Source: Craspedostauros australis (taxonomy: Eukaryota). From it: a stretch of 64,000 nt of DNA. Of this stretch, positions 1-64,000 are shown piece by piece (position 1 is the stretch's first letter; each line of letters starts with the position of its first letter). The notes under the pieces were generated by a model. That model worked only from the letters and a program-made list of their open reading frames with translations, searched no databases and had not been told where the DNA came from. Made by a program: the position numbers and the translations under genes. The stretch spans positions 1 through 64,000 of the forward strand of contig JALAGF010004161.1 of the NCBI GenBank assembly GCA_030167865.1, written 5' to 3'.

Positions 1-1770
1 CCATCCAACAGCACCAGCTTGATCGCGACACGTGGTGGGAACTGGCAGTTCGTGCACGGCATCAACAACGGAATCTTCCTCCTCAAGAGCAACGAATGGT
101 CGCTGCAGCATTGCTTCGACATCTTCACCGCCAAGTATGCGTACACCCGCTTCCTCGGCCGCACCCTCATCGACCAGCCGCTCCAGATGTCCGTGCTGCT
201 TGCTCAGAACGAGCTGCAGTGGCCGCCAAAGACGGAGCTGGAACGTGGCGCGCATGTCACCATCGTTCCCAAGCGCACCATGAACTCTTTCCGACGCGAG
301 CATTCCTTCAGCAGCGCAGACGAGAAGGAGGACGGCCAATGGCAACACGGCGACTTCATCGCTCATTTCGCGTCAGGAAAGAAGTACTCCTTGATGCTGG
401 ACCTTCTTGAAGAGGAGGGCCTCGCGAGTGAGATCCCGCCCGTTGAGGAACGATTCTCTTTCCCTCTCCCAGCCAAGGGCAAGGCATCGCGCACAGGACA
501 CTGCTGGTGCAACCACGCAGCTGGAAACTCCATCAACGGTGAAAACGAGCTTGACACGCCATCCAGCAGCGTCAGCTGCCTGCCATCGTACCACGTTGTC
601 GGTGTTCACAAGGCCGGTACCAAGTCCATCCTGCGGTACTTGAGCGGACATCCAGGTCTGGCGAGCACAGGGTACATCGAGGATCCAACCCGATGGCTGA
701 CGGAGAAGACCATGAAGGTGGAAGAAGAGCAATGCGCTGCGATGGCAAAGACAGCCGCGCCACACACTCCCAGCTTCCTCCAGAAACCAAGAACGAGGGT
801 CGTGTCCACATGCAGCTTCGATGACTACGCCTTGCTCAACGGCCAGGTATCCAACGGTGTCTGCTCCAGCCCCGCTTCCGCTTTTGCTCCCGCATCTGCT
901 GCTGCTGCCACAGCTGATTCTGGTGTTGGTGGTAGTGACGAAGACCTTGCCGTCTCCGCGGTTCCGTACTTCCCAGAGGAGGAGAAGCCGCTGTTCGATG
1001 AGATGAACATCTGGGACCACAGCTTTGACAAGATCCGCGGCGTGTCGCTACCAGAAGTTTTCCACCGCATGCAACCGGAGGCCAATCTTCTGGTCACTGT
1101 CCGCGATTCCGTTGACGTCACCTACTCAGCATACAACCACTTCGGAGTCTTCGCATCTCAAGACAGTGCCAGCACCAGCAATCAAGGCAGCAACAGCAAC
1201 ACCAAGAGCGACGGTGTCCAGAAGGGCCCGGCCCACTTTGACATGTACATCCGCAGCGTCGTTGTCACATGGACGCAGAACGGATGCACGGCCGCGAACT
1301 ATCGCAAGTGCCTGCCAAGCGACATGGTCCAGGCCGGCAGCTGGCTGTCGCGGGCGATGTATTCCAAGGTCTTCTCCGAGTGGTTGTCGCACTTCCAATG
1401 CTCTCAGGTCCATCTCTTTGATGTGTCCGTCGACCCGCGCACCGAGGTGGAACGCCTCTATGACTTCGTCGGCATGCCCAACAAGGCGGCCGCAGAGGAA
1501 GTGACACAGAGCACGTACACACTGCAATCCAACGCAACAGCAGCCGCCTCCTTTGGCGGCCGACGCGACAAGAACCCGATGAACAAGGCCTCGTACGATG
1601 CCATGCTGGATACGACGCGGCAATACCTGAACGAGTTCTACGGCACATTCGACGACGAGATGTGCGATCTGATGATCGAACATCCCTGTTTGGATGTTCC
1701 GCTGTTCCGACGCAAGTGCCAGATGAAGCAGGCCGATGTGTTGGACGGTGTCATGTCTCTGACGACGTGA
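1..1770 (+). CDS. 5'-truncated fusion: GT34 (MNN10/GMA12-like) glycosyltransferase C-terminal half + PAPS-dependent sulfotransferase domain
   Basis: Frame is open from base 1. GT34-like motifs GINNGIFLLKSNEWS, DQ, IVPKRTMNSF and WQHGDFIAHFAS. These are followed by the sulfotransferase 5'-PSB loop GVHKAGTKSILRYLSGHP and the 3'-PB motif VTVRDSVDVTYSAYNHF. Confidence 0.75.
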   Translation, partial: PSNSTSLIATRGGNWQFVHGINNGIFLLKSNEWSLQHCFDIFTAKYAYTRFLGRTLIDQPLQMSVLLAQNELQWPPKTELERGAHVTIVPKRTMNSFRREHSFSSADEKEDGQWQHGDFIAHFASGKKYSLMLDLLEEEGLASEIPPVEERFSFPLPAKGKASRTGHCWCNHAAGNSINGENELDTPSSSVSCLPSYHVVGVHKAGTKSILRYLSGHPGLASTGYIEDPTRWLTEKTMKVEEEQCAAMAKTAAPHTPSFLQKPRTRVVSTCSFDDYALLNGQVSNGVCSSPASAFAPASAAAATADSGVGGSDEDLAVSAVPYFPEEEKPLFDEMNIWDHSFDKIRGVSLPEVFHRMQPEANLLVTVRDSVDVTYSAYNHFGVFASQDSASTSNQGSNSNTKSDGVQKGPAHFDMYIRSVVVTWTQNGCTAANYRKCLPSDMVQAGSWLSRAMYSKVFSEWLSHFQCSQVHLFDVSVDPRTEVERLYDFVGMPNKAAAEEVTQSTYTLQSNATAAASFGGRRDKNPMNKASYDAMLDTTRQYLNEFYGTFDDEMCDLMIEHPCLDVPLFRRKCQMKQADVLDGVMSLTT

Positions 1771-3082
1771 TGGGCCCTGTCTGGGAGAACAAACTATTCT
1801 ACCAAAGAGTGGATGGATCGATGCAGGACCACGAGGAGCAATCACCTGCGTTGCAATTTTCATGGTGACAGCATCAGATCGTAATTATACATGAATACAC
1901 AATGCACACTCCACCCTGTACTATACCAACGATGATGATAACAGTTATAAACTATCATAATATATTCTCATAGAATACTATTCTATTCTATTTTTAATGT
2001 TACCACACAATAATACAAGATCTATATTGCAACACTAATCTTAACATTGAAAGCCCAATCGTATTTTCGTGCACTTTCCTGTGAGATGAAAATAACTTTT
2101 CTGGTCTTTCTTCTTGTTTTTGCGAATGTCGCATGCGACTCACGGACAGTCGTCCAACGCGAAGCGAAAACTCCGGTGTTTGGACACGATGAAATTTGGC
2201 GTCATCCACGACTTTGGGATGGCCGAAGACGGACGGTTGTGGTTGCGGTGTTAGTCCATCGAGTCGGGGTGGTGGATGTGGAATGAAATGATGACGCCAC
2301 CAACAATGTCCGTGTTGTGACTGATGGTTTTCATGCGATGACCTCTTGGGTGGAATTGTGACGATGACATGACACCGGATCAAGTGGCGACATGGGAAGA
2401 AAGGAAGGAAATCGAAGCGCCTCGGCAGCACGAAACGGCCTGGGCAGGGAAGGAGGTTGGGAGAAGTGAGCGGAGAGAGGCGGCAGCGGTGTCCGACTAT
2501 GGCAGTCCAACTCTTCTTGTTTGGCCGACCGAAGACAGGGGGATCCTCTTTGGCGTTCATTGGATGTGTATGCAAGGGCGTCGACGTTTGCTACCATTCA
2601 TTGACTCTCATCCTTAGAGTGCTTCGCCTTGTGCCAGCCGCTGTTAACATCGCGACAGTCATCAACAGTAACAGTGCCGCGAGTCTTCTCGTTTCGTCGC
2701 TGCACCGCAAGACCACAAGATCTTCGCCGAACGCGTTCATCTGAGAGCGAGCACAAGCATAAGCATCGCACCATCGATCTCTGCTTGACTTGTGGAAGGT
2801 TTGTGGACTGATTTGGACTGATTTGCCCAGACCAACCATCAGGGGCGACATCGAAAAGGCCTACTCTGCGCGGTTCGATCATTCGCGGCTTCTCCGGCGA
2901 AGTTTGCACGAAAGGAGGACTTGTCAGTTGTGCGAGTGCCAGGACGAGTGCGAGGACGAGTGCCAGGACGAGTGCGCAAGCCATCGCAACACCACCATCA
3001 CAGTCGGGGGCAGAGCGTCGACAAGCTCGACAGTCTCGCATCTCTCCCAATACTCCAGTGAGAATTGGAGAAAGTCGCCATC

Positions 3083-5325
3083 ATGGACATCAACAATGAC
3101 CAATCCGCACAGCAACAGCAACAGCAGCAGCAGAATGGCACTGCAGGGGCATCCGGTGGAACCCCCGCGGGTGCTTGCATGTCAGACGACGCTCAGAGGA
3201 AACGACGCAACTCCATCCGCGACATTCTGGCGGATGATACCCTGACGGACGCCGAGAAACGCAAGACCATCCAATCGCTGATGGACGGCCGACGACGATC
3301 CTCCAATGGCTCTGCGAGCAGCATGGGCGAGATGGCCCGTGCCGCGGCGGAGGCTGCCGAATTCTACAACAGCGACGCGGAAGGCGACCTCTCCGGCCAC
3401 TACAGGTCAGGAACCACGACGGCGACCTCCTCCGATGGCAGCATCTCCAACCATTCGCACAGGCTGCAAATGCTGGCGGATGCCAACCACGCCATCTCAC
3501 CATCTCGGCATGGCGGTGGCCACCTCAACAACGGCCAGCACAATCCATACAGCTACAACACGGACATGATGGACGTCGCTGCCGGGGGAAATGATCAGAG
3601 CAGCGATGGCAACCAGCAGCAGCGCCGACAGCGTTCCTCCTCCCTCCCGTTATGGAGCGACAACAGCGTCCAGGCCGTGGCGCCATTGGCCGCCGCGTCG
3701 TCCAACATCTGGGACGACCCCATCAACGTCAATCGGCGTATGGAAAAGTCACGTCCCATATGTCATCACTACGAACGCAACTGCACCATCATCAGTCCCT
3801 GCTGCGGGTTGGCATTCGGATGTCGCTTTTGTCACGATGAATGCCCCATACTGCCGCTGCCCTTCAACAAGCGACAGAACACGCAGCAGCAGAAACAGCA
3901 TCACACGCAGGTGGCGTGGACGGAGAACAGCACGTCCTGCGCGCCCAAGCGGAGGCAGGAGAAGCGCCCGTCGCTGCCGCTGGGGTTTGATGAAGAGGAG
4001 ACGCATCATGAAATTGATCGCTTTGCCATACGCGAAGTTATATGTCGATTATGCTACGTGCGGCAACCGAGCAAGACGTGAGTGTTTGACAGTGTACAAT
4101 ATCCAGGCAGCATGTGCGCAAGATGCATTTCCGAAGTCTGCATCAGTGCTTTTTGTTTCGAATACCAACAGGGAGAGGAAATGAGTCACAACAGGATGGT
4201 TCTTGGAAGGAGTTTGTGACAGTATGCCACGTGGGGGATTCATACGGGTGCGGTCACATAATCTGAAACGACCACATCGCGACAGTGGTGGCAACCCCGG
4301 TTGGATTCTTTCGTGGTTCCATGGATTGGAAATTGGCTTGATCTCATCTTGCATGGACAAAATTAACTGGAAACTCGATGTCCTCTGCAACGTTCTCACA
4401 TTTTGTACCCACAAATTAATCCTTGCTGTCTCGACGAATCAATTCTGTTGACATACAACTTCCTACGCCGTTGGGTGCACCGGACGTATGATACGACACG
4501 ACACGATGTCACCTCTGCATCACCCCGCGATTGCATGCAATTGATTCAAAAACACCGTACTCTATGCACATACGTGCACTCTACAGCAACTTTTGCAACA
4601 CATGCCAAGTCCAGTTCGGTGCGTACCACTGCGGCATATGCAACTTGTGGATGTCCGACGAGGAGGATCCGTACCATTGCAGCGAATGTGGATTTTGTCG
4701 TGTTGGCGGCCGCGAGAACTTTCGGCACTGCAACGATTGCGGGATGTGCATCGACATTCAGCTGTTCGACGATCACAACTGCAAGGTGGGCAAGTACATG
4801 TCCAACTGTCCCGTTTGTCAGGAGGACTTGTTCTCCAGCCGCGACGCGTCGCACGAGATGCCGTGCGGGCATGCCATCCACTGGCATTGCTTCCGCGAGC
4901 TGACGAGCTACGACACGCGATGCCCCGTGTGCAAAAAGACGGCCGAAACGCCCGAGCACATGGCACCGACGTGGCAGGCCATGGCCATGGGCATTGCCCT
5001 GCAGCCCGTGCCAGCCGAGTTGGCGCGCGTCGTTACCATCATGTGCAACGATTGCGAGCAGCGCGACGATGATCGGCGGTGGCACTTTCTGGGCGTGCGG
5101 TGTACGAATTGCATGAGCTTCAACACGACGGTCGAGCAGACCACGATGTCGGGACGCGAAGCGGCGGCGTATCTGGATGAGCTGGACCGAACGCGTGGGG
5201 TTGGGGATAACGGCACGGCCGATGGGAGCGCCGGGATGGGTGCCGGCACAGATGCGGACATGCAAGCCACTGATGGTGGCAACTTGAATGCGGAGGCGGA
5301 CGATCCGATGGACGATGATTTGTGA
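3083..5325 (+). CDS. CHY zinc finger/CTCHY/RING E3 ubiquitin ligase (Pirh2/RCHY1-like); exons 3083-4077 and 4587-5325
   Basis: CHHYERNC..PCC..CRFCHDE..HEIDRF (CHY), YHCGICNLW..YHCSECGFCRVG (CTCHY), CPVCQEDL..CGHAIHWHC..CPVC (RING) and the zinc ribbon CNDC..HFLGVRC..C. Intron 4078-4586 (GTGAGT...CTACAG) joins the two ORFs in frame. Confidence 0.92.
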
Positions 5326-5494
5326 TCAGGATGCAAGAGGACGCAGATGATCACAGGCTTCGGGACTCACAGAGTATCGACAACATGTTATGTAACTCTT
5401 CTCTTAGCATTCAACATCAAAGGAGGCACAACACATTTGAGTTGTTCACTAAATGCTTGATGCAATTCTGCTACCACGCACTACAGGTGTCTGT

Positions 5495-6646
5495 CTACTT
5501 GGCATTATCGGCAACAATCTCCTCGAGCTCCTCCAACATTTGCTCGCCCGGATACAGCTTGCCGTTGATCTCCCATGTTGGATATCCCGGAACATCCTTG
5601 ACCTTGCAAAGCTTGGCCTGCGAGTTGATGCCATCCTTGCTGCATTCAACGTAAGGGATATTCGCAAAGGCCTCCTGACCGAACGCCTCCTTCTGATCGA
5701 AGCAATGCGAGCACCAGTACGCGCCGTACATCCTGGCATCCAACGCGGCCAGACCTGTCGACAGTTCCATGGCGCGCTGCGTCGACGTCGTGCGGATGGT
5801 GGGCGGCGAAAACAACGTGACGCCGTCGGCCGTCGTCGTCGAAGATATCGTCGCGGCCGATTGTGAAGCGACGCTGTCATCGACGCTGACGAACAGGACG
5901 ATGGCCGCCATGGTCGTGGCCAAGAAACTGGCGCCGGCGGCGCGAGCACCCAGCTTGGAATTCGGTGGCAGACATCCGCCGAGCCATGCCAGTTTGGCCA
6001 GGATGACCGAGCATGCCGCCGAGAAGACGCAGAAGGGACATTCCTGCTGCAGCACGCCGTACAGCAAGGTCATGAGGAAGATGGAGAATGTGCCCATGGC
6101 GGTCGTCAACGTCGTCAACATGACGCGGTTCTGCGTGTCGTCCGCCGCAGCCGCATCATCGTCCTTGAGGGGACTCAGCGCCAGCGCCGCGACTGTGGCG
6201 TACGCTGCGAATCCGACGGCGGCGAGAGGAATGCCCGTGAACGGGATGTTGGAGTACGGACCGTTGAGCACATCGTTGCAACCGCCAGCCTCGGCGACGG
6301 TGCCGCACAGTGCCACCTGTCCGTTGCCGATCAGCTTGGTGGCAGTGAGGTAGGCAGTCTCGGCGGCACCGGCCAGCGCAACACCCGCCATGACCTTGCG
6401 CAGTTTGGGCAGCCAGATGATGGGCTGTTCCTCATTGTTGTCGATACTCGAATGCAATCGATGGTGGCTGTTGCGCTGCTTGCCAATGCGCATGTGATTG
6501 GCAACGGAGAACGGCGCATGCTGTACTGCAATGTGTCTGGACTCTGTCGTGGCGAATTGCGATGCTGCCGACGAAGCTGGAGCGAAAGCAGCTGCGCCTG
6601 CAGCCGATGTGATCAGCAGCAATGATAGCAACTGCCTGCTGGACAT
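5495..6646 (-). CDS. LTO1: Plastid VKOR-thioredoxin fusion, thylakoid lumen thiol oxidoreductase (LTO1-like)
   Basis: Signal peptide followed by AAAFAP (ASAFAP-type bipartite presequence). VKOR domain ETAYLT..C..GCNDVLNGPYS with TM helices and CPFC. C-terminal Trx-like domain MYGAYWCSHC..YVEC..C..GYPTWEING. Confidence 0.9.
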   Translation of the reverse strand: MSSRQLLSLLLITSAAGAAAFAPASSAASQFATTESRHIAVQHAPFSVANHMRIGKQRNSHHRLHSSIDNNEEQPIIWLPKLRKVMAGVALAGAAETAYLTATKLIGNGQVALCGTVAEAGGCNDVLNGPYSNIPFTGIPLAAVGFAAYATVAALALSPLKDDDAAAADDTQNRVMLTTLTTAMGTFSIFLMTLLYGVLQQECPFCVFSAACSVILAKLAWLGGCLPPNSKLGARAAGASFLATTMAAIVLFVSVDDSVASQSAATISSTTTADGVTLFSPPTIRTTSTQRAMELSTGLAALDARMYGAYWCSHCFDQKEAFGQEAFANIPYVECSKDGINSQAKLCKVKDVPGYPTWEINGKLYPGEQMLEELEEIVADNAK

Positions 6647-7308
6647 GATGGACGTGTTCGAAGAGGAAGCACAAGGAAGTATAATATCAGTTTGGGACCT
6701 CAACTCAACCCGTGGATGGTGGAATAGCAGAGGTGCTATGGAGATGGGAGGAGTGGAGCACGCTGCTTCTTGGTCTGATCTGTCCCTCTGCCTGTCTGCA
6801 CGAGTATTGTTGTCTTTTGTTGGTTGTCGCGGGCCATTTGATTGTGTTCATCGATCCGAAGTGGAACGACATTCAACCACACCAAAGCGTTCGTACACGT
6901 CACAAACACAACCCGCTGTGGGAGTTGCGGTTATTAAATCGAATTAGATGATATTTTGAACAATCGTAAATGGGTCCATGTGGTCAATTTGATTAACATG
7001 ATCAACGTTTTTGTTCCACCAATTCTGCCACCAACGCGAAAACACGATGCGCGACACGTGGGCCAGCAACAACACCGACATCGATTTTGGAGACTGACAA
7101 TGACGACGGCGACCATGTGGCGATGGAAGAGGGAACGGCAACTCATGCGCCACAGCTGCAGTCAGAGTAAAGATCCGTAAGTAGTATCCGCACAACTCAT
7201 TCATTCAGTGTTTCATTTATTCGTCCACTGCACTGACACCCAAGATACCATCACAACAAGCTCAAGCACAAGCCTAAGTACAACAAACGAACGAACTGGA
7301 GAGCAACA

Positions 7309-7794
7309 ATGAAGTCCTCCATCACATTCTCTTGCATCTTGGCCATCGTCTGCGTGTTGCAGCAGCAGCTCATTGCCGTCGCATTCACGATGCAACCACC
7401 GTCGCGCACATCGACCGCCTTGCAGATGGGCATGTTCGATGGATTCAAGAAGGCCTTCTCGAATCAGGAGTACGGACCACCTGCCGAGGCCGTCAAGGCC
7501 ACGGCACGCCACATCCTGGTGCCGACCGAACAGGAGGCCAACGTCGTCATGAAGATGGTGCAATCGGGTGAGGCCACGTTCGAAGAATGCGCGCGCGACT
7601 ATTCGACGTGTCCGTCCTCAGCGCGCGGTGGATCGTTGGGCAGCTTCGCCCCAGGCACCATGGTGGCCGAATTTGATAAGGTCATCTTCAATCCCGAAAC
7701 GGAGATCGGTCAGCTCATGGGGCCGGTGTTGACGGAATTCGGATTTCATGTCATCGTCGTCGATAAGCGATCGGGCGGCGGTGATTGGTATTAG
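7309..7794 (+). CDS. Parvulin (PpiC-type) peptidyl-prolyl isomerase, probably plastid-targeted
   Basis: ATARHILV, FEECARDYSTCPS..RGGSLG.F..G.MVAEFD, GPVLTEFGFHVI. N-terminal signal peptide ends in AVA-F and is followed by a Ser/Thr/Arg-rich transit-like segment. Confidence 0.92.
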   Translation: MKSSITFSCILAIVCVLQQQLIAVAFTMQPPSRTSTALQMGMFDGFKKAFSNQEYGPPAEAVKATARHILVPTEQEANVVMKMVQSGEATFEECARDYSTCPSSARGGSLGSFAPGTMVAEFDKVIFNPETEIGQLMGPVLTEFGFHVIVVDKRSGGGDWY

Positions 7795-10378
7795 GACGCG
7801 CAGTGCGAGTGCTGGTTCGAGGATGAGTTTCTGTGCTATTGCGCTCATCGCAAATGGCGCCAAGGCGACGAAATTCTGCGGGTCGCACGGATGCTTCATG
7901 AATGCGTGAGAGCAATGCGCTATCCACTCTTGCGAAAGGCCAATACACGAACAACGGAGGACGAATGCTCCAAGTGGGAACGATCGGATGGAGAGGATCT
8001 TTGGTGGCCACCAAGATGCTGGCTGCTTCATCGATCCATCTTCCTACTCGTACGATTGCTTGTCTGTCGACACAATCTTGTCGGCTCGAGAGGACAACTG
8101 CCTCTCTTGAGTTCGCGGACTTGCGAAAAATGGCGCGAGCAATGCTGAATATTCCATTCCACAAATATGGACAATGCGCGTGTGCTTGCAGAGTCGTTGC
8201 ATCCTCCAGTCCACAGATCCGTCCCCATTTCTTGTCCAGTATGGTGATGATGATGATAACAATTAATTCTCCATTCACCAGATGTACATACTTGACGATG
8301 GTGGTGGGTGCGAGTAGTGAAGATGGCGCGATAGATGTGCCACATGTGACATTGTATGGCTGCATGCCGCAAAGTGCGATGTTTGTAATTCTCATTCGCA
8401 TTCATTGGGACAACAGGAGCACCCCACGAATAGGTTGGATTGGATCCTCCTCGCTCTTGGGAATCTGATTCACGTTCTTCCAAATGAACATGAGTGAACC
8501 TCACCAGGCGCCTGCAAATGACAACACTTCTCATCGCCCATCCATGCGAGTGCTATTGGGAACCGGTGCAAATGTAGTTCAGCACCATGCCGGTAGAATC
8601 ATCTGAACAAGGTAGAACGCTGCTCGAACCATCCCGTACGCGATAATACTCTACACCTCATAGCTGCCACTCGGCATGAACTACGAGCCATGCACAAGCA
8701 AGATCACGTGTGACAGTTCAGAGTGTTTGTTCCCACTTTCGCAAAACACCAAGACACCAAAAAAGAAACCTCGTCCCACGAGTCGTGCAAGTTGTGTCTT
8801 GTGATGAGTTGCACATGTAAAGGCGAGAACGATAGGCTCACCTCGCGCGGGCACAGCACGTGAAACGTCCTCATTTAACAGAAACGAAGCTGTTCGGCGC
8901 TGTCAAACGTCTTTGCGTCCAATCAAGAACTGCGAACGCCGTTGTTGCTGGCGGGACATCGGGGGAGTTGCCCGGCATTTTGAGTAATTATGTAGGTATA
9001 CAGATTTGAAGTAGAATATTAGTGTCTCCAGATTTTGAATCTGGTGAACATGCGTTGAATCGTTTGAGGCGAACCGCACATAAGCGGTAGTGGACTGGAT
9101 GGGCACACAACGGTGACTTGACGAACATGAAGTGACCGGCCGACTGACCGAATTTGACGTCTGGCCACGGCGCACGCACACAGGTGACGAACGAAAGCAA
9201 CACCGAAAGTTGTGCGCGAAGTGGATTGGCGTTATTTGTCGTGGTTTTCGAACGAGTCAAGCAAACAAAGGCCAATAACGGCATCCGCAACAAGACAAAA
9301 GAGACAGAAGAAGAAGAGCGGAGAGACCACGAAGCGCGAAACAACGGCAACGCCTTTGGCGCTCTGATGCGGTGCAACTCCTACCGCTGCGCTGTTCAAA
9401 CCCTTGAATTTGGTAACAACGCCCCTGCGCCATCGCCATCGCCACCGGTATTTGGGTTTCAAAGGCGCTCCCATCGACAATAACACCAATACCGAGAGAG
9501 CGAGAGAGAGATAGAGAGAGCGAGTGCTTGTCTCCATCAATCAACGCCAACACGCTGCCGACAACAACGACGACAACGACGACAACGGTAAAAGCTATAA
9601 CAGCAACATTCTCAGCAACGGCATCAGCAGCGACAGCGGACCTGAACCCAATTGGCGCGAGACTTGAGTCGGCACGAAGGACACAGAAGCCACCAACCAG
9701 CAACACAAGCACGACAGGCACCACCAAGAATAACCAACGGCAGACCAAGACCAAGATCACATAGGACGAGAAGACAAACGCTTGGGCCTTGTTGTTGTTC
9801 TCTGCTACACTCGCTTCACCGACGGTTTTGGACTCTCGCGACGGCGTTTGTGTGTGCAAGAGATAACCGGCAATTTCCAGCAGACGACGGCACGAATCAA
9901 GTATCCAACCACATACAATTACGATTGGTGGCTGGGCAACCAAGACATCCCACAAAAGCAAAGGCCGACGATTTGAATTTCGAAGCCCCGCACCTGCCTT
10001 CTCTTTGTGAAGTGTCTCTCTGGTCTTGGAGTTGAGCAACGTCTTGCTTGAGAGTCAGCGGTTTGGAGTGTCAAGAGGCGAGAGAGTGTATGGTGTTGTG
10101 CAATCACCATTGTTCACAAGCAAACACAGAGAGGGAAGCACTCAGTCAGTGGATCAATCAGTCTGATACTCTGTCGACCATTCCATCAGCATTTGCATCA
10201 GCATCGGGTTTGGCAAGCAAGGCAGTGTAGCATTCGACGGGCTTCAGGTTACATCACAGAACCAAACGCAAGCAGCGCCCACACCACCAGCGTCAACTGC
10301 AACGTCAGCTGCAACTGTCACAACACCTTCACAATCAGCAGCAGCAGCAGCAACAGGAGCAGCAGAGACAGAGCAACG

Positions 10379-12568
10379 ATGGCACCTAGCGCAGTACATG
10401 CAGAGCAGGTCTGGGAGGAGCACCCTCGGAGATCACAGAGCAAGCAGCCGCTGAATGCCAACAGCACATCAGGCAACATCATGTCGACGCTTCCGGAGTG
10501 GTCAGTGCAGTCGGACACCGGCAGCGGCAGCACCAACGCAGGTGCTTGCTGCGGCATCGCTGCTGGGCGAACCACGGAGGGACAGGAGCAGCTGGTGGCG
10601 CCGTGGGTGGATTGGGTGGAGGGAGGCATCGAGTTCTTCGGCTGCGATGGCCGGAGTCGCAAGGACATCCTGGGGAGGACGCTGACTCTGTCGCATCGCA
10701 TGGCTGGCACCACTTCGCAGCACTCAAGCCAGTCATCCACAGCGCCCGTGGACCATGCCCAGCTGCACGACAACTTCATCGAGGGCCTCTTCCAGGAACA
10801 GTGGTCCAAGAGGATGGACTCCAACACCAACAGCGCCTTGATCATCCGCGACAAAGACGACGACGATGACGATTCATCCGTGCCTCTCAACAGAGTTGAA
10901 TCTGCGGGCACGGAGCCATCTCACGCGACCTCCAACGGATCGTGGGACTCGTCCTCCGTCTCATCAGCGCCCATGCCCACAACGCCGCACAGCAAGCGGA
11001 GGATACCTCTCAAGTTCAAGAAGGCGACGACGGGCAAGATCCACTCGCGCGTGGCACCCCTCGACGCCTACCAGAGACAGTACGGTTCCAAGCCCCCAGT
11101 GTCATCATCCAGCAAGCCCAGGCTGCCACCCAGACCGCCAACCGCCACGTTTGAGATGGCATCGCTGCCCCAGGCCGCGCCTGCTGCCGACATGGCCAAG
11201 CTGGTGGAGGAGATGGTGCACTCGGAGTGCAAGATCCAGAAGGACAAGGGCAAGGGTGAGCCGGTGGGGACCAGCATCAGCGCGGACGGCAGGGCGAACT
11301 GCCTGTCGAAGCTCAGGGAGAAGATCCGGCTGCTCGTGCAGGTTGCGCTGGATGGACCGAGCAGCCTCGCCTCGGACTCCAGCTCGGAATCAAACCCCAA
11401 GCCTGCGCCATCCAGACGCAAGGGCAAGAGGGGTGTCGGAGCAGCAGCGATGAAGCGCCGACCGGCCAAGGTCTCCGAAGAGAATCCGCTGTACACGGAG
11501 ACAAGATCGATGATCGAGCTGCGCTTGGGCTTTGTGTCGATGCAGTACGGACTTCTGCTGCGGTGGGACAGGACGCAGAAGATAGTCTTCGTCGTGCTGC
11601 GCAAGATGTGCCATGACTCCTTCTACAAGAAGATCAAGGCGCCCGTTCGCGGCAATTCCAGCACGGGTGGCAGCGCGGCCTCGGAAAACGGACCGCAGCA
11701 TGACACGCCAGACGCCAACAAGGCCATGGAACCACCACCGTTGGTCGTGCGCAACATGGTGGGCGAGCAGGCCATCTACCAGCGCATCCACGGCACCGAG
11801 GTCGTCCTCGTCGACGTGCCGTACAGAATACCGCAGCCGCAGGCGTTCGAGCCATCCATTCTCTCCGTGCAGGTCAAGCAGGTGGAAGGCCTGACGCAGC
11901 GACAGCGGTGGACGATCGCCCTCACCTTCGACGGTCACACCGAGGTCACCGAGCTCATGTGGAAGCAGGGCCGCTTCGTCCCGCGCCGCGTCGAGACCAT
12001 GGAGTGGGAGATCGCGCCCATGACGTCCTTCGACCTCGCCGGTCTTGAGATCCGCATCTTCGAGCAGGTCTCCGTCCTCAAGCGCCGCAAGGTTAAGGGC
12101 AAGTCAGCGCAGTCCAAGCTCAAGTCGAGGTTCGGCGCCACGCTCAAGTCGTCCAACCGCACGAACAGCAACGTCATCGATCCCAAGGACAAGGAGAACA
12201 GATGGCTATCTTCGTCGCGGGTCTTCTCCAACCTCACCATGCCGCTCGGCGGTCTTGTGGCCCAACCATCCACGGCCCAAGCAACGAGCTGGGAGCTGAC
12301 GATACCGGCCAACGACAACGTCTCCATCACCATGTCCCTGGTGCACCAATCGGACTACGCCCACTGGCTGTACAAGGAGCTGGACGCCAGGCGCCAGGAG
12401 GAGGTCACCACCTACGTAAGAAGAAAGCCCTTCCGCAGGACGCGCGTCCGCGATGTTAACGAGGACTGCGACGAAGACTACGACGACATGTGGGACTGGC
12501 TGTGCGGGTTCTGCACCGGCGACGACTCGGAAGAACCGATGGAGCACGCCCAGAGACCACTGCAATGA
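10379..12568 (+). CDS. Hypothetical protein with disordered N-terminus and globular, possibly C2-like beta-rich C-terminal region
   Basis: Long ORF with strong GC3 codon bias. First plausible ATG (MAPSAV) follows a CA-rich leader. No family recognised. Confidence 0.75.
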   Translation: MAPSAVHAEQVWEEHPRRSQSKQPLNANSTSGNIMSTLPEWSVQSDTGSGSTNAGACCGIAAGRTTEGQEQLVAPWVDWVEGGIEFFGCDGRSRKDILGRTLTLSHRMAGTTSQHSSQSSTAPVDHAQLHDNFIEGLFQEQWSKRMDSNTNSALIIRDKDDDDDDSSVPLNRVESAGTEPSHATSNGSWDSSSVSSAPMPTTPHSKRRIPLKFKKATTGKIHSRVAPLDAYQRQYGSKPPVSSSSKPRLPPRPPTATFEMASLPQAAPAADMAKLVEEMVHSECKIQKDKGKGEPVGTSISADGRANCLSKLREKIRLLVQVALDGPSSLASDSSSESNPKPAPSRRKGKRGVGAAAMKRRPAKVSEENPLYTETRSMIELRLGFVSMQYGLLLRWDRTQKIVFVVLRKMCHDSFYKKIKAPVRGNSSTGGSAASENGPQHDTPDANKAMEPPPLVVRNMVGEQAIYQRIHGTEVVLVDVPYRIPQPQAFEPSILSVQVKQVEGLTQRQRWTIALTFDGHTEVTELMWKQGRFVPRRVETMEWEIAPMTSFDLAGLEIRIFEQVSVLKRRKVKGKSAQSKLKSRFGATLKSSNRTNSNVIDPKDKENRWLSSSRVFSNLTMPLGGLVAQPSTAQATSWELTIPANDNVSITMSLVHQSDYAHWLYKELDARRQEEVTTYVRRKPFRRTRVRDVNEDCDEDYDDMWDWLCGFCTGDDSEEPMEHAQRPLQ

Positions 12569-12687
12569 GCCCGACGCGATGAAAAAGTGCAATTTGAATG
12601 AATCGATGCACCTTTCATCTTTGAGGCACGAACACACCATAATAGTACAATGACTAGAGAGAATTATCCGATTATGGAAATGCAATG

Positions 12688-13266
12688 CTAAGAGGACGGT
12701 GCAACGCCGACAACTATCATATCCATGGATGTGGTTGCATCCTGTGACACCTCGATTGAATGCCGCGTTCCAGGTGGAACAGCAACGAACGTTCCCGGCG
12801 TAGCCACGGTGGTGGTCGTTGCGCCTATTCGTGGAGTCGTCGCAATGGTCGCGTTGCCGCTCAGCACGTAAAAGAACTCCCACATATCACGATGCGCGTG
12901 CGACGTCACCTCCTGGCTAGGGTCGATCGTTGCGATGCTCCAACCTGCGATCGTCGGAACCTGCCACGGTTCCAGCAGTTGGCGTTTCAGGATGTGCCGT
13001 TGCGTCTTTGTGTCCAGATGCGATGTGGATCGCGATGGTACGTCCTGCAGCCGTTTCACGACGACGACGTCAGCGGCGTCATGGTGAATGACAAGGAAAT
13101 GGGATGTGCAAATGCCGAGCAGGTAGGCTGCGGCGAGCGACTTCCAGTCGCAGCGATACTGTCGTCGTGCTGGTGTGAAGATCCTCATGGGTGTTGCATG
13201 AGTGAGATGATCTTGATACAGCGAGTCATGAGTTGTTTCTCTGTGCAAGATTGTAACATGAGACAT
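12688..13266 (-). CDS. Cupin-domain protein
   Basis: Cupin motif 1 HAHRDMWEFFYVLSG and motif 2 GTFVAVPPGTRHSI. Has a hydrophobic N-terminal segment; start codon uncertain. Confidence 0.8.
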   Translation of the reverse strand: MSHVTILHRETTHDSLYQDHLTHATPMRIFTPARRQYRCDWKSLAAAYLLGICTSHFLVIHHDAADVVVVKRLQDVPSRSTSHLDTKTQRHILKRQLLEPWQVPTIAGWSIATIDPSQEVTSHAHRDMWEFFYVLSGNATIATTPRIGATTTTVATPGTFVAVPPGTRHSIEVSQDATTSMDMIVVGVAPSS

Positions 13267-13498
13267 TCCCGTGCTTGTTCCCGCGAACAGGATCGATCAG
13301 AATCCCCAAACGCGAAGGCGCCCACATCGCCACCAAATACAACACAGAAAACACAAAGAACGAATGAACGACAACACTCGCCAGCTGTCTGATCACAACA
13401 CGCTCACAAATTCAACAACCGCACAACAACAACAGCAGCAATCACATCCTCTTACGAATCGAGCTAAGATCCATCACCATCATCTTCCACCCCCAAAA

Positions 13499-13502
<4 letters not shown>

Positions 13503-13539
<37 letters not shown>
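13503..13539. repeat. (CA)n microsatellite immediately upstream of small ORF copy 1
   Basis: Direct reading of the sequence. Confidence 0.95.
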
Positions 13540-13542
<3 letters not shown>

Positions 13543-13548
13543 ATAACC

Positions 13549-13872
13549 ATGCCTCTTACCACCCAATCCCAATCTCAGACGCAATCTCTGCTGCACTTTC
13601 AGTCGCAATCGCAGCTGCAGCTCACGACGGACACAACAAAGAGAATGCAGATCCGCACCAGATCCAGACAACGCGCCGTCACGTTGCAGCCTGGAACAGC
13701 CGGCCACATGGCCTTCTTTAGTGACGACGATTCCTTCCGAGCATCCTTCGACCAGGCAGCAGAACACGAGAAGATCCTCAGCCAGAGAAGGCGACGATCC
13801 AGGATGCGCCAAGGCCCCACCAGCTCCGGCAAGGTCGGAAGGCCTCTCTTTGCTCCACTCGAAGCAATTTAG
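13549..13872 (+). CDS. Small unknown protein, paralog 1 of 3 (107 aa)
   Basis: Shares TLQPGT..H.AFF.DDDS.RASFDQ.AE.EK and GRPL.AP with the two downstream ORFs; start and stop positions are homologous. Confidence 0.7.
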   Translation: MPLTTQSQSQTQSLLHFQSQSQLQLTTDTTKRMQIRTRSRQRAVTLQPGTAGHMAFFSDDDSFRASFDQAAEHEKILSQRRRRSRMRQGPTSSGKVGRPLFAPLEAI

Positions 13873-14903
13873 AGTGGGCACGCACACGCGCATGGCGCAG
13901 GACTCGTTCACAAGACACACACACAATTGTGCAAGACGCAGCGTCAAACAGATGACAACATGAACGAGTCTGATTTTGAATACCGCACGCAGAGATCACG
14001 AACAGCCAGGGGCGGTTTGCAGCAACTATTATATGATCGTTGCTCTGCATACCGTAGCCCACCTGAGAATACCAAAGGTTCAATTGACTGAACACCATCG
14101 CCATCACGCCAAAAGTGACACGAAACAGAAAGAAACAATGACAAGAAACGCAAGACTACACAGCATAGAATGCAGCTAGAAAAATAACAGAGATAGACAT
14201 ATAATTCAATGACAAGCAACTCCTATTGCCAGTCGTACATGCATTGCGGCATCGTTGCCTGTCGAGTATGCCGAGCATGGCGTCGGTTCCTGTCGCATCG
14301 TTCCGCAATGCTCGTACGAGTACAAAGCTCAGCAGGGCAAGATACCCTTCAAGCTGCCCTTTGGGGAGGATTCTGCCAGGACGATTCGTTGCCAGTATGT
14401 GTTGCAGGAAGATATCTTAGCTCCACTCTTGAATCCTATCATATCACAGGAAGAGGCTGCAGTGCAATGCAGCGTATTCTACATGGAGTAGTACAGATTG
14501 GAAGTGAGGTCCACGGAACGTCGTTGTCTCTCTGATGGAACGCAACATCGCGCAGTGCAATCCGTGTGGTGATCCGTGGCGATCCGAAGCGATCCAACGC
14601 GACACGAATGGGACATCTCTGTGCGGGATTGCAACAAGCGACATTTTATTTTTGTTCGCTGTGTGTTGTTTGTGAACATCCTCGATCAGAAACGAAGCTC
14701 CAACCGCCACCAGAACGCCCCCTTCCAAACCCACGACACAACGCAACACATCAACCCCCCACCAACCCACTCCAGATCACGACGCTCTCACAAATTCGAC
14801 AACTTCACAACAGGAACATCAACAACAGCATCCTCTCACAAATTGTGTTCATTTCACAACACTCACACCTCCCACAGCAACGACAACAACCAAATACACA
14901 CAG

Positions 14904-14943
<40 letters not shown>

Positions 14944-15027
14944 CACAACCACAACCACAACCACAACCACAACCACAACCACAACCACAACCACAACCAC
15001 AACCACAACCACAACCACAACCACAAC
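14904..15027. repeat. Compound hexamer microsatellite (ACAACG)n(ACAACC)n
   Basis: Direct reading; ends 4 nt before the ATG of paralog 2. Confidence 0.95.
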
Positions 15028-15031
15028 AATC

Positions 15032-15376
15032 ATGTCTCCTCTCGCCATTCAATCCCAGACGCGTTCGCAATCTGACTCGCACCTCGAAGTCGACAACACG
15101 TCAACAACACAGCGACGCAATAGACACCGACACCGCAACATCACATTGCAACCAGGAACGACTATGCATCAGGCATTCTTCGGCGACGACGACTCCTTCC
15201 GAGCATCCTTCGATCAGGAAGCGGAATGCGAGAAGTTCTGCAACCAGGGAAGACGGCGATACAGAGTGCGCCAAGATTCCTCGAGTTCCACCTCGAGCTC
15301 CATCTCCTCATCGAGCTCCACATCGAGATCCGTCAAAGCCGGCAGACCTCTGGTTGCTCCATTCGGAGAGTTCTAG
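15032..15376 (+). CDS. Small unknown protein, paralog 2 of 3 (114 aa)
   Basis: MSPLAIQSQ...PFGEF, near-identical to 16391-16735. Confidence 0.72.
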   Translation: MSPLAIQSQTRSQSDSHLEVDNTSTTQRRNRHRHRNITLQPGTTMHQAFFGDDDSFRASFDQEAECEKFCNQGRRRYRVRQDSSSSTSSSISSSSSTSRSVKAGRPLVAPFGEF

Positions 15377-16390
15377 AGAATGGGACACAGGCATGAGCGC
15401 ATCCACACATATCGCCAGCGTATCGGATATCGGTACGCATAGACACATCCAATAGAATACACCAAGATCGGCGCCGTCAGAATTGAACAGGTGACGACAC
15501 CAGCGAGTCTGATTTCGAAACGAGCCCAACAAGCGCGGGCACAAACACAAACAGGCAGCGACAAACATGGGTCGCTGGCCTGGAGCAATTGATTGAACAT
15601 CATCACACCATCACCAAACGAAAAGCAACGAACGAAGAATAGAAGCAACACGACCACAATGCAATGCACACATTAAGAACAACAACGTAGATAGACAAAC
15701 ATCGACAATCGACACTTCTCTCGCAACTCTGTCACAGTAGCTCTTCTTGCATGTAGTCCATGGTGGTTCCTGTTGCGTCATTGAGCGAGGGGCTTCTTGA
15801 TCAGGTTCGTAGTCGTGCTCTCGTCGTTTGGTAAAGCAACAATGATTCATTCGTATTCGTGCGGTAGAAAGATCTTCTGCTCGTCACATGATATTCAATC
15901 ATGCGTGTAGTACGGTGCATTGCAGTGCATTTAGTCCAGCACGTTGCCGATGAAAGGTTCAGGGGCTGGCACACCTACACATCGCGATCTCTGTGGCGGA
16001 ATGAGATGCTGTCGGATGTGGCCCAAGGGCATCGGAGATGATCCAAAGCAATCGAAGACAATCCACATGGCGGGCGAACGCGACACCAATGGGACATTTC
16101 TCTGTGCAGGATTGAAGGGCGGGACATTTCGATTTTGTTCTGGTGTGCTCTCATGAACATGGTCGATCAGAAGCGAAACTCCAGTTGCAATCAACGCACC
16201 TTCTTTCAAACCCATGTCACAACACAATGCCCCTTCCACACACACACACGAGGGTGAAATGAACGATCCCATTCGCCAGTCCTCGTCACAACCCACTCAC
16301 AAATTCGACAACAGCACAACAGCAACCGCAACAGACATAACAATCAACAACGAAATACACACAGCAACCACAACGACAACCACAACAATC

Positions 16391-16735
16391 ATGTCTCCTC
16401 TCGCCATTCAATCCCAGACGCGTTCACAATCTGACTCGCACCTCGAAGTCAACAACATGTCAAGAACACAGCGACGCAATAGACTCCGACACCGCAACAT
16501 CACATTGCAGCCAGGAACGACTTTGCATCAGGCATTCTTCGGCGACGACGACTCCATCCGAGCATCCTTCGATCAGGAAGCAGAATGCGAGAAGTTCTGC
16601 AACCAGGGAAGACGGCGATACAGAGTGCGTCAAGATTCCTCGAGTTCCACCTCGAGCTCCATCTCCTCATCGAGCTCCACATCGAGATCCGCCAAGGCCG
16701 GCAGACCTCTGGTTGCTCCATTCGGAGAGTTTTAG
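16391..16735 (+). CDS. Small unknown protein, paralog 3 of 3 (114 aa)
   Basis: Same length as paralog 2 with few substitutions and no indels in the ORF, while the flanks are more diverged. Confidence 0.72.
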   Translation: MSPLAIQSQTRSQSDSHLEVNNMSRTQRRNRLRHRNITLQPGTTLHQAFFGDDDSIRASFDQEAECEKFCNQGRRRYRVRQDSSSSTSSSISSSSSTSRSAKAGRPLVAPFGEF

Positions 16736-17280
16736 GATGGGACACAAAGGTGGGCACGTAGACAAGCACGCATAGATACATCCATAGAACACGCAAAGAC
16801 AGCCACGTTTCCGTTCAGCCACAAAAAGCTCGAATTGAGCAGATGACAACACCAGCAAAGCTGATTTTGATCAGAATGCAACGAGCACAAACAGCCAGCG
16901 ACAAACGTGATCGCAGGTCGGCATGATCATGAATCCACAAATAGGAGATCAATCGACTGAGGAACAGCGCAAGGGCTCTCAAGTGACAAGACACGAATAG
17001 CAAAGCGAAGAAGCAATGCTCAACATTTAGAATACAATTGAAACTAAAACGGACATAGGCAAACAGTGAGAAAGCCACATGGCACTAGGTATGGCTATAC
17101 GATATGGCAACCCGTTTGTATGACAAGTATACAATGATGGTTCCTGTCGCATCAGTTTGAGGGAAGGAAAAGGAATATTCAAGTGTGGCACTACTGTATT
17201 ATATGAAAGCAAGGAAGTGAGTTGCATGGACCGCACACTGAATTGCATCGCGATGTAGATGGAATGAAACCTCGCTGCCG

Positions 17281-18066
17281 TTAAGATCGCGACGATACGA
17301 TCTTCTGGGCACCATTCTCTTTGAGGAATTCGCCCACATTTTCCAAGGAGGCTGCGTGGTCCTTCAATCCCTGCTTGAGCTTCTGATTCATTCGGATCTT
17401 GGCGCGGATCAGCGCATTGTCGATGCTGAAGGCACGCAGATCGACATCCTTCTCACACCCGACCGAATCATTCACAATGTACATGGCACGCTTCGATGGT
17501 CGGATGGATCGCGCATTGGATCGTTGCTTGGGCGGCGTGGGACCTGTGGGTGCGTCCAGTCGTCTCGTGCGCTTGGCATCGCCGGCCTTCTCCGCCTGCT
17601 CATCCAAGGCCGCAAAGAAGCACTGCCACGGCAGAACCTCCATCATCTGCTGATCGGCTCTGGCGGACAGCTCCTGCTGCTGTCGCAACGCATTGAAAGC
17701 GACGCGGTGTTCCTGATCATGCTGCTCCATCTTCTCCTGGTACGCCCGTTCCAGGTCCGCTGTACGCGATTCGATGAAATCGCGTTGATGCTTCATCTCC
17801 ACCTGCACCTTGTCCTGCTGCTCCTTGACGACATCGATGGCGCTCAGCAGCTTGTCGATGCGTGCCTTGCTTTTGCCCGTGCGATGCAGGATGCGCGGAT
17901 TGGCCAGCAGGAACTTCATCCACGCATCTTCCATCTCATCAATCATGCGCTCATCTTGCTGCGTCACCTGCATGTCCAAGTCTCGAGCCTGAACGCGGCC
18001 GGCATGCACGTAGGACGTGAGCGGAACATCGTCCAGCTTGGATTCACCAATCGCGGCGTTCGTCAT
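17281..18066 (-). CDS. Coiled-coil protein of unknown function; resembles the C-terminal domain of the neighbouring 18736-22131 protein
   Basis: ORF with heptad-rich E/Q/K helices and motifs FLLANPRIL and LRAFSIDNALIRA. Start uncertain (MTNAAIG chosen). Confidence 0.7.
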   Translation of the reverse strand: MTNAAIGESKLDDVPLTSYVHAGRVQARDLDMQVTQQDERMIDEMEDAWMKFLLANPRILHRTGKSKARIDKLLSAIDVVKEQQDKVQVEMKHQRDFIESRTADLERAYQEKMEQHDQEHRVAFNALRQQQELSARADQQMMEVLPWQCFFAALDEQAEKAGDAKRTRRLDAPTGPTPPKQRSNARSIRPSKRAMYIVNDSVGCEKDVDLRAFSIDNALIRAKIRMNQKLKQGLKDHAASLENVGEFLKENGAQKIVSSRS

Positions 18067-18735
18067 TGTTGCGTTTCTCGAACAAGAGGAGTGGTGCGCT
18101 TGGAGTATAGCAGGATTGGAGCAATTGCGGCCACGTCTCTTCATGAACTTGACAGAATGTAGTGTGGGTGTCAGCATGAGACTCATCGTGTTGCTGATGA
18201 GAGCGTCGGAGCCGCTGTACCACAGTGCAGGAGTGCACACACATGTTTTCTTCTTTCGCGTCTTGTCAAAACAGTCGCCAAATCGCCACCTCTTCACCTC
18301 TTCGCACACATTTGCCTCTATGAAATTTCTGTATCATAAAATCATTCAAGCATTAATATATTTGAATGTATGCATGCGCATGCCGGCCACGTGCAAGCCA
18401 GAAGAACTTCTCCTCAGCACAACTTGGTTGCCATTCCTGTTAGCTTCACTTTGGCATCAAATAACCCAAAATGAGCGCGACGAAGCTGATTGATCAAAGA
18501 CATGTTATAACACTGTCAGTCTCAACCTCTTGGTATTGGATATTAGACTCCATGCGAAGTGGCCTTTGGAGCAGTACAATATAATATAATATAATATAAT
18601 AGTTGCGACCAATGCAATGTATTTACAATTAATTACTTTACGAATACTACATCCTGTGCTCCTCTTCCTCATTCCTGCTCCTTCTCCATCTCGACGTTTC
18701 CTCATCATGCCGCACACACACATACTCGTTTCCTT

Positions 18736-21700
18736 CTACAACTCCACATCCATGCTCTCGGCGTACTTCTGTCGCAAATGGTCCATGCCTTGCGGGGTGA
18801 TGGTGCGCAGCTTCTGCGCCACCCACACATGCTTCTTGGCTGCCTTCATGGCAGGCTTCAGCTTCTTCTGCACGATGGCGGACTCCGCATTGAGGAAGGC
18901 ATTGTCGACCTGGGCCTTGCGCAATGCCTGTTCGCACTTGTCGTTGAACTGGACGGCATACAATGGTTGTTGGGAGATGGCATCCTTGAGGGACATCGGT
19001 TTGGGAGCATTGGGGTCTGCATCTGATTGCTTTCGTCGACGACTGCCACTGCTTCTACTGCTGATGCTGCTGCTACTGATATTGCCATTGCTCGCAGTGC
19101 TGTTGCTGCTACTGTTGCTGCTGCTGTTGTTGGATGACTTCTTGTCACCATCTTCCAGCAGCTCATCTGGGATGGCGCGCATCAAGGCACCGAAGTCACC
19201 ATTTGCCAACGGCGCCTCCAAGCTCTGCTTCAGCGTTGCGCGGATCTTTTCCTGCTGCTCCGTCATGCTCACGAGCTCCCACACCATGCGCGCCCGCGTG
19301 GTCGTCGCGTTGCTCTGGAAGGTATGGAGATTGCGTTGCTGCGTGATCTCAGAGGCTGCCTTGCGCTGGCTGGCTTCCCGCAGCTCGGCCATCAGCTTCT
19401 TCTGATCCTCTGCCTTGGCCTTCTGGGCACGTTGGAGCTCATCTTCATAGTGAGCCGCCAGCAGCTCGTTGTATTCGAAGAGCTTCTGCAACTTGGCCAC
19501 TCTCATGTTGTGGACAAGGTCAGGATTACCGATGAGGAACCGCGGATTTTGGCCGATGAATTCGTTGAACACCGCATCGTAAAGCTCCACGAACTCCATG
19601 TCGATCTCCTCTTTCTCCTGACCGGCAGCTTTCAGTTCTGCTGGCGTTACCTGTGTTACCCGCCGTTGCATATCGCCTGTCTGCTCTCCTGTCGTCACCG
19701 TGGCGGCGGCAGCATCGGATGGCAGCCGCGATGCAGCAGCCTCTTTTTCTTCGCCTTCATCCTGGCTACCGAGACCGTTGAGAGCAAACGTGAATTTCTG
19801 AGGCTTTCTCATTGCGTCGGCCTTGCGACTCTCACGGTTGCTGTCATTCAAGTCGATATTGCGATTCGTGTGCTGCGGTGTTGGGTCCTCGCCATTGACG
19901 GAGTTGGCGTGGACCGTGGCAGGCTTGGTGTTCAATGTCAGCATGTTGGAGTAATGGTTGAACAGCTGCGTCGTCAGGCGGTTCGTCTGATCCTCTGGAT
20001 CTCGGGGTGTGCGCTGCTGTGGTCGAGACGTTGAGGCTGATGTGGATGTTGCAGCAGCCCTGGTGGAAGTCTTCGATCGCTTTCTCTTGCTTTCTGCTTG
20101 GCGCGCTGCGACCAATTCATGCAGGCTCATGCGTTGATACTTACCCATGCCAACCCTGCTTCTCTGGCCGCCGGGATCCTTCCTTCCTCGAGTCATTATC
20201 GTACCTGTTGTTGCCTGCGACACACTTTGAGAGGCGGAGTGCAGAATCTGCCCCGGCGATTCAGCCTGTTTCCTTCTCAGACTTTGCTGAGGATCTGGCG
20301 CCGATGGCGATGTTTGCATCCCATCAGCAGCGTCTGTTCGGGACATCATATTTGCAGAAGAACGGTTGTTGGACTGGGTCGATTCATTGATATCTCGTCC
20401 ATCGGCGGTTGTCTCTGTCTGCGCCGGCATCTGACTTTTCTGCTGCTGCTGCTGCTGCTCCCTCTGCGAACGCGGATTCAGTTCCTGGTCTTCCATAATG
20501 GTGGTGGTCTCGCGTGGCAACATGGCCGAATTGGTGGATTGCGCCGCTGCTGCAGCCTGACGCAAACGGCTCTGTTCCAATGCCTGCTCATGCTGCAACC
20601 TTTGTTGCATGAGAAGTTGCTGCACGCCCCGATTGAATGCCTGGACGGATGACTCATTCTCGGACACCTCGGTCGCGCACGTGTCCAAAATCTTCCACAA
20701 CGCCACCGACTTTTGGCTTATGTTCGTCATGACGCTTTGTCCGCCGTTCACCACGCTTTGGTTGCAACCATGCATGGTCGATGCATCATCGTTGATGGCG
20801 TCATCATCGTTGTGGTTGCTGCGGGCGTTGCAATCTCCAGAGAGATTCATCATACCGATCAGCCTCACAGAGGCATCCGCGATCGTAGCATCGTCAACGT
20901 CCATTCCAGTGTGGGCCGCCTGCAGTATTTGCATCACAGCCTGAGAAGCATCCGTGACGCTGATACCATCCTCAATCATGAAAGACTGTGCGAAGGGAAC
21001 AGAATCCTGAATGTCCGCTTCTCTGCCCGCGGACCCGTCATCCTCTTCCTGATTTCGGCTCTGACTTTGGCGTTGCTGAGAATCGAGGATGACCTGAGAC
21101 ACGGCGGATGCCGTTTCCAAAAATCCAATCGCAGTCGTCATGTCACCCTCTTCGCAATCGTCGCGCACTTGCCTCATCACGTCAGCAGGCGCCGTATCTT
21201 CTGCGCCGTCGTTGTCAACCGCAGCATATGTCGCGTCATCTTCATAGTTCGCAGTGGCCGCCTGTCGCAGAACCGAAAAGACCGCGGCGGATGTCTCCAT
21301 GAGACTCAGGACGGAATCATGGTCGCTGAAGAGTTCCGGTGCGCCATGAGACAGCACGTGATCGCCATCGCCCGTGAAGGGAGTTCCTGCAATGGGTTCT
21401 TCTTCTTCCTTCTTTTCCTCTCCTTTCACTGCGTACGCTTTCTCGTTCGTGCGCGTCTGGCCTGGTGCATGCGCGAAGACCTCAAAACCGTAGGCTGAAT
21501 CTGCATGATTGAACTCCGCGCGATCGTAGTCGTATTGCACGCCGTTGGAAGAAGATGTCGGCGCAGGCATCGGTCCGTCCTTCTGATCAGTTGGCGACAT
21601 GGCCAACGCGCTGATCTTCTCCTCGATCGTCATGGGCTGTGCAATGATGTTGCCGGCGTTGATCTTGTTGTTGACAACGACCGTTCCAGCAGCCGTGGTG

Positions 21701-22131
21701 GCAACAGAATGCGATGTCTCCAGGATGCTCGGCATGTTGTCCAACAACGACCTCGTTTGCACGGGCTTGCCATCCTGCAGCACAATTCTTCGCACCTTGC
21801 TGCTGGCAACATTCGACGCTCTCACGCTCTCGCGCGGTGTTGGTGCCGGACCCGCGTCCTCGTTGCCGGTGCTGCCTTCCGGTGGCGGATCCTGGCGTCG
21901 CGTGTCCAGCACCATGTTCTGGTGTTCCAGCTCCACTTCGATCGCCCCGACCAGCCGCAATGGCCGATTCGCCGGCGACAGATCACACGGAGGATGGATG
22001 AGCATGGATTGGGGATGGGTCAGGGATTCATCCATTTCCGTCAGCGATGGATCGTGCTCCACCGAGGGGACTGTCACGGGCTCCGGTGCGGGCTCCGGTG
22101 TGGGCTCCGGTGCGCTCTCCGCATTTCCCAT
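18736..22131 (-). CDS. Large, mostly disordered protein with C-terminal coiled-coil domain; possible N-myristoylation
   Basis: 1131-aa uninterrupted ORF starting MGNAES (MGxxxS). C-terminal motifs FIGQNPRFL and LRKAQVDNAFLNA. Confidence 0.8.
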   Translation of the reverse strand: MGNAESAPEPTPEPAPEPVTVPSVEHDPSLTEMDESLTHPQSMLIHPPCDLSPANRPLRLVGAIEVELEHQNMVLDTRRQDPPPEGSTGNEDAGPAPTPRESVRASNVASSKVRRIVLQDGKPVQTRSLLDNMPSILETSHSVATTAAGTVVVNNKINAGNIIAQPMTIEEKISALAMSPTDQKDGPMPAPTSSSNGVQYDYDRAEFNHADSAYGFEVFAHAPGQTRTNEKAYAVKGEEKKEEEEPIAGTPFTGDGDHVLSHGAPELFSDHDSVLSLMETSAAVFSVLRQAATANYEDDATYAAVDNDGAEDTAPADVMRQVRDDCEEGDMTTAIGFLETASAVSQVILDSQQRQSQSRNQEEDDGSAGREADIQDSVPFAQSFMIEDGISVTDASQAVMQILQAAHTGMDVDDATIADASVRLIGMMNLSGDCNARSNHNDDDAINDDASTMHGCNQSVVNGGQSVMTNISQKSVALWKILDTCATEVSENESSVQAFNRGVQQLLMQQRLQHEQALEQSRLRQAAAAAQSTNSAMLPRETTTIMEDQELNPRSQREQQQQQQKSQMPAQTETTADGRDINESTQSNNRSSANMMSRTDAADGMQTSPSAPDPQQSLRRKQAESPGQILHSASQSVSQATTGTIMTRGRKDPGGQRSRVGMGKYQRMSLHELVAARQAESKRKRSKTSTRAAATSTSASTSRPQQRTPRDPEDQTNRLTTQLFNHYSNMLTLNTKPATVHANSVNGEDPTPQHTNRNIDLNDSNRESRKADAMRKPQKFTFALNGLGSQDEGEEKEAAASRLPSDAAAATVTTGEQTGDMQRRVTQVTPAELKAAGQEKEEIDMEFVELYDAVFNEFIGQNPRFLIGNPDLVHNMRVAKLQKLFEYNELLAAHYEDELQRAQKAKAEDQKKLMAELREASQRKAASEITQQRNLHTFQSNATTTRARMVWELVSMTEQQEKIRATLKQSLEAPLANGDFGALMRAIPDELLEDGDKKSSNNSSSNSSSNSTASNGNISSSSISSRSSGSRRRKQSDADPNAPKPMSLKDAISQQPLYAVQFNDKCEQALRKAQVDNAFLNAESAIVQKKLKPAMKAAKKHVWVAQKLRTITPQGMDHLRQKYAESMDVEL

Positions 22132-22786
22132 GGTGAGTTCCCTGGAGGAGAGTAGCTACTCTACTGGAGACGACTGCTATTGCGCTGTTGCGTTAGTGAT
22201 TGTGATCGATGCTATTGCAATAGTCTCGTACAGATGCAGGGCGATCCTTTGATGGGGTGTTGTCGTTTGCTCCTGGTATCTATGGTATTGATGCAACACC
22301 CTCTGAACTGTGCAGCCGCATGCTTTGTACCATTCTGTCTGCAGAGATGCAGAACTATCAGTTGCCGTCGCATGTTTTGGTTGAGGAGAAGCAGTAAAAA
22401 AGATGAGGAGATGGTTTGGCGATTTGCGTGTGCCTGAAATGTATGTATTCAGGCATGAATACAATTCATATCCACTCCATTCGTCACACTGGTTTCCGTT
22501 GAAGTCACATGATACCAATCCTCCTATCCAGTCCTGCGAAGTTTTCACGAAGTTTAGTCACGTGCAGTATTCAAGTCCACGAATTTCGTGCCACACCAAA
22601 ACGAAAACACGAACACCAACCAACACAAAAAGGCGGAGGAAAAGAGGTCGACCATGGCCATTACCATCGCACCGCTGCGACGCCGGGCGCAACGGCAGCC
22701 ACAGCGAACATGACGCGAAACAATATCCACCAATTCAACGCGGAGTCGAATATCTCTCTTAAATAGAGTACCAACAGTTGTAATCA

Positions 22787-23974
22787 ATGTTGGTCCTTCA
22801 AAATACCAACAGGTTCCAAGTGCTGTCTATGGATGCCTCCGCATCCGTTCAGGCCGCGCAGCATGACGCATGCAACAACGAAGCTCCACAGCAAGCTCAA
22901 GAGCAAGCATCGGCATCGATCTCCTCGACGAACGATGATCAGCAGCTACCAGTGTTGCAGTTGGCAGATTTGCTGTTGCACGCAAAGCGAGGCACGACCC
23001 GCCAAATGGCGTCGAAGCTCATGACGGCATTGCAACGCCACGCATATTGCTTGCTGCAATTCCCACGCACGAGCCTGCCAGGTGCCATCGTCGACAATAT
23101 GAGGCACGTCCTGCACAACGAGCTGTTCGCGTCACGCCACAACGCGCAGCATCTCGAAGTGTCCGAGACGGTGTACGTGTCGGAGACGGGCGTTCCGATG
23201 TGGAAGCTGGGATATGAGCGTTCCGAAGATGGCGTGCGAGAATTCTTCCGCATCCATGGTGGGCGACCCGATGATCAGCCGTGGCCGCATGCTGCGCGCA
23301 CGCGGTGGTTGCGAGGTCTGGCGTTGTGCCGGCATATTTGCGATGAAGCGTTGGGGCTGTGTTTGGATCAGGCCGCCACCGACACGTCGAGCGCGGTACC
23401 GAGTGTCCGAAAGAGGCCTGGCAGAGGACGCTGGACGTGGAAGTCCGACAAGTATGCGTCGACGCCGATCAATGACATCGAGGAACGGTTTGGCGACTTT
23501 TCGGTCATGTACTCGATGCATTACTTCAATGACGTTGATGTCGGCAGCGAGTCGAAAGAAGAGAGAATGTCAGATCCGAAGGAAAATGCCAGTGCGGGCG
23601 CCAATACCGTGGAGGCGTCATGCGAGGAAACAGACGTCGATGATGCATCTTCCTCCGTGCGAATCAACGTGAAGCAACACGTCGATCCCAGTCTTTGCGT
23701 TCTGGAGCCGTACCTATGCACCGATTGCCCAGGATTGCAGGTGTGGGATGAGCATTACCGGAAATGGATTGATACTGACGGTCCCGACTCTCCAGTCGCC
23801 AATCTGAAGCGAAACATGCCAGATGACGATTTCATGTGCCTCTTTGTGGGACGCGCATTTGCTCGGCACATCACATCTGTCAAGCCGACGCTGCATCGCG
23901 TCGTCGCTGGTCCCAGCGGAGCGAGTCGTCGGTCGATTATTTACGAGCAGAAGTATGAGGAATTCTTTGAATGA
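22787..23974 (+). CDS. 2-oxoglutarate/Fe(II)-dependent oxygenase (IPNS-like)
   Basis: HxD (QHVDPS), GLQV, distal His (TLHRVV) and the RxS 2OG-binding motif (RRSIIY). Confidence 0.85.
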   Translation: MLVLQNTNRFQVLSMDASASVQAAQHDACNNEAPQQAQEQASASISSTNDDQQLPVLQLADLLLHAKRGTTRQMASKLMTALQRHAYCLLQFPRTSLPGAIVDNMRHVLHNELFASRHNAQHLEVSETVYVSETGVPMWKLGYERSEDGVREFFRIHGGRPDDQPWPHAARTRWLRGLALCRHICDEALGLCLDQAATDTSSAVPSVRKRPGRGRWTWKSDKYASTPINDIEERFGDFSVMYSMHYFNDVDVGSESKEERMSDPKENASAGANTVEASCEETDVDDASSSVRINVKQHVDPSLCVLEPYLCTDCPGLQVWDEHYRKWIDTDGPDSPVANLKRNMPDDDFMCLFVGRAFARHITSVKPTLHRVVAGPSGASRRSIIYEQKYEEFFE

Positions 23975-24175
23975 CAACACAACACTCGCACTCCAGAGTA
24001 TGTACGTACATGTGACAATGTGAATACACTCGCAATCTTTCACCGGGTGCACTGACAGAGAGGCAGCACCGGTGCACGAGCAGTTGCTTCTTGCGAGTAG
24101 CTATCTCTATTGTATTAACTCGTAGGCGCATGCGAACCTACGAGCATCTCCACCCAAGTTGTGTGTGTGTGCGTG

Positions 24176-25741
24176 TCACGATTGTGCTTCGTAAACGGGA
24201 AAGAAGATTCGTCTCTTCAGCTCTGGATTCGTCCAATTGTATCCCAAATCGTATGCTCTGTTCCTTGCTGATGGCACATTCAGTATCGCTAGATCTGCAC
24301 GGCTGCTGTTGCCAAGCACCGCTGCAAATTGAGCATATGTAGACCTCGCCATGCCCGACAACGATCGCTGCGCTTTGAGCAAGAAGCAAAAGTCCTGAAC
24401 GCCGGTCTGCTTTGGAATGATTCTCGTCTCGATCCCAGCACCCTGCAGCTTGGCTTTGATGCGTTTCACGGCGGAATTGTGGATCCTCGATGTGATCGCA
24501 ACCTTGTCGCCGGGTCGGAGATGCTTGAAATGCTGCGATGCGATTTGGTCGGGCGAAAGCTCTCCAAACCCAATGCCTTGCGCACGATGCCCCAATTCAC
24601 CAACGAAATTGCGGTAGTGCTGTGGTAATTAAATTCGTCGTTCGGTGGTGCACAGCGCATAATGTTCGTGATGGAGCAGTTCAGCAATGGATGGGAATGT
24701 TGAGTCTGTGCACTATTGTGGATGCAAAAGTCGAAAACAATCTGCAATTGCAACACGCTGCAACAGATCGCAACAATCGTTCTCTATGCACCCACAACTT
24801 ACCAACACAGCCTCATCCGGATCCGGAACCAGCGCGCAGCAGGCCGACTCGTCAAATGCAAGAAAGTGGCGTATGCTGGTGTAATACTTGTCGATGAAGT
24901 GGGGGATGTGCATGGTCGAAGCTGAAATGAAAGGATGCACGATGTCTTGGCCGAGATTCGCTTCTCGCATATCCTTCGGCAGTTGCAATACGAGCTCTTT
25001 CCAATGTCCCAATGCCTTGTGCACTTGATCGATGTCAGGATCATTGATGTTCTTCAGTTCCGCCACGTGCATCGCCAAGGATGATGGCCACATCTTTGAC
25101 TGCTGTTTGATGCGTTGAATCGAACGCGCGCTGTTTCCCAGCTCGAAATCGAGGCTGCGGAGGTTGGGGAAGCACTGCTGTATGTCGGCGCGCGCACTCT
25201 TCCATTTGGCTTCGTGCTTGGATTGGTGTTGCAAAACGAGGTTGGCGCGGATATCAAATTCTTCCTTCGCCCAACGCTGCAGGCAGTATCCATGCGTGAT
25301 GTGAACAAGGTTGTTCGCCATCTCTCCGCTCAGCCGAACCACGATAGTTGCATTGTAGTTGTGGTTCTTCATGCTCGTATTTGTGGGGGAAGGGCTGACT
25401 TTATGTGCTCCAAACTTTGGCGACACGTCTGCTGGATTCGCTGGTTTCGGAATATCCAAAGCGTGGGAAAGGACAACGTGCGCATCGTTGGCATCGCGCT
25501 CACCACCAGCCATAGTAGTAGGGAGTTGAAGTTGCTCCTGTTTTGGCGCACGAGACTGATGCCAGGCCTCTTCGTTGTGCGCAGCTGAAGGCAACGCTGA
25601 TAAACCTAGCTGGTAGCTTGAATGGAACGAGAAAAGGATGCAAGACACGAATGTGAAGATCGTGAGTGTTGCCTTGCGCGACATCCCCTCTCCGGCATTG
25701 ATTCGTCTTCCCTTCATGCTGACATGCATGCCTCTATTCAT
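24176..25741 (-). CDS. GT11/fucosyltransferase-like type II membrane protein, paralog A; exons 25741-24803 and 24619-24176
   Basis: N-terminal TM, then LSGEMANNL, EAVL|HYRNF and QDFCFLLKAQRSLSGMARSTYAQFAAVLG. Phase-0 intron 24802-24620 (GTAAGT...CACAG) joins the two ORFs in frame. Confidence 0.72.
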
Positions 25742-26164
25742 GCTTGATTGTGCGGTATTATACCTGCATGCGCCGTATCATATCATTTCAAGTGGCACCC
25801 TGCGCCACCATCTCGTAAGCGTATCGTATCGTGTGGTATCGTGTCTTTTGGGGATTTTCACGAGGCTGAGAGGATGCCAACGCCGTGTCATCGATGTGGC
25901 TGAGTGTGGGAGAGTATAATCGATGATTGATCACGAGTGGAGTGTGGTGAACAAGTCTGCAACTGTACTTGCGAGACGACGGACGTGGCGTTGAGGAGCA
26001 GCGTCGGTTGATCGTCTCCGCACCATTCGGTCGTGTTGATGTGTTGTGTTGATGTGTTGTTGATTTTTGTGGTGTTTGGATCCGGTCATTCTCGTTTTTG
26101 GCTTCGGCGAATCTTTCGGCGTCCCTTTCGCCGTCTCTCATCGCCAAACTCCTCCCATCCAAAT

Positions 26165-27631
26165 TCACGCAGGCTGCTCGTACTCGTACTCCTCAAAAGT
26201 GAAACGCTCCTTCAGCTCTCGCGTCTGCCACGGATATTCCTTCAACGACGAGGTCACCGTGCTGTTGCTATCGACGCCGGCAACTCGGACGCTGTACAAT
26301 CGCACTTTGGGAGAGTCTCCCAGAAACCCTGCCCATCGCACGAACGTGGATTTGGCAACGCCGACCAACTCCTTGCGCGCATGCTTCAGAAAGCAAAAGT
26401 CTTGCACGCCAGTTTGGTTCGCAATGACACGAACTTGGATGCCACGTTCTTGGAATGCCGCGACGTAGGATTGACTCAAGTCCGTATGGAACCGCGTCGT
26501 CATTGCCAGCTTGTCGCCGGCCTTGAGATGACCAAACAGTTGATGCGCTGCCTGATGCGGATTGAGCTCGGTGTATCCGCGATGCGCCTGTTCTTCGAAG
26601 GACAGCTTCTGCAGCTCGGTCGAGAACTGGCGGAAATGGAACACGGACTCATCGCGGTGCGGCATCCGCGAACAGCAGGCCTGTGAATCAAATGCAAACA
26701 GCCGCCGGTAGTCTTGAAAGTACTTGTCCAAGAAGACGTTGTGCATGGGACGGTTGCCGATCCAGACATTTGGTATCGTGATGTTCGCGGCATGTTTGCC
26801 CACATTCATAACATGAGGCTTGTCCTTCCGATGCACCAAATCGTCGAGGATGGCAAGCCCGGCCTCGATCTGTGCTGGATTCTCGCCTTGGATCAGATGC
26901 TGCAACGTTTCCGTCATGTCGACTGGCAGTCGATCCTCTCCCGTCACAGCACGCAGCGTGTTCAGCAGGTTCGCCGATTCTGGCTGGTACGCCTTGAGCC
27001 ATTCCGTCTGTTGCTTCCTGCGCTGTTTGAACTCCGGATGGTTGCCCTGATCAAAGTCGTAGGATCGCAGGTTGGGAAAGCATTGGTGGACGTCATCTCT
27101 GGCAGGGATCCATTTGCCCTTTCTCGGAAGATGGCGCAGGACGATGTTGGTCGCCAGACCGTGACGCTGCTTGGCCCAAAGATGGAGGCCGTAGCCGAAA
27201 GCGAACTTCTGGAGGTTGTTGCACATTTCGCCTTTGAGTTGCACGATAATCGTGGCATGGAATTGGTCGATGCCACCTTGGTTGGGACTTCTCGCGTTCG
27301 TCAGCCCATTGCGTGTTTCACCTGATACAAGGACACCGGCTTGATCTTGACCATCCAGTTTGTTAGTGACGACGACGACGGGTGGCGATCGTACACCGTT
27401 CAGACCTTGATTCCGCGTTGAGAGTCGTTGTCGTGGCCGCGAATGCGGAGCAGCCAGCAGACCGTCGATCAGCACTTCATTTCCACCGCTGCGCGCAACG
27501 AAGAATACCATCAGCGCAATCTGAAGCGTGATGAAGCCGACGATCGTCCATCGGATGCATGGCAGTATGTTGGTTCTGTTCTGTTTCTTGTCACGGGTCA
27601 GGTTGCCGAGTCTGACGATTGATCTTCCCAT
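26165..27631 (-). CDS. GT11/fucosyltransferase-like type II membrane protein, paralog B (intronless)
   Basis: TM near the N-terminus; LKGEMCNNL, ESVFHFRQF, QDFCFLKHARKELVGVAKSTFVRWAGFLG. Confidence 0.75.
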   Translation of the reverse strand: MGRSIVRLGNLTRDKKQNRTNILPCIRWTIVGFITLQIALMVFFVARSGGNEVLIDGLLAAPHSRPRQRLSTRNQGLNGVRSPPVVVVTNKLDGQDQAGVLVSGETRNGLTNARSPNQGGIDQFHATIIVQLKGEMCNNLQKFAFGYGLHLWAKQRHGLATNIVLRHLPRKGKWIPARDDVHQCFPNLRSYDFDQGNHPEFKQRRKQQTEWLKAYQPESANLLNTLRAVTGEDRLPVDMTETLQHLIQGENPAQIEAGLAILDDLVHRKDKPHVMNVGKHAANITIPNVWIGNRPMHNVFLDKYFQDYRRLFAFDSQACCSRMPHRDESVFHFRQFSTELQKLSFEEQAHRGYTELNPHQAAHQLFGHLKAGDKLAMTTRFHTDLSQSYVAAFQERGIQVRVIANQTGVQDFCFLKHARKELVGVAKSTFVRWAGFLGDSPKVRLYSVRVAGVDSNSTVTSSLKEYPWQTRELKERFTFEEYEYEQPA

Positions 27632-28090
27632 GTCGCTGTCTGCATCTGCATCTGTGCGAGAAGAGAGTATTGTACGAGTCTCGTGTCAACACCGTTGTTG
27701 CCCTTGTTGTTCTGCCTCCGACGTACGTAGGTCTTTGCTAAATCATCATTGTCGATTAGGACGGCTAATATCCTAGCGTCTCAAAATTATCAAAGAAACT
27801 ATTCGAAGCCCCTTTTCGACACAACGCAAACACGACAACAGAGAGAAGAAACACGACAACACGTCGAACCCCATGGTGCGGTTCACCATGGGCAAGATTT
27901 TGGGCAATACCGTTTACCTCGTCGTGAACCCGCTGCGCAACCCATCGTTCACGGACCCAAACGAAGAAGACTTTTCCACATCGAATGCACACACATCATA
28001 CTCGTTCATTGCGCGCCAAAGCATGTGCTGAAAGTCCCTTCTTGACTTCAGGCGCGACGCACTCTCAACGCACTCTATTGAATTGGAACG

Positions 28091-30306
28091 ATGATGCATC
28101 CAAGGCGCAACCCATCGCACAGGGTCCAGCATCAGCCACGCTCTCACACGCAATCGTGGCCACACAGATCATTCGCAACAAACGCATCAACGGGAGGGCC
28201 ATCGAGACGAGGCATCACCAACTTCTTTCTGCTTCGGGAATGCAGGATCTTCTGCACGCGATATCTTCGAACAAGCCGACGATGTTTCATCGTAGTTCTC
28301 TCCATCACGATGTTGGTGTGCTTGCGTGGTGCGTCGTTCTTCTTCGTCTCCAACTATTCACACATGGAGTTTGATCTACACTCGAAAAGTGTGCTGAGAG
28401 ACGTCAGCACGCTCAGTGCCTCGGTTACGACCCGGAATCACCCGCAGCTGTTTGAGAGATTCAAACAAGAATCCAAGCAAGCAGCTAAACCGCCGCCTGC
28501 TTTCACAGCATCAAACGCGCCGCAAGATCAAATGGCTGCGGTGGTTGCGATGTTGAGGGGGGAACTGGGGAATCATCTGTCCGGCATCGCCCATGCGAGG
28601 GGGTTGCAACTGTGGATGTTGGAACATCACGGCATTTCGTCGAAGTTGGTGCTGCACCATCCAGATCATCGCAACGCGAAGTACAAGATTACGAGGGAGG
28701 CCGTGCAACAATGCTTCGTCAATCTGCGGCGTTTCGAGCACTTCGATGATGGCCAATACCAGGACGTGGACGCCTTAGATGGACGCGGTGGGAATGGATG
28801 GTGGCGGTGGTGGACTTCAGGGCGGAACTTGGGAGATTATCCATTCCCTGAATCTCAGACGCTGGTCGGCATGGGGCGGAGCGATGTTGCGGAGTTAGAT
28901 CTCGTCAATGGAAGACCGATTCCTGGCAAACGTGCTGCTGGTGCACGAGAGGCTCCAACCAAGGATGATCTGTCCCACGCTTTGGAGCGATTCATCTCGC
29001 TGCGTCAAACCCCTGATCCGTTGCTGCAGCCCAACCATCAGCTGCCTGTTCCATTGCCATACCTTCAGTCCGAGTCTCTGGATCACTTCGTCTTCCTTGA
29101 TCAGTATTACACTGAGATGAAGGAACTGTTCAAGTTCGACACGGAATCCTCCACATGCTGCCGACAAGTCCCATCTCCCGATGAGACTGTCTTCGTAAGT
29201 GAATCCTTGTACTCAATGGATACTCTGTGCTTGGAGATGTGCTACAGGGATGTGGGATTTTGGGTGATTCTGCATAAGGTTCGGATTTGTGCTTGGCAAG
29301 GATTGAAAGACCGTACTGCAACCCCCACAAACGCCAACACCCTTCTATTGAGTTTCGCTCTTCCATTCTATGGTGTTCGCATCACTGCTCTGTGGAAGTT
29401 CCGTGTTCGCCATCTGGCCGCGCCCGTCTCCAAGAGAGAGACTGGCACACCTGTTGGCGTTTGTCCTCCATCCATCCATCCACTCACGCATGAATCCATC
29501 CATCCGCACTGTCTCTCCTTTCGTTCGTTGCCCTTGGCTTCATCACATGCGTTGTCCGGTTCTCTTTCGCCCGGTTTTGATGCTGCTGCCTATTTTATGT
29601 TGCGCAGCACTTTCGGAATTTCGCATCAGAGATGCCGATAGCCCATCGCACCCTCGGATTCGAAGAGATTTCGCCAGCTAAATCTGCAACAGCGCTGTTC
29701 GGACACCTGGAAGCTGGGGATCGTGTCGCCATCGTCACAAGAAGCCAGAAGGAGGAGAGCGGCAACAGCAACGGCAATCATGGCACTCGGAGCCCGGTGC
29801 AAGCCTACGTGCATGCTTTGGAGGCACGTGGACTGGTGGTCCGCATTGTTGAGGACCAAACCCCTCTCCAAGACTTCTGTTTCTTGCTGAATGCAAGAAG
29901 GGAGATCATTGGAAGCGTCAGGTCCACATTTGTGGTCTGGGCTTGTGTCTTGGGATCCGCTGCCAAAACAAGATTGTATATGTGGGACACGATCGGCCTA
30001 AGGAGACGGTTTGGGGGAAGGCTCGCACTGTCGGGAAATCCAGAAAGCCAGAACACGGGCGACATGCAACCCCCAACAGAACACATCGGCGCCGATAATC
30101 AACATCCACATGATCTGGCACGGCATGCGTCAGACATATTCCTGGAACGGTTTGCGTTCAATTGGACGCAGCCAGAACTGCGGTCGCGGATTCACTTCGA
30201 AGCCCACAAGTCGGAAGAGCTTTGGTGGATGGAGCAATCCAAGGTGCGACGAGGATCTGGGGCGAGGGTGCCCAGACCGGTAGTGGCGGATAAACGGGCA
30301 CAATAG
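28091..30306 (+). CDS. GT11/fucosyltransferase-like type II membrane protein, paralog C; exons 28091-29194 and 29608-30306
   Basis: TM; LRGELGNHL, ETVF|HFRNF, QDFCFLLNARREIIGSVRSTFVVWACVLG. Phase-0 intron 29195-29607 (GTAAGT...GCGCAG). Confidence 0.75.
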
Positions 30307-30403
30307 GAACCGTTCTACTTTGGTAGGAGAAGGCAATGGTGCTGCAAGGTATTCGCACGAAGGGGCACCAATTCTGGCGGACAAGATCAAACTAGATTGT
30401 GTA

Positions 30404-30459
30404 ATGTCGCCTGTGTCATGTCGCCTGTGTGATGTCGCCTGTGTCATGTCGGCTATGTG
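30404..30459. repeat. 14-bp minisatellite (ATGTCGCCTGTGTS), about 4 copies
   Basis: Direct reading; the last copy is degenerate. Confidence 0.85.
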
Positions 30460-33400
30460 CTGCCGTGTTACAAGGTCCAAGGTGAACGACGATCCGCATC
30501 CAGATCCAATGAGGCACGATGAGTAAAGTCCAGAATACTCGTGCATTGGCAGCGGATTGCAGGTCGTACGCGTGCGACACCTCCGCCCCCACTATGCTGG
30601 CGAAGAGCATTCCGTTTCGATCTTGGGAATCGCCTCTCCAGAGGCAAGGATGCTCTTGCATCGCCAGTACGCACGAGGATGGTTGGAGTCTGGAACAGAT
30701 TATTATCGTTCAGGTACGTAGGTCGTACTAGTACCGTACCGTAGTCCGAAAGCGTGGATTTTGTGGAAGTGTCACCCAGAGGTGAACCCAGAGATGTGCT
30801 CTCAAGAGAATTTGTATTCGAGGCAACGCACCAAGGGGAGACATGATGCACCGCGCGATGAGCTCGACTTCGTCTCTCGAAGTGCTTGGGACGTTTTGGT
30901 CTTCGCCCACCCGAGCGGACCATCAGAAAAGGACCAGAAAACGTTGGAGTGGAAAAAGAAGGCCTTCCGCAAATTGTTGGCAGAGCTGGATGCAATGTGA
31001 ATGCATGTTCACTTCTGAGGCTTGCGACACAATCTGCCGGCAGTTTACGCCGCCGACAGATCCCAGATGATACCGAGAACCACGTCGTCTCGTTGGGCTA
31101 CTTTGTCGTAACCTTGTGACCACACCACCAGCCAGCCAGCCAACCAACCACCCAACCTCTTCATAGATGCGGATGCGGTTGCACTTTGGTACACGAGTGA
31201 TTGCTACGAGGTGAAGGGTATCACCATCCTGCCGGAACTTCTTTGCCTGGCTGGGATGTTGGACACATCTGGCTCGTGAGGATCATTGTGCCCGTATGCT
31301 CGCCTTCACACGTAGTCGTGCTTCGGCGGAGACAGACACAATCTTCCACTCCATGTTTCGAGATACCGTACCTCTCAGACTACCATAAACGGTTCCAACC
31401 TATTCAGATTGATGCACGGCGGCGGCAGAAGACCGCTCGAGCCATTTTCCAGATTAGCTCTGTACCCCACGAACTGCACGCATTCATCCATGGCCTGCTT
31501 CACATCTTTGTTCGTCTTGAGCATCACCAATCAATTGTTCAAACTTGGTGACACCTGGTTGAATACGAACATGAAGAAGGGGTACAAGCTCCCATGGAGT
31601 GGAAGAGTTCCTGGACAAAAAGCGAAGCACTTGCTATCGTCGCTGCATCGCGTTTCTATCAAACCGACACCACGCAAAATGTGAAGCCAACACGCCCTGT
31701 CAGCATTGTGGTCACGTAGTGATGGAACGAAGTGTGAAACTGAACGTTCTGGAGTACGCGCGAGCACAAAGCACGTAAAACACCAACGTAGAAGATGTTT
31801 GCATGGTGTTGCCACAAAGCGAAAGACAAATATTGGAGCACTTCTGGTTGCGAACACACGTATAAACATTCTTACGCGCATCGTTTGTTCGTGATGTGGG
31901 GAGTGCTGGCCGCTGGTATTTTGCTTTGGTCAGTCCATCATTTAGACGCGTTTCTTTTCTTTTCCGGTGGTTGTTCGCCATTTCGTGGTTCTACTTGTCG
32001 CCATTAGACATTTCTATAACCGGGAGCCGATAGGCAACGGCCGACAACTCTGTGAGTACCGTTTTGTCTTTCCTGTTCTTTGCCTTCATTTCTCTTATTT
32101 CTACGGAAAGGGGTGGTCTTCGTACACTTTTTCCCAACAGGCAGCTCGCAACCGAGGCCTCGAAAGGCAATTGTTGTCCTTCGTCAACAACGCGGGCACA
32201 GCCCAGAGAAGATGATCCGTTTCCGGGGTCGGACTCGTCCCCATCCCTTCCGGACAGAAGAGGCATCTACCGCGAGCAACCAGTGCCGTATTGCGCTTCA
32301 CAAAGACTCGCAACGAGTGTCCCAAGGCTGTCGGAGCCTCTAAGCGACACAAATGAAATGAAATGCGATGTTGAAGCGGAGGCTGTGCCATATCTGATGG
32401 GTGCGAGCATGGAACACGTCTCCAACTTCATCGATAATCGTGAGCAGAGGTGGCGCCGTCCGCACAGCCGTTTATCAGGAAACGGTTACTCTGCGTGTTT
32501 CATGCTTGTCTCGTGCCGAGTGAGGAAGTAATGGCGCGAAGTTGTATCGCTGCCAGCCGCACGCTACTACACATTGGTGGTTCATCTCTTTGCACCTCAC
32601 ATGGCAAGCACGAAGCAAGGTGAGCCGAGCATGTCCGCGCACTTTGGAGGATACATGTGGCCCACGCCAACGAGACACCATCTCCCGATTTCTCGTCTTT
32701 GCGATACAAACTGATTCCTCCAGAGGGAACTACACTACCAAATGGCTATTCTCTCATGATGCATAGATAGTCCCCATGCTCGGCACGATTGGACTCTGAT
32801 GGCAATGACAGGTTCATCTATGCATCTCTTACAGACGAGCCGCGCGCAATGCTCTGCTCTGCTCTATTTTGTTTTATTCTGTGCATCTTGGCCATCCCAT
32901 CCATCCTTGTGCCTTTCATGATGACCCTTACATAATGCAGTATTCCATTATATAGAATAATATTCTAGAATAGCTCCCAGTAAAACTGGTGCCTCATCGA
33001 AGACTCTGGGCGTCTGGTAATGGTGCAACCAGCAACCAGCAAGGCGATTGACGCCCATCGACTGCATCAACAGCTTAGCCTCCAAAGGCACTTCCACCCA
33101 GAGAGAGAGACACACACACATCGAACTTGCGGTGAGTCGGGCTTGGAATCTCCCTGCTCATTGCGGATGTGGCCCCAGGTCCATTCGAATGCTCAGCAAT
33201 GCATAATAGTATGGTAGGATATTATGCAATCTAATACCGGAGAGTGACAGGCAAACTTCTCGTATTTGCATCGCACAAACTCGTGCTCGCGGCATACGCC
33301 AGTTTTTGTGAAGGAACCTGTTACTTTTGGCACCGCTTCTTGCTTGATGGAATGATACTCGTCTAGTATCACACACCCGTACAGACAGTAGGTAGAAGAG

Positions 33401-33995
33401 AGCAATCCAATCGCCAGATGTACACGATACTGAAGCAAGGATAAGATCGACAAAAGTCGAGAGATGTTGGCCCTTTGCTGCAACCGGAAGCGAAGTGAAA
33501 TCCTGGAAATTCATTGCGGATAGTGTCATTTGAGAGTTATCTGGGGGACCGGAGTTGTCAGCGGAGAGGAGAACGGCGCTTGTCTGCGCCAGCCCCTACC
33601 GCGAGACATCTCGGTCACAGATTGGTGGCACTCTGACTGCTTCGCCTTGATCAGCACATAAAACGAGAGGTTGCGCCACCACACACGAAAGCCTGAGCAA
33701 GGCAACATAAAAAGACACACACAATATAATATAATACTATACAAGGATCAGACTGGTATACCTACACACAACCACAACTTGCAGATACAGAAACCCATCA
33801 TCAGACGAGTCAACAAGGTAGAGAGGAAGGAAGAGGCGCTGTACTCGTGGAGAGAGAGCAACAGCAACAACAACACCAACAACAGGATCAACGGGTGCTG
33901 GTCGCATCGACGACAAAGCTTTCAGAGTTGGTTCGCCTCGATACGGCATCTTTGCACCGCGACATTCCAAGACCAGAGAAGAGAAGAAAGCTTGG

Positions 33996-36386
33996 ATGAC
34001 AACCGTAAAATCCACGCCCGTCCACAGTCTCCAGCATCTGCACTCGCGATCGCTCTGCCAGTGGGATTGCAAACGCGGTTCCAGCGGCATCGCTTCCACG
34101 GTGGCGCGTGTTCGGCACATCATGAACATTGCACCAGGTAGGCAATCCCCCCACGATCCCTCGGTGGATGACGCCTCGCACAATAGTGACGATCAATGCA
34201 TGCGCAGTGAAGACAAAGACAGCAACAAACGAGCAGAATCGCCACAATCCTCATCTTCGGCTGCCAACAACACGGAGCAACGCTGCATGCTGCGTAACGA
34301 GATGATCGAACCATTCTCGAACAAGCAACTTGCCATTGCAAGCACTGTTCAACATCCTACGGCAAACACCGATGCAAACATCGATGTCATCTCACCCCCG
34401 GCCAAAAAGAGCCCAAGGTACGAAGGATCGTTCACGCAGACCAAACTTCAAGAGTCTTCGAACTTTCAGCACTCACCAGGTCATCGCAAACAATCCCAAT
34501 ACCCTACCAGTTCTGCGTTGTCGGTGGAAAGCATGACAGCACGGGAGATGCATGCGCTGACAAGCAAGGAACGGCAATCCGTGTACGAGGAGGTCCATGG
34601 GGTGCAGCAACTCGTGAAGGAAGACATGAGGATCGTGCAAGAGGCATTGGATCGGATGGAAACAGAGATCAATCTAATCCAGTCCAAGCCTGGATACGAA
34701 CAAGCCTTGTTCCTGAACCAACATTACGTGCAAGATCCCAGCTTCCGACTACGATTTTTACGGTCGGCCAGGATGGATGAGGCCGTCGCGGCCAAGTGCT
34801 TCGTGAATCACTTCGACTACAAGCGCAAACTGTTTGGTGACGAACATCTTGTCAAGGATGTCACATTCGAAGATCTTAATGCTGATGCGCAGGCCCCCTT
34901 GAAGTCGGGTTCCATCCAGATCCTCCCAACGCGAGATCAGTCTGGAAGACCCATCGTGTGCTTCTGTCCCAGACGCCAGCAATACAGAAACGCGATCGAT
35001 TTGGTGAGTACTGACATTCGTGTACCCGCGCATTCTGTCGCTGTTGAAGAGAAGAATCTCACTTGGGGGGTTTGCAAGATGCACTTTTCGCCAGGTTTGG
35101 CCAAGTTTCTGCAATGGCGTCTCATCATGGAGCGTCTTTCCAGAACAAAAGTTTCAAAAGGCTGCATTCGCCATTGCAAGAATGGGAAAAACTGCAGACC
35201 CGGCCAAGTCCGAACGACGGAGCTGATGCGAGAACGCTGTACGAAGTTTCTTGCACACCATGCTTGCAGCTGGTCTCATTGTCTATTATGGATGGATGCC
35301 CTTCTTCTCACTCTCAATGCAAGTATGCTCATGCATGTCTTTCGACTCGACCTTCAACCCCGCGATTCTTGCGATTCTTGCGCCTGGTATTCGCGGTAAC
35401 CGCTTGCTTGGTCACAAACTCCATCCCAAACAACACATCACAACGCAACGCAACGCAACGCAACGCAACGCAACGCAACATTCTGTGAACCTTCCGCCCG
35501 GGCAAACTCTGCTGGATGCAATACTATTTCTAACCGACAGGTACGCGCATGCCATTTTGTCCTCACGGCAGTCACCGAGGATCCGGAACTGCAGAAGCGC
35601 GGGATCGTTCTCATCATCCGGGCACATGGTCACGTGACCAATAGTAACCACCGGCCGATGTTCGATCCGGAGGTGCATGAGTGGGTAAAACACATGGCCA
35701 AGGCGCTTCCGGTCCGTATCTGTGCCACCCACTATTGCTTCGACGATGAGAAACTGAAGCAACCAATGGCAATGGTTCAGCTGGCCTTGGGAAGGCATGG
35801 GCGAATTCGATTTCGCGCGCATCGTGGATCGGCGGAGGAAACTCGCAGTAGCCTCGTGACGTATGGCATCGACCCGGCGCTCATCCCGACGGACGCCGGC
35901 GATGGCGACATCGATGATGATGACGATGGTGGTGTCAATGCCGCTCGCAACATCGAGCCAATCGAAAGCCGGAAGCATCAGAGACGGCTTCTTGGAACAG
36001 ACATGGCACGTGTGAGCAGCCCCGTCGATACGAATAGCCAGGTGATCGTGTGCCTCAATCCCAACGATGTGCTGTTCGGCAAGAGCAAGCCCTGCTTGGA
36101 GTTCGCCGGGAATCTTGCCATGGTGAAGCTCGTGCAAAAGAATTTTGATGCGCATCAGGGGTTCAAAGACCGCGCTAAAAAGGCGCAGATTACGCGACAA
36201 ATCGTTGCCGAGATCAAGGCTGCAGGTGGAAGATTCCTGAGGAGGACTGAGCATGACACGAATGGCTGGCTTCAGGTCTCCGACGAGGATGCAAGATCGA
36301 AAGTGAGCCACACCTTTCGCAACATCAAGCAATCAAGGTTGCGGGTTGGGGCGAAGCGCAAGAGCGACCTCGCCGATCAGCCATGA
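33996..36386 (+). CDS. Diatom-type protein with CRAL-TRIO-like domain and C-terminal DUF6824; exons 33996-35003 and 35541-36386
   Basis: ERQSVYEEVHGV..FRLRFLRS..LFG..QILPTRDQSGRPIV and the DUF6824 pattern PNDVLFGK..GN..GGRFL..W..VSDEDARSKVSHTFR. Phase-0 intron 35004-35540 (GTGAGT...CTAAC..CAG). Confidence 0.85.
35441..35479. repeat. (CAACG)n pentamer microsatellite within intron
   Basis: Direct reading. Confidence 0.9.
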
Positions 36387-37399
36387 TCAGCAGACTGATG
36401 GGCTTCTTGCGCTGCGAGTGCAAGTGTAAGTGCAAGTGCAAGTGTAAGTGTACGTGCGAGAGTCGTAGAATTGATCGGTTCCGGGAAGAACGGAGACGAA
36501 AGCAGAGCAATGGCATTATCGTCATCAATGTAGCTACGGGCAATAGATAGACCTCGACTACGATAAGGAGTGGCTCTCCACCACTGCACGTCGTCAATGA
36601 AAGTGTAAAGATGAGACAGGACACAGAGCTAAGACGTGCTCGGTCCAATAATGTGGTGGCGGGAAGCAGCAAACGGATGCGAGGAAAAACAGTTTTGTAA
36701 ACACATTGCTTCACCACACATAGATTATTTATTATGACCCAGGTCATGAGTCGATCAACCTTTGGTGGAGTCGGGTGGCACGTGCGCTTCGTTCTGTTGA
36801 ACTCGATGGAAACGTGGCACTCTGCTTCACAAAAGGTTGGTCGACTCGCTCACCCAGGTCATAAATACATGGCGTCATCAGTCATCAAACGGCGAGAGTG
36901 CGGCTGGAACGCCGTACTGGTAGTTGCAATTGATACAATACTACCAATGCTCTACTCTACGAAATGTACTCCACGCACGTATGTACAGTAATATAATATA
37001 ATAGTACAGTACAACGTGTGTCCCTCAGGGTATGAGCTACTCGTTGGCAACCTTTGCGTGGCGGAGCTTTGGATCTTTCGCATCACGGGGTAACTCATCT
37101 CATCAGGAGCCCAAACATCCCATCGACTCAAGAAAATGATGCCGAGCACGTATCTGCGTCATCAATGATCGTGCCGATGCTCTTTCGAAGGGGGTTTGTG
37201 TGCGACTGCCTCGCGAAACTCATTTGAGCTTGGAGTTCGCAGACATGAAATCGGAGATTGCGTTTCGCGCTGTCACTTTTCGAATCCTTCGCTCTTGTTC
37301 CACCATATGTACGTTATTGGGAGGCTTGCGGTATAACAGCAAGATGTGTGGTGCGCAATATCTGTGAAGCGCATTGATTTTTCAGTGCTTCGCTTACCT

Positions 37400-38638
37400 T
37401 CAAGTTCTTCTGCACAGACTCAGCCCTTCGGTTGGATGATCTACATTCCCATGCGCAGCAGCGCCCTCTGCGGAGACCAAATCGGCACCCCAGTCGAATC
37501 GATTGAGAACGGCGGGGGCTTCGAACAAAATATCCTCCTCACGAGCGAGTCGGAAATCGCGCCCCTTCGATTTGCCGCTATGGTGCTCGCCTCGTTCTTT
37601 CCAGTGAGCCGCCAACGTCCGTTGCTTCTTCGGGGTCAGGTAGAGCGTGTACAGGTGATCGTTGTGCGTGCAGAAGTAAATGAAGAGCTGCGTCCACATC
37701 GATGCCTTGTTCTTGATCTTTTCGTACCAGCCAGACGTGATCAATGATGGTGTCGCGACGGATGTGTTAGTCTCGATGGCACAGTTCGCGAATTCCACAA
37801 ACTGTTTCCACGGCCCTGCCAATGGAGCGAAACCTATCGACGCCACCATCTTGTACAGGAACGGACGATGCCGATTCATTGGGACCTTGTTGACGCCGCG
37901 CCGCTCCAATGACGGCACCAGCCATTGCCGTTGCAATGCTATCCCCGCCACGTCGGATCTATTGCCGTATGCACCGTACATGATTTGCAGCCATGTGTAC
38001 CAGTGCGGCGAGACCTCGACGTCATCTTCAAATATGATGGCCCGTTCTGCCTCATGGGATGGCTGCCATGCATCAAGCCATGAACGGCGCAGACCGACAT
38101 TGGCGGGGTAGACGAACACCTCGAATCTTCCCTTCGTCCAGTTCGAGTACGAAGGTCCTGCAGTGGACAGCATTCCCGTTGGCATCATATCTCCCTGCGC
38201 TGCTGTCGGTGCTGCGGCATCGGCCAAAAGTTGGCCAACCTGGTCTCTCCATTCCGCCGTCTCATTTTTGGGGCGATCGACGCGAATGACGAGATCGATT
38301 CGATGATGAGGTGGATAATGCGATGCGCGAAGCGATTCCACCAACCGCCGCAAACTCGACCATCGGTTCATTGTGAGAATGATGATCTTCAAATCAGCAT
38401 CCAAAGTTGGAACATCTGGAGATGCCCCCTCCGTCGCAGATAATCGATCTTCTCTCGCAACAGTGCCGACTCCAACATCACGAACAAAATCCTGTGATGT
38501 TGCGCCTGGGCCTGCTTGTCGGACTGCCTCATCGGCCCTCTTCATGAGCCATGCTACGTTGAGCAAAACCAGCACGAGCAGGAATCCAAGCACCTGTGTC
38601 CCGCGGCGCTTAGTGCTGCAACGGGTAGCCTTGCTCAT
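37400..38638 (-). CDS. GT-A fold (GT2-like) type II membrane glycosyltransferase
   Basis: Short basic tail and TM; KIIILTMNRWSSLRRLVESL, GLRRSWLDAW, DxD-type motif IIFEDDVEVSPHWY. Confidence 0.8.
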   Translation of the reverse strand: MSKATRCSTKRRGTQVLGFLLVLVLLNVAWLMKRADEAVRQAGPGATSQDFVRDVGVGTVAREDRLSATEGASPDVPTLDADLKIIILTMNRWSSLRRLVESLRASHYPPHHRIDLVIRVDRPKNETAEWRDQVGQLLADAAAPTAAQGDMMPTGMLSTAGPSYSNWTKGRFEVFVYPANVGLRRSWLDAWQPSHEAERAIIFEDDVEVSPHWYTWLQIMYGAYGNRSDVAGIALQRQWLVPSLERRGVNKVPMNRHRPFLYKMVASIGFAPLAGPWKQFVEFANCAIETNTSVATPSLITSGWYEKIKNKASMWTQLFIYFCTHNDHLYTLYLTPKKQRTLAAHWKERGEHHSGKSKGRDFRLAREEDILFEAPAVLNRFDWGADLVSAEGAAAHGNVDHPTEGLSLCRRT

Positions 38639-39319
38639 GGGCTGGCTGGCTGGCGAGCTGGCTGATTGGATAGCAAATGCAGCTCAATGAGATGAAGCCT
38701 TCGCAAGTTGGTCAGATTGGTGTTATACAATCCAACACAGCGCAACGCAGCCCGGCACATCGTCGCCTGGGGTGGCGTCACAGTTTCTTTGGTTGCTCGA
38801 TGCGTTCTGCTTCAGAGTGGGTCTTTGCGGTTCATGAAGTGCCTCTCCTATTGCAAGACTCCTCTCTCTCTCTCTCTCTCTCTGTGTGTCTTTGTCTCTT
38901 TCGTTCCTTCCATCTCCATCACGGATACGATCTGCGCGAACGAAGCAAGGAACGACGCGAGACGACTTGATGTCTTTTTCCGTGTTTGGCGCCAAAATCA
39001 GAGTCATTGTGGTTGTTTCCGACTGATTCGATTCAGCTCTGTGGATGTGTGATTTCCTAGCTACGAGTATGAACATAGACTGACGATGCTGTATCGACAA
39101 GCTACTCCACACAACCTTGGTGCAACCTCAACCACAGACCGACACGTCCAGAAACATATCCACTCCTGATTATCAGAACAAGATGTTTCAAAATGATTTG
39201 AAATAGTACGCGTAATACACATATGTATTATATTATCAACACGTATTTGTTGCGGAGCAACATGCGTTCCCAATCCCTCCGTGCGAAGCAAAACAAGTAG
39301 TGCTCTATCACGCTCAACA

Positions 39320-41311
39320 TCATTGGAAGAATGAACCCATCAGCAGTGACATTGAGCAACACAGAAGCATTGAAAATGTCCCCATCATTTTCCAAGAAAG
39401 AGATGATGACGACGACGATGGCGTCGATGGCGCCTCATTCGTCGGTTTGCCCTTGTCGGTTGGTTCGGTGTCATCTTGGCTCGACTCGAGGGCTGGCTTG
39501 TCCTCCTCTTTGTTCGGAATCCGAGGCGGATCCTCTTCCTTTGGTGGAGTGGGATCCTCGGGCAGACCACCCACGTTGAATTCCATGATGGTGCCTGATT
39601 TGGAAAAGTTCCCGATGAAGACCCCCGTCGCCTCAATCACCCCATTTTGGTAGCTGTCCGTGTTGGGATACCTGACGGTCTTCTGATTCGTCTGCTTTCC
39701 TGGACCAAGGTCTCTGCCCTCCATCCAGAAGTCACCGGCGTCGCCGTTATTCACAGCCCTTTCGAGATCGTAGTTGCCATCCGCCTGCAGCAAAGCGACT
39801 CGATAGTGATGTCCGTTGCTCGGCCACGACAATGCGGACGCACCCGTGGCATTTGCTGCCAACGACAAACCAGGAAACCCACGCATGCCATTCCTGCGGA
39901 TGTCTGGCATCGAATCGTCGATGTGCCAAATGAGGATGCCGCCCGATCGCTGCATCCCCACGTCGAACAGGATCGGCTGTCGGTTCTCGATCAGAAGGTA
40001 CTCGCCTTCCGGGTACCCATGCGTAACCTTGAAGACCTGATCAGATGATGCGGCCGCATGGACCGCATAGGCGCCGCTGTATTGGATGACTTGCGGCTCC
40101 AGCCAACCGAGCCTGGCCTTCGACCAGGCCGAGAGGAAACCTGGATACGATGGATTCATTGAGGCACCGAATGGATTCGACATGATGTCGTACGAACCGG
40201 CACCGCCGACAGCACCGGACAAGGTGTCCAAAGGCCCGTCGGCGTCAAAGAGATCAGGCAATCCCATGGTGTGGAGGAGCTCGTGAGCGAGAAGACCGAT
40301 CTTGGCCATGTTGTTGCCGCAGGCACCATCGTACGCCGAGGAAACGGTGAAGGTTCCGAGCCGATAGTTGCTGTCAGACGACTTCCATGCCTGCCTCTCC
40401 GAAAGTTGGAGTGAGTGGGACCATATTCGATCCCTGGCCTGATCGGGTGGCACGCAGCTGGGTGAACCGAACTCCGCACCATGCCCGGAATGGAGCAGCA
40501 CCACGGAGTCCAGCACGCCATCGCCATCTTGGTCAAACTCCGTCCAATCGAAGCCGTTGGTGTCCATCTCGTTCAGAATCGGCAGGATGGCGTCGCCCAT
40601 TCGATTGCTCTGCGTACTTTCCGAGAATTTCAGCTGCGATCGTGGCAGTCCGTGCACCTCGTTGGCAAAGAAGGTTTCTGGCATGTGAGACGTCTTCCAG
40701 GGAATGACCGTGGCCTCCATGTGCAACTTGCCGTACGAATTGATCCGCATGAAGCTCGCCAACGATCCTGATGGGACCAACGTGCTCCTCATTTCGGCAT
40801 TGAATAACTTGTTGAGGTCTTCAGTTGAGATCAAGGCTTTCGCTGACGCGGCAGCCTGCTGCGTACTTGACGCTCTCGCCGTTGCTGTGTCGTCTGATGC
40901 CCAATCCACCAACAGAACCAGCACCTTGAGATTCCCTGATTGCTGCACGAGTTTCTTCGTCTTGTCGGCCTGCGCCAACATCTGGCCATCCAGCTGCCTG
41001 CAATCCTCATCTGACAGATGTAGGCAGACGCTGGGGTGGACGAACGATGGCCCGAAATCCTTCGACGTGCTCTTCATCTCGGCGTCCTCGAGGAGTCGAG
41101 TCATGGTCCCCTGCGGCGTGATCTCCATCGCCACTTCATCCTGGTGTACCGTATTGCCACCGCCTGTTTCAAACAGGGCGCGCGCAGGGATGATGCCTTG
41201 CACCTCCACTGCGCCGATGACGAAGACGGCCAGTAGCAGCAGCAGACCGGTGTGCGTCCAGCTCGAAACCGTCGCTCCAACGGGTGATGTCGCCATCGTC
41301 GTTGTTGCCAT
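39320..41311 (-). CDS. Secreted M6 family (immune inhibitor A-like) metalloprotease
   Basis: Signal peptide; LKVLVLLVDW, FDQDGDGVLD, HSGHGAEFG, IWSH, zinc motif HELLHTMGLPDLFD, YDIMS, EYLLIENRQ; hydrophobic C-terminal tail. Confidence 0.9.
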   Translation of the reverse strand: MATTTMATSPVGATVSSWTHTGLLLLLAVFVIGAVEVQGIIPARALFETGGGNTVHQDEVAMEITPQGTMTRLLEDAEMKSTSKDFGPSFVHPSVCLHLSDEDCRQLDGQMLAQADKTKKLVQQSGNLKVLVLLVDWASDDTATARASSTQQAAASAKALISTEDLNKLFNAEMRSTLVPSGSLASFMRINSYGKLHMEATVIPWKTSHMPETFFANEVHGLPRSQLKFSESTQSNRMGDAILPILNEMDTNGFDWTEFDQDGDGVLDSVVLLHSGHGAEFGSPSCVPPDQARDRIWSHSLQLSERQAWKSSDSNYRLGTFTVSSAYDGACGNNMAKIGLLAHELLHTMGLPDLFDADGPLDTLSGAVGGAGSYDIMSNPFGASMNPSYPGFLSAWSKARLGWLEPQVIQYSGAYAVHAAASSDQVFKVTHGYPEGEYLLIENRQPILFDVGMQRSGGILIWHIDDSMPDIRRNGMRGFPGLSLAANATGASALSWPSNGHHYRVALLQADGNYDLERAVNNGDAGDFWMEGRDLGPGKQTNQKTVRYPNTDSYQNGVIEATGVFIGNFSKSGTIMEFNVGGLPEDPTPPKEEDPPRIPNKEEDKPALESSQDDTEPTDKGKPTNEAPSTPSSSSSSLSWKMMGTFSMLLCCSMSLLMGSFFQ

Positions 41312-41959
41312 GATCTTGACTCGGTTCTGTGAACTTCTTTGCCGTGGCCTGTCTGAGCGTGAAAGTCTTGGCGTCAATGACACACTGTGTGTATGCTTCG
41401 GTATTTGTCGGGTGTGCAGGAGCAGCAACGAGTGCCCAGATCAGTAGGGACAGAGCAGTGGTCTCGTCCACTTGATGGGAGGATGTGGTGCAGAGATGCG
41501 TTGTACAGAGAGTAGAGTGCAGTCGTTGAGACCAGAGTAACGCGACACCCAAGCAACATGCACCCACTCCGCATCATCAGTGACACACGAGAGATGGTGA
41601 CAACCAACGTCCCCACTCTCTTGATTGGGTTTGGTTTGGGTTGGATTGGTTTGGATTGGAACTTTTTTGTTTTCGTGAGTTTGCGCATCCGACCCAACGC
41701 ATATGAAGCGTTATTACGGTTATAGTTAAATATCGCGAACCAATCGAATACAGGCAGACTGAAATGAAGCCGGGGGTGAAGGTTAGACTAAATTAATGAT
41801 GTATTAAAAACGGATTGCGGACACACTGAAATGGACCAGATATCTCAGCAGTCAATCAAACCCATCACAAACCGAAACACACCTTGTTCCACACATCGAA
41901 CTGGACAAGGCCGAGCACCAGGCATCGAGCATTGAGCATCGACGGGGGCAGTGCTACCA

Positions 41960-44277
41960 ATGTTGGCGATGACGGCGATGACGGCGACAACTGCAAGAGC
42001 GGTGACGAATGCAGTGTCAAAGATGATGGCTACGAGTAGGTTGGGAGTTGGAAGATCTCGCCGCTGTTCGAGGCTTCTCGACAATGCCTTCGTGTCTGCG
42101 ATACGGTGAGTCGATGCTCTGAGACGAGTATGTTGATGGAAGATGAATGGAGCCATCTCATGCATACTGTCACAGTCATGTGCGCAGAACTGTGCAATGC
42201 TGCTCTGGGTAGTATGCCATCGCCTGTGTGTGATACTGACACGACATGCTCCCAATGCCAACATGCATTCTCATGAATCGGCGCAACAAACTTGACTACC
42301 ACGCGTACAATTCACGCTTCGGACAGGACTTGGGCACCTCCAACACAGCTGCAGATATCACCATTTTCATCGTTTGGCATTCGCGGTGACAACCAGATCT
42401 GTAAGCCATGCACTGGGCTGGAGCAACTTCAGAAATGGAAGCAAACAAATGCGTTTGGGTCAGTGGCTTGGTATTCATCGAGCAGGCCAACGCAACTATC
42501 TCAGCGGCAGCAACGGCGGCAGACCTCCAGAGACGAGCTCGTTGTGTCCATCTTGGGACCACCGAACGCAGGCAAATCAACGCTGTTCAACCGACTGCAG
42601 TGCAAGCAGCGCAACAAGACGTACAGGCTGGGTTCTGAAAGCAGCTCGAAGCATCTGAAGAAAGGCAAGGGCCGGGTGGGATCGAATCACCGTGCGACCG
42701 GCGGCGCCCTGGTTTCGTCCATTGCGGGTACGACGCGCGATCGGCGTCAGATGTGGGGCAGGATCGGCGGGACCACATTCTCCATGATGGACACGGCGGG
42801 AGTCGATGGCGATCGAATCGGCCTGCTGTTCGCGGGCAAGAAGAAGCAGGCGAAGAATCCCGTGGAGCTGGCGATGATCCAGCAAACGCTGGAGGCGACG
42901 AAGCAGTGCGACATCGTGTTCCTGATGTTCGATGCCAAGGTGGGCGTGACGCAGGACTTGGAAGAAACGGCCAGGTGGTTGCGCAAGCTGCCGAACCGAC
43001 CCGAGGTGGCGGTGCTGGCAAACAAGCTGGAAGGGGACCGGTGGTCTTACGAAGGGTCGCCCGTGCTGGACCATCTCGACGAGGCGTTGCGGTTGGGATT
43101 CGGCGAAGCTGTCGTGATCTCCGCAGAACATGGCGAAGGCATGGCAGATATTGCGATCATCTTGGAGCAGCTGATGGACAAGCGACGGCATGAGATCGAT
43201 CTCGCCATATCCAAAATCAACGAGAGCGCTGAGGAGGATGGGTACGATAGCACCAATGCCGATGAAGATGAACATGTAGATGAAGGCGAAGATGACGAGA
43301 TGGACAAACCTTTGCAGCTCGCCATATTGGGGCGGCAGAATGTTGGCAAGTCCACCCTTGTCAACGAGATCCTGCAGAAGCAGCGCGTGATCACGGGCGA
43401 CACGCCTGGCTTGACTCGAGACGCCATCACCATCCCATGGGAATGGAACGGACGTCCCGTCCAGATCGTGGACACGGCTGGAATTCGGAAGATGTCCCAC
43501 CGCTTCGATGATACGATCGAGAACATGTCCGTCGCCGATGCTCTGCGGGCGATGAAGCTGGCGGACGTCGGCGTCCTGGTGCTTGATGCCGGCGAGCTGT
43601 ACCTGCAGAGGCAGGAGCTGGCGATCGCGGATGCGATCATCCAGGAAGGCCGGGCGTTGGTGGTCGCAGCCAACAAGATGGACCTGCTGGAGATGGACGG
43701 TGCGGAGTACACTCCCGAAGCGTTCGCAACCGCGGTGCAAGAGCAGCTGGAACAACGCATCCCGATGCTGCGCCAGACACCCATCGTCCCCATGAGCTGC
43801 CTCACGGGCGAGAATGTGAAGGGCCTCATGCCGGTGGTGTTCCGTGCGCGCGATCGATGGGCCCGCAAAGTATCGACCGGAACGCTGAACGGGTGGTTGA
43901 AGGAAGTGCTGAATGGCGCGCCGTCTCCCGTGGTTTCTGGCGTCACAAGCAAGATCAAGTACATCATCCAGACGAAGGGTCGCCCGCCAACTTTCCTGCT
44001 GTTCTGCAACGTGAGCGAGCTTCCCGAAACGTACCTGCGCTACCTCACGAGGAACTTCCAGGAGACGTTCGGAATGTACGGCATGCAGGTGAGGCTGGTG
44101 GTGAAGAAGAGCGCCGAAAACCCATTCGCGAGCAGAAACGCATACGGCAGGCTGATGAACCGCAAAGGATCAGGCGTTGGTGGCAAGAAGTCGCGCAAGC
44201 AACGCACCATCAACCTGCTCAAGACCACGGGAACTAACAAGATGCAACGCAGGAAGAAACGCAGACACAGGCGATGA
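41960..44277 (+). CDS. der: Double GTPase Der/EngA, probably mitochondrial; exons 41960-42105 and 42327-44277
   Basis: Two G-domains (GPPNAGKST/GTTRD/DTAG/NKLE and GRQNVGKST/GLTRD/DTAG/NKMD) plus a KH-like C-terminal domain. An upstream Arg/Ser/Ala-rich exon joins in frame through intron 42106-42326 (GTGAGT...GACAG). Confidence 0.92.
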
Positions 44278-44817
44278 TCCTCAGTTCTTCCATTCCATTC
44301 CATAATGTAATAAAATACTATGGAATACTATACACTATTGGCATAGTGTTTATGTATTGCATTCAAGCAGCAGCAGCAGCACAGAGGAGAGTGTACGAGC
44401 AACTCGGCAGAACAGCGGCATGTCGTTGCGTTTCCTTTGCAGATCCTCGCGCCAAAACGTGACCACCTGATTGGATGGGTATGCACGATTCAAGTGGAGC
44501 CAACGAGAACGTGCACGTTTGGCGCACGTCAACGTTTGGAGGAATGGGAACATGGTGTGATTTGATGTGTGGGCGTCAGCAACAGCAACAGCAACAGCAC
44601 CAACAAAGATGATGTGGGCAGGCAGGAGCAACGACACTTCGGAAAGAGGCCCATGTGGGATACACCACGAGTATAGTGGAACGAAGGGCAGGGCAGATCA
44701 ACTGACAAGCAGGGTGCGCATTCGTCGCAGCAGGTGCACTCTCCGCAGATTGCAACCATCGATACCAACACTTGATCTTTGTGGCAGCGCACGCTTGCGT
44801 CCCGCTCAAGATCGTCC

Positions 44818-45573
44818 ATGCTGCGTTGCTCGCTGTTTTGGTTGAGCCTTCTGGCCTTGGTATTCGCAAACGGGGCCTTTGATCCTCAGACTCCGCCACC
44901 ACCAGCAATCACACCACCATCGCAAGGCTCCGCCAAGATGAAGATCCAGGCCATCGTGCAGATCGCCGTCACCGTGGATGGCTTGATCGCGGAACCCGAC
45001 GGAGGTGTGGGATTTCTCGATATGTATCCAGCCTGCGAGGGCGACAACTTTGATTTTTCCGGATTCCTGGATTCCATCGATGTGATCATCATGGGACGCA
45101 ATACGTTCGACATGGTCGTGTCGTTCGGCGAGGATATGTACGCGTACCGTGACATCAAGATGGTGGTCTGCAGCCGAGATCCATCGCGCGTCGTCATCCC
45201 CGAGTTCTTGCGCAAGACCGTGTCGGCCAGTTGCGAGACGCCGAGGAAGATGCTGCAGAGACTGGAAGATGATGGATTCCGTCGCGCCTACGTCGATGGC
45301 GGCATCACGATCCAGAGATTCCTACGAGAGGATTGCATCCATCGTCTCATTCTGACACGTGTGCCGTTGCTGTTGGGTGCTGGCATCCCTCTCTTTGCCA
45401 ATGGCAGTGTGGTGGCCGGCAACGACAGCGGCGACGGTAATGATCGCGGCAACGGAAGCGGCAGCGACAAGGATGGTAACACTGTTTCTGTTGATCCCAC
45501 GAAGTTGGATCACATCGAGACGAAGACGTACCAGAATGGCTTGGTCACCACAACTTACGATGTCAAGCCATGA
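44818..45573 (+). CDS. Bacterial-type dihydrofolate reductase-like (RibD_C domain) protein with N-terminal signal peptide
   Basis: IAVTVDGLIA..DGG, IMGRNTFD, YVDGG..IQRFL, TRVPLLLGAGIPLF, YQNGLV. Alternative start at 44938 (MKIQ). Confidence 0.85.
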   Translation: MLRCSLFWLSLLALVFANGAFDPQTPPPPAITPPSQGSAKMKIQAIVQIAVTVDGLIAEPDGGVGFLDMYPACEGDNFDFSGFLDSIDVIIMGRNTFDMVVSFGEDMYAYRDIKMVVCSRDPSRVVIPEFLRKTVSASCETPRKMLQRLEDDGFRRAYVDGGITIQRFLREDCIHRLILTRVPLLLGAGIPLFANGSVVAGNDSGDGNDRGNGSGSDKDGNTVSVDPTKLDHIETKTYQNGLVTTTYDVKP

Positions 45574-48267
45574 TTGATGACGATTGATGTTGCTGAGGTA
45601 TGAGGATGGTCCAGGTACAAATGAAAGAATCTCATCCATGGGCACGTAATTGCCTTCGAAGTAGGGCAGATGCTCATACCTCATTCGTTGATCACATAGA
45701 ACACTCTGGTCAGACCAGAGGAGAGTAAGTATGGTAGGCAGGCGTTTGACTCTCCTTCCCCATACTTACGCAGTACTTTCCCTTGGGTTGATTGAAGAGA
45801 TCGGAATGGAAAAGGAATGAAGGCCATGGGCAGCTGGAGATGACCTTGGTGATCAGGGAGGGTGGGTAGATGTGGTTGCGGAGTTGCACCTGCCGAAGTG
45901 CTGTGACCTCCAACAGTCATGATTCATTCCATCCCACTGCCGGTTGGACTTCTTGTGCAGACCAAGATCACGCTGATGCACCGTGTCGGCATGGATGACC
46001 GGAAGCTGGATGGGGGGGCTTTGGTGGAGTGGCAAGCCTTCCTTGCGAGAGGGAATCTTGATGGGACGCGCAGGCAATACCCGAAGCTCAAAGGACATGC
46101 CACAGAATGCCATGCCTTGCGGTGCTGGCGCGTGCAGGAATCTGTTCTGGAACGCATCGATGCGCACAGCATTGGACCAACGCTTGTGGCAGAACACGGA
46201 AGACCCTTGATTGCACAGCCCGTCCCAAGCGAAACGTGAAAAGCAGAAGAGGCATTTAACGAGCGCATGATGTCGTCATCCGCATTCGGGATGCAGTCTT
46301 GGAGCCCCTGGGCCCACGATTCATTGTGCTTGTCGCAACGAATGAGAGCCAAAAGCGCGAAGAGCTTGGATTTGAAAATGGTTCAACCTTGCGTTGACAG
46401 CGCGTCTGACACCGGCGGAGCCTTATCGGCGATGTCGCTGTTGTTGTTGTCATTGCTGTTGCTGCGTGGTGGGGTCCAACCACCTTTTGTGTTCGTCGGT
46501 TGTGCAGAGCATGTGCACACGTGAAGTGTGAAGTGGTGTACAATCGCCATCGTTCGTGCATGTGCGAAACAGCGACTATCGCATGCAATACATGGTTATC
46601 ATCATGATGATGTTTGGCTCGCGAGGCAAGACATCGAGATAGAGGAGAGAAGGGTGAGGCTCCGCTTCTCGCCTTCCTTGTTCGTTGAACGGGTTCTGGC
46701 TCCTCCGCCGATTCACAAATGCCCCGCTTAGTTATTGGGCTCTTCTACGGCGCTCGACAAGTGTTCGGCACGATCGTGGGTCTTTGTGGATGACAGCGTT
46801 GTCGAGGCCAACGAGGCACTGCCATGTCTGGCTTTCGGTTGAAGATGGTCATGGCATCCGACATGCCAGATGCAACGACTCGCGAATGGATCATCTGTCA
46901 TGACCAATTTGAACACCGATACAGCGACTTGACACTTATGGAGGACATGAAGTGCCTTCACACGAAGGTCACGCTGTGTTCGACACTCCGTTTCTGCTGC
47001 GTTGCTGTCGTTTGTCTTCAACCACCGATTTGTCGGCTATGTTTTGTGAGGCTGTGACGTCGTGAAGAGACATAACCCCCGTACTAGTCACAGACATCTT
47101 GTGGATTGAGTCACTATCGAATAAAATGTGCCAGAGTATATGCCCGTGGGTACCGCATTGGGAGTTGGATCGTCTTCTGTTGATGCCAACACTTATCCTC
47201 TGTGCGCAAAGGTCATTTACGACCAAGATTCAATGCAAGACCGCTTGCCACCTTGGTGGTTGTTGCGTGCTTGTGTGGTTTTGTGTCAACTGCGATGCGT
47301 GGTGTGTTGCGTGTTGGTCGTGGGCGCGATGATGGCGGCACAGACGCCGCACAACGGGAGAGATGCGACGTGAACGAACCATCACCGCACCGAGAGCAAG
47401 AGAGCAACAGAGAACACGGGTCGCCAAAAGGTGGAACTGAACAGAAGAGGATAAAAACGACTGCTTTATGAGCTCCGTGGTGCTACCACGATGGTGTGGT
47501 GATCGTACAGTGCGGCCTATTCGTAGTCTCTCTGTTTGTTTTGTGTCGTTTTGTTTGTGCAGACAGAACCAATGCTTCACTGCATCACGCTCCACCACGG
47601 TGCGGACCAGCCCGCACATCACCGAAGCTGTCGCATGTGCACAATTGAAGCATAAACACAAGCGACCACGCCACAATACCATCAACATTAACATCAATCG
47701 CAATCGCAATAGCAACAGCAATACACCATCAAGAACCGAAGGGCTTGCATGAGTGGACTCGTACAATTTCATCCATCACAGTAACATTACAGCCAACATT
47801 ACAGCCACCCTCCTTCAACACCTCTGTTTGCCAGCGCCGACAACATCCACAGCCCATAAACACTTGACTCGAGAACAAGATAAGCAACAAGATAAGCAAC
47901 AACCATCACGACAACAATTGAGCAACCACTTCGAGAGGCACCAGCGACAACCATCATTATCTTCACGCACAAAACGGTCACTTGGCAATCTCACGAACAG
48001 AGGCCAGAAAGAATCAGAAACAACTTCTCTTGGTGTCGAACCAACTGCGAAGGTCCATCGATCCTACTGCTGCTCTGCTGATACTGCAGCACTCGTTGCG
48101 CCAACCTCCTGTCGTTCTTCCGGTCCAGACTTTGTAGCCACAACACCCAGAGCAACCTCCAGAGCACAGCCCATCAACCCATCGACCCATCAGTCCATCG
48201 ATCACAACACAATACCATACCATACATTCCACACAACACAATCAACACAACACAATCAACAGACACC

Positions 48268-49356
48268 ATGGGAGGACTGAGAAACAGAAGCATCCGAAGC
48301 TGCAAGATCGTGCGCTTCGCAGAAGACCTGCATGACTACTCAGAACCAGACCCCAACTTCGTGCTGACCTGGGAGGTGATCGAGGACGTCTGGTGGCAGC
48401 CGGAGGACTTCCACTCCTTCAAGGTCTCCGCCAAGATCCTCGCGGACGAGGCCATCGAGAAGGGCATCTGCAGGTACCTCGACCGCAACTACGGCCACAC
48501 CGACGACAAGACGCAGAACGCGCTCAACCTCTGGGCCAAGTGCCGCGTCACGCGCCGCGGCCTCGAGCGCTTCATCAACAAGGAGTACGCGCAGCGCAGG
48601 CTCGACACCAGGCAGCGCACCATCCAGGCCGTGCTCTACGCGCAGGAGCAGCTGCACGAGGAGATCCACTGCGGCGACGTCGACCGCGCCATCGAGGTCA
48701 TCCGAAGCGTCGCCGTCACCGTCTCCGCCGAGTGCCAGGTCTTCGCCAACATGATGGCCAAGGCCGACGCCTCCGCCGGAGCCCTGCGCGTGCGCAAACG
48801 CCAGAAGCCCGCGGTGCGCGACAACATCAGCGACATCACCAACCCGCAATTCCAGAACACCTCCGTCACATCGCAGACCTCCATCAGCAGCAGCCGCGCC
48901 CGTCCCACGCCCGCCAGAAGGCGTGTGCGACGCGCCAGCAGCGGCTCCTCCGTCTCCGAATCGCATTCGTCGCGCTCCAGATCCATGCATGCGCAAGACT
49001 TTGATGACACCGCCACCGTGCAATCCAGTCTCACCAACGTCACAGATATCTCCAAGCCGCGCGCCAAGACATCGACCAAGTCCCAACGGCTTCCACCCAG
49101 ACGGACGCGAAGCAGACGCTCGTCTGCGAGGTCGTCCGCACCAACAGCAACGACAACATCCTCGTCGTCGCAGCCTCTGCCAACACCCAGCACGTCACCA
49201 GCCGTCGCATCCGTTCCAACGACGCAGCAGCCAGCGCACAAGAAGGTCTCCAAGTTTTCATCACCGCCATCACCGACCATGTCGCAGCCGGTGTCGGTCT
49301 GTTCCGATACGTCAGGCAACACGGGACGCAATCTGCCGACCGTCATTCAATTTTAA
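48268..49356 (+). CDS. Diatom 'VRF...WW...RGLE' family protein of unknown function with Ser/Thr/Arg-rich tail
   Basis: IVRFAE..VWWQPEDF..TRRGLERF..IQAVLYAQ..MAKADA pattern; very high GC3. Confidence 0.85.
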   Translation: MGGLRNRSIRSCKIVRFAEDLHDYSEPDPNFVLTWEVIEDVWWQPEDFHSFKVSAKILADEAIEKGICRYLDRNYGHTDDKTQNALNLWAKCRVTRRGLERFINKEYAQRRLDTRQRTIQAVLYAQEQLHEEIHCGDVDRAIEVIRSVAVTVSAECQVFANMMAKADASAGALRVRKRQKPAVRDNISDITNPQFQNTSVTSQTSISSSRARPTPARRRVRRASSGSSVSESHSSRSRSMHAQDFDDTATVQSSLTNVTDISKPRAKTSTKSQRLPPRRTRSRRSSARSSAPTATTTSSSSQPLPTPSTSPAVASVPTTQQPAHKKVSKFSSPPSPTMSQPVSVCSDTSGNTGRNLPTVIQF

Positions 49357-49595
49357 ACACAAGAGAGCAATCGTGGCTCTTACTCTAAACTAACCTGCTA
49401 CATTTTTGAAACATTTTTGTTGCACTCAATGTATTACACGTAATGTCCATCATGGTGACCTCTGTTAAGGCATGTTACAGTATAATATGATGTAATAGTA
49501 GGATAGTATCCAATCAAAGAGACGAGCGGACATTCCTTAGGGTGCTGCGGCAATCTCGTGCAGCAGGGGCAGCGCGGATGCGACTGTCTGGTGGT

Positions 49596-51290
49596 CTATT
49601 TGGCGACATCTGCTGGAGAAGAGACGACCATGGAGGGCACAGTCGAAGCAACAGTGTCGGCAGCAACATCGTCATCGGCAGCACCCATCAGCTCCGGCAT
49701 GCTGCTTTGCAAACGGGCCAAGTCGCGCTGATTCACGAGGCTTCGAGCCGGGACGCAGTGAATGGCCGATCCGACCAGAAGCATGGATTGTTCGAGCTCT
49801 TCGATCGGTTTCGTATCGCCGCGACGGGCAGCCGCCATCACGTCATCCTCGAAGCGGTGAGTCGCGCACACGAAGATGTGCAGCACGCACCGCTCCATCG
49901 GCGACGCACCGTTCAACGTTTCCAGTAGGTGGAAGGCATCCTGCTTCATTGCGGCAATGTCCGGTTGCGTGGCGGGCGCGCCTGCCAGAATATCTGTCTT
50001 GGATCTGTACTGCCACGGCTCTTGCGTACGGATGGACGTGAGACGCAACGGGTCGTGCTTCGCGATACCTTCCCCGAGCTTCTTGGGGAGGAGCGTGAAG
50101 TGGGGCCCGGTCGTTGCGGCAGATGCCGTGTTGTGCTGATCTCCGGCCACGCAAGGCGCGATGGATGGTCCCGGCGACGAGGTAGCTGGTTGCGTCCTTG
50201 TCTTCTTGGCACGTGCTTCGTTTGCCGTGTCACGGCCGGGTTTCCGCTTTCGCATTGCCTTTGTGGCTTGCTCCTCTTCCTCTTTGATCAGATCCATGCA
50301 TGGCTCGACCATGAACTTCATGACACGGATCCTACAATGGAGATATTCGGACGGATCCGGAGACTTCAGATGGTCTACTGGGACTTGATACCGGACCAGT
50401 AGACGCATCAGGTCCTGCATCAGCTTGACTTCCTGCGTCAAGTCGCCGGGCTGCAGATTCAACTCCTTCTCAACCTGGTGTTTGATCTCGATGGTGCAAA
50501 CACCGAACAACGGAGTTTCTCGCCGCATCTCGTGGACGGCCTCGGCGAATCGTTGTTGTTCGGGTGGCAGGGACTGCATCGCGTCGTTGAACTCCTTGGT
50601 GGTTGGTAGTTCTTCCAACACCAGCGGGATGAGAACTTCGTCCTTGTTTTGGACGATGATGGCGTGCTTGGGGTCGAGCTGACCAGAGGGCAGCATGTGA
50701 CCAACAACAAGAACGAAGAAAGAGAAGTGATGTGCGCGGGCTGAGAGCTGGTACAGCTTGGCTTCCTCTTCCTCCTCTTCAAAGCAGTGTCGCACCCATC
50801 CGTGCACGAACGTGTCTGCATTCAGCTCGACAGTCGTCGCAGCGCTCAGCCTCAAGGACAGCTTGTGCTTCTTGTCTAACTTGCGGCGCATGGTTTCAAT
50901 GTGTTGCACGTTGCCGTCGCAATCCTTGCTCTGGATGCTCAGAAAACCTTCTGGCGCATGGCCGAGACGTTTGATTGTTTGGTGGAAAGGCCTCGGTGGC
51001 GGGTTCAGCAACTTGGCATTGTGATGTCTCAAGAACTCGTCCTTGTCAGCCTGTGCGGCCTCTTTGTCAATCGCTGCAGCAAGTTGATCCGAGTCGGAGC
51101 CTTGTGCGAAAGAGCGGATGACAAATGACGAATCACAACCATGCGGCGGCAACGGAGAGTGAGGAAGATGACGAGTGTGAGATGCTGCCGTCCACCATCA
51201 TGAGTGGGTATGCATAATCGCTCTTCATGTTGACTTACCGCTTTGGCTGGACGGCGGACCTTCAAGGTGATTGCGCGGAGAGTCCGCCAT
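49596..51290 (-). CDS. Conserved algal/stramenopile hypothetical protein; probable exons 51290-51239 and 51100-49596
   Basis: Long ORF with motifs LSARAHHFS, IIVQNKDEVLIPL, QQRFAEA and AFHLLETL..LHIFVCATHRF..PIEELEQS. Phase-1 intron 51238-51101 (GTAAGT...CAAG) supplies an ATG. Confidence 0.72.
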
Positions 51291-52780
51291 GGCTAGTGCT
51301 GTTCTGTTGCTCGGCTTTCGAGCTTTTCGGCTTGCTGCTGTGTCAAGACGTCTGTATCCAGATGCCTGTGTCCAGATTTGTGTGTTTCGATGAGCGTTGC
51401 TTTTTTGTGTGAGTCCAGGGGCGACTGTTCTTCGTTCCCATCGTTTGCCAAATAAGTCTCTCTCTCTCTCTCTCTCTCTCTATCTGCTACCTGCTGTTGG
51501 CGTGTACGTAGGTATGGGTAGGTGTGTTGCTTGGCTCTGCACCGGGAACGACTCATCTTTGGCCGCACTCTGCGTGTTGCTTGGGTTTGCGTTGAGAACG
51601 GCTCATCTTTGATCGCACCCTGTGAGAGAGTGGTTGGTCCAGCCTTCTTGAAGTGTCCACACGAACGAGAACTGAATGAGAACTGATTCGAGTATTCACG
51701 AATGAAGCCAACTATTGAGTCATGTCAGTTGTGTATGCGGTAATTTATAAATACATTATATTTTACTCACTATTGTTTGTCGTGACTTACTGACGACGCT
51801 TATACTTTATACGTGACAAATAGTAAACGCATCCGTACACTAGTCCATACCAGTCTAGAGATTTGTACTTCTCAGCGGATAGGTCTACTCGACAGGGAGT
51901 AATCATAAAAAAGTTTCTCAAGAAGCAAGCCACAAGAGAAGAATGCAATGAAACTCTCTTTCCCGTGCTCCTCTATCTCTCTCTGGAGGCAGGGTGGGTA
52001 TCGAAGGCGAGCAGCAGCATGTCAGATCTATCCTTGTCAAAGTCTCTTTGCCGAATGTCAACATCCAGACGTATCCATTCAAACATGCCATGCGCCACAT
52101 ATGACTTTACACTGGGCGGGCGCGCCAGTTGCATTGCAGATCTCTGGCGTCATGGTTGTGAAGTTGTACATACCAGCGCTCCATCACGCTCTTGTGTTTG
52201 CAACAAAGACGATGTGGTTGTCGTCACGCCCGTTTATTGTCCATACGTAGGCCGCATTCGCGACGCTGCAGACAAGTTCATCGCATCATGGTCGTTTGTA
52301 CAATCGGTGGACTGCAAGGGCATACTGTGCCATACTCTCATGAGATTGCAGCCAGTACGAATAACGCAGGCCTGCTGAGATGACTTGTACACAATAGCGC
52401 GAGGGGATGACAAATGGTTGTTGAAGCCGGCTGGCACACCGCGCAACGCTGCAAAGAGAAGGAAGGAATTGTGGCAGTGCTAGACTCCACACATACTCCA
52501 ACACAATCTAGGCTGGCCCTGACGTTGCGGAGCGATGAAAGTGCACGTTTGTCTTGTAATTGGACCGCACTACTTGATGATTGTATTCTATGGTTGTATA
52601 CTGGTACAGTCCTGTCTTGCATTGCTGTTTCTGTGTTGGCGTCTACGGGTCTATTGTTGAGTGTGGCATCTGCAATCGCTTCGCTTTGCATTGTTGAGCG
52701 ACACTTCGCGCCTTACGCCCATGCATACAAGACGGCAATCGCATGGCGCGACATTGAGACAGCGCCCCCAAAACTCTTGC

Positions 52781-54673
52781 CTACCAAACAAAATAGGCAT
52801 CGGAGGCGCCGCGCCTTGAACCACCGCCACCATATGGGCTCGTGCTGCGATACTTCGACTTCTCCTTGCGCTTCTGCTCTTCTCGCGTTCCGCGTTCGAG
52901 GAGCTTCGTGCAGACGTTGGCAAGGTGGGAGTCGTTGCGTTGCGCCGCGATGCGCTGGAAGAGACGGAACGAGCTCATGGCCTTGACGTCGTCCAAGGAG
53001 CCGAACAAACGGCGCAGCGTGTTGCCGTTCTCCAGCTGTTCGAGGATGGCCTCGAGCATCGTGAGGTAGTTGGTGCGCAGGTTGACGCCGCGACGGTACT
53101 TGTCGTCGAGGAAGGCATGGGCGGCCTCGTCCGTGCGCAGGCAGTAGCGGCGGTTCATGACGGAGCCGCGTTCCACGCCGTCCACGATGTATGGCGCGGT
53201 GGGGATGACGAACCAGAACCAGCAGGATTCCTTGTGGCCCTCGTTGATCTCCTGCAACGCGTCCTCAAAGACCTCCATCTGCGGAATGACGAAGCGCTCC
53301 ATGAGATCGTGCGGGTCGTCATCGGGGTCGGACTCGTCGTCGGTGTAGGAGTCGCGGTGGTGGCTGCTGAGGGACGGCGAGTCGTCGTCCGATGATCTGA
53401 CCTTCTTGTGCGACTTGCGGCCACCGCGCGGCGATTTGGAACTGATGCTGGATCTGCCACGCCCAGAAGGACTGTCGGCCTTGCTGCCGGATGAGCGCCG
53501 GCGCGAGCTGCTGCGCTTGGAGGAGCGCTGGCTGTCGCTGAGATCCGGAGAGTCGGTGCGCTCACGTCCGTTGTCAGAGTCGCCGTCGTCGTGGCGATTG
53601 CCATGCTTGCTGCCGGATATGGTGCTGAAGAAGGTTTTGAGGATGGACTTGGTGCCCGACTTGGAGCGTCGCAGCTGCGTCTTGTCGGATCGTTTGTTCT
53701 TGTCAAACGGCGACAGGGATTGGCTCGATGTGTGCTTCAACGCGTGGGTTCGCGCGTGCACCATGGAGGGGACTGAGCCTGATGATGGTGATGACTTGAC
53801 ATAGTCCTTCATCAGCGTCTGCTTGAAGGGGCGACGCGGGGTGGACAACATCTCCTCGGTCTGGTCAGGTGTTGCGGCCTCCTTCTTGCGTCGTTCAGGT
53901 GTCCGGGCACGTCCGCGTCCGCGTTCTCGTCCTCGGCTGTCGCTGCTTGCTGGTGGAGGAGAGTCTGCCTTTGGACCTTCGATGGATGAGCTTGCGTTTG
54001 GGGGTTGGGACGTTGCAGGTTGTTGATTGCCACTCGGTCCTGTCTCGCATCGTTGTTCGAGCTCCTTCTTCGTGGCAGCTTGGTCCAGGGCTTGTGAGAG
54101 GAGGCTCTTGGTATCAGCCGAAGGTTCTGGCTGACGCTGTGGTTCCTTGAGTGGTTGCTTGTCTGACTGCTTGTCTGGTGACTCCAGCTTTGCAGTTGGT
54201 CCAGCCTTGGGGCTGACGTCGCCCTCAGGTGAGGTTGAATCGGTCGATGTCCGAATATCGATGCGCGCCGATGCAGCAGCTGTTGTCGAAGATGGCTTAG
54301 ATGTGGGCTTAGATGTGGATCGAGGTGATTCTTTGTGAACGACAACCACCAAATCTTCAGCAGGACTGTGATGGTGGTTGCTCTGCTTGGTTGGCGGTGA
54401 CAGGGTCTGCGTTGTGCCGTCGCGATCGCCTTCTGCTACTTCGCCAATGCGTCTCTTGGCCTGGGGTGATGGAAGTTGCGACTTTGTGGCAATGTTGTTG
54501 CGATTGTCACGTGAAGGATCAGCCTCGGAACTTGTTGTGGGTGGTGTTGCTGTTACTTTGTGATGCTCCAGCGTTCCGGAGGTGATGTGTGGAAGGTCAG
54601 GTCCGTAAGTTGGATCGTCAATGTTCCAGCCTCCCGTACTGTGAGATTCTCGAGGGGGACCTGTCGGCGACAT
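52781..54673 (-). CDS. Disordered Ser/Arg/Pro-rich protein with C-terminal DUF1810-like domain
   Basis: DLMERFVIPQ..FEDALQEINEGHKESCWFWFVIP..RYCLRTDEAAHAFL..LFGSLDDVKAMSSFRLF. Start taken at MSPTGPP. Confidence 0.8.
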   Translation of the reverse strand: MSPTGPPRESHSTGGWNIDDPTYGPDLPHITSGTLEHHKVTATPPTTSSEADPSRDNRNNIATKSQLPSPQAKRRIGEVAEGDRDGTTQTLSPPTKQSNHHHSPAEDLVVVVHKESPRSTSKPTSKPSSTTAAASARIDIRTSTDSTSPEGDVSPKAGPTAKLESPDKQSDKQPLKEPQRQPEPSADTKSLLSQALDQAATKKELEQRCETGPSGNQQPATSQPPNASSSIEGPKADSPPPASSDSRGRERGRGRARTPERRKKEAATPDQTEEMLSTPRRPFKQTLMKDYVKSSPSSGSVPSMVHARTHALKHTSSQSLSPFDKNKRSDKTQLRRSKSGTKSILKTFFSTISGSKHGNRHDDGDSDNGRERTDSPDLSDSQRSSKRSSSRRRSSGSKADSPSGRGRSSISSKSPRGGRKSHKKVRSSDDDSPSLSSHHRDSYTDDESDPDDDPHDLMERFVIPQMEVFEDALQEINEGHKESCWFWFVIPTAPYIVDGVERGSVMNRRYCLRTDEAAHAFLDDKYRRGVNLRTNYLTMLEAILEQLENGNTLRRLFGSLDDVKAMSSFRLFQRIAAQRNDSHLANVCTKLLERGTREEQKRKEKSKYRSTSPYGGGGSRRGASDAYFVW

Positions 54674-57608
54674 TTTAGTGCCTTGGGTTGTTGTTGTCTC
54701 GATTACTCTGTCGGGCTGGGTTGGGTCGATGAGCGTAGAATGCCTACAGCAGTTCTGCGTAGAGTATTTGTGTTGGTACAACGGGAACTGTGATACAGTC
54801 AAGCGCTTGTGGAGAAGGGCAGATTGGCTTTGAGCCGATTGGGGCACAAGATGAAAGGTGGAAGGAAGCCGTTGGAAACACCAGAATAATCCGAGTCCTT
54901 GCATGGAGAGAGGTTGGAACGGTATGGTACGGTACGATACCCACACTTCGTGCTCTACTCGCGTTTGCGGCAGCCACAGACTCAACTGTTGCTGAGAGGG
55001 TGGTTGATGGATACGGACAGGGGTGGTATGGATGTTGTTGCCGTTGTTGCCGTTGTCGATGCTGTTGTTCACAAGGGAGAAAAAGGAAGAAGACGATGAT
55101 GGTGTGGGTCTGCGGCTACATGCGCATGTGCGTATGTGAGCGAGTGCGGATGCGGATGGCAATGCCGCAAGTCTGCTAAATTGCGAATGTTGCTGCGATG
55201 GATGGATCAAATGGTGTGTGGTTGTCGCTGGTGCCTTGCATTCCCTCTCTCTCTCTTGCTCGCTCTCTCTTTTTGGTTTGGTCGTGTGATGATGGCTGCG
55301 ACGCGAGGTGGACTGCGAGAAGCGTTAAGAGCATGGTACTAATACTCGTACGACTACACATGTGGCACTATTCGTCCCACCACACGAACTCCTTCTCGTT
55401 TCGTGTTCTTGGCTGGTTGTGTTGCCGTGGTGGGATGGCTGACCAAGAGACACATGTTCGCACACGCAACTCGCCACGAAACGAAACTTCGAAGGCGTTC
55501 GTTCGTTGGACATGGCGTAACCACGGCGGTAACCCCGTTGTTGGCCCTGAGACAATTGCGAGGAACTTAGCGGCACTCCGTCAATTAACGCATGTCGTGC
55601 AGCACAATTAACCGCGTCGCTTTTTAGCTACTCCCACCATACACACATCATCATGGAACAGAGAAAATCTGGCACAAACTACGAAATTATCGCAAACAGA
55701 CTAACAGACAAACACATCGCTCCAGTCAAATTCGCACGCACACGCAGACGTGGTCGTCCAACACGAATTTGGTACGATCCGGACAAAAGCAATGAAGTGC
55801 TTAGCGTAGGGTAGCGTGGAATTCCACGATGTCGTTGTGAAGCCTCGCCAAGCAATATCGAATGTCCGTCACCGTGTCGTGTCTGACATCGGCTTATCAT
55901 CACCTGTTCTCCCACAAACATGTTGGTACATAGCACAACAGAGCGCCGTCGTTGTTGGATGTCGTGTGGCACAATTCGGAGGTTTGTGGGACACCGGACT
56001 AACACTGTCGCAACGGCGAAGGAAATACAGACGTGTATATCAATTGCATAAGATAGGCCTTCCTTTATATCTATTTCGCTCAATCGAAACAAGGTGAATG
56101 ATCACGACATTTAAAGCTATTAGTGCGTGCATCTTGTTTATCCCTCATTTCGTTCGTTGGTTCCAGCAACAGCCCAGACATGCAGAACGCAAGGAGCCTT
56201 TGTCCCTTCCGTGGATTCCAAACAGAAGAACAACAGAACCAGTCACAAAACGAGACAACACCAACACAACGAAGCGACACAGAGAGGAGAACAACAATCA
56301 GGACAGCAATCAGAGCGACATCAACAACAACCAAAGTGGAACAAAAGAACGAAACCCAACTCACAAGCACCAACCGTGCGCACAATGATCTCTTGCGCGT
56401 GGGAGCCAACAACCCCCGTCGGGTATCGCGTCCATGTGCTGCCCCATGCCAGCATCCACAGTCCATGGCATCAGTAACCGTATCAGCACTGACGAGGAGA
56501 GAGAGCGACAGAGAGTAAACCAGCGATCGTGTTGAAACCGGAGCAGCGAATCCACACAATCGCGTGTCCATTTCAGGTCCTCCTCATACCAAGGACAATA
56601 CGATGACGTACCCCGCATGAGGCTCTGCTGGTGTTGATGGAAGATGGAAGATGAAGACGAAATCAACACCAGGTACAGGATCTCACATGACACGACTTCC
56701 CTGCTGGTCCCTTTCTACGTAACACGAAGGTGCGACCATGGCATCGGGCGATGCTACGGGTGACACCAACTCCTCTCCTGCCTGCTCGATGCAGCTGGAC
56801 CGTTCGCGAGCGGCACCCCGAGTTGAGAACTCTCCGTTGCAACAGCGCGATCAAGCTGCACGATGGATGATGCAATCTTCCGCCTCTGCCAGAGATGAAA
56901 AGCACACCAAGACCCACCTTGGCATGACGGTACCGTTTAGCCACAAGGACGACACGCACGGAAACGCCTGGTAAACTTGGGCCAAACAGACGGCGAAGAA
57001 AAGGAGGAAGAAGCATCGCGGGTGCTCCAGACGCGCCCGAAAACGTCCATCACGGCTTTGCGATGCGCTGCGATAACGCGCATGGATGAGGCAAAGGGAG
57101 TCCACCATTGTGGGTATTCCAAGGGATTCCCAGAACAGGCATCGTCGTCCAACTTGAGGCGCGATTGAGGGAACAAGGCACAAGGATCAAAGTGCCATCA
57201 TCGCGGAGTCGTCGAAGGTGGAGGTTTCTCCTTGGAACCTGAGAGGGATGGATGCTGGTCTACGCGTTTCATACATTGCCATGACTACTACACTATACTA
57301 TACTTCATGTGCAACCAACACAGGGAATGGCGCGCAACCTTCGGAGCACTTCATGTGAAGGCACCTTCTGCCGAGCGCTGTTGGATCACAAGATGGTACT
57401 CCACATGCAAGACCCTCCATCGTGCCCCGACCGCACGGCTATGTTGAGCGCATGAGCGGAACGCAGCACAGGATCCAACTTCGGCCGACGAATCCATGCT
57501 CCACGATCAGCATCAGAGTTCTCCACACTCGTACTTCACCCCCTTCGGATGCGCGTACACGGACCGCCTAAAGCGATCACGCGAACTGCTGCTGCTTCGT
57601 CTTCTACT

Positions 57609-59112
57609 TCAGCTGACGACTTGCAGCAAGTCGTCCTTGTTTTGGCGCATGCGGCTGTGGATGTACAGCTTGACGCGCTTCACGTGCTTGTCCAGGTACG
57701 GGAGGAAGTTGACGACCGCGCACGTTGCATCGAGCGCGCGCTGCGGCGTGGCCACGTGCGACGGAAAGAACGTGAAGGAAAGATACCCGCAGCAAGATGC
57801 CGAAGCGATGGTGGAAGCTGCTGCACTTGCACCTGAAGCCGTGCCATCCTGCGCTTCAGCCATGCTGTCAGCGGCCATCAACGACATCACGAGGGACAGC
57901 TCTTGACTCACGTCGTCGGGTCTGCGGAACTCGCAGTGCGGGCTTTGGGAGATGGAGCGTTGCTCGCTTTGGAATTGCATGAGGAAGCGACGCGCCAGGG
58001 CCCATTCCAACTCGTCATCGTATTCGACAACGAAGATCGCCATGAATCTAGGCGTTTCAATGTTGTTGGACGCACCAACAAGGGCGGACCAACGGGTTGG
58101 GTGGACGCGTGGTCGTGTGGGAGGCAGAAAATAAAACAACAACAAGATGAGGAAACGAAGGTGTGAGGATGGCACGTATTCATGACGACAATGAGGCTGC
58201 TACTGAGCGCTGATCGTTGCTTGCGAAGCGCAGCATGCAGGCACTCGGGCTGCATGGGAAGGAATCAACTCACTTTTCCTTGGATGCGATGCAGTAGCAC
58301 ATCCCATGCGATGGATACATGCGGACGCAGTGAACATCCATCTTCGCGGTGCTCTTCGGTGGTGCTTTCACGGAACGTTTTGCAACCTTCGCTTCGATCG
58401 ACATCTGCTTCGCCAACGCTTTGGCAAGGATATCGTCGACGTCATCATCTCCATTGCCACTCGCGTTGGATTTTTGCGGCATCAGGGCCTCCAAGCCTTC
58501 GCGGATACCTGCGCCCAAGATGTGCACCCGTGTCATCGACAAGTGCTTGGCGTGCACGTCGGATGATCCCTTGTAGTTCCAAAGGAGCTTATCCAGCCGT
58601 ATGTGGACCGTGTAAGAGCCGTTGGCGCAAACGTCAAACACGGTGACAGCAAATGCGCCGTAGAGACGAGCAAGGGCACGTTCCACACGTTCAAGATTCG
58701 TGGTCGATGCCCGGTCTGGAACAGTGATGCTCAGCGTCAGCTCGTAGCTTGGATCGGCATCTTCCGAACACAAGGACGGGGCGCCCAAGGACTCTGCGTC
58801 TCCTCCACCCGAGGGCGCATCTTCGGCCGAACGGTTCGCGCCACGCTGGGATGGTCTACTCAGTGTGTATGAGATCCCGAAGTCCCGGATCATGTGATCG
58901 AATGGCACGACTGGAGGTACTGGAGTGTGCAAGCTTCCATCGCCTTCGTTTTGAACGAAGCCACGGCGTCTTGCCGCTTGGTCCTCAAGGAACCGCAGCA
59001 ACGGGAGTACGGTGATGTACAGCTCCCTGTTGTACAGTGGTACGTGGATGGAGCCGATCTTTACACCGGGTGCGATGCCCGCGCTTCTGCCGTTGGCGCC
59101 GTTGTCGTTCAT
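57609..59112 (-). CDS. ARPC2: Arp2/3 complex 34 kDa subunit (ARPC2/p34-Arc)-like protein; exons about 59112-58274 and 58047-57609
   Basis: Exon 2 reads RRFLMQF..SPHCEF..GYLSFTFFPSH..VVNFLPYLDKHVKRVKLYIHSRMR..LLQVV, matching the ARPC2 signature [32 protein letters not shown]..FLKVL. Exon 1 contains DFGISYTLS, LARLYG and YTVHIRL. Phase-2 intron 58273-58048 (GTGAGT...CCTAG). Start could be 59175. Confidence 0.8.
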
Positions 59113-60565
59113 GGCGCGAAAATGTGTGCTTGGTGTGCTGTTCTTCGTGGCGAAGGACGGCAGGACATGATCCATGGTGCCAAAGTTGGGCGTAACAAAC
59201 ACAAGCAGCAAGGACAGCAAGGGTAGAAGAGGTGGCAGCAACAGTCATAGCAACACCATTAGAATCATTGATGCACGAGTGTGCATTGTCGTCGCAATGC
59301 ACACACACGCATCGCAGTGTGCTTGCTCGTACACATTGTCCAACACAACATGGCGCGCCAAAACAAACGATGGCGCGAAGTGGATCGGTTCGCATCGAGC
59401 AGCACGACGAAGAGCGCGGTTCGAACCATGGCATGACCATGTCTCGCCTGTGTGTGTGTTTCACTTACTTTGCCTCCCGTAATGCAAAGGAGTGGAGCCC
59501 TTGCTTTGCCTCGTCTCGCCTTACTTGTTGCTGTGCTGTGCTCAGCTGTGTTCTGCTGCGCTGTCTTGTTGAGGAGCGCCGATCGGTGGGAAAGATGGTG
59601 CGGGTTGTGTTTGCGTTTGTGTTTCGTTTGCATTTGCGCACTGTTTCGTGCCCTCCCTACTTTATGACACAACGCTGCCCTTCGATGATCATGCATGAAG
59701 GAGGCGGATGCACATTCGTTGGCAACGACGACACCAGCAAGAACGATCCTCCTCTCACCCCACCACAGAACCGCACACGGAATTCCCGCTCTCGCTGAAG
59801 CCTGCCGAACCCGTGCTACGTGACATGGCACCGCGAAGTCTGTCCAGCTGCTCACATGTATCCAAGTCAACATCTGTATCCAAACATGTCGCGGTCTTGT
59901 TGATCAATGATTGGGAGAGCGACAGGACAGCAGGTGTGGTGCATCGTCGTTTGTTGTTGTCCCAGACGCGACAACAAGACCACATTTCCATGTTCGTTCT
60001 TGTTTCAATGCGTTTGCAAGTCGTGCATACTCTTCCACCAAGAAACCAACCGTCTGCACTCCCATCCGCAGGCTAAGTACCGTTTCAAATTTCGCGCCAT
60101 TTCTTGTTTGACTCGATTGACCAAAACAACCGCGCAACAGAATGCTGGAATGAAACTCTGGTTGTTGTTGTTGCTGTTGTGGTCGTGTGTGCGGTAACAC
60201 AGCCCAGCCAAGAACTGTGCGCATTCGCCATGTCGTCCATTGAGCCCATGGTGGTGTGAACATCTATGTTCCCATCCCGCCGCACTGATTGAGACGGATG
60301 GAGCAGTTCTGGTGTTTGAAGACATCTGCAATTATCATATTCTACAATAGAATACATTCGTACCATCAACCCACCTGTTCGTTGTCGAAGGCGTCGAGCG
60401 TAAAGAGGCGAAACGCCGTCCGGCCATCCTGGGATCATACTCATACTCACGCTCACACGAGGAAAGGCGGTATCGCTGTCACCGTCGCCGGGATTGTCAA
60501 CGCAACGACTGCTATCTCTGTGTCCTGAAAAGCGTGCGACGGCACCAGCGCTATCACAGCCTATC

Positions 60566-63500
60566 ATGGGATCTGAACAAACAGCCGCCCAATTGGAGAG
60601 TGCCAAGGCCCAACTTGAACAAAAGCAGAAGCTGTATGAGTACACGTTCGCAGAGCGCCAGCGGCTGGAACAACAAGTGGACGAGAAGAAGAGGCGGCTG
60701 TACCATCTCTACAACGACATACTGGAGAGGGAAAAGAAGATTGGGGAGCTAGAAGAGGTGAAAAGGATTCAAGAAGTGGAGGAGAGACAAGAAGAGGAGG
60801 AGAGCCGACAAAGGGAGCTACAAAAGAGACTGGAGCAGCAGCAACCGCAACGGCAACCGCAACAGCAACGATCACAGGAATCAGATCAACTCCGACAGCC
60901 TCTGTCCCAGTCACAGTCACACTCGCAAGAGGAGTCTTATGCAAGAAGACACGCCCCTCAACATCATGATGAGAACCGGTTGCCACCAAACCAACAACAG
61001 CAAGTGCGACAGCAACAACCACAAAGACATGTGGACGATGGCCCAAATGTCGTGACAAGCTTTGGTGGTCATGGCGAGGAGAATCAAACACTGACGATGC
61101 ATTCGGATGAAGAAATTCCAGACCCCACATCGCAGAACTCTCAACCTACGGAAGAGCAAGATAGAACAGCACCCAACAACTCGGGCAATTTCTTCGAACG
61201 AAGACGGCCTCCAACCCGCACTGGTCGGACAAGCGTGGATCAGCATTCCAATTCAATTAGCACATCGGCATCAGCAGCATCATCACCGCCAAATTCGGAA
61301 TCCAAGTCATCGCTGCAACGAAACTCGTCAATATCCAGCACGAACCGCTCGTCGCAATCGGGTCGTTGCGGCATCGCCATCGCGCCCCTGGAACTCATAG
61401 TCACGCCCACAAAACGCACCCATCGCAACCCCAACAGCAGAACCAGCAGCAATACCAACACCACATGCGATGGAAACAGCAACGCCACCAACCATGCTGC
61501 GAAAAGCATCTCGAAAGATCCTTCCACCCCATTTGCACCACCACAGCCACAACCACCACAACGCCGCGGCATCGAGGCCTTCTTCCCAAAACAAACCCAG
61601 AACACCCATACTTCGGCTGTCAGCTGCAGCGACCAAGATCACAGCACGCAGTACTCTCATTCTGCTGAGGCCGCCCCCGCAGCTGTTCCAGTTGCGACTC
61701 CTATTCCACAGTACCTGTCTGATGCATCCGTAGTTTCCGAACTTCCGCCGCCAGCATCTATACGTTCGCCAGCAGCAACATCAGCGTCAGCATCACTGTC
61801 AATGACAACGACAGCCTCAGCACACAGACAAATACGAGCAACCGCTCGAGCATCAAAGTCCCGAGCGCGATCGCCATCGCCACAGATACAAGAAGACCGC
61901 AAACCATCACAACGAAGCCTGGAAGACCGCAAACCGTCAGCAATCCAACCTCGCAGAGAGACCTGTCAATGGGACGACACTGTAGACTTCCTGCTGAAAA
62001 AGAACTTTAGGCTCAAAGAATTCCGAGAGTCCCAGCGTGCCATCATCGACGCAACACTGTCGCAACGTGATGTATTCGTCGTCATGAGAACGGGTGGCGG
62101 GAAATCGCTGACGTACCAACTGCCTGCGTTGTTGGAAGCGCGGTGCCAGATCGAGACGCCACCTCTTCGGTACCAAACGAAGCCGCCACCGCAGGTCACC
62201 TTCGTGGTGTCGCCGCTCCTGTCCTTGATCCATGATCAGGTGGAGCAGATGAACCAGTTTGCGCCGAATTCGGCGATCTCATTCACGTCCGACCTGAAGG
62301 GTGGGGCAGCCGAACACACCAGGCGTTGGAACCTCATTCGCGATCCGACCAAATCCGTGTGCCTGGTCTTCGTCACACCTGAGCGCATCGTCGCCAGCAA
62401 CAGGTTGCAGAGAGAATTGCAAAAATTGCACGACGCCAACCGATTGGGACGCTTCGTGATTGACGAATGCCACTGCGCCAGCCAGTGGGGGCATGACTTC
62501 CGACCCGATTACACCAAGCTGGGAATACTGAGGCAGCAGTTCCGTGACGTTCCCATCCTCGCCGTCACCGCCACAGCGTCAGAAGAGGTGCGCCAGGATG
62601 TCACCAAGATCTTGCAACTGGCTCCGAATCACAAATTCATCCGAACCACAGCGAATCGCCCCAACCTGACCTATTCCATTCGCTCCAAGGACGGATCAGC
62701 CAAGGCCACCATCGAAGACATGGTCAGCTTCATCAAGAAACATCACAACAAGGAGGCAGGAATCATCTACACGCACTCCAAGAAGGACGCGAACAATGTC
62801 TCCGACAAGCTCAACGACTACGGCATCTCCGCAGAGGCGTACCACAGTGACGTCGCCGCAGATGACAAGGCGTTCATCCATTCCAGCTGGATGAAGAATG
62901 AAACGCAGGTCGTGGTGGCAACCATCGCCTTCGGGTTGGGAATCAACAAGCCCGACGTGCGCTTTGTGCTGCATCACAGCATCTCCAAAACGCTGGAGGG
63001 ATATTACCAGGAAAGCGGCAGGGCCGGTCGGGACGGACTTCCCGCAGATTGCGTGCTCTACTACAGCCCAAAGGACATCACGAAGATGATCAGCATGATC
63101 AGCAACAACACCAATGCCGAGAGGAACCGAAATCTGTTTTGGAAGATGGCCAAGTACGCGCAGAACTGCGGCGACGACGAGCTGTGCCGTGCCACGATCT
63201 TGAATCATCTGAAGGACGCCAACGGTGCGCGGGTCCGGCGAGCTCAAGATCGCAACCCAAACGTGGAAACGAGACAAATCGGATCGCACGTGCAGACTGT
63301 CGTCCGGCTGCTGTACACAAAGCAGGAGGAGGGATCCCCGCTGACACTGGTGATGCTTGTCCAGAAATGGCGCGCGAAGCCTGCAAATGCGGATCCTCTT
63401 GTGCAGAGGAATCCTCCCAACAAAGACCTCACGACGACGGAATGCGAACGCATTGTGGCCGCGTTGCTCATCAAGGGTGTCTTCAAGACGAAGGTTGTCA

Positions 63501-64000
63501 CAAACAAGCACGGCTCCATCGTGTACTTGGAATGCCAAGAGGATAGCATCGATTACCTCCACTTCATGTCAGCGGAAAATCCATCATTCTCCATGCAGCT
63601 GCCGAAAAAAGAGTATTTGGCATCAATGCAAAGCGCAAGTGCCTCCCCGAAAGTAGCAAGGCGACGGACGACAAAAGCAGCAAAGGTGTCGGGAAGACGC
63701 GCGAAGAAAACAACTGCAGCCAAAAAGAAGCCAGCACGTCGCAAGAAGGCTGCACCGAAGAAACGCCGAGCATCATCGTCATCTACTTCTTCCTCCAAAC
63801 GCACCCCTGCAAAGCGGGCGAGAAGAACTTCGGTTCCAACAAAACGTGCAGCACCGGCAAAAGCAGCAGCAGCAGCAGCAAGCAAGAAGCCAACGGCGAA
63901 GCCAAGTCATGCGCCGGCCACGGAGGTCATCGACATTGAGTCATCGTCGGATGACGACGACGACGATAGCGATCAGTTCGAAGACGATAAAAGAATGCAG
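60566..64000 (+). CDS. RecQ-family ATP-dependent DNA helicase (RECQ1-like), 3'-truncated
   Basis: One open frame from 60566 to the window end (absent from the ORF track because it has no stop). Motifs FRESQRAII, MRTGGGKSLTYQLP, DECHCASQWGHDFRPDY, ATIAFGLGINKPDVR and YYQESGRAGRDG. About 470-aa coiled-coil/disordered N-terminus and Lys-rich C-terminal tail. Confidence 0.93.
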   Translation, partial: MGSEQTAAQLESAKAQLEQKQKLYEYTFAERQRLEQQVDEKKRRLYHLYNDILEREKKIGELEEVKRIQEVEERQEEEESRQRELQKRLEQQQPQRQPQQQRSQESDQLRQPLSQSQSHSQEESYARRHAPQHHDENRLPPNQQQQVRQQQPQRHVDDGPNVVTSFGGHGEENQTLTMHSDEEIPDPTSQNSQPTEEQDRTAPNNSGNFFERRRPPTRTGRTSVDQHSNSISTSASAASSPPNSESKSSLQRNSSISSTNRSSQSGRCGIAIAPLELIVTPTKRTHRNPNSRTSSNTNTTCDGNSNATNHAAKSISKDPSTPFAPPQPQPPQRRGIEAFFPKQTQNTHTSAVSCSDQDHSTQYSHSAEAAPAAVPVATPIPQYLSDASVVSELPPPASIRSPAATSASASLSMTTTASAHRQIRATARASKSRARSPSPQIQEDRKPSQRSLEDRKPSAIQPRRETCQWDDTVDFLLKKNFRLKEFRESQRAIIDATLSQRDVFVVMRTGGGKSLTYQLPALLEARCQIETPPLRYQTKPPPQVTFVVSPLLSLIHDQVEQMNQFAPNSAISFTSDLKGGAAEHTRRWNLIRDPTKSVCLVFVTPERIVASNRLQRELQKLHDANRLGRFVIDECHCASQWGHDFRPDYTKLGILRQQFRDVPILAVTATASEEVRQDVTKILQLAPNHKFIRTTANRPNLTYSIRSKDGSAKATIEDMVSFIKKHHNKEAGIIYTHSKKDANNVSDKLNDYGISAEAYHSDVAADDKAFIHSSWMKNETQVVVATIAFGLGINKPDVRFVLHHSISKTLEGYYQESGRAGRDGLPADCVLYYSPKDITKMISMISNNTNAERNRNLFWKMAKYAQNCGDDELCRATILNHLKDANGARVRRAQDRNPNVETRQIGSHVQTVVRLLYTKQEEGSPLTLVMLVQKWRAKPANADPLVQRNPPNKDLTTTECERIVAALLIKGVFKTKVVTNKHGSIVYLECQEDSIDYLHFMSAENPSFSMQLPKKEYLASMQSASASPKVARRRTTKAAKVSGRRAKKTTAAKKKPARRKKAAPKKRRASSSSTSSSKRTPAKRARRTSVPTKRAAPAKAAAAAASKKPTAKPSHAPATEVIDIESSSDDDDDDSDQFEDDKRMQ

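Follow-up and report, generated by a model that had tools for sequence, protein, structure and literature searches.

Does the open frame at the very start of the window, the 64,000-nucleotide stretch of DNA analysed here, encode one protein in which a glycosyltransferase of family GT34 is joined to a sulfotransferase, and could the two domains of such a protein act on the same glycan? The first-pass annotation had described a GT34-type domain, a linker and a sulfotransferase in a single frame, and had proposed an enzyme that adds a sugar and then a sulfate. Sulfated polysaccharides abound in the walls and exudates of diatoms; a review considers branched sulfated glucuronomannans to be probably ubiquitous in the walls, describes EPS as capable of being sulfated, and has 0 occurrences of sulfotransferases (PMC4584364). 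Diatom sulfotransferases are listed in a second source, in whose available text the words "fusion" and "fused" have 0 occurrences (PMC4659905). Likewise, GT34 is not mentioned in PMC11468063 nor sulfotransferases in PMC5932028, and our literature search found no paper on a GT34-sulfotransferase protein or assigning genes to the sulfation steps of diatom glycans. A single protein tying glycosyl transfer to sulfation narrows this search, since the sugar added by the GT34 domain is likely to lie at or next to the sulfation site. Both domain families are already known, fusions of an enzyme with a sulfotransferase have precedents such as NDST1, and the fusion proteins themselves are already present in public databases under automatic Pfam labels. 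Here we report that the window starts inside a real gene of diatom type, which encodes one protein with a GT34 domain and a sulfotransferase domain, and that this pairing is conserved.

Reading frame and coding signal

Frame 1 of the forward strand is open from base 1, as expected from the earlier proposal that the N-terminus lies outside the window, and runs uninterrupted through 589 codons to a TGA at 1768-1770, with the motifs of both halves in the same frame. The GC content at third codon positions (GC3) is 0.63-0.87 in each 180-nt block, with an overall GC of about 0.56, and the DNA directly past the stop codon is AT-rich; because GC3 is steadily high, the whole frame, including the linker, looks coding. 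The missing 5' part of the gene, which would comprise the cytosolic tail, the membrane anchor, the stem and the first two-thirds of the GT34 domain with its DxD motif, is upstream of the window. The product of the frame, hereafter the window protein, contains 13 cysteines, six of them invariant, which is consistent with a lumenal, disulfide-bonded protein. The features of the gene are collected in Table 1.

Table 1. Position of the features recognized in the fusion gene (aa, residues of the window protein)
Feature	Position (nt)	Strand	Evidence
3' part of the GT34-sulfotransferase fusion CDS	1..1770	+	Open frame, GC3, homologue alignments
C-terminal third of the GT34 (GMA12/MNN10-type, GT-A fold) domain, aa 1-145	1..435	+	Pfam, full-length homologues, homologue model
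INNGIFLLKSNEWS motif, aa 21-34; N22-N23-G24 invariant	61..102	+	19/19 covering sequences
D58-Q59-P60, invariant GT34-domain motif	172..180	+	19/19 covering sequences
WQHGDFIAHFAS, aa 114-125; invariant His122 at nt 364-366	340..375	+	19/19 covering sequences
Conserved Cys-rich linker	436..591	+	Alignment, GC3, models
Lineage-specific insert inside the linker	511..576	+	Alignment
PAPS-dependent sulfotransferase domain (heparan-sulfate 3-OST/NDST-like fold), aa ~194-575	580..1725	+	Pfam, Foldseek, profile
5'-phosphosulfate-binding motif HVVGVHKAGTKSIL, aa 198-211; K204, G206, T207, K208	592..633	+	Profile vs 3-OST-1
Low-complexity Ala/Ser-rich insert, missing in most homologues; modelled disordered, pLDDT below 50	862..981	+	Alignment, model
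3'-phosphate-binding motif LLVTVRDSVDVTYSAYNH, aa 363-380; R368, S376	1087..1140	+	Profile vs 3-OST-1
Ser/Asn-rich insert past the 3'-phosphate-binding helix, missing in most homologues	1153..1221	+	Alignment; gapless in run X1 contig

In the sequencing run X1, whose kind was guessed, 24% of the sampled words are present, and four of its contigs cover nt 1117-1907 at ~97% identity, showing no joints and ending short of the GT34 part. No RNA bridging both domains was found for the source organism, this span being that of the sole matching run. In-frame introns were considered as the source of the three inserts specific to the window protein, and were ruled out by the high GC3 throughout and by the gapless X1 contig over the last of them; the 475 candidate GT...AG pairs were uninformative. 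The genomic neighbourhood (an E3 ligase, VKOR, a peptidase, a GTPase and a helicase) holds no genes of glycan or sulfate metabolism.

The GT34 domain

The match of the window protein to PF05637 (Glyco_transf_34) amounts to 16.5 bits, where 23 are needed for the cut-off, and extends over aa 18-125, which correspond to positions 141-230 of the 238 in the profile; the score is low because the fragment holds only the last third of the domain. The assignment to GT34 is therefore based on full-length homologues, which reach 23-42 bits, and on the structure model of one of them, so that the Pfam comparison suggested in the first-pass annotation succeeded for GT34 in the relatives but fell short in the window protein itself. 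The NNG and DQP motifs and His122 are kept in 13/13 sequences of one alignment and in 19/19 of a wider family set. From the role of its presumed counterpart in XXT1, His122 may supply the third ligand to the metal in the GT-A site. A D-A-D, a motif of the DxD type, is present in 12/12 relatives that cover the site, which in this gene would lie upstream of base 1 of the window.

In the window protein's own model the GT34 piece has a pLDDT below 50. The model of P0004, a homologue of 827 aa that is 47% identical to the window protein, has a pLDDT of 85 and a pTM of 0.81, with a helix at 79-100, and among glycosyltransferase structures it best matches XXT1, an enzyme of GT34 (6bsu, E 1.1e-5), with PBCV-1 A64R and then the glycogenins next in rank. 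The match of the family profile to XXT5 (9p3j) is weak (E 0.098), and the GT34 part is very divergent in this family, which matches the Pfam model at E values from 1e-5 to 1e-11 only.

The sulfotransferase domain and the linker

The sulfotransferase region, which makes up the C-terminal two-thirds of the window protein, reaches 24.3 bits against PF00685 (Sulfotransfer_1, cut-off 22) over aa 357-503, in agreement with the first-pass annotation, and 22.4 bits against Sulfotransfer_3, under the cut-off of 27. Both PAPS-binding motifs claimed in the first-pass annotation were recovered in register with the solved structure of 3-OST-1: a family profile (E 1e-9) places HVVGVHKAGTKSIL on the stretch IIGVRKGGTRALL, where a P-loop of the type K-x-G-T/S-K/R past the first strand served as the criterion for the 5'-phosphosulfate-binding motif, and places LLVTVRDSVDVTYSAYNH on the stretch LLLILRDPSERVLSDY. 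For the 3'-phosphate-binding motif, VTVRDSVDVTYSAY, with R368 and S376, is aligned to LRDPSERVLSDY of 3-OST-1 under the criterion of an R...S strand and helix. The window copy is canonical at all six PAPS-binding positions (K204, G206, T207, K208, R368 and S376).

The sulfotransferase core is modelled with a pLDDT of 80-94, and a Foldseek search with this model gave 21 matches at E<=1e-3, with NDST1 (8ccy, E 2e-7), 1nst, 3rnl, 1vkj and 3uan at the top and the enzymes 3-OST-1/3/5 among them. In absolute terms the sequence similarity is weak, amounting to 24-44 bits and ~12-16% identity to solved enzymes. In 3-OST-1 and NDST1 a glutamate acts as catalytic base. The HMMER alignment to 3-OST-1 ends short of the region of the catalytic base, for which E227, within IEDPTRW, is a candidate; this position holds E in 7/13 and D in 2/13 family sequences and is not conserved family-wide.

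The linker and junction between the two halves contain eight invariant residues (P146, R151, G166, C168, W169, C193, P195 and H198), and the linker is modelled as a beta-hairpin running into the sulfotransferase sheet.

Homologues and evidence for a single chain

Homologues of 720-865 aa are 34-48% identical to the window protein from end to end, and 12 of the 15 sequence homologues align over both halves, covering 84-98% of the query. The proposed order of domains is borne out by homologues that cover 97% of the window protein and carry PF05637 together with PF00685 or PF13469. Considered separately, PF05637 is found at cut-off in 11/15 homologues, with P0012 at 22.1 bits and P0013-15 without a GT part, and PF00685 or PF13469 reaches its cut-off in 10/15; both families are at cut-off in 8/15, to which 4/6 further cluster members are added, all six of these having PF05637 at cut-off. 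The membrane anchor and the DxD motif that the first-pass annotation suggested looking for upstream are present in the homologues: one hydrophobic 19-mer (KD 1.77-2.68) is found 130-190 residues before the DxD in 10/15 fusion proteins, the rest being N-truncated or borderline, and the motif takes the form of the D-A-D described above.

That one transcript may span both domains was established in relatives. MMETSP transcripts encode single ORFs of 829, 860, 854 and 782 aa, of which three reach the cut-offs for both domains and the remaining one, P0174, scores 26.5 against the Sulfotransfer_3 cut-off of 27. Five of eight loci of relatives are contigs of 2.7-3.0 kb, each with one uninterrupted ORF of 777-808 aa, and in two genomic loci short introns alone separate the halves. 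The first-pass annotation had considered that the N-terminal part might show no GT34 relationship or that transcripts might reveal two separate genes; instead, full-length relatives score 23-42 bits for this family and their assembled transcripts hold both domains in one ORF. Two forms, P0014 and P0015, consist of the sulfotransferase only, with the linker retained and an anchor of their own, and coupling of the two domains is thus not obligatory.

The fusion family is small. Only two organisms are named among the 15 matches, the diatoms Thalassiosira oceanica and Thalassionema frauenfeldii; proteins of Phaeodactylum or T. pseudonana are not among them. In a profile search for remoter fusions, 0/19 long, distant matches had both a GT34 and a sulfotransferase domain; the combinations seen were ST+RCC1, GT34+DUF273, GT64+methyltransferase, GT34+FKBP and similar. 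Matches in the ESM Atlas all score 0.82 or below and are leads only, among them a bacterial cluster labelled "sulfotransferase / nucleotide-diphospho-sugar transferase" and a Chlorophyta GT32 cluster with Sulfotransfer_3 in 12% of its members.

Discussion

We consider it probable that the product of this nuclear gene of diatom type is a type II protein of the Golgi, in which a GT34 domain, followed by a PAPS-dependent sulfotransferase, adds a sugar and the same glycan is then sulfated. In such a membrane protein, two lumenal catalytic domains would be carried on one chain. The GT34 domain, predicted to be a retaining GT-A glycosyltransferase with D-A-D, NNG, DQP and His motifs, would use a nucleotide sugar as donor to attach an alpha-linked sugar to the growing glycan, and past the Cys-rich linker the tethered carbohydrate sulfotransferase, putatively of the heparan-sulfate 3-OST/NDST type, would carry out O-sulfation of the same glycan nearby. 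With both domains tethered on the same glycan, glycosylation and sulfation would be coupled in space. The Golgi location, the two activities, their action on a shared substrate, the sequence of the two steps and the nature of the glycan are inferred, and the glycan may be the sulfated glucuronomannan of the wall, a sulfated EPS or the glycans of glycoproteins. As an enzyme for the synthesis of the sulfated polymers in diatom walls or slime the fusion is a good candidate, and it can be targeted directly by knock-out and by in vitro assays.

The CAZy family GT34 (PF05637, GMA12/MNN10) includes the alpha-1,2-galactosyltransferase Gma12p of S. pombe, Mnn10 and Mnn11 of yeast, and the xyloglucan xylosyltransferases XXT1 and XXT5 of plants (6bsu, 9p3j). 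Relatives in the fusion family resemble these enzymes in the DxD-type motif, in a histidine conserved towards the C-terminus of the domain and in the type II anchor, but are highly divergent and have a sulfotransferase attached; none of the named GT34 enzymes is known to have one. On the sulfotransferase side, 3-OST-1/3/5 (1vkj, 3uan, 1t8t, 3bd9) are the best PDB profile matches (E 1e-9), have both PAPS motifs in register and belong to the top Foldseek group, whereas the low identity noted above, the large low-complexity inserts and the extra Cys-rich N-terminal hairpin set the fusion apart from them. Diatoms are not known to contain heparan sulfate. NDST1 (8ccy, 9f6z, 1nst), a bifunctional heparan-sulfate N-deacetylase/N-sulfotransferase whose first reaction makes the substrate of the second, is the top Foldseek match and follows the design proposed for the fusion, since in this type II protein of the Golgi a domain that modifies glycans precedes the sulfotransferase; in contrast to the fusion, its N-terminal partner is a deacetylase, and the homology concerns the sulfotransferase domains only. 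An mRNA-supported fusion of a sulfotransferase and an alpha/beta-hydrolase is described for Nemacystus decipiens (PMC6418280); it likewise joins a stramenopile sulfotransferase domain to an enzyme of a presumed sulfated-polysaccharide pathway, but the partner is a hydrolase and the organism a brown alga, and the likeness is one of design. In view of NDST1 and of this brown-algal protein, the earlier remark that a carbohydrate sulfotransferase is normally a protein of its own needs to be qualified, since other fusions with an enzyme exist.

Three other explanations have to be weighed. An artefactual single frame, arising from chance read-through of two adjacent genes, from an assembly join or from a pseudogene, is hardly credible: the 5' end is absent, the junction lacks RNA from the source organism, and several relatives (P0018, P0019, P0021) are split or truncated models in the databases, but the arrangement is colinear with an invariant junction in 12 of 15 homologues, both domains lie together on assembled transcripts and in five complete, uninterrupted ORFs from relatives, GC3 is high over the junction and the 589 codons contain no stop. 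A reading as two genes or as an artefact was rejected on the colinearity, the transcripts and the uninterrupted ORFs. It is also improbable, if less so, that both domains are active on different substrates or at different steps, for example wall-protein N- or O-glycans for the GT34 domain and a polysaccharide for the sulfotransferase, with the fusion serving only co-localisation or shared regulation. In yeast, the mannan of glycoproteins is the substrate of GT34 enzymes, and the sulfotransferase-only paralogues P0014 and P0015 show that the module can work alone; against this, the short, structured and conserved junction and the pTM of the P0004 model suggest a fixed mutual arrangement and not beads on a string, and by analogy with NDST1 the product of the first domain may be the substrate of the second.

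Somewhat more plausible, though still rather unlikely, is a genuine fusion in which only the GT34 domain is catalytic and the sulfotransferase fold is a non-catalytic module, which would, for example, bind PAP, PAPS or an already sulfated glycan to position the glycosyltransferase or would have a structural or dimerisation role. In fact, the GT34 motifs are invariant in 19/19 sequences while all six PAPS positions are canonical in 13/23 only, the degenerate forms occupy at least three separate places in the tree, and the domain is kept even where the usual binding of PAPS is impossible. PAPS-binding residues are replaced in 10/23 relatives, so that catalysis by the sulfotransferase domain is not required in every member of the family. 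A precedent is reported for B4GALNT3, in which a PA14 accessory domain that binds sulfated glycans is attached to a glycosyltransferase (PMC13018970). Nevertheless, the window copy and its nearest relatives retain all six PAPS-binding residues, the domain of the window protein reaches the Sulfotransfer_1 cut-off, and the tree is midpoint-rooted and displayed without support values.

A wider proposal can be put forward tentatively, and we would not expect it to hold as a whole: that the diatom lineage invented the combination of side-chain glycosylation and sulfation in one Golgi enzyme, which would build the sulfated branch of wall glucuronomannan or of carbon-sequestering secreted polysaccharides. 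If true, it would provide the first gene-level handle on the synthesis of sulfated polysaccharides in diatoms. That the sulfotransferase site has decayed repeatedly beside an intact GT34 site is in itself a natural experiment on the contribution of the second domain and, if the wider proposal were true, the paralogues whose PAPS site has decayed would be natural "readers", in which a dead sulfotransferase domain recognises the sulfated glycan and guides the GT34 domain.

Results

On the + strand, frame 1 runs without interruption from base 1 of the window to its TGA (1768-1770), a run of 589 codons with no stop upstream, and all the motifs quoted in the first-pass annotation, which had read this frame as a fusion of a GT34-like glycosyltransferase and a sulfotransferase, were found in it. 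GC3 is 0.63-0.87 in each 180-nt block, against an overall GC of approximately 0.56, and the DNA immediately 3' of the TGA is AT-rich; therefore nt 1..1770 looks like a single coding exon, linker and three low-complexity inserts included. The GT34 score of the window protein remains below threshold because just the final third of that domain is present.

Features of the window (aa, residues of the frame counted from base 1; other positions in nt)
Feature	Position	Strand	Score or source
Motif INNGIFLLKSNEWS	aa 21-34	+	window frame
Motif WQHGDFIAHFAS	aa 114-125	+	window frame
Motif HVVGVHKAGTKSIL	aa 198-211	+	window frame
Motif LLVTVRDSVDVTYSAYNH	aa 363-380	+	window frame
Glyco_transf_34 (profile positions 141-230 of 238)	aa 18-125		16.5 bits, cut-off 23; Pfam
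Sulfotransfer_3	aa 355-385		22.4 bits, cut-off 27; Pfam
Sulfotransfer_1	aa 357-503		24.3 bits, cut-off 22; Pfam
CHY zinc finger ORF, long Gln/Ser-rich N-terminus	3065-4081	+	Pfam
RING + zinc-ribbon_6 ORF	4531-5325	+	Pfam
Vitamin K epoxide reductase (VKOR) domain, 402-aa ORF	5498-6703	-	87 bits
ORF without Pfam family, 791 aa	10193-12565	+	
ORF without Pfam family, 1131 aa	18739-22131	-	
Peptidase M6 (immune inhibitor A) catalytic domain, 702-aa ORF	39323-41428	-	Pfam
EngA/Der-type double GTPase with KH-like domain	42292-44274	+	Pfam
RibD_C-domain protein	44779-45570	+	Pfam
809-aa ORF, DUF1810 C-terminal	52784-55210	-	Pfam
DEAD/Helicase_C protein, >1168 aa, runs past window end	60494-64000	+	Pfam

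A word-indexed search with the window protein returned 15 homologues, 12 of which extend across the two halves of the query at 34-48% identity and 84-98% coverage and are mostly 720-865 aa long. Upon Pfam re-scan, 11 of the 15 reached the GT34 cut-off (best 41.8 bits over profile 30-230), 10 a sulfotransferase cut-off and eight both, and among six additional cluster members GT34 was at cut-off in all and both domains in four. In a 13-sequence alignment (A1), residue 1 of the window protein falls midway through the GT34 domain of the homologues and the alignment continues to the C-terminus across a conserved inter-domain junction, with P146, R151, G166, C168, W169, C193, P195 and H198 invariant. 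The DxD and membrane anchor to be sought in the missing N-terminal part, according to the first-pass annotation, have counterparts in relatives: D-A-D lies upstream of the position of the window start in 12/12 sequences covering the site, and a single hydrophobic segment, predicted to be a type II anchor, precedes it by 130-190 residues in 10 of 15 fusion proteins, the remaining five being N-truncated or borderline. At the level of sequence, the relatives settle the predicted GT34-sulfotransferase architecture.

The evidence that both domains share one transcript in relatives is good. MMETSP transcript assemblies hold ORFs of 829, 860, 854 and 782 aa, with both domains at cut-off in three, the fourth (P0174) scoring 26.5 against 27 for Sulfotransfer_3. 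Five of eight loci are contigs of 2.7-3.0 kb, each with short flanks around a single, unbroken Met-to-stop ORF of 777-808 aa. Two others come from the genome of a Thalassiosira oceanica-like relative, where the halves are colinear and interrupted by short introns only. In these two loci (L006:756-2524 and L007:2-1941) one short intron lies inside the inter-domain linker, and an in-frame insertion of approximately 22 codons splits the DxD; this is probably an intron left unspliced in the database model P0016. For the window itself, X1, the sole sequencing run matching the stretch, extends over nt 1117-1907 and is not certain to be RNA. Relative to the window, its contigs display 18 listed single-letter differences and, in what is presumably the 3' UTR, an insertion of 9 nt after 1836, a pattern that fits a different allele or strain; one of them departs from the window entirely beyond 1907.

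Structure prediction for the window protein was good in the sulfotransferase core only (pLDDT 80-94), the truncated glycosyltransferase piece staying below 50. In Foldseek this model matched the sulfotransferase domain of the bifunctional heparan-sulfate (HS) N-deacetylase/N-sulfotransferase NDST1 (8ccy, E 2e-7), 1nst, the bacterial sulfotransferase 3rnl and the HS 3-O-sulfotransferases 3-OST-1/3/5. For the full-length homologue P0004, an alignment of 54 sequences yielded a confident model (pLDDT 85, pTM 0.81, helix 79-100) that matches the same sulfotransferases; its N-terminal domain retrieves the GT34 xylosyltransferase XXT1 (6bsu, E 1.1e-5), then PBCV-1 A64R glycosyltransferase and glycogenins, all retaining GT-A enzymes. 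Against PDB sequences the window protein found weak 3-OST matches only (E 2e-3); the family profile reached 3-OST-1 at E 1e-9, with the 5'-phosphosulfate- and 3'-phosphate-binding motifs aligned onto their counterparts, and weakly XXT5 (E 0.098). E227, outside the 3-OST-1 alignment, is only a candidate catalytic base.

A motif survey took in 25 sequences. All 19 that cover the GT34 motifs NNG, DQP and His carry them unchanged. Of the 23 that cover all six PAPS-binding positions, only 13 are canonical throughout; P0013 and P0023 reach just R368 and S376, and are canonical there. The window copy carries the canonical residues, K-G-T-K / R / S. Replacements occur in P0006, P0009-P0012, P0016, P0022, P0028, P0173 and L002:176-2509, which fall in at least three separate parts of a FastTree tree rooted at its midpoint and read irrespective of support values; this scatter suggests that the domain turned into a pseudo-sulfotransferase more than once. 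P0014 and P0015 are sulfotransferase-only proteins with their own hydrophobic N-terminus, retaining the Cys-rich linker found after GT34 in the fusion proteins; either GT34 was lost secondarily or the genes are mis-modelled. Given the invariant GT34 motifs, the variable PAPS site and the sulfotransferase-only forms, the glycosyltransferase half is under the tighter constraint. In the window lineage the sulfotransferase half is a predicted enzyme, and in some paralogues it appears to be retained for another role.

Searching 1.84 billion representatives exhaustively with the profile yielded 3624 matches at E<=1e-3, of which only 30 reached E<=1e-30. Five of the representatives cover both domains, the others in the top group being single-half fragments; matches weaker than approximately 1e-29 are GT34-only or sulfotransferase-only, and none of 19 long distant matches combines the two. 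The named members come from two diatoms, the pennate Thalassionema frauenfeldii and the centric Thalassiosira oceanica. Therefore the family appears to be small and, judging from its named members, carried by diatoms; since most members lack an organism name, other lineages may carry it too.

Discussion

Architecture, motifs, folds and the conservation of the fusion are direct observations, and from these we infer a putative type II Golgi protein in which the GT34 domain would add an alpha-linked sugar and the tethered sulfotransferase would then sulfate the same glycan. The design would be analogous to that of NDST1, where the first domain produces the substrate of the second. Diatom walls contain a sulfated glucuronomannan thought to be ubiquitous, as well as sulfated EPS, according to passages of PMC4584364, and both are reasonable putative substrates. 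The fusion may represent a candidate entry point to diatom sulfated-glycan synthesis.

No description of this architecture was found in the portions consulted of the literature on diatom GT34/sulfotransferases or GT-ST fusions, including PMC4659905, PMC11468063, PMC5932028 and PMC4584364, whose supplements may list such genes. The sulfotransferase-hydrolase fusion of a brown alga (PMC6418280) is a related idea, as is NDST1. Fusion proteins are already present in public databases under automatic Pfam labels.

The hexapeptide ASAFAP, named in the abstract of PMC4329603 as a cleavage motif for diatom plastid targeting, occurs at 871-888 (aa 291-296), within low-complexity sequence inserted into the sulfotransferase domain; being internal, it is almost certainly coincidental.

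A Pfam scan of 23 long ORFs in the window gave no hint of the fusion's mechanism or glycan among its neighbors; 14 of them, in the region 9260-38638, have no family at E<=1e-4. Peptidase M6 is best known from bacteria, and the context of the ORF found here is apparently eukaryotic nuclear. The CHY and RING/zinc-ribbon_6 ORFs, which between them have the domains expected of a Pirh2/RCHY1-type E3 ligase, are probably one gene with an intron of approximately 450 bp between them.
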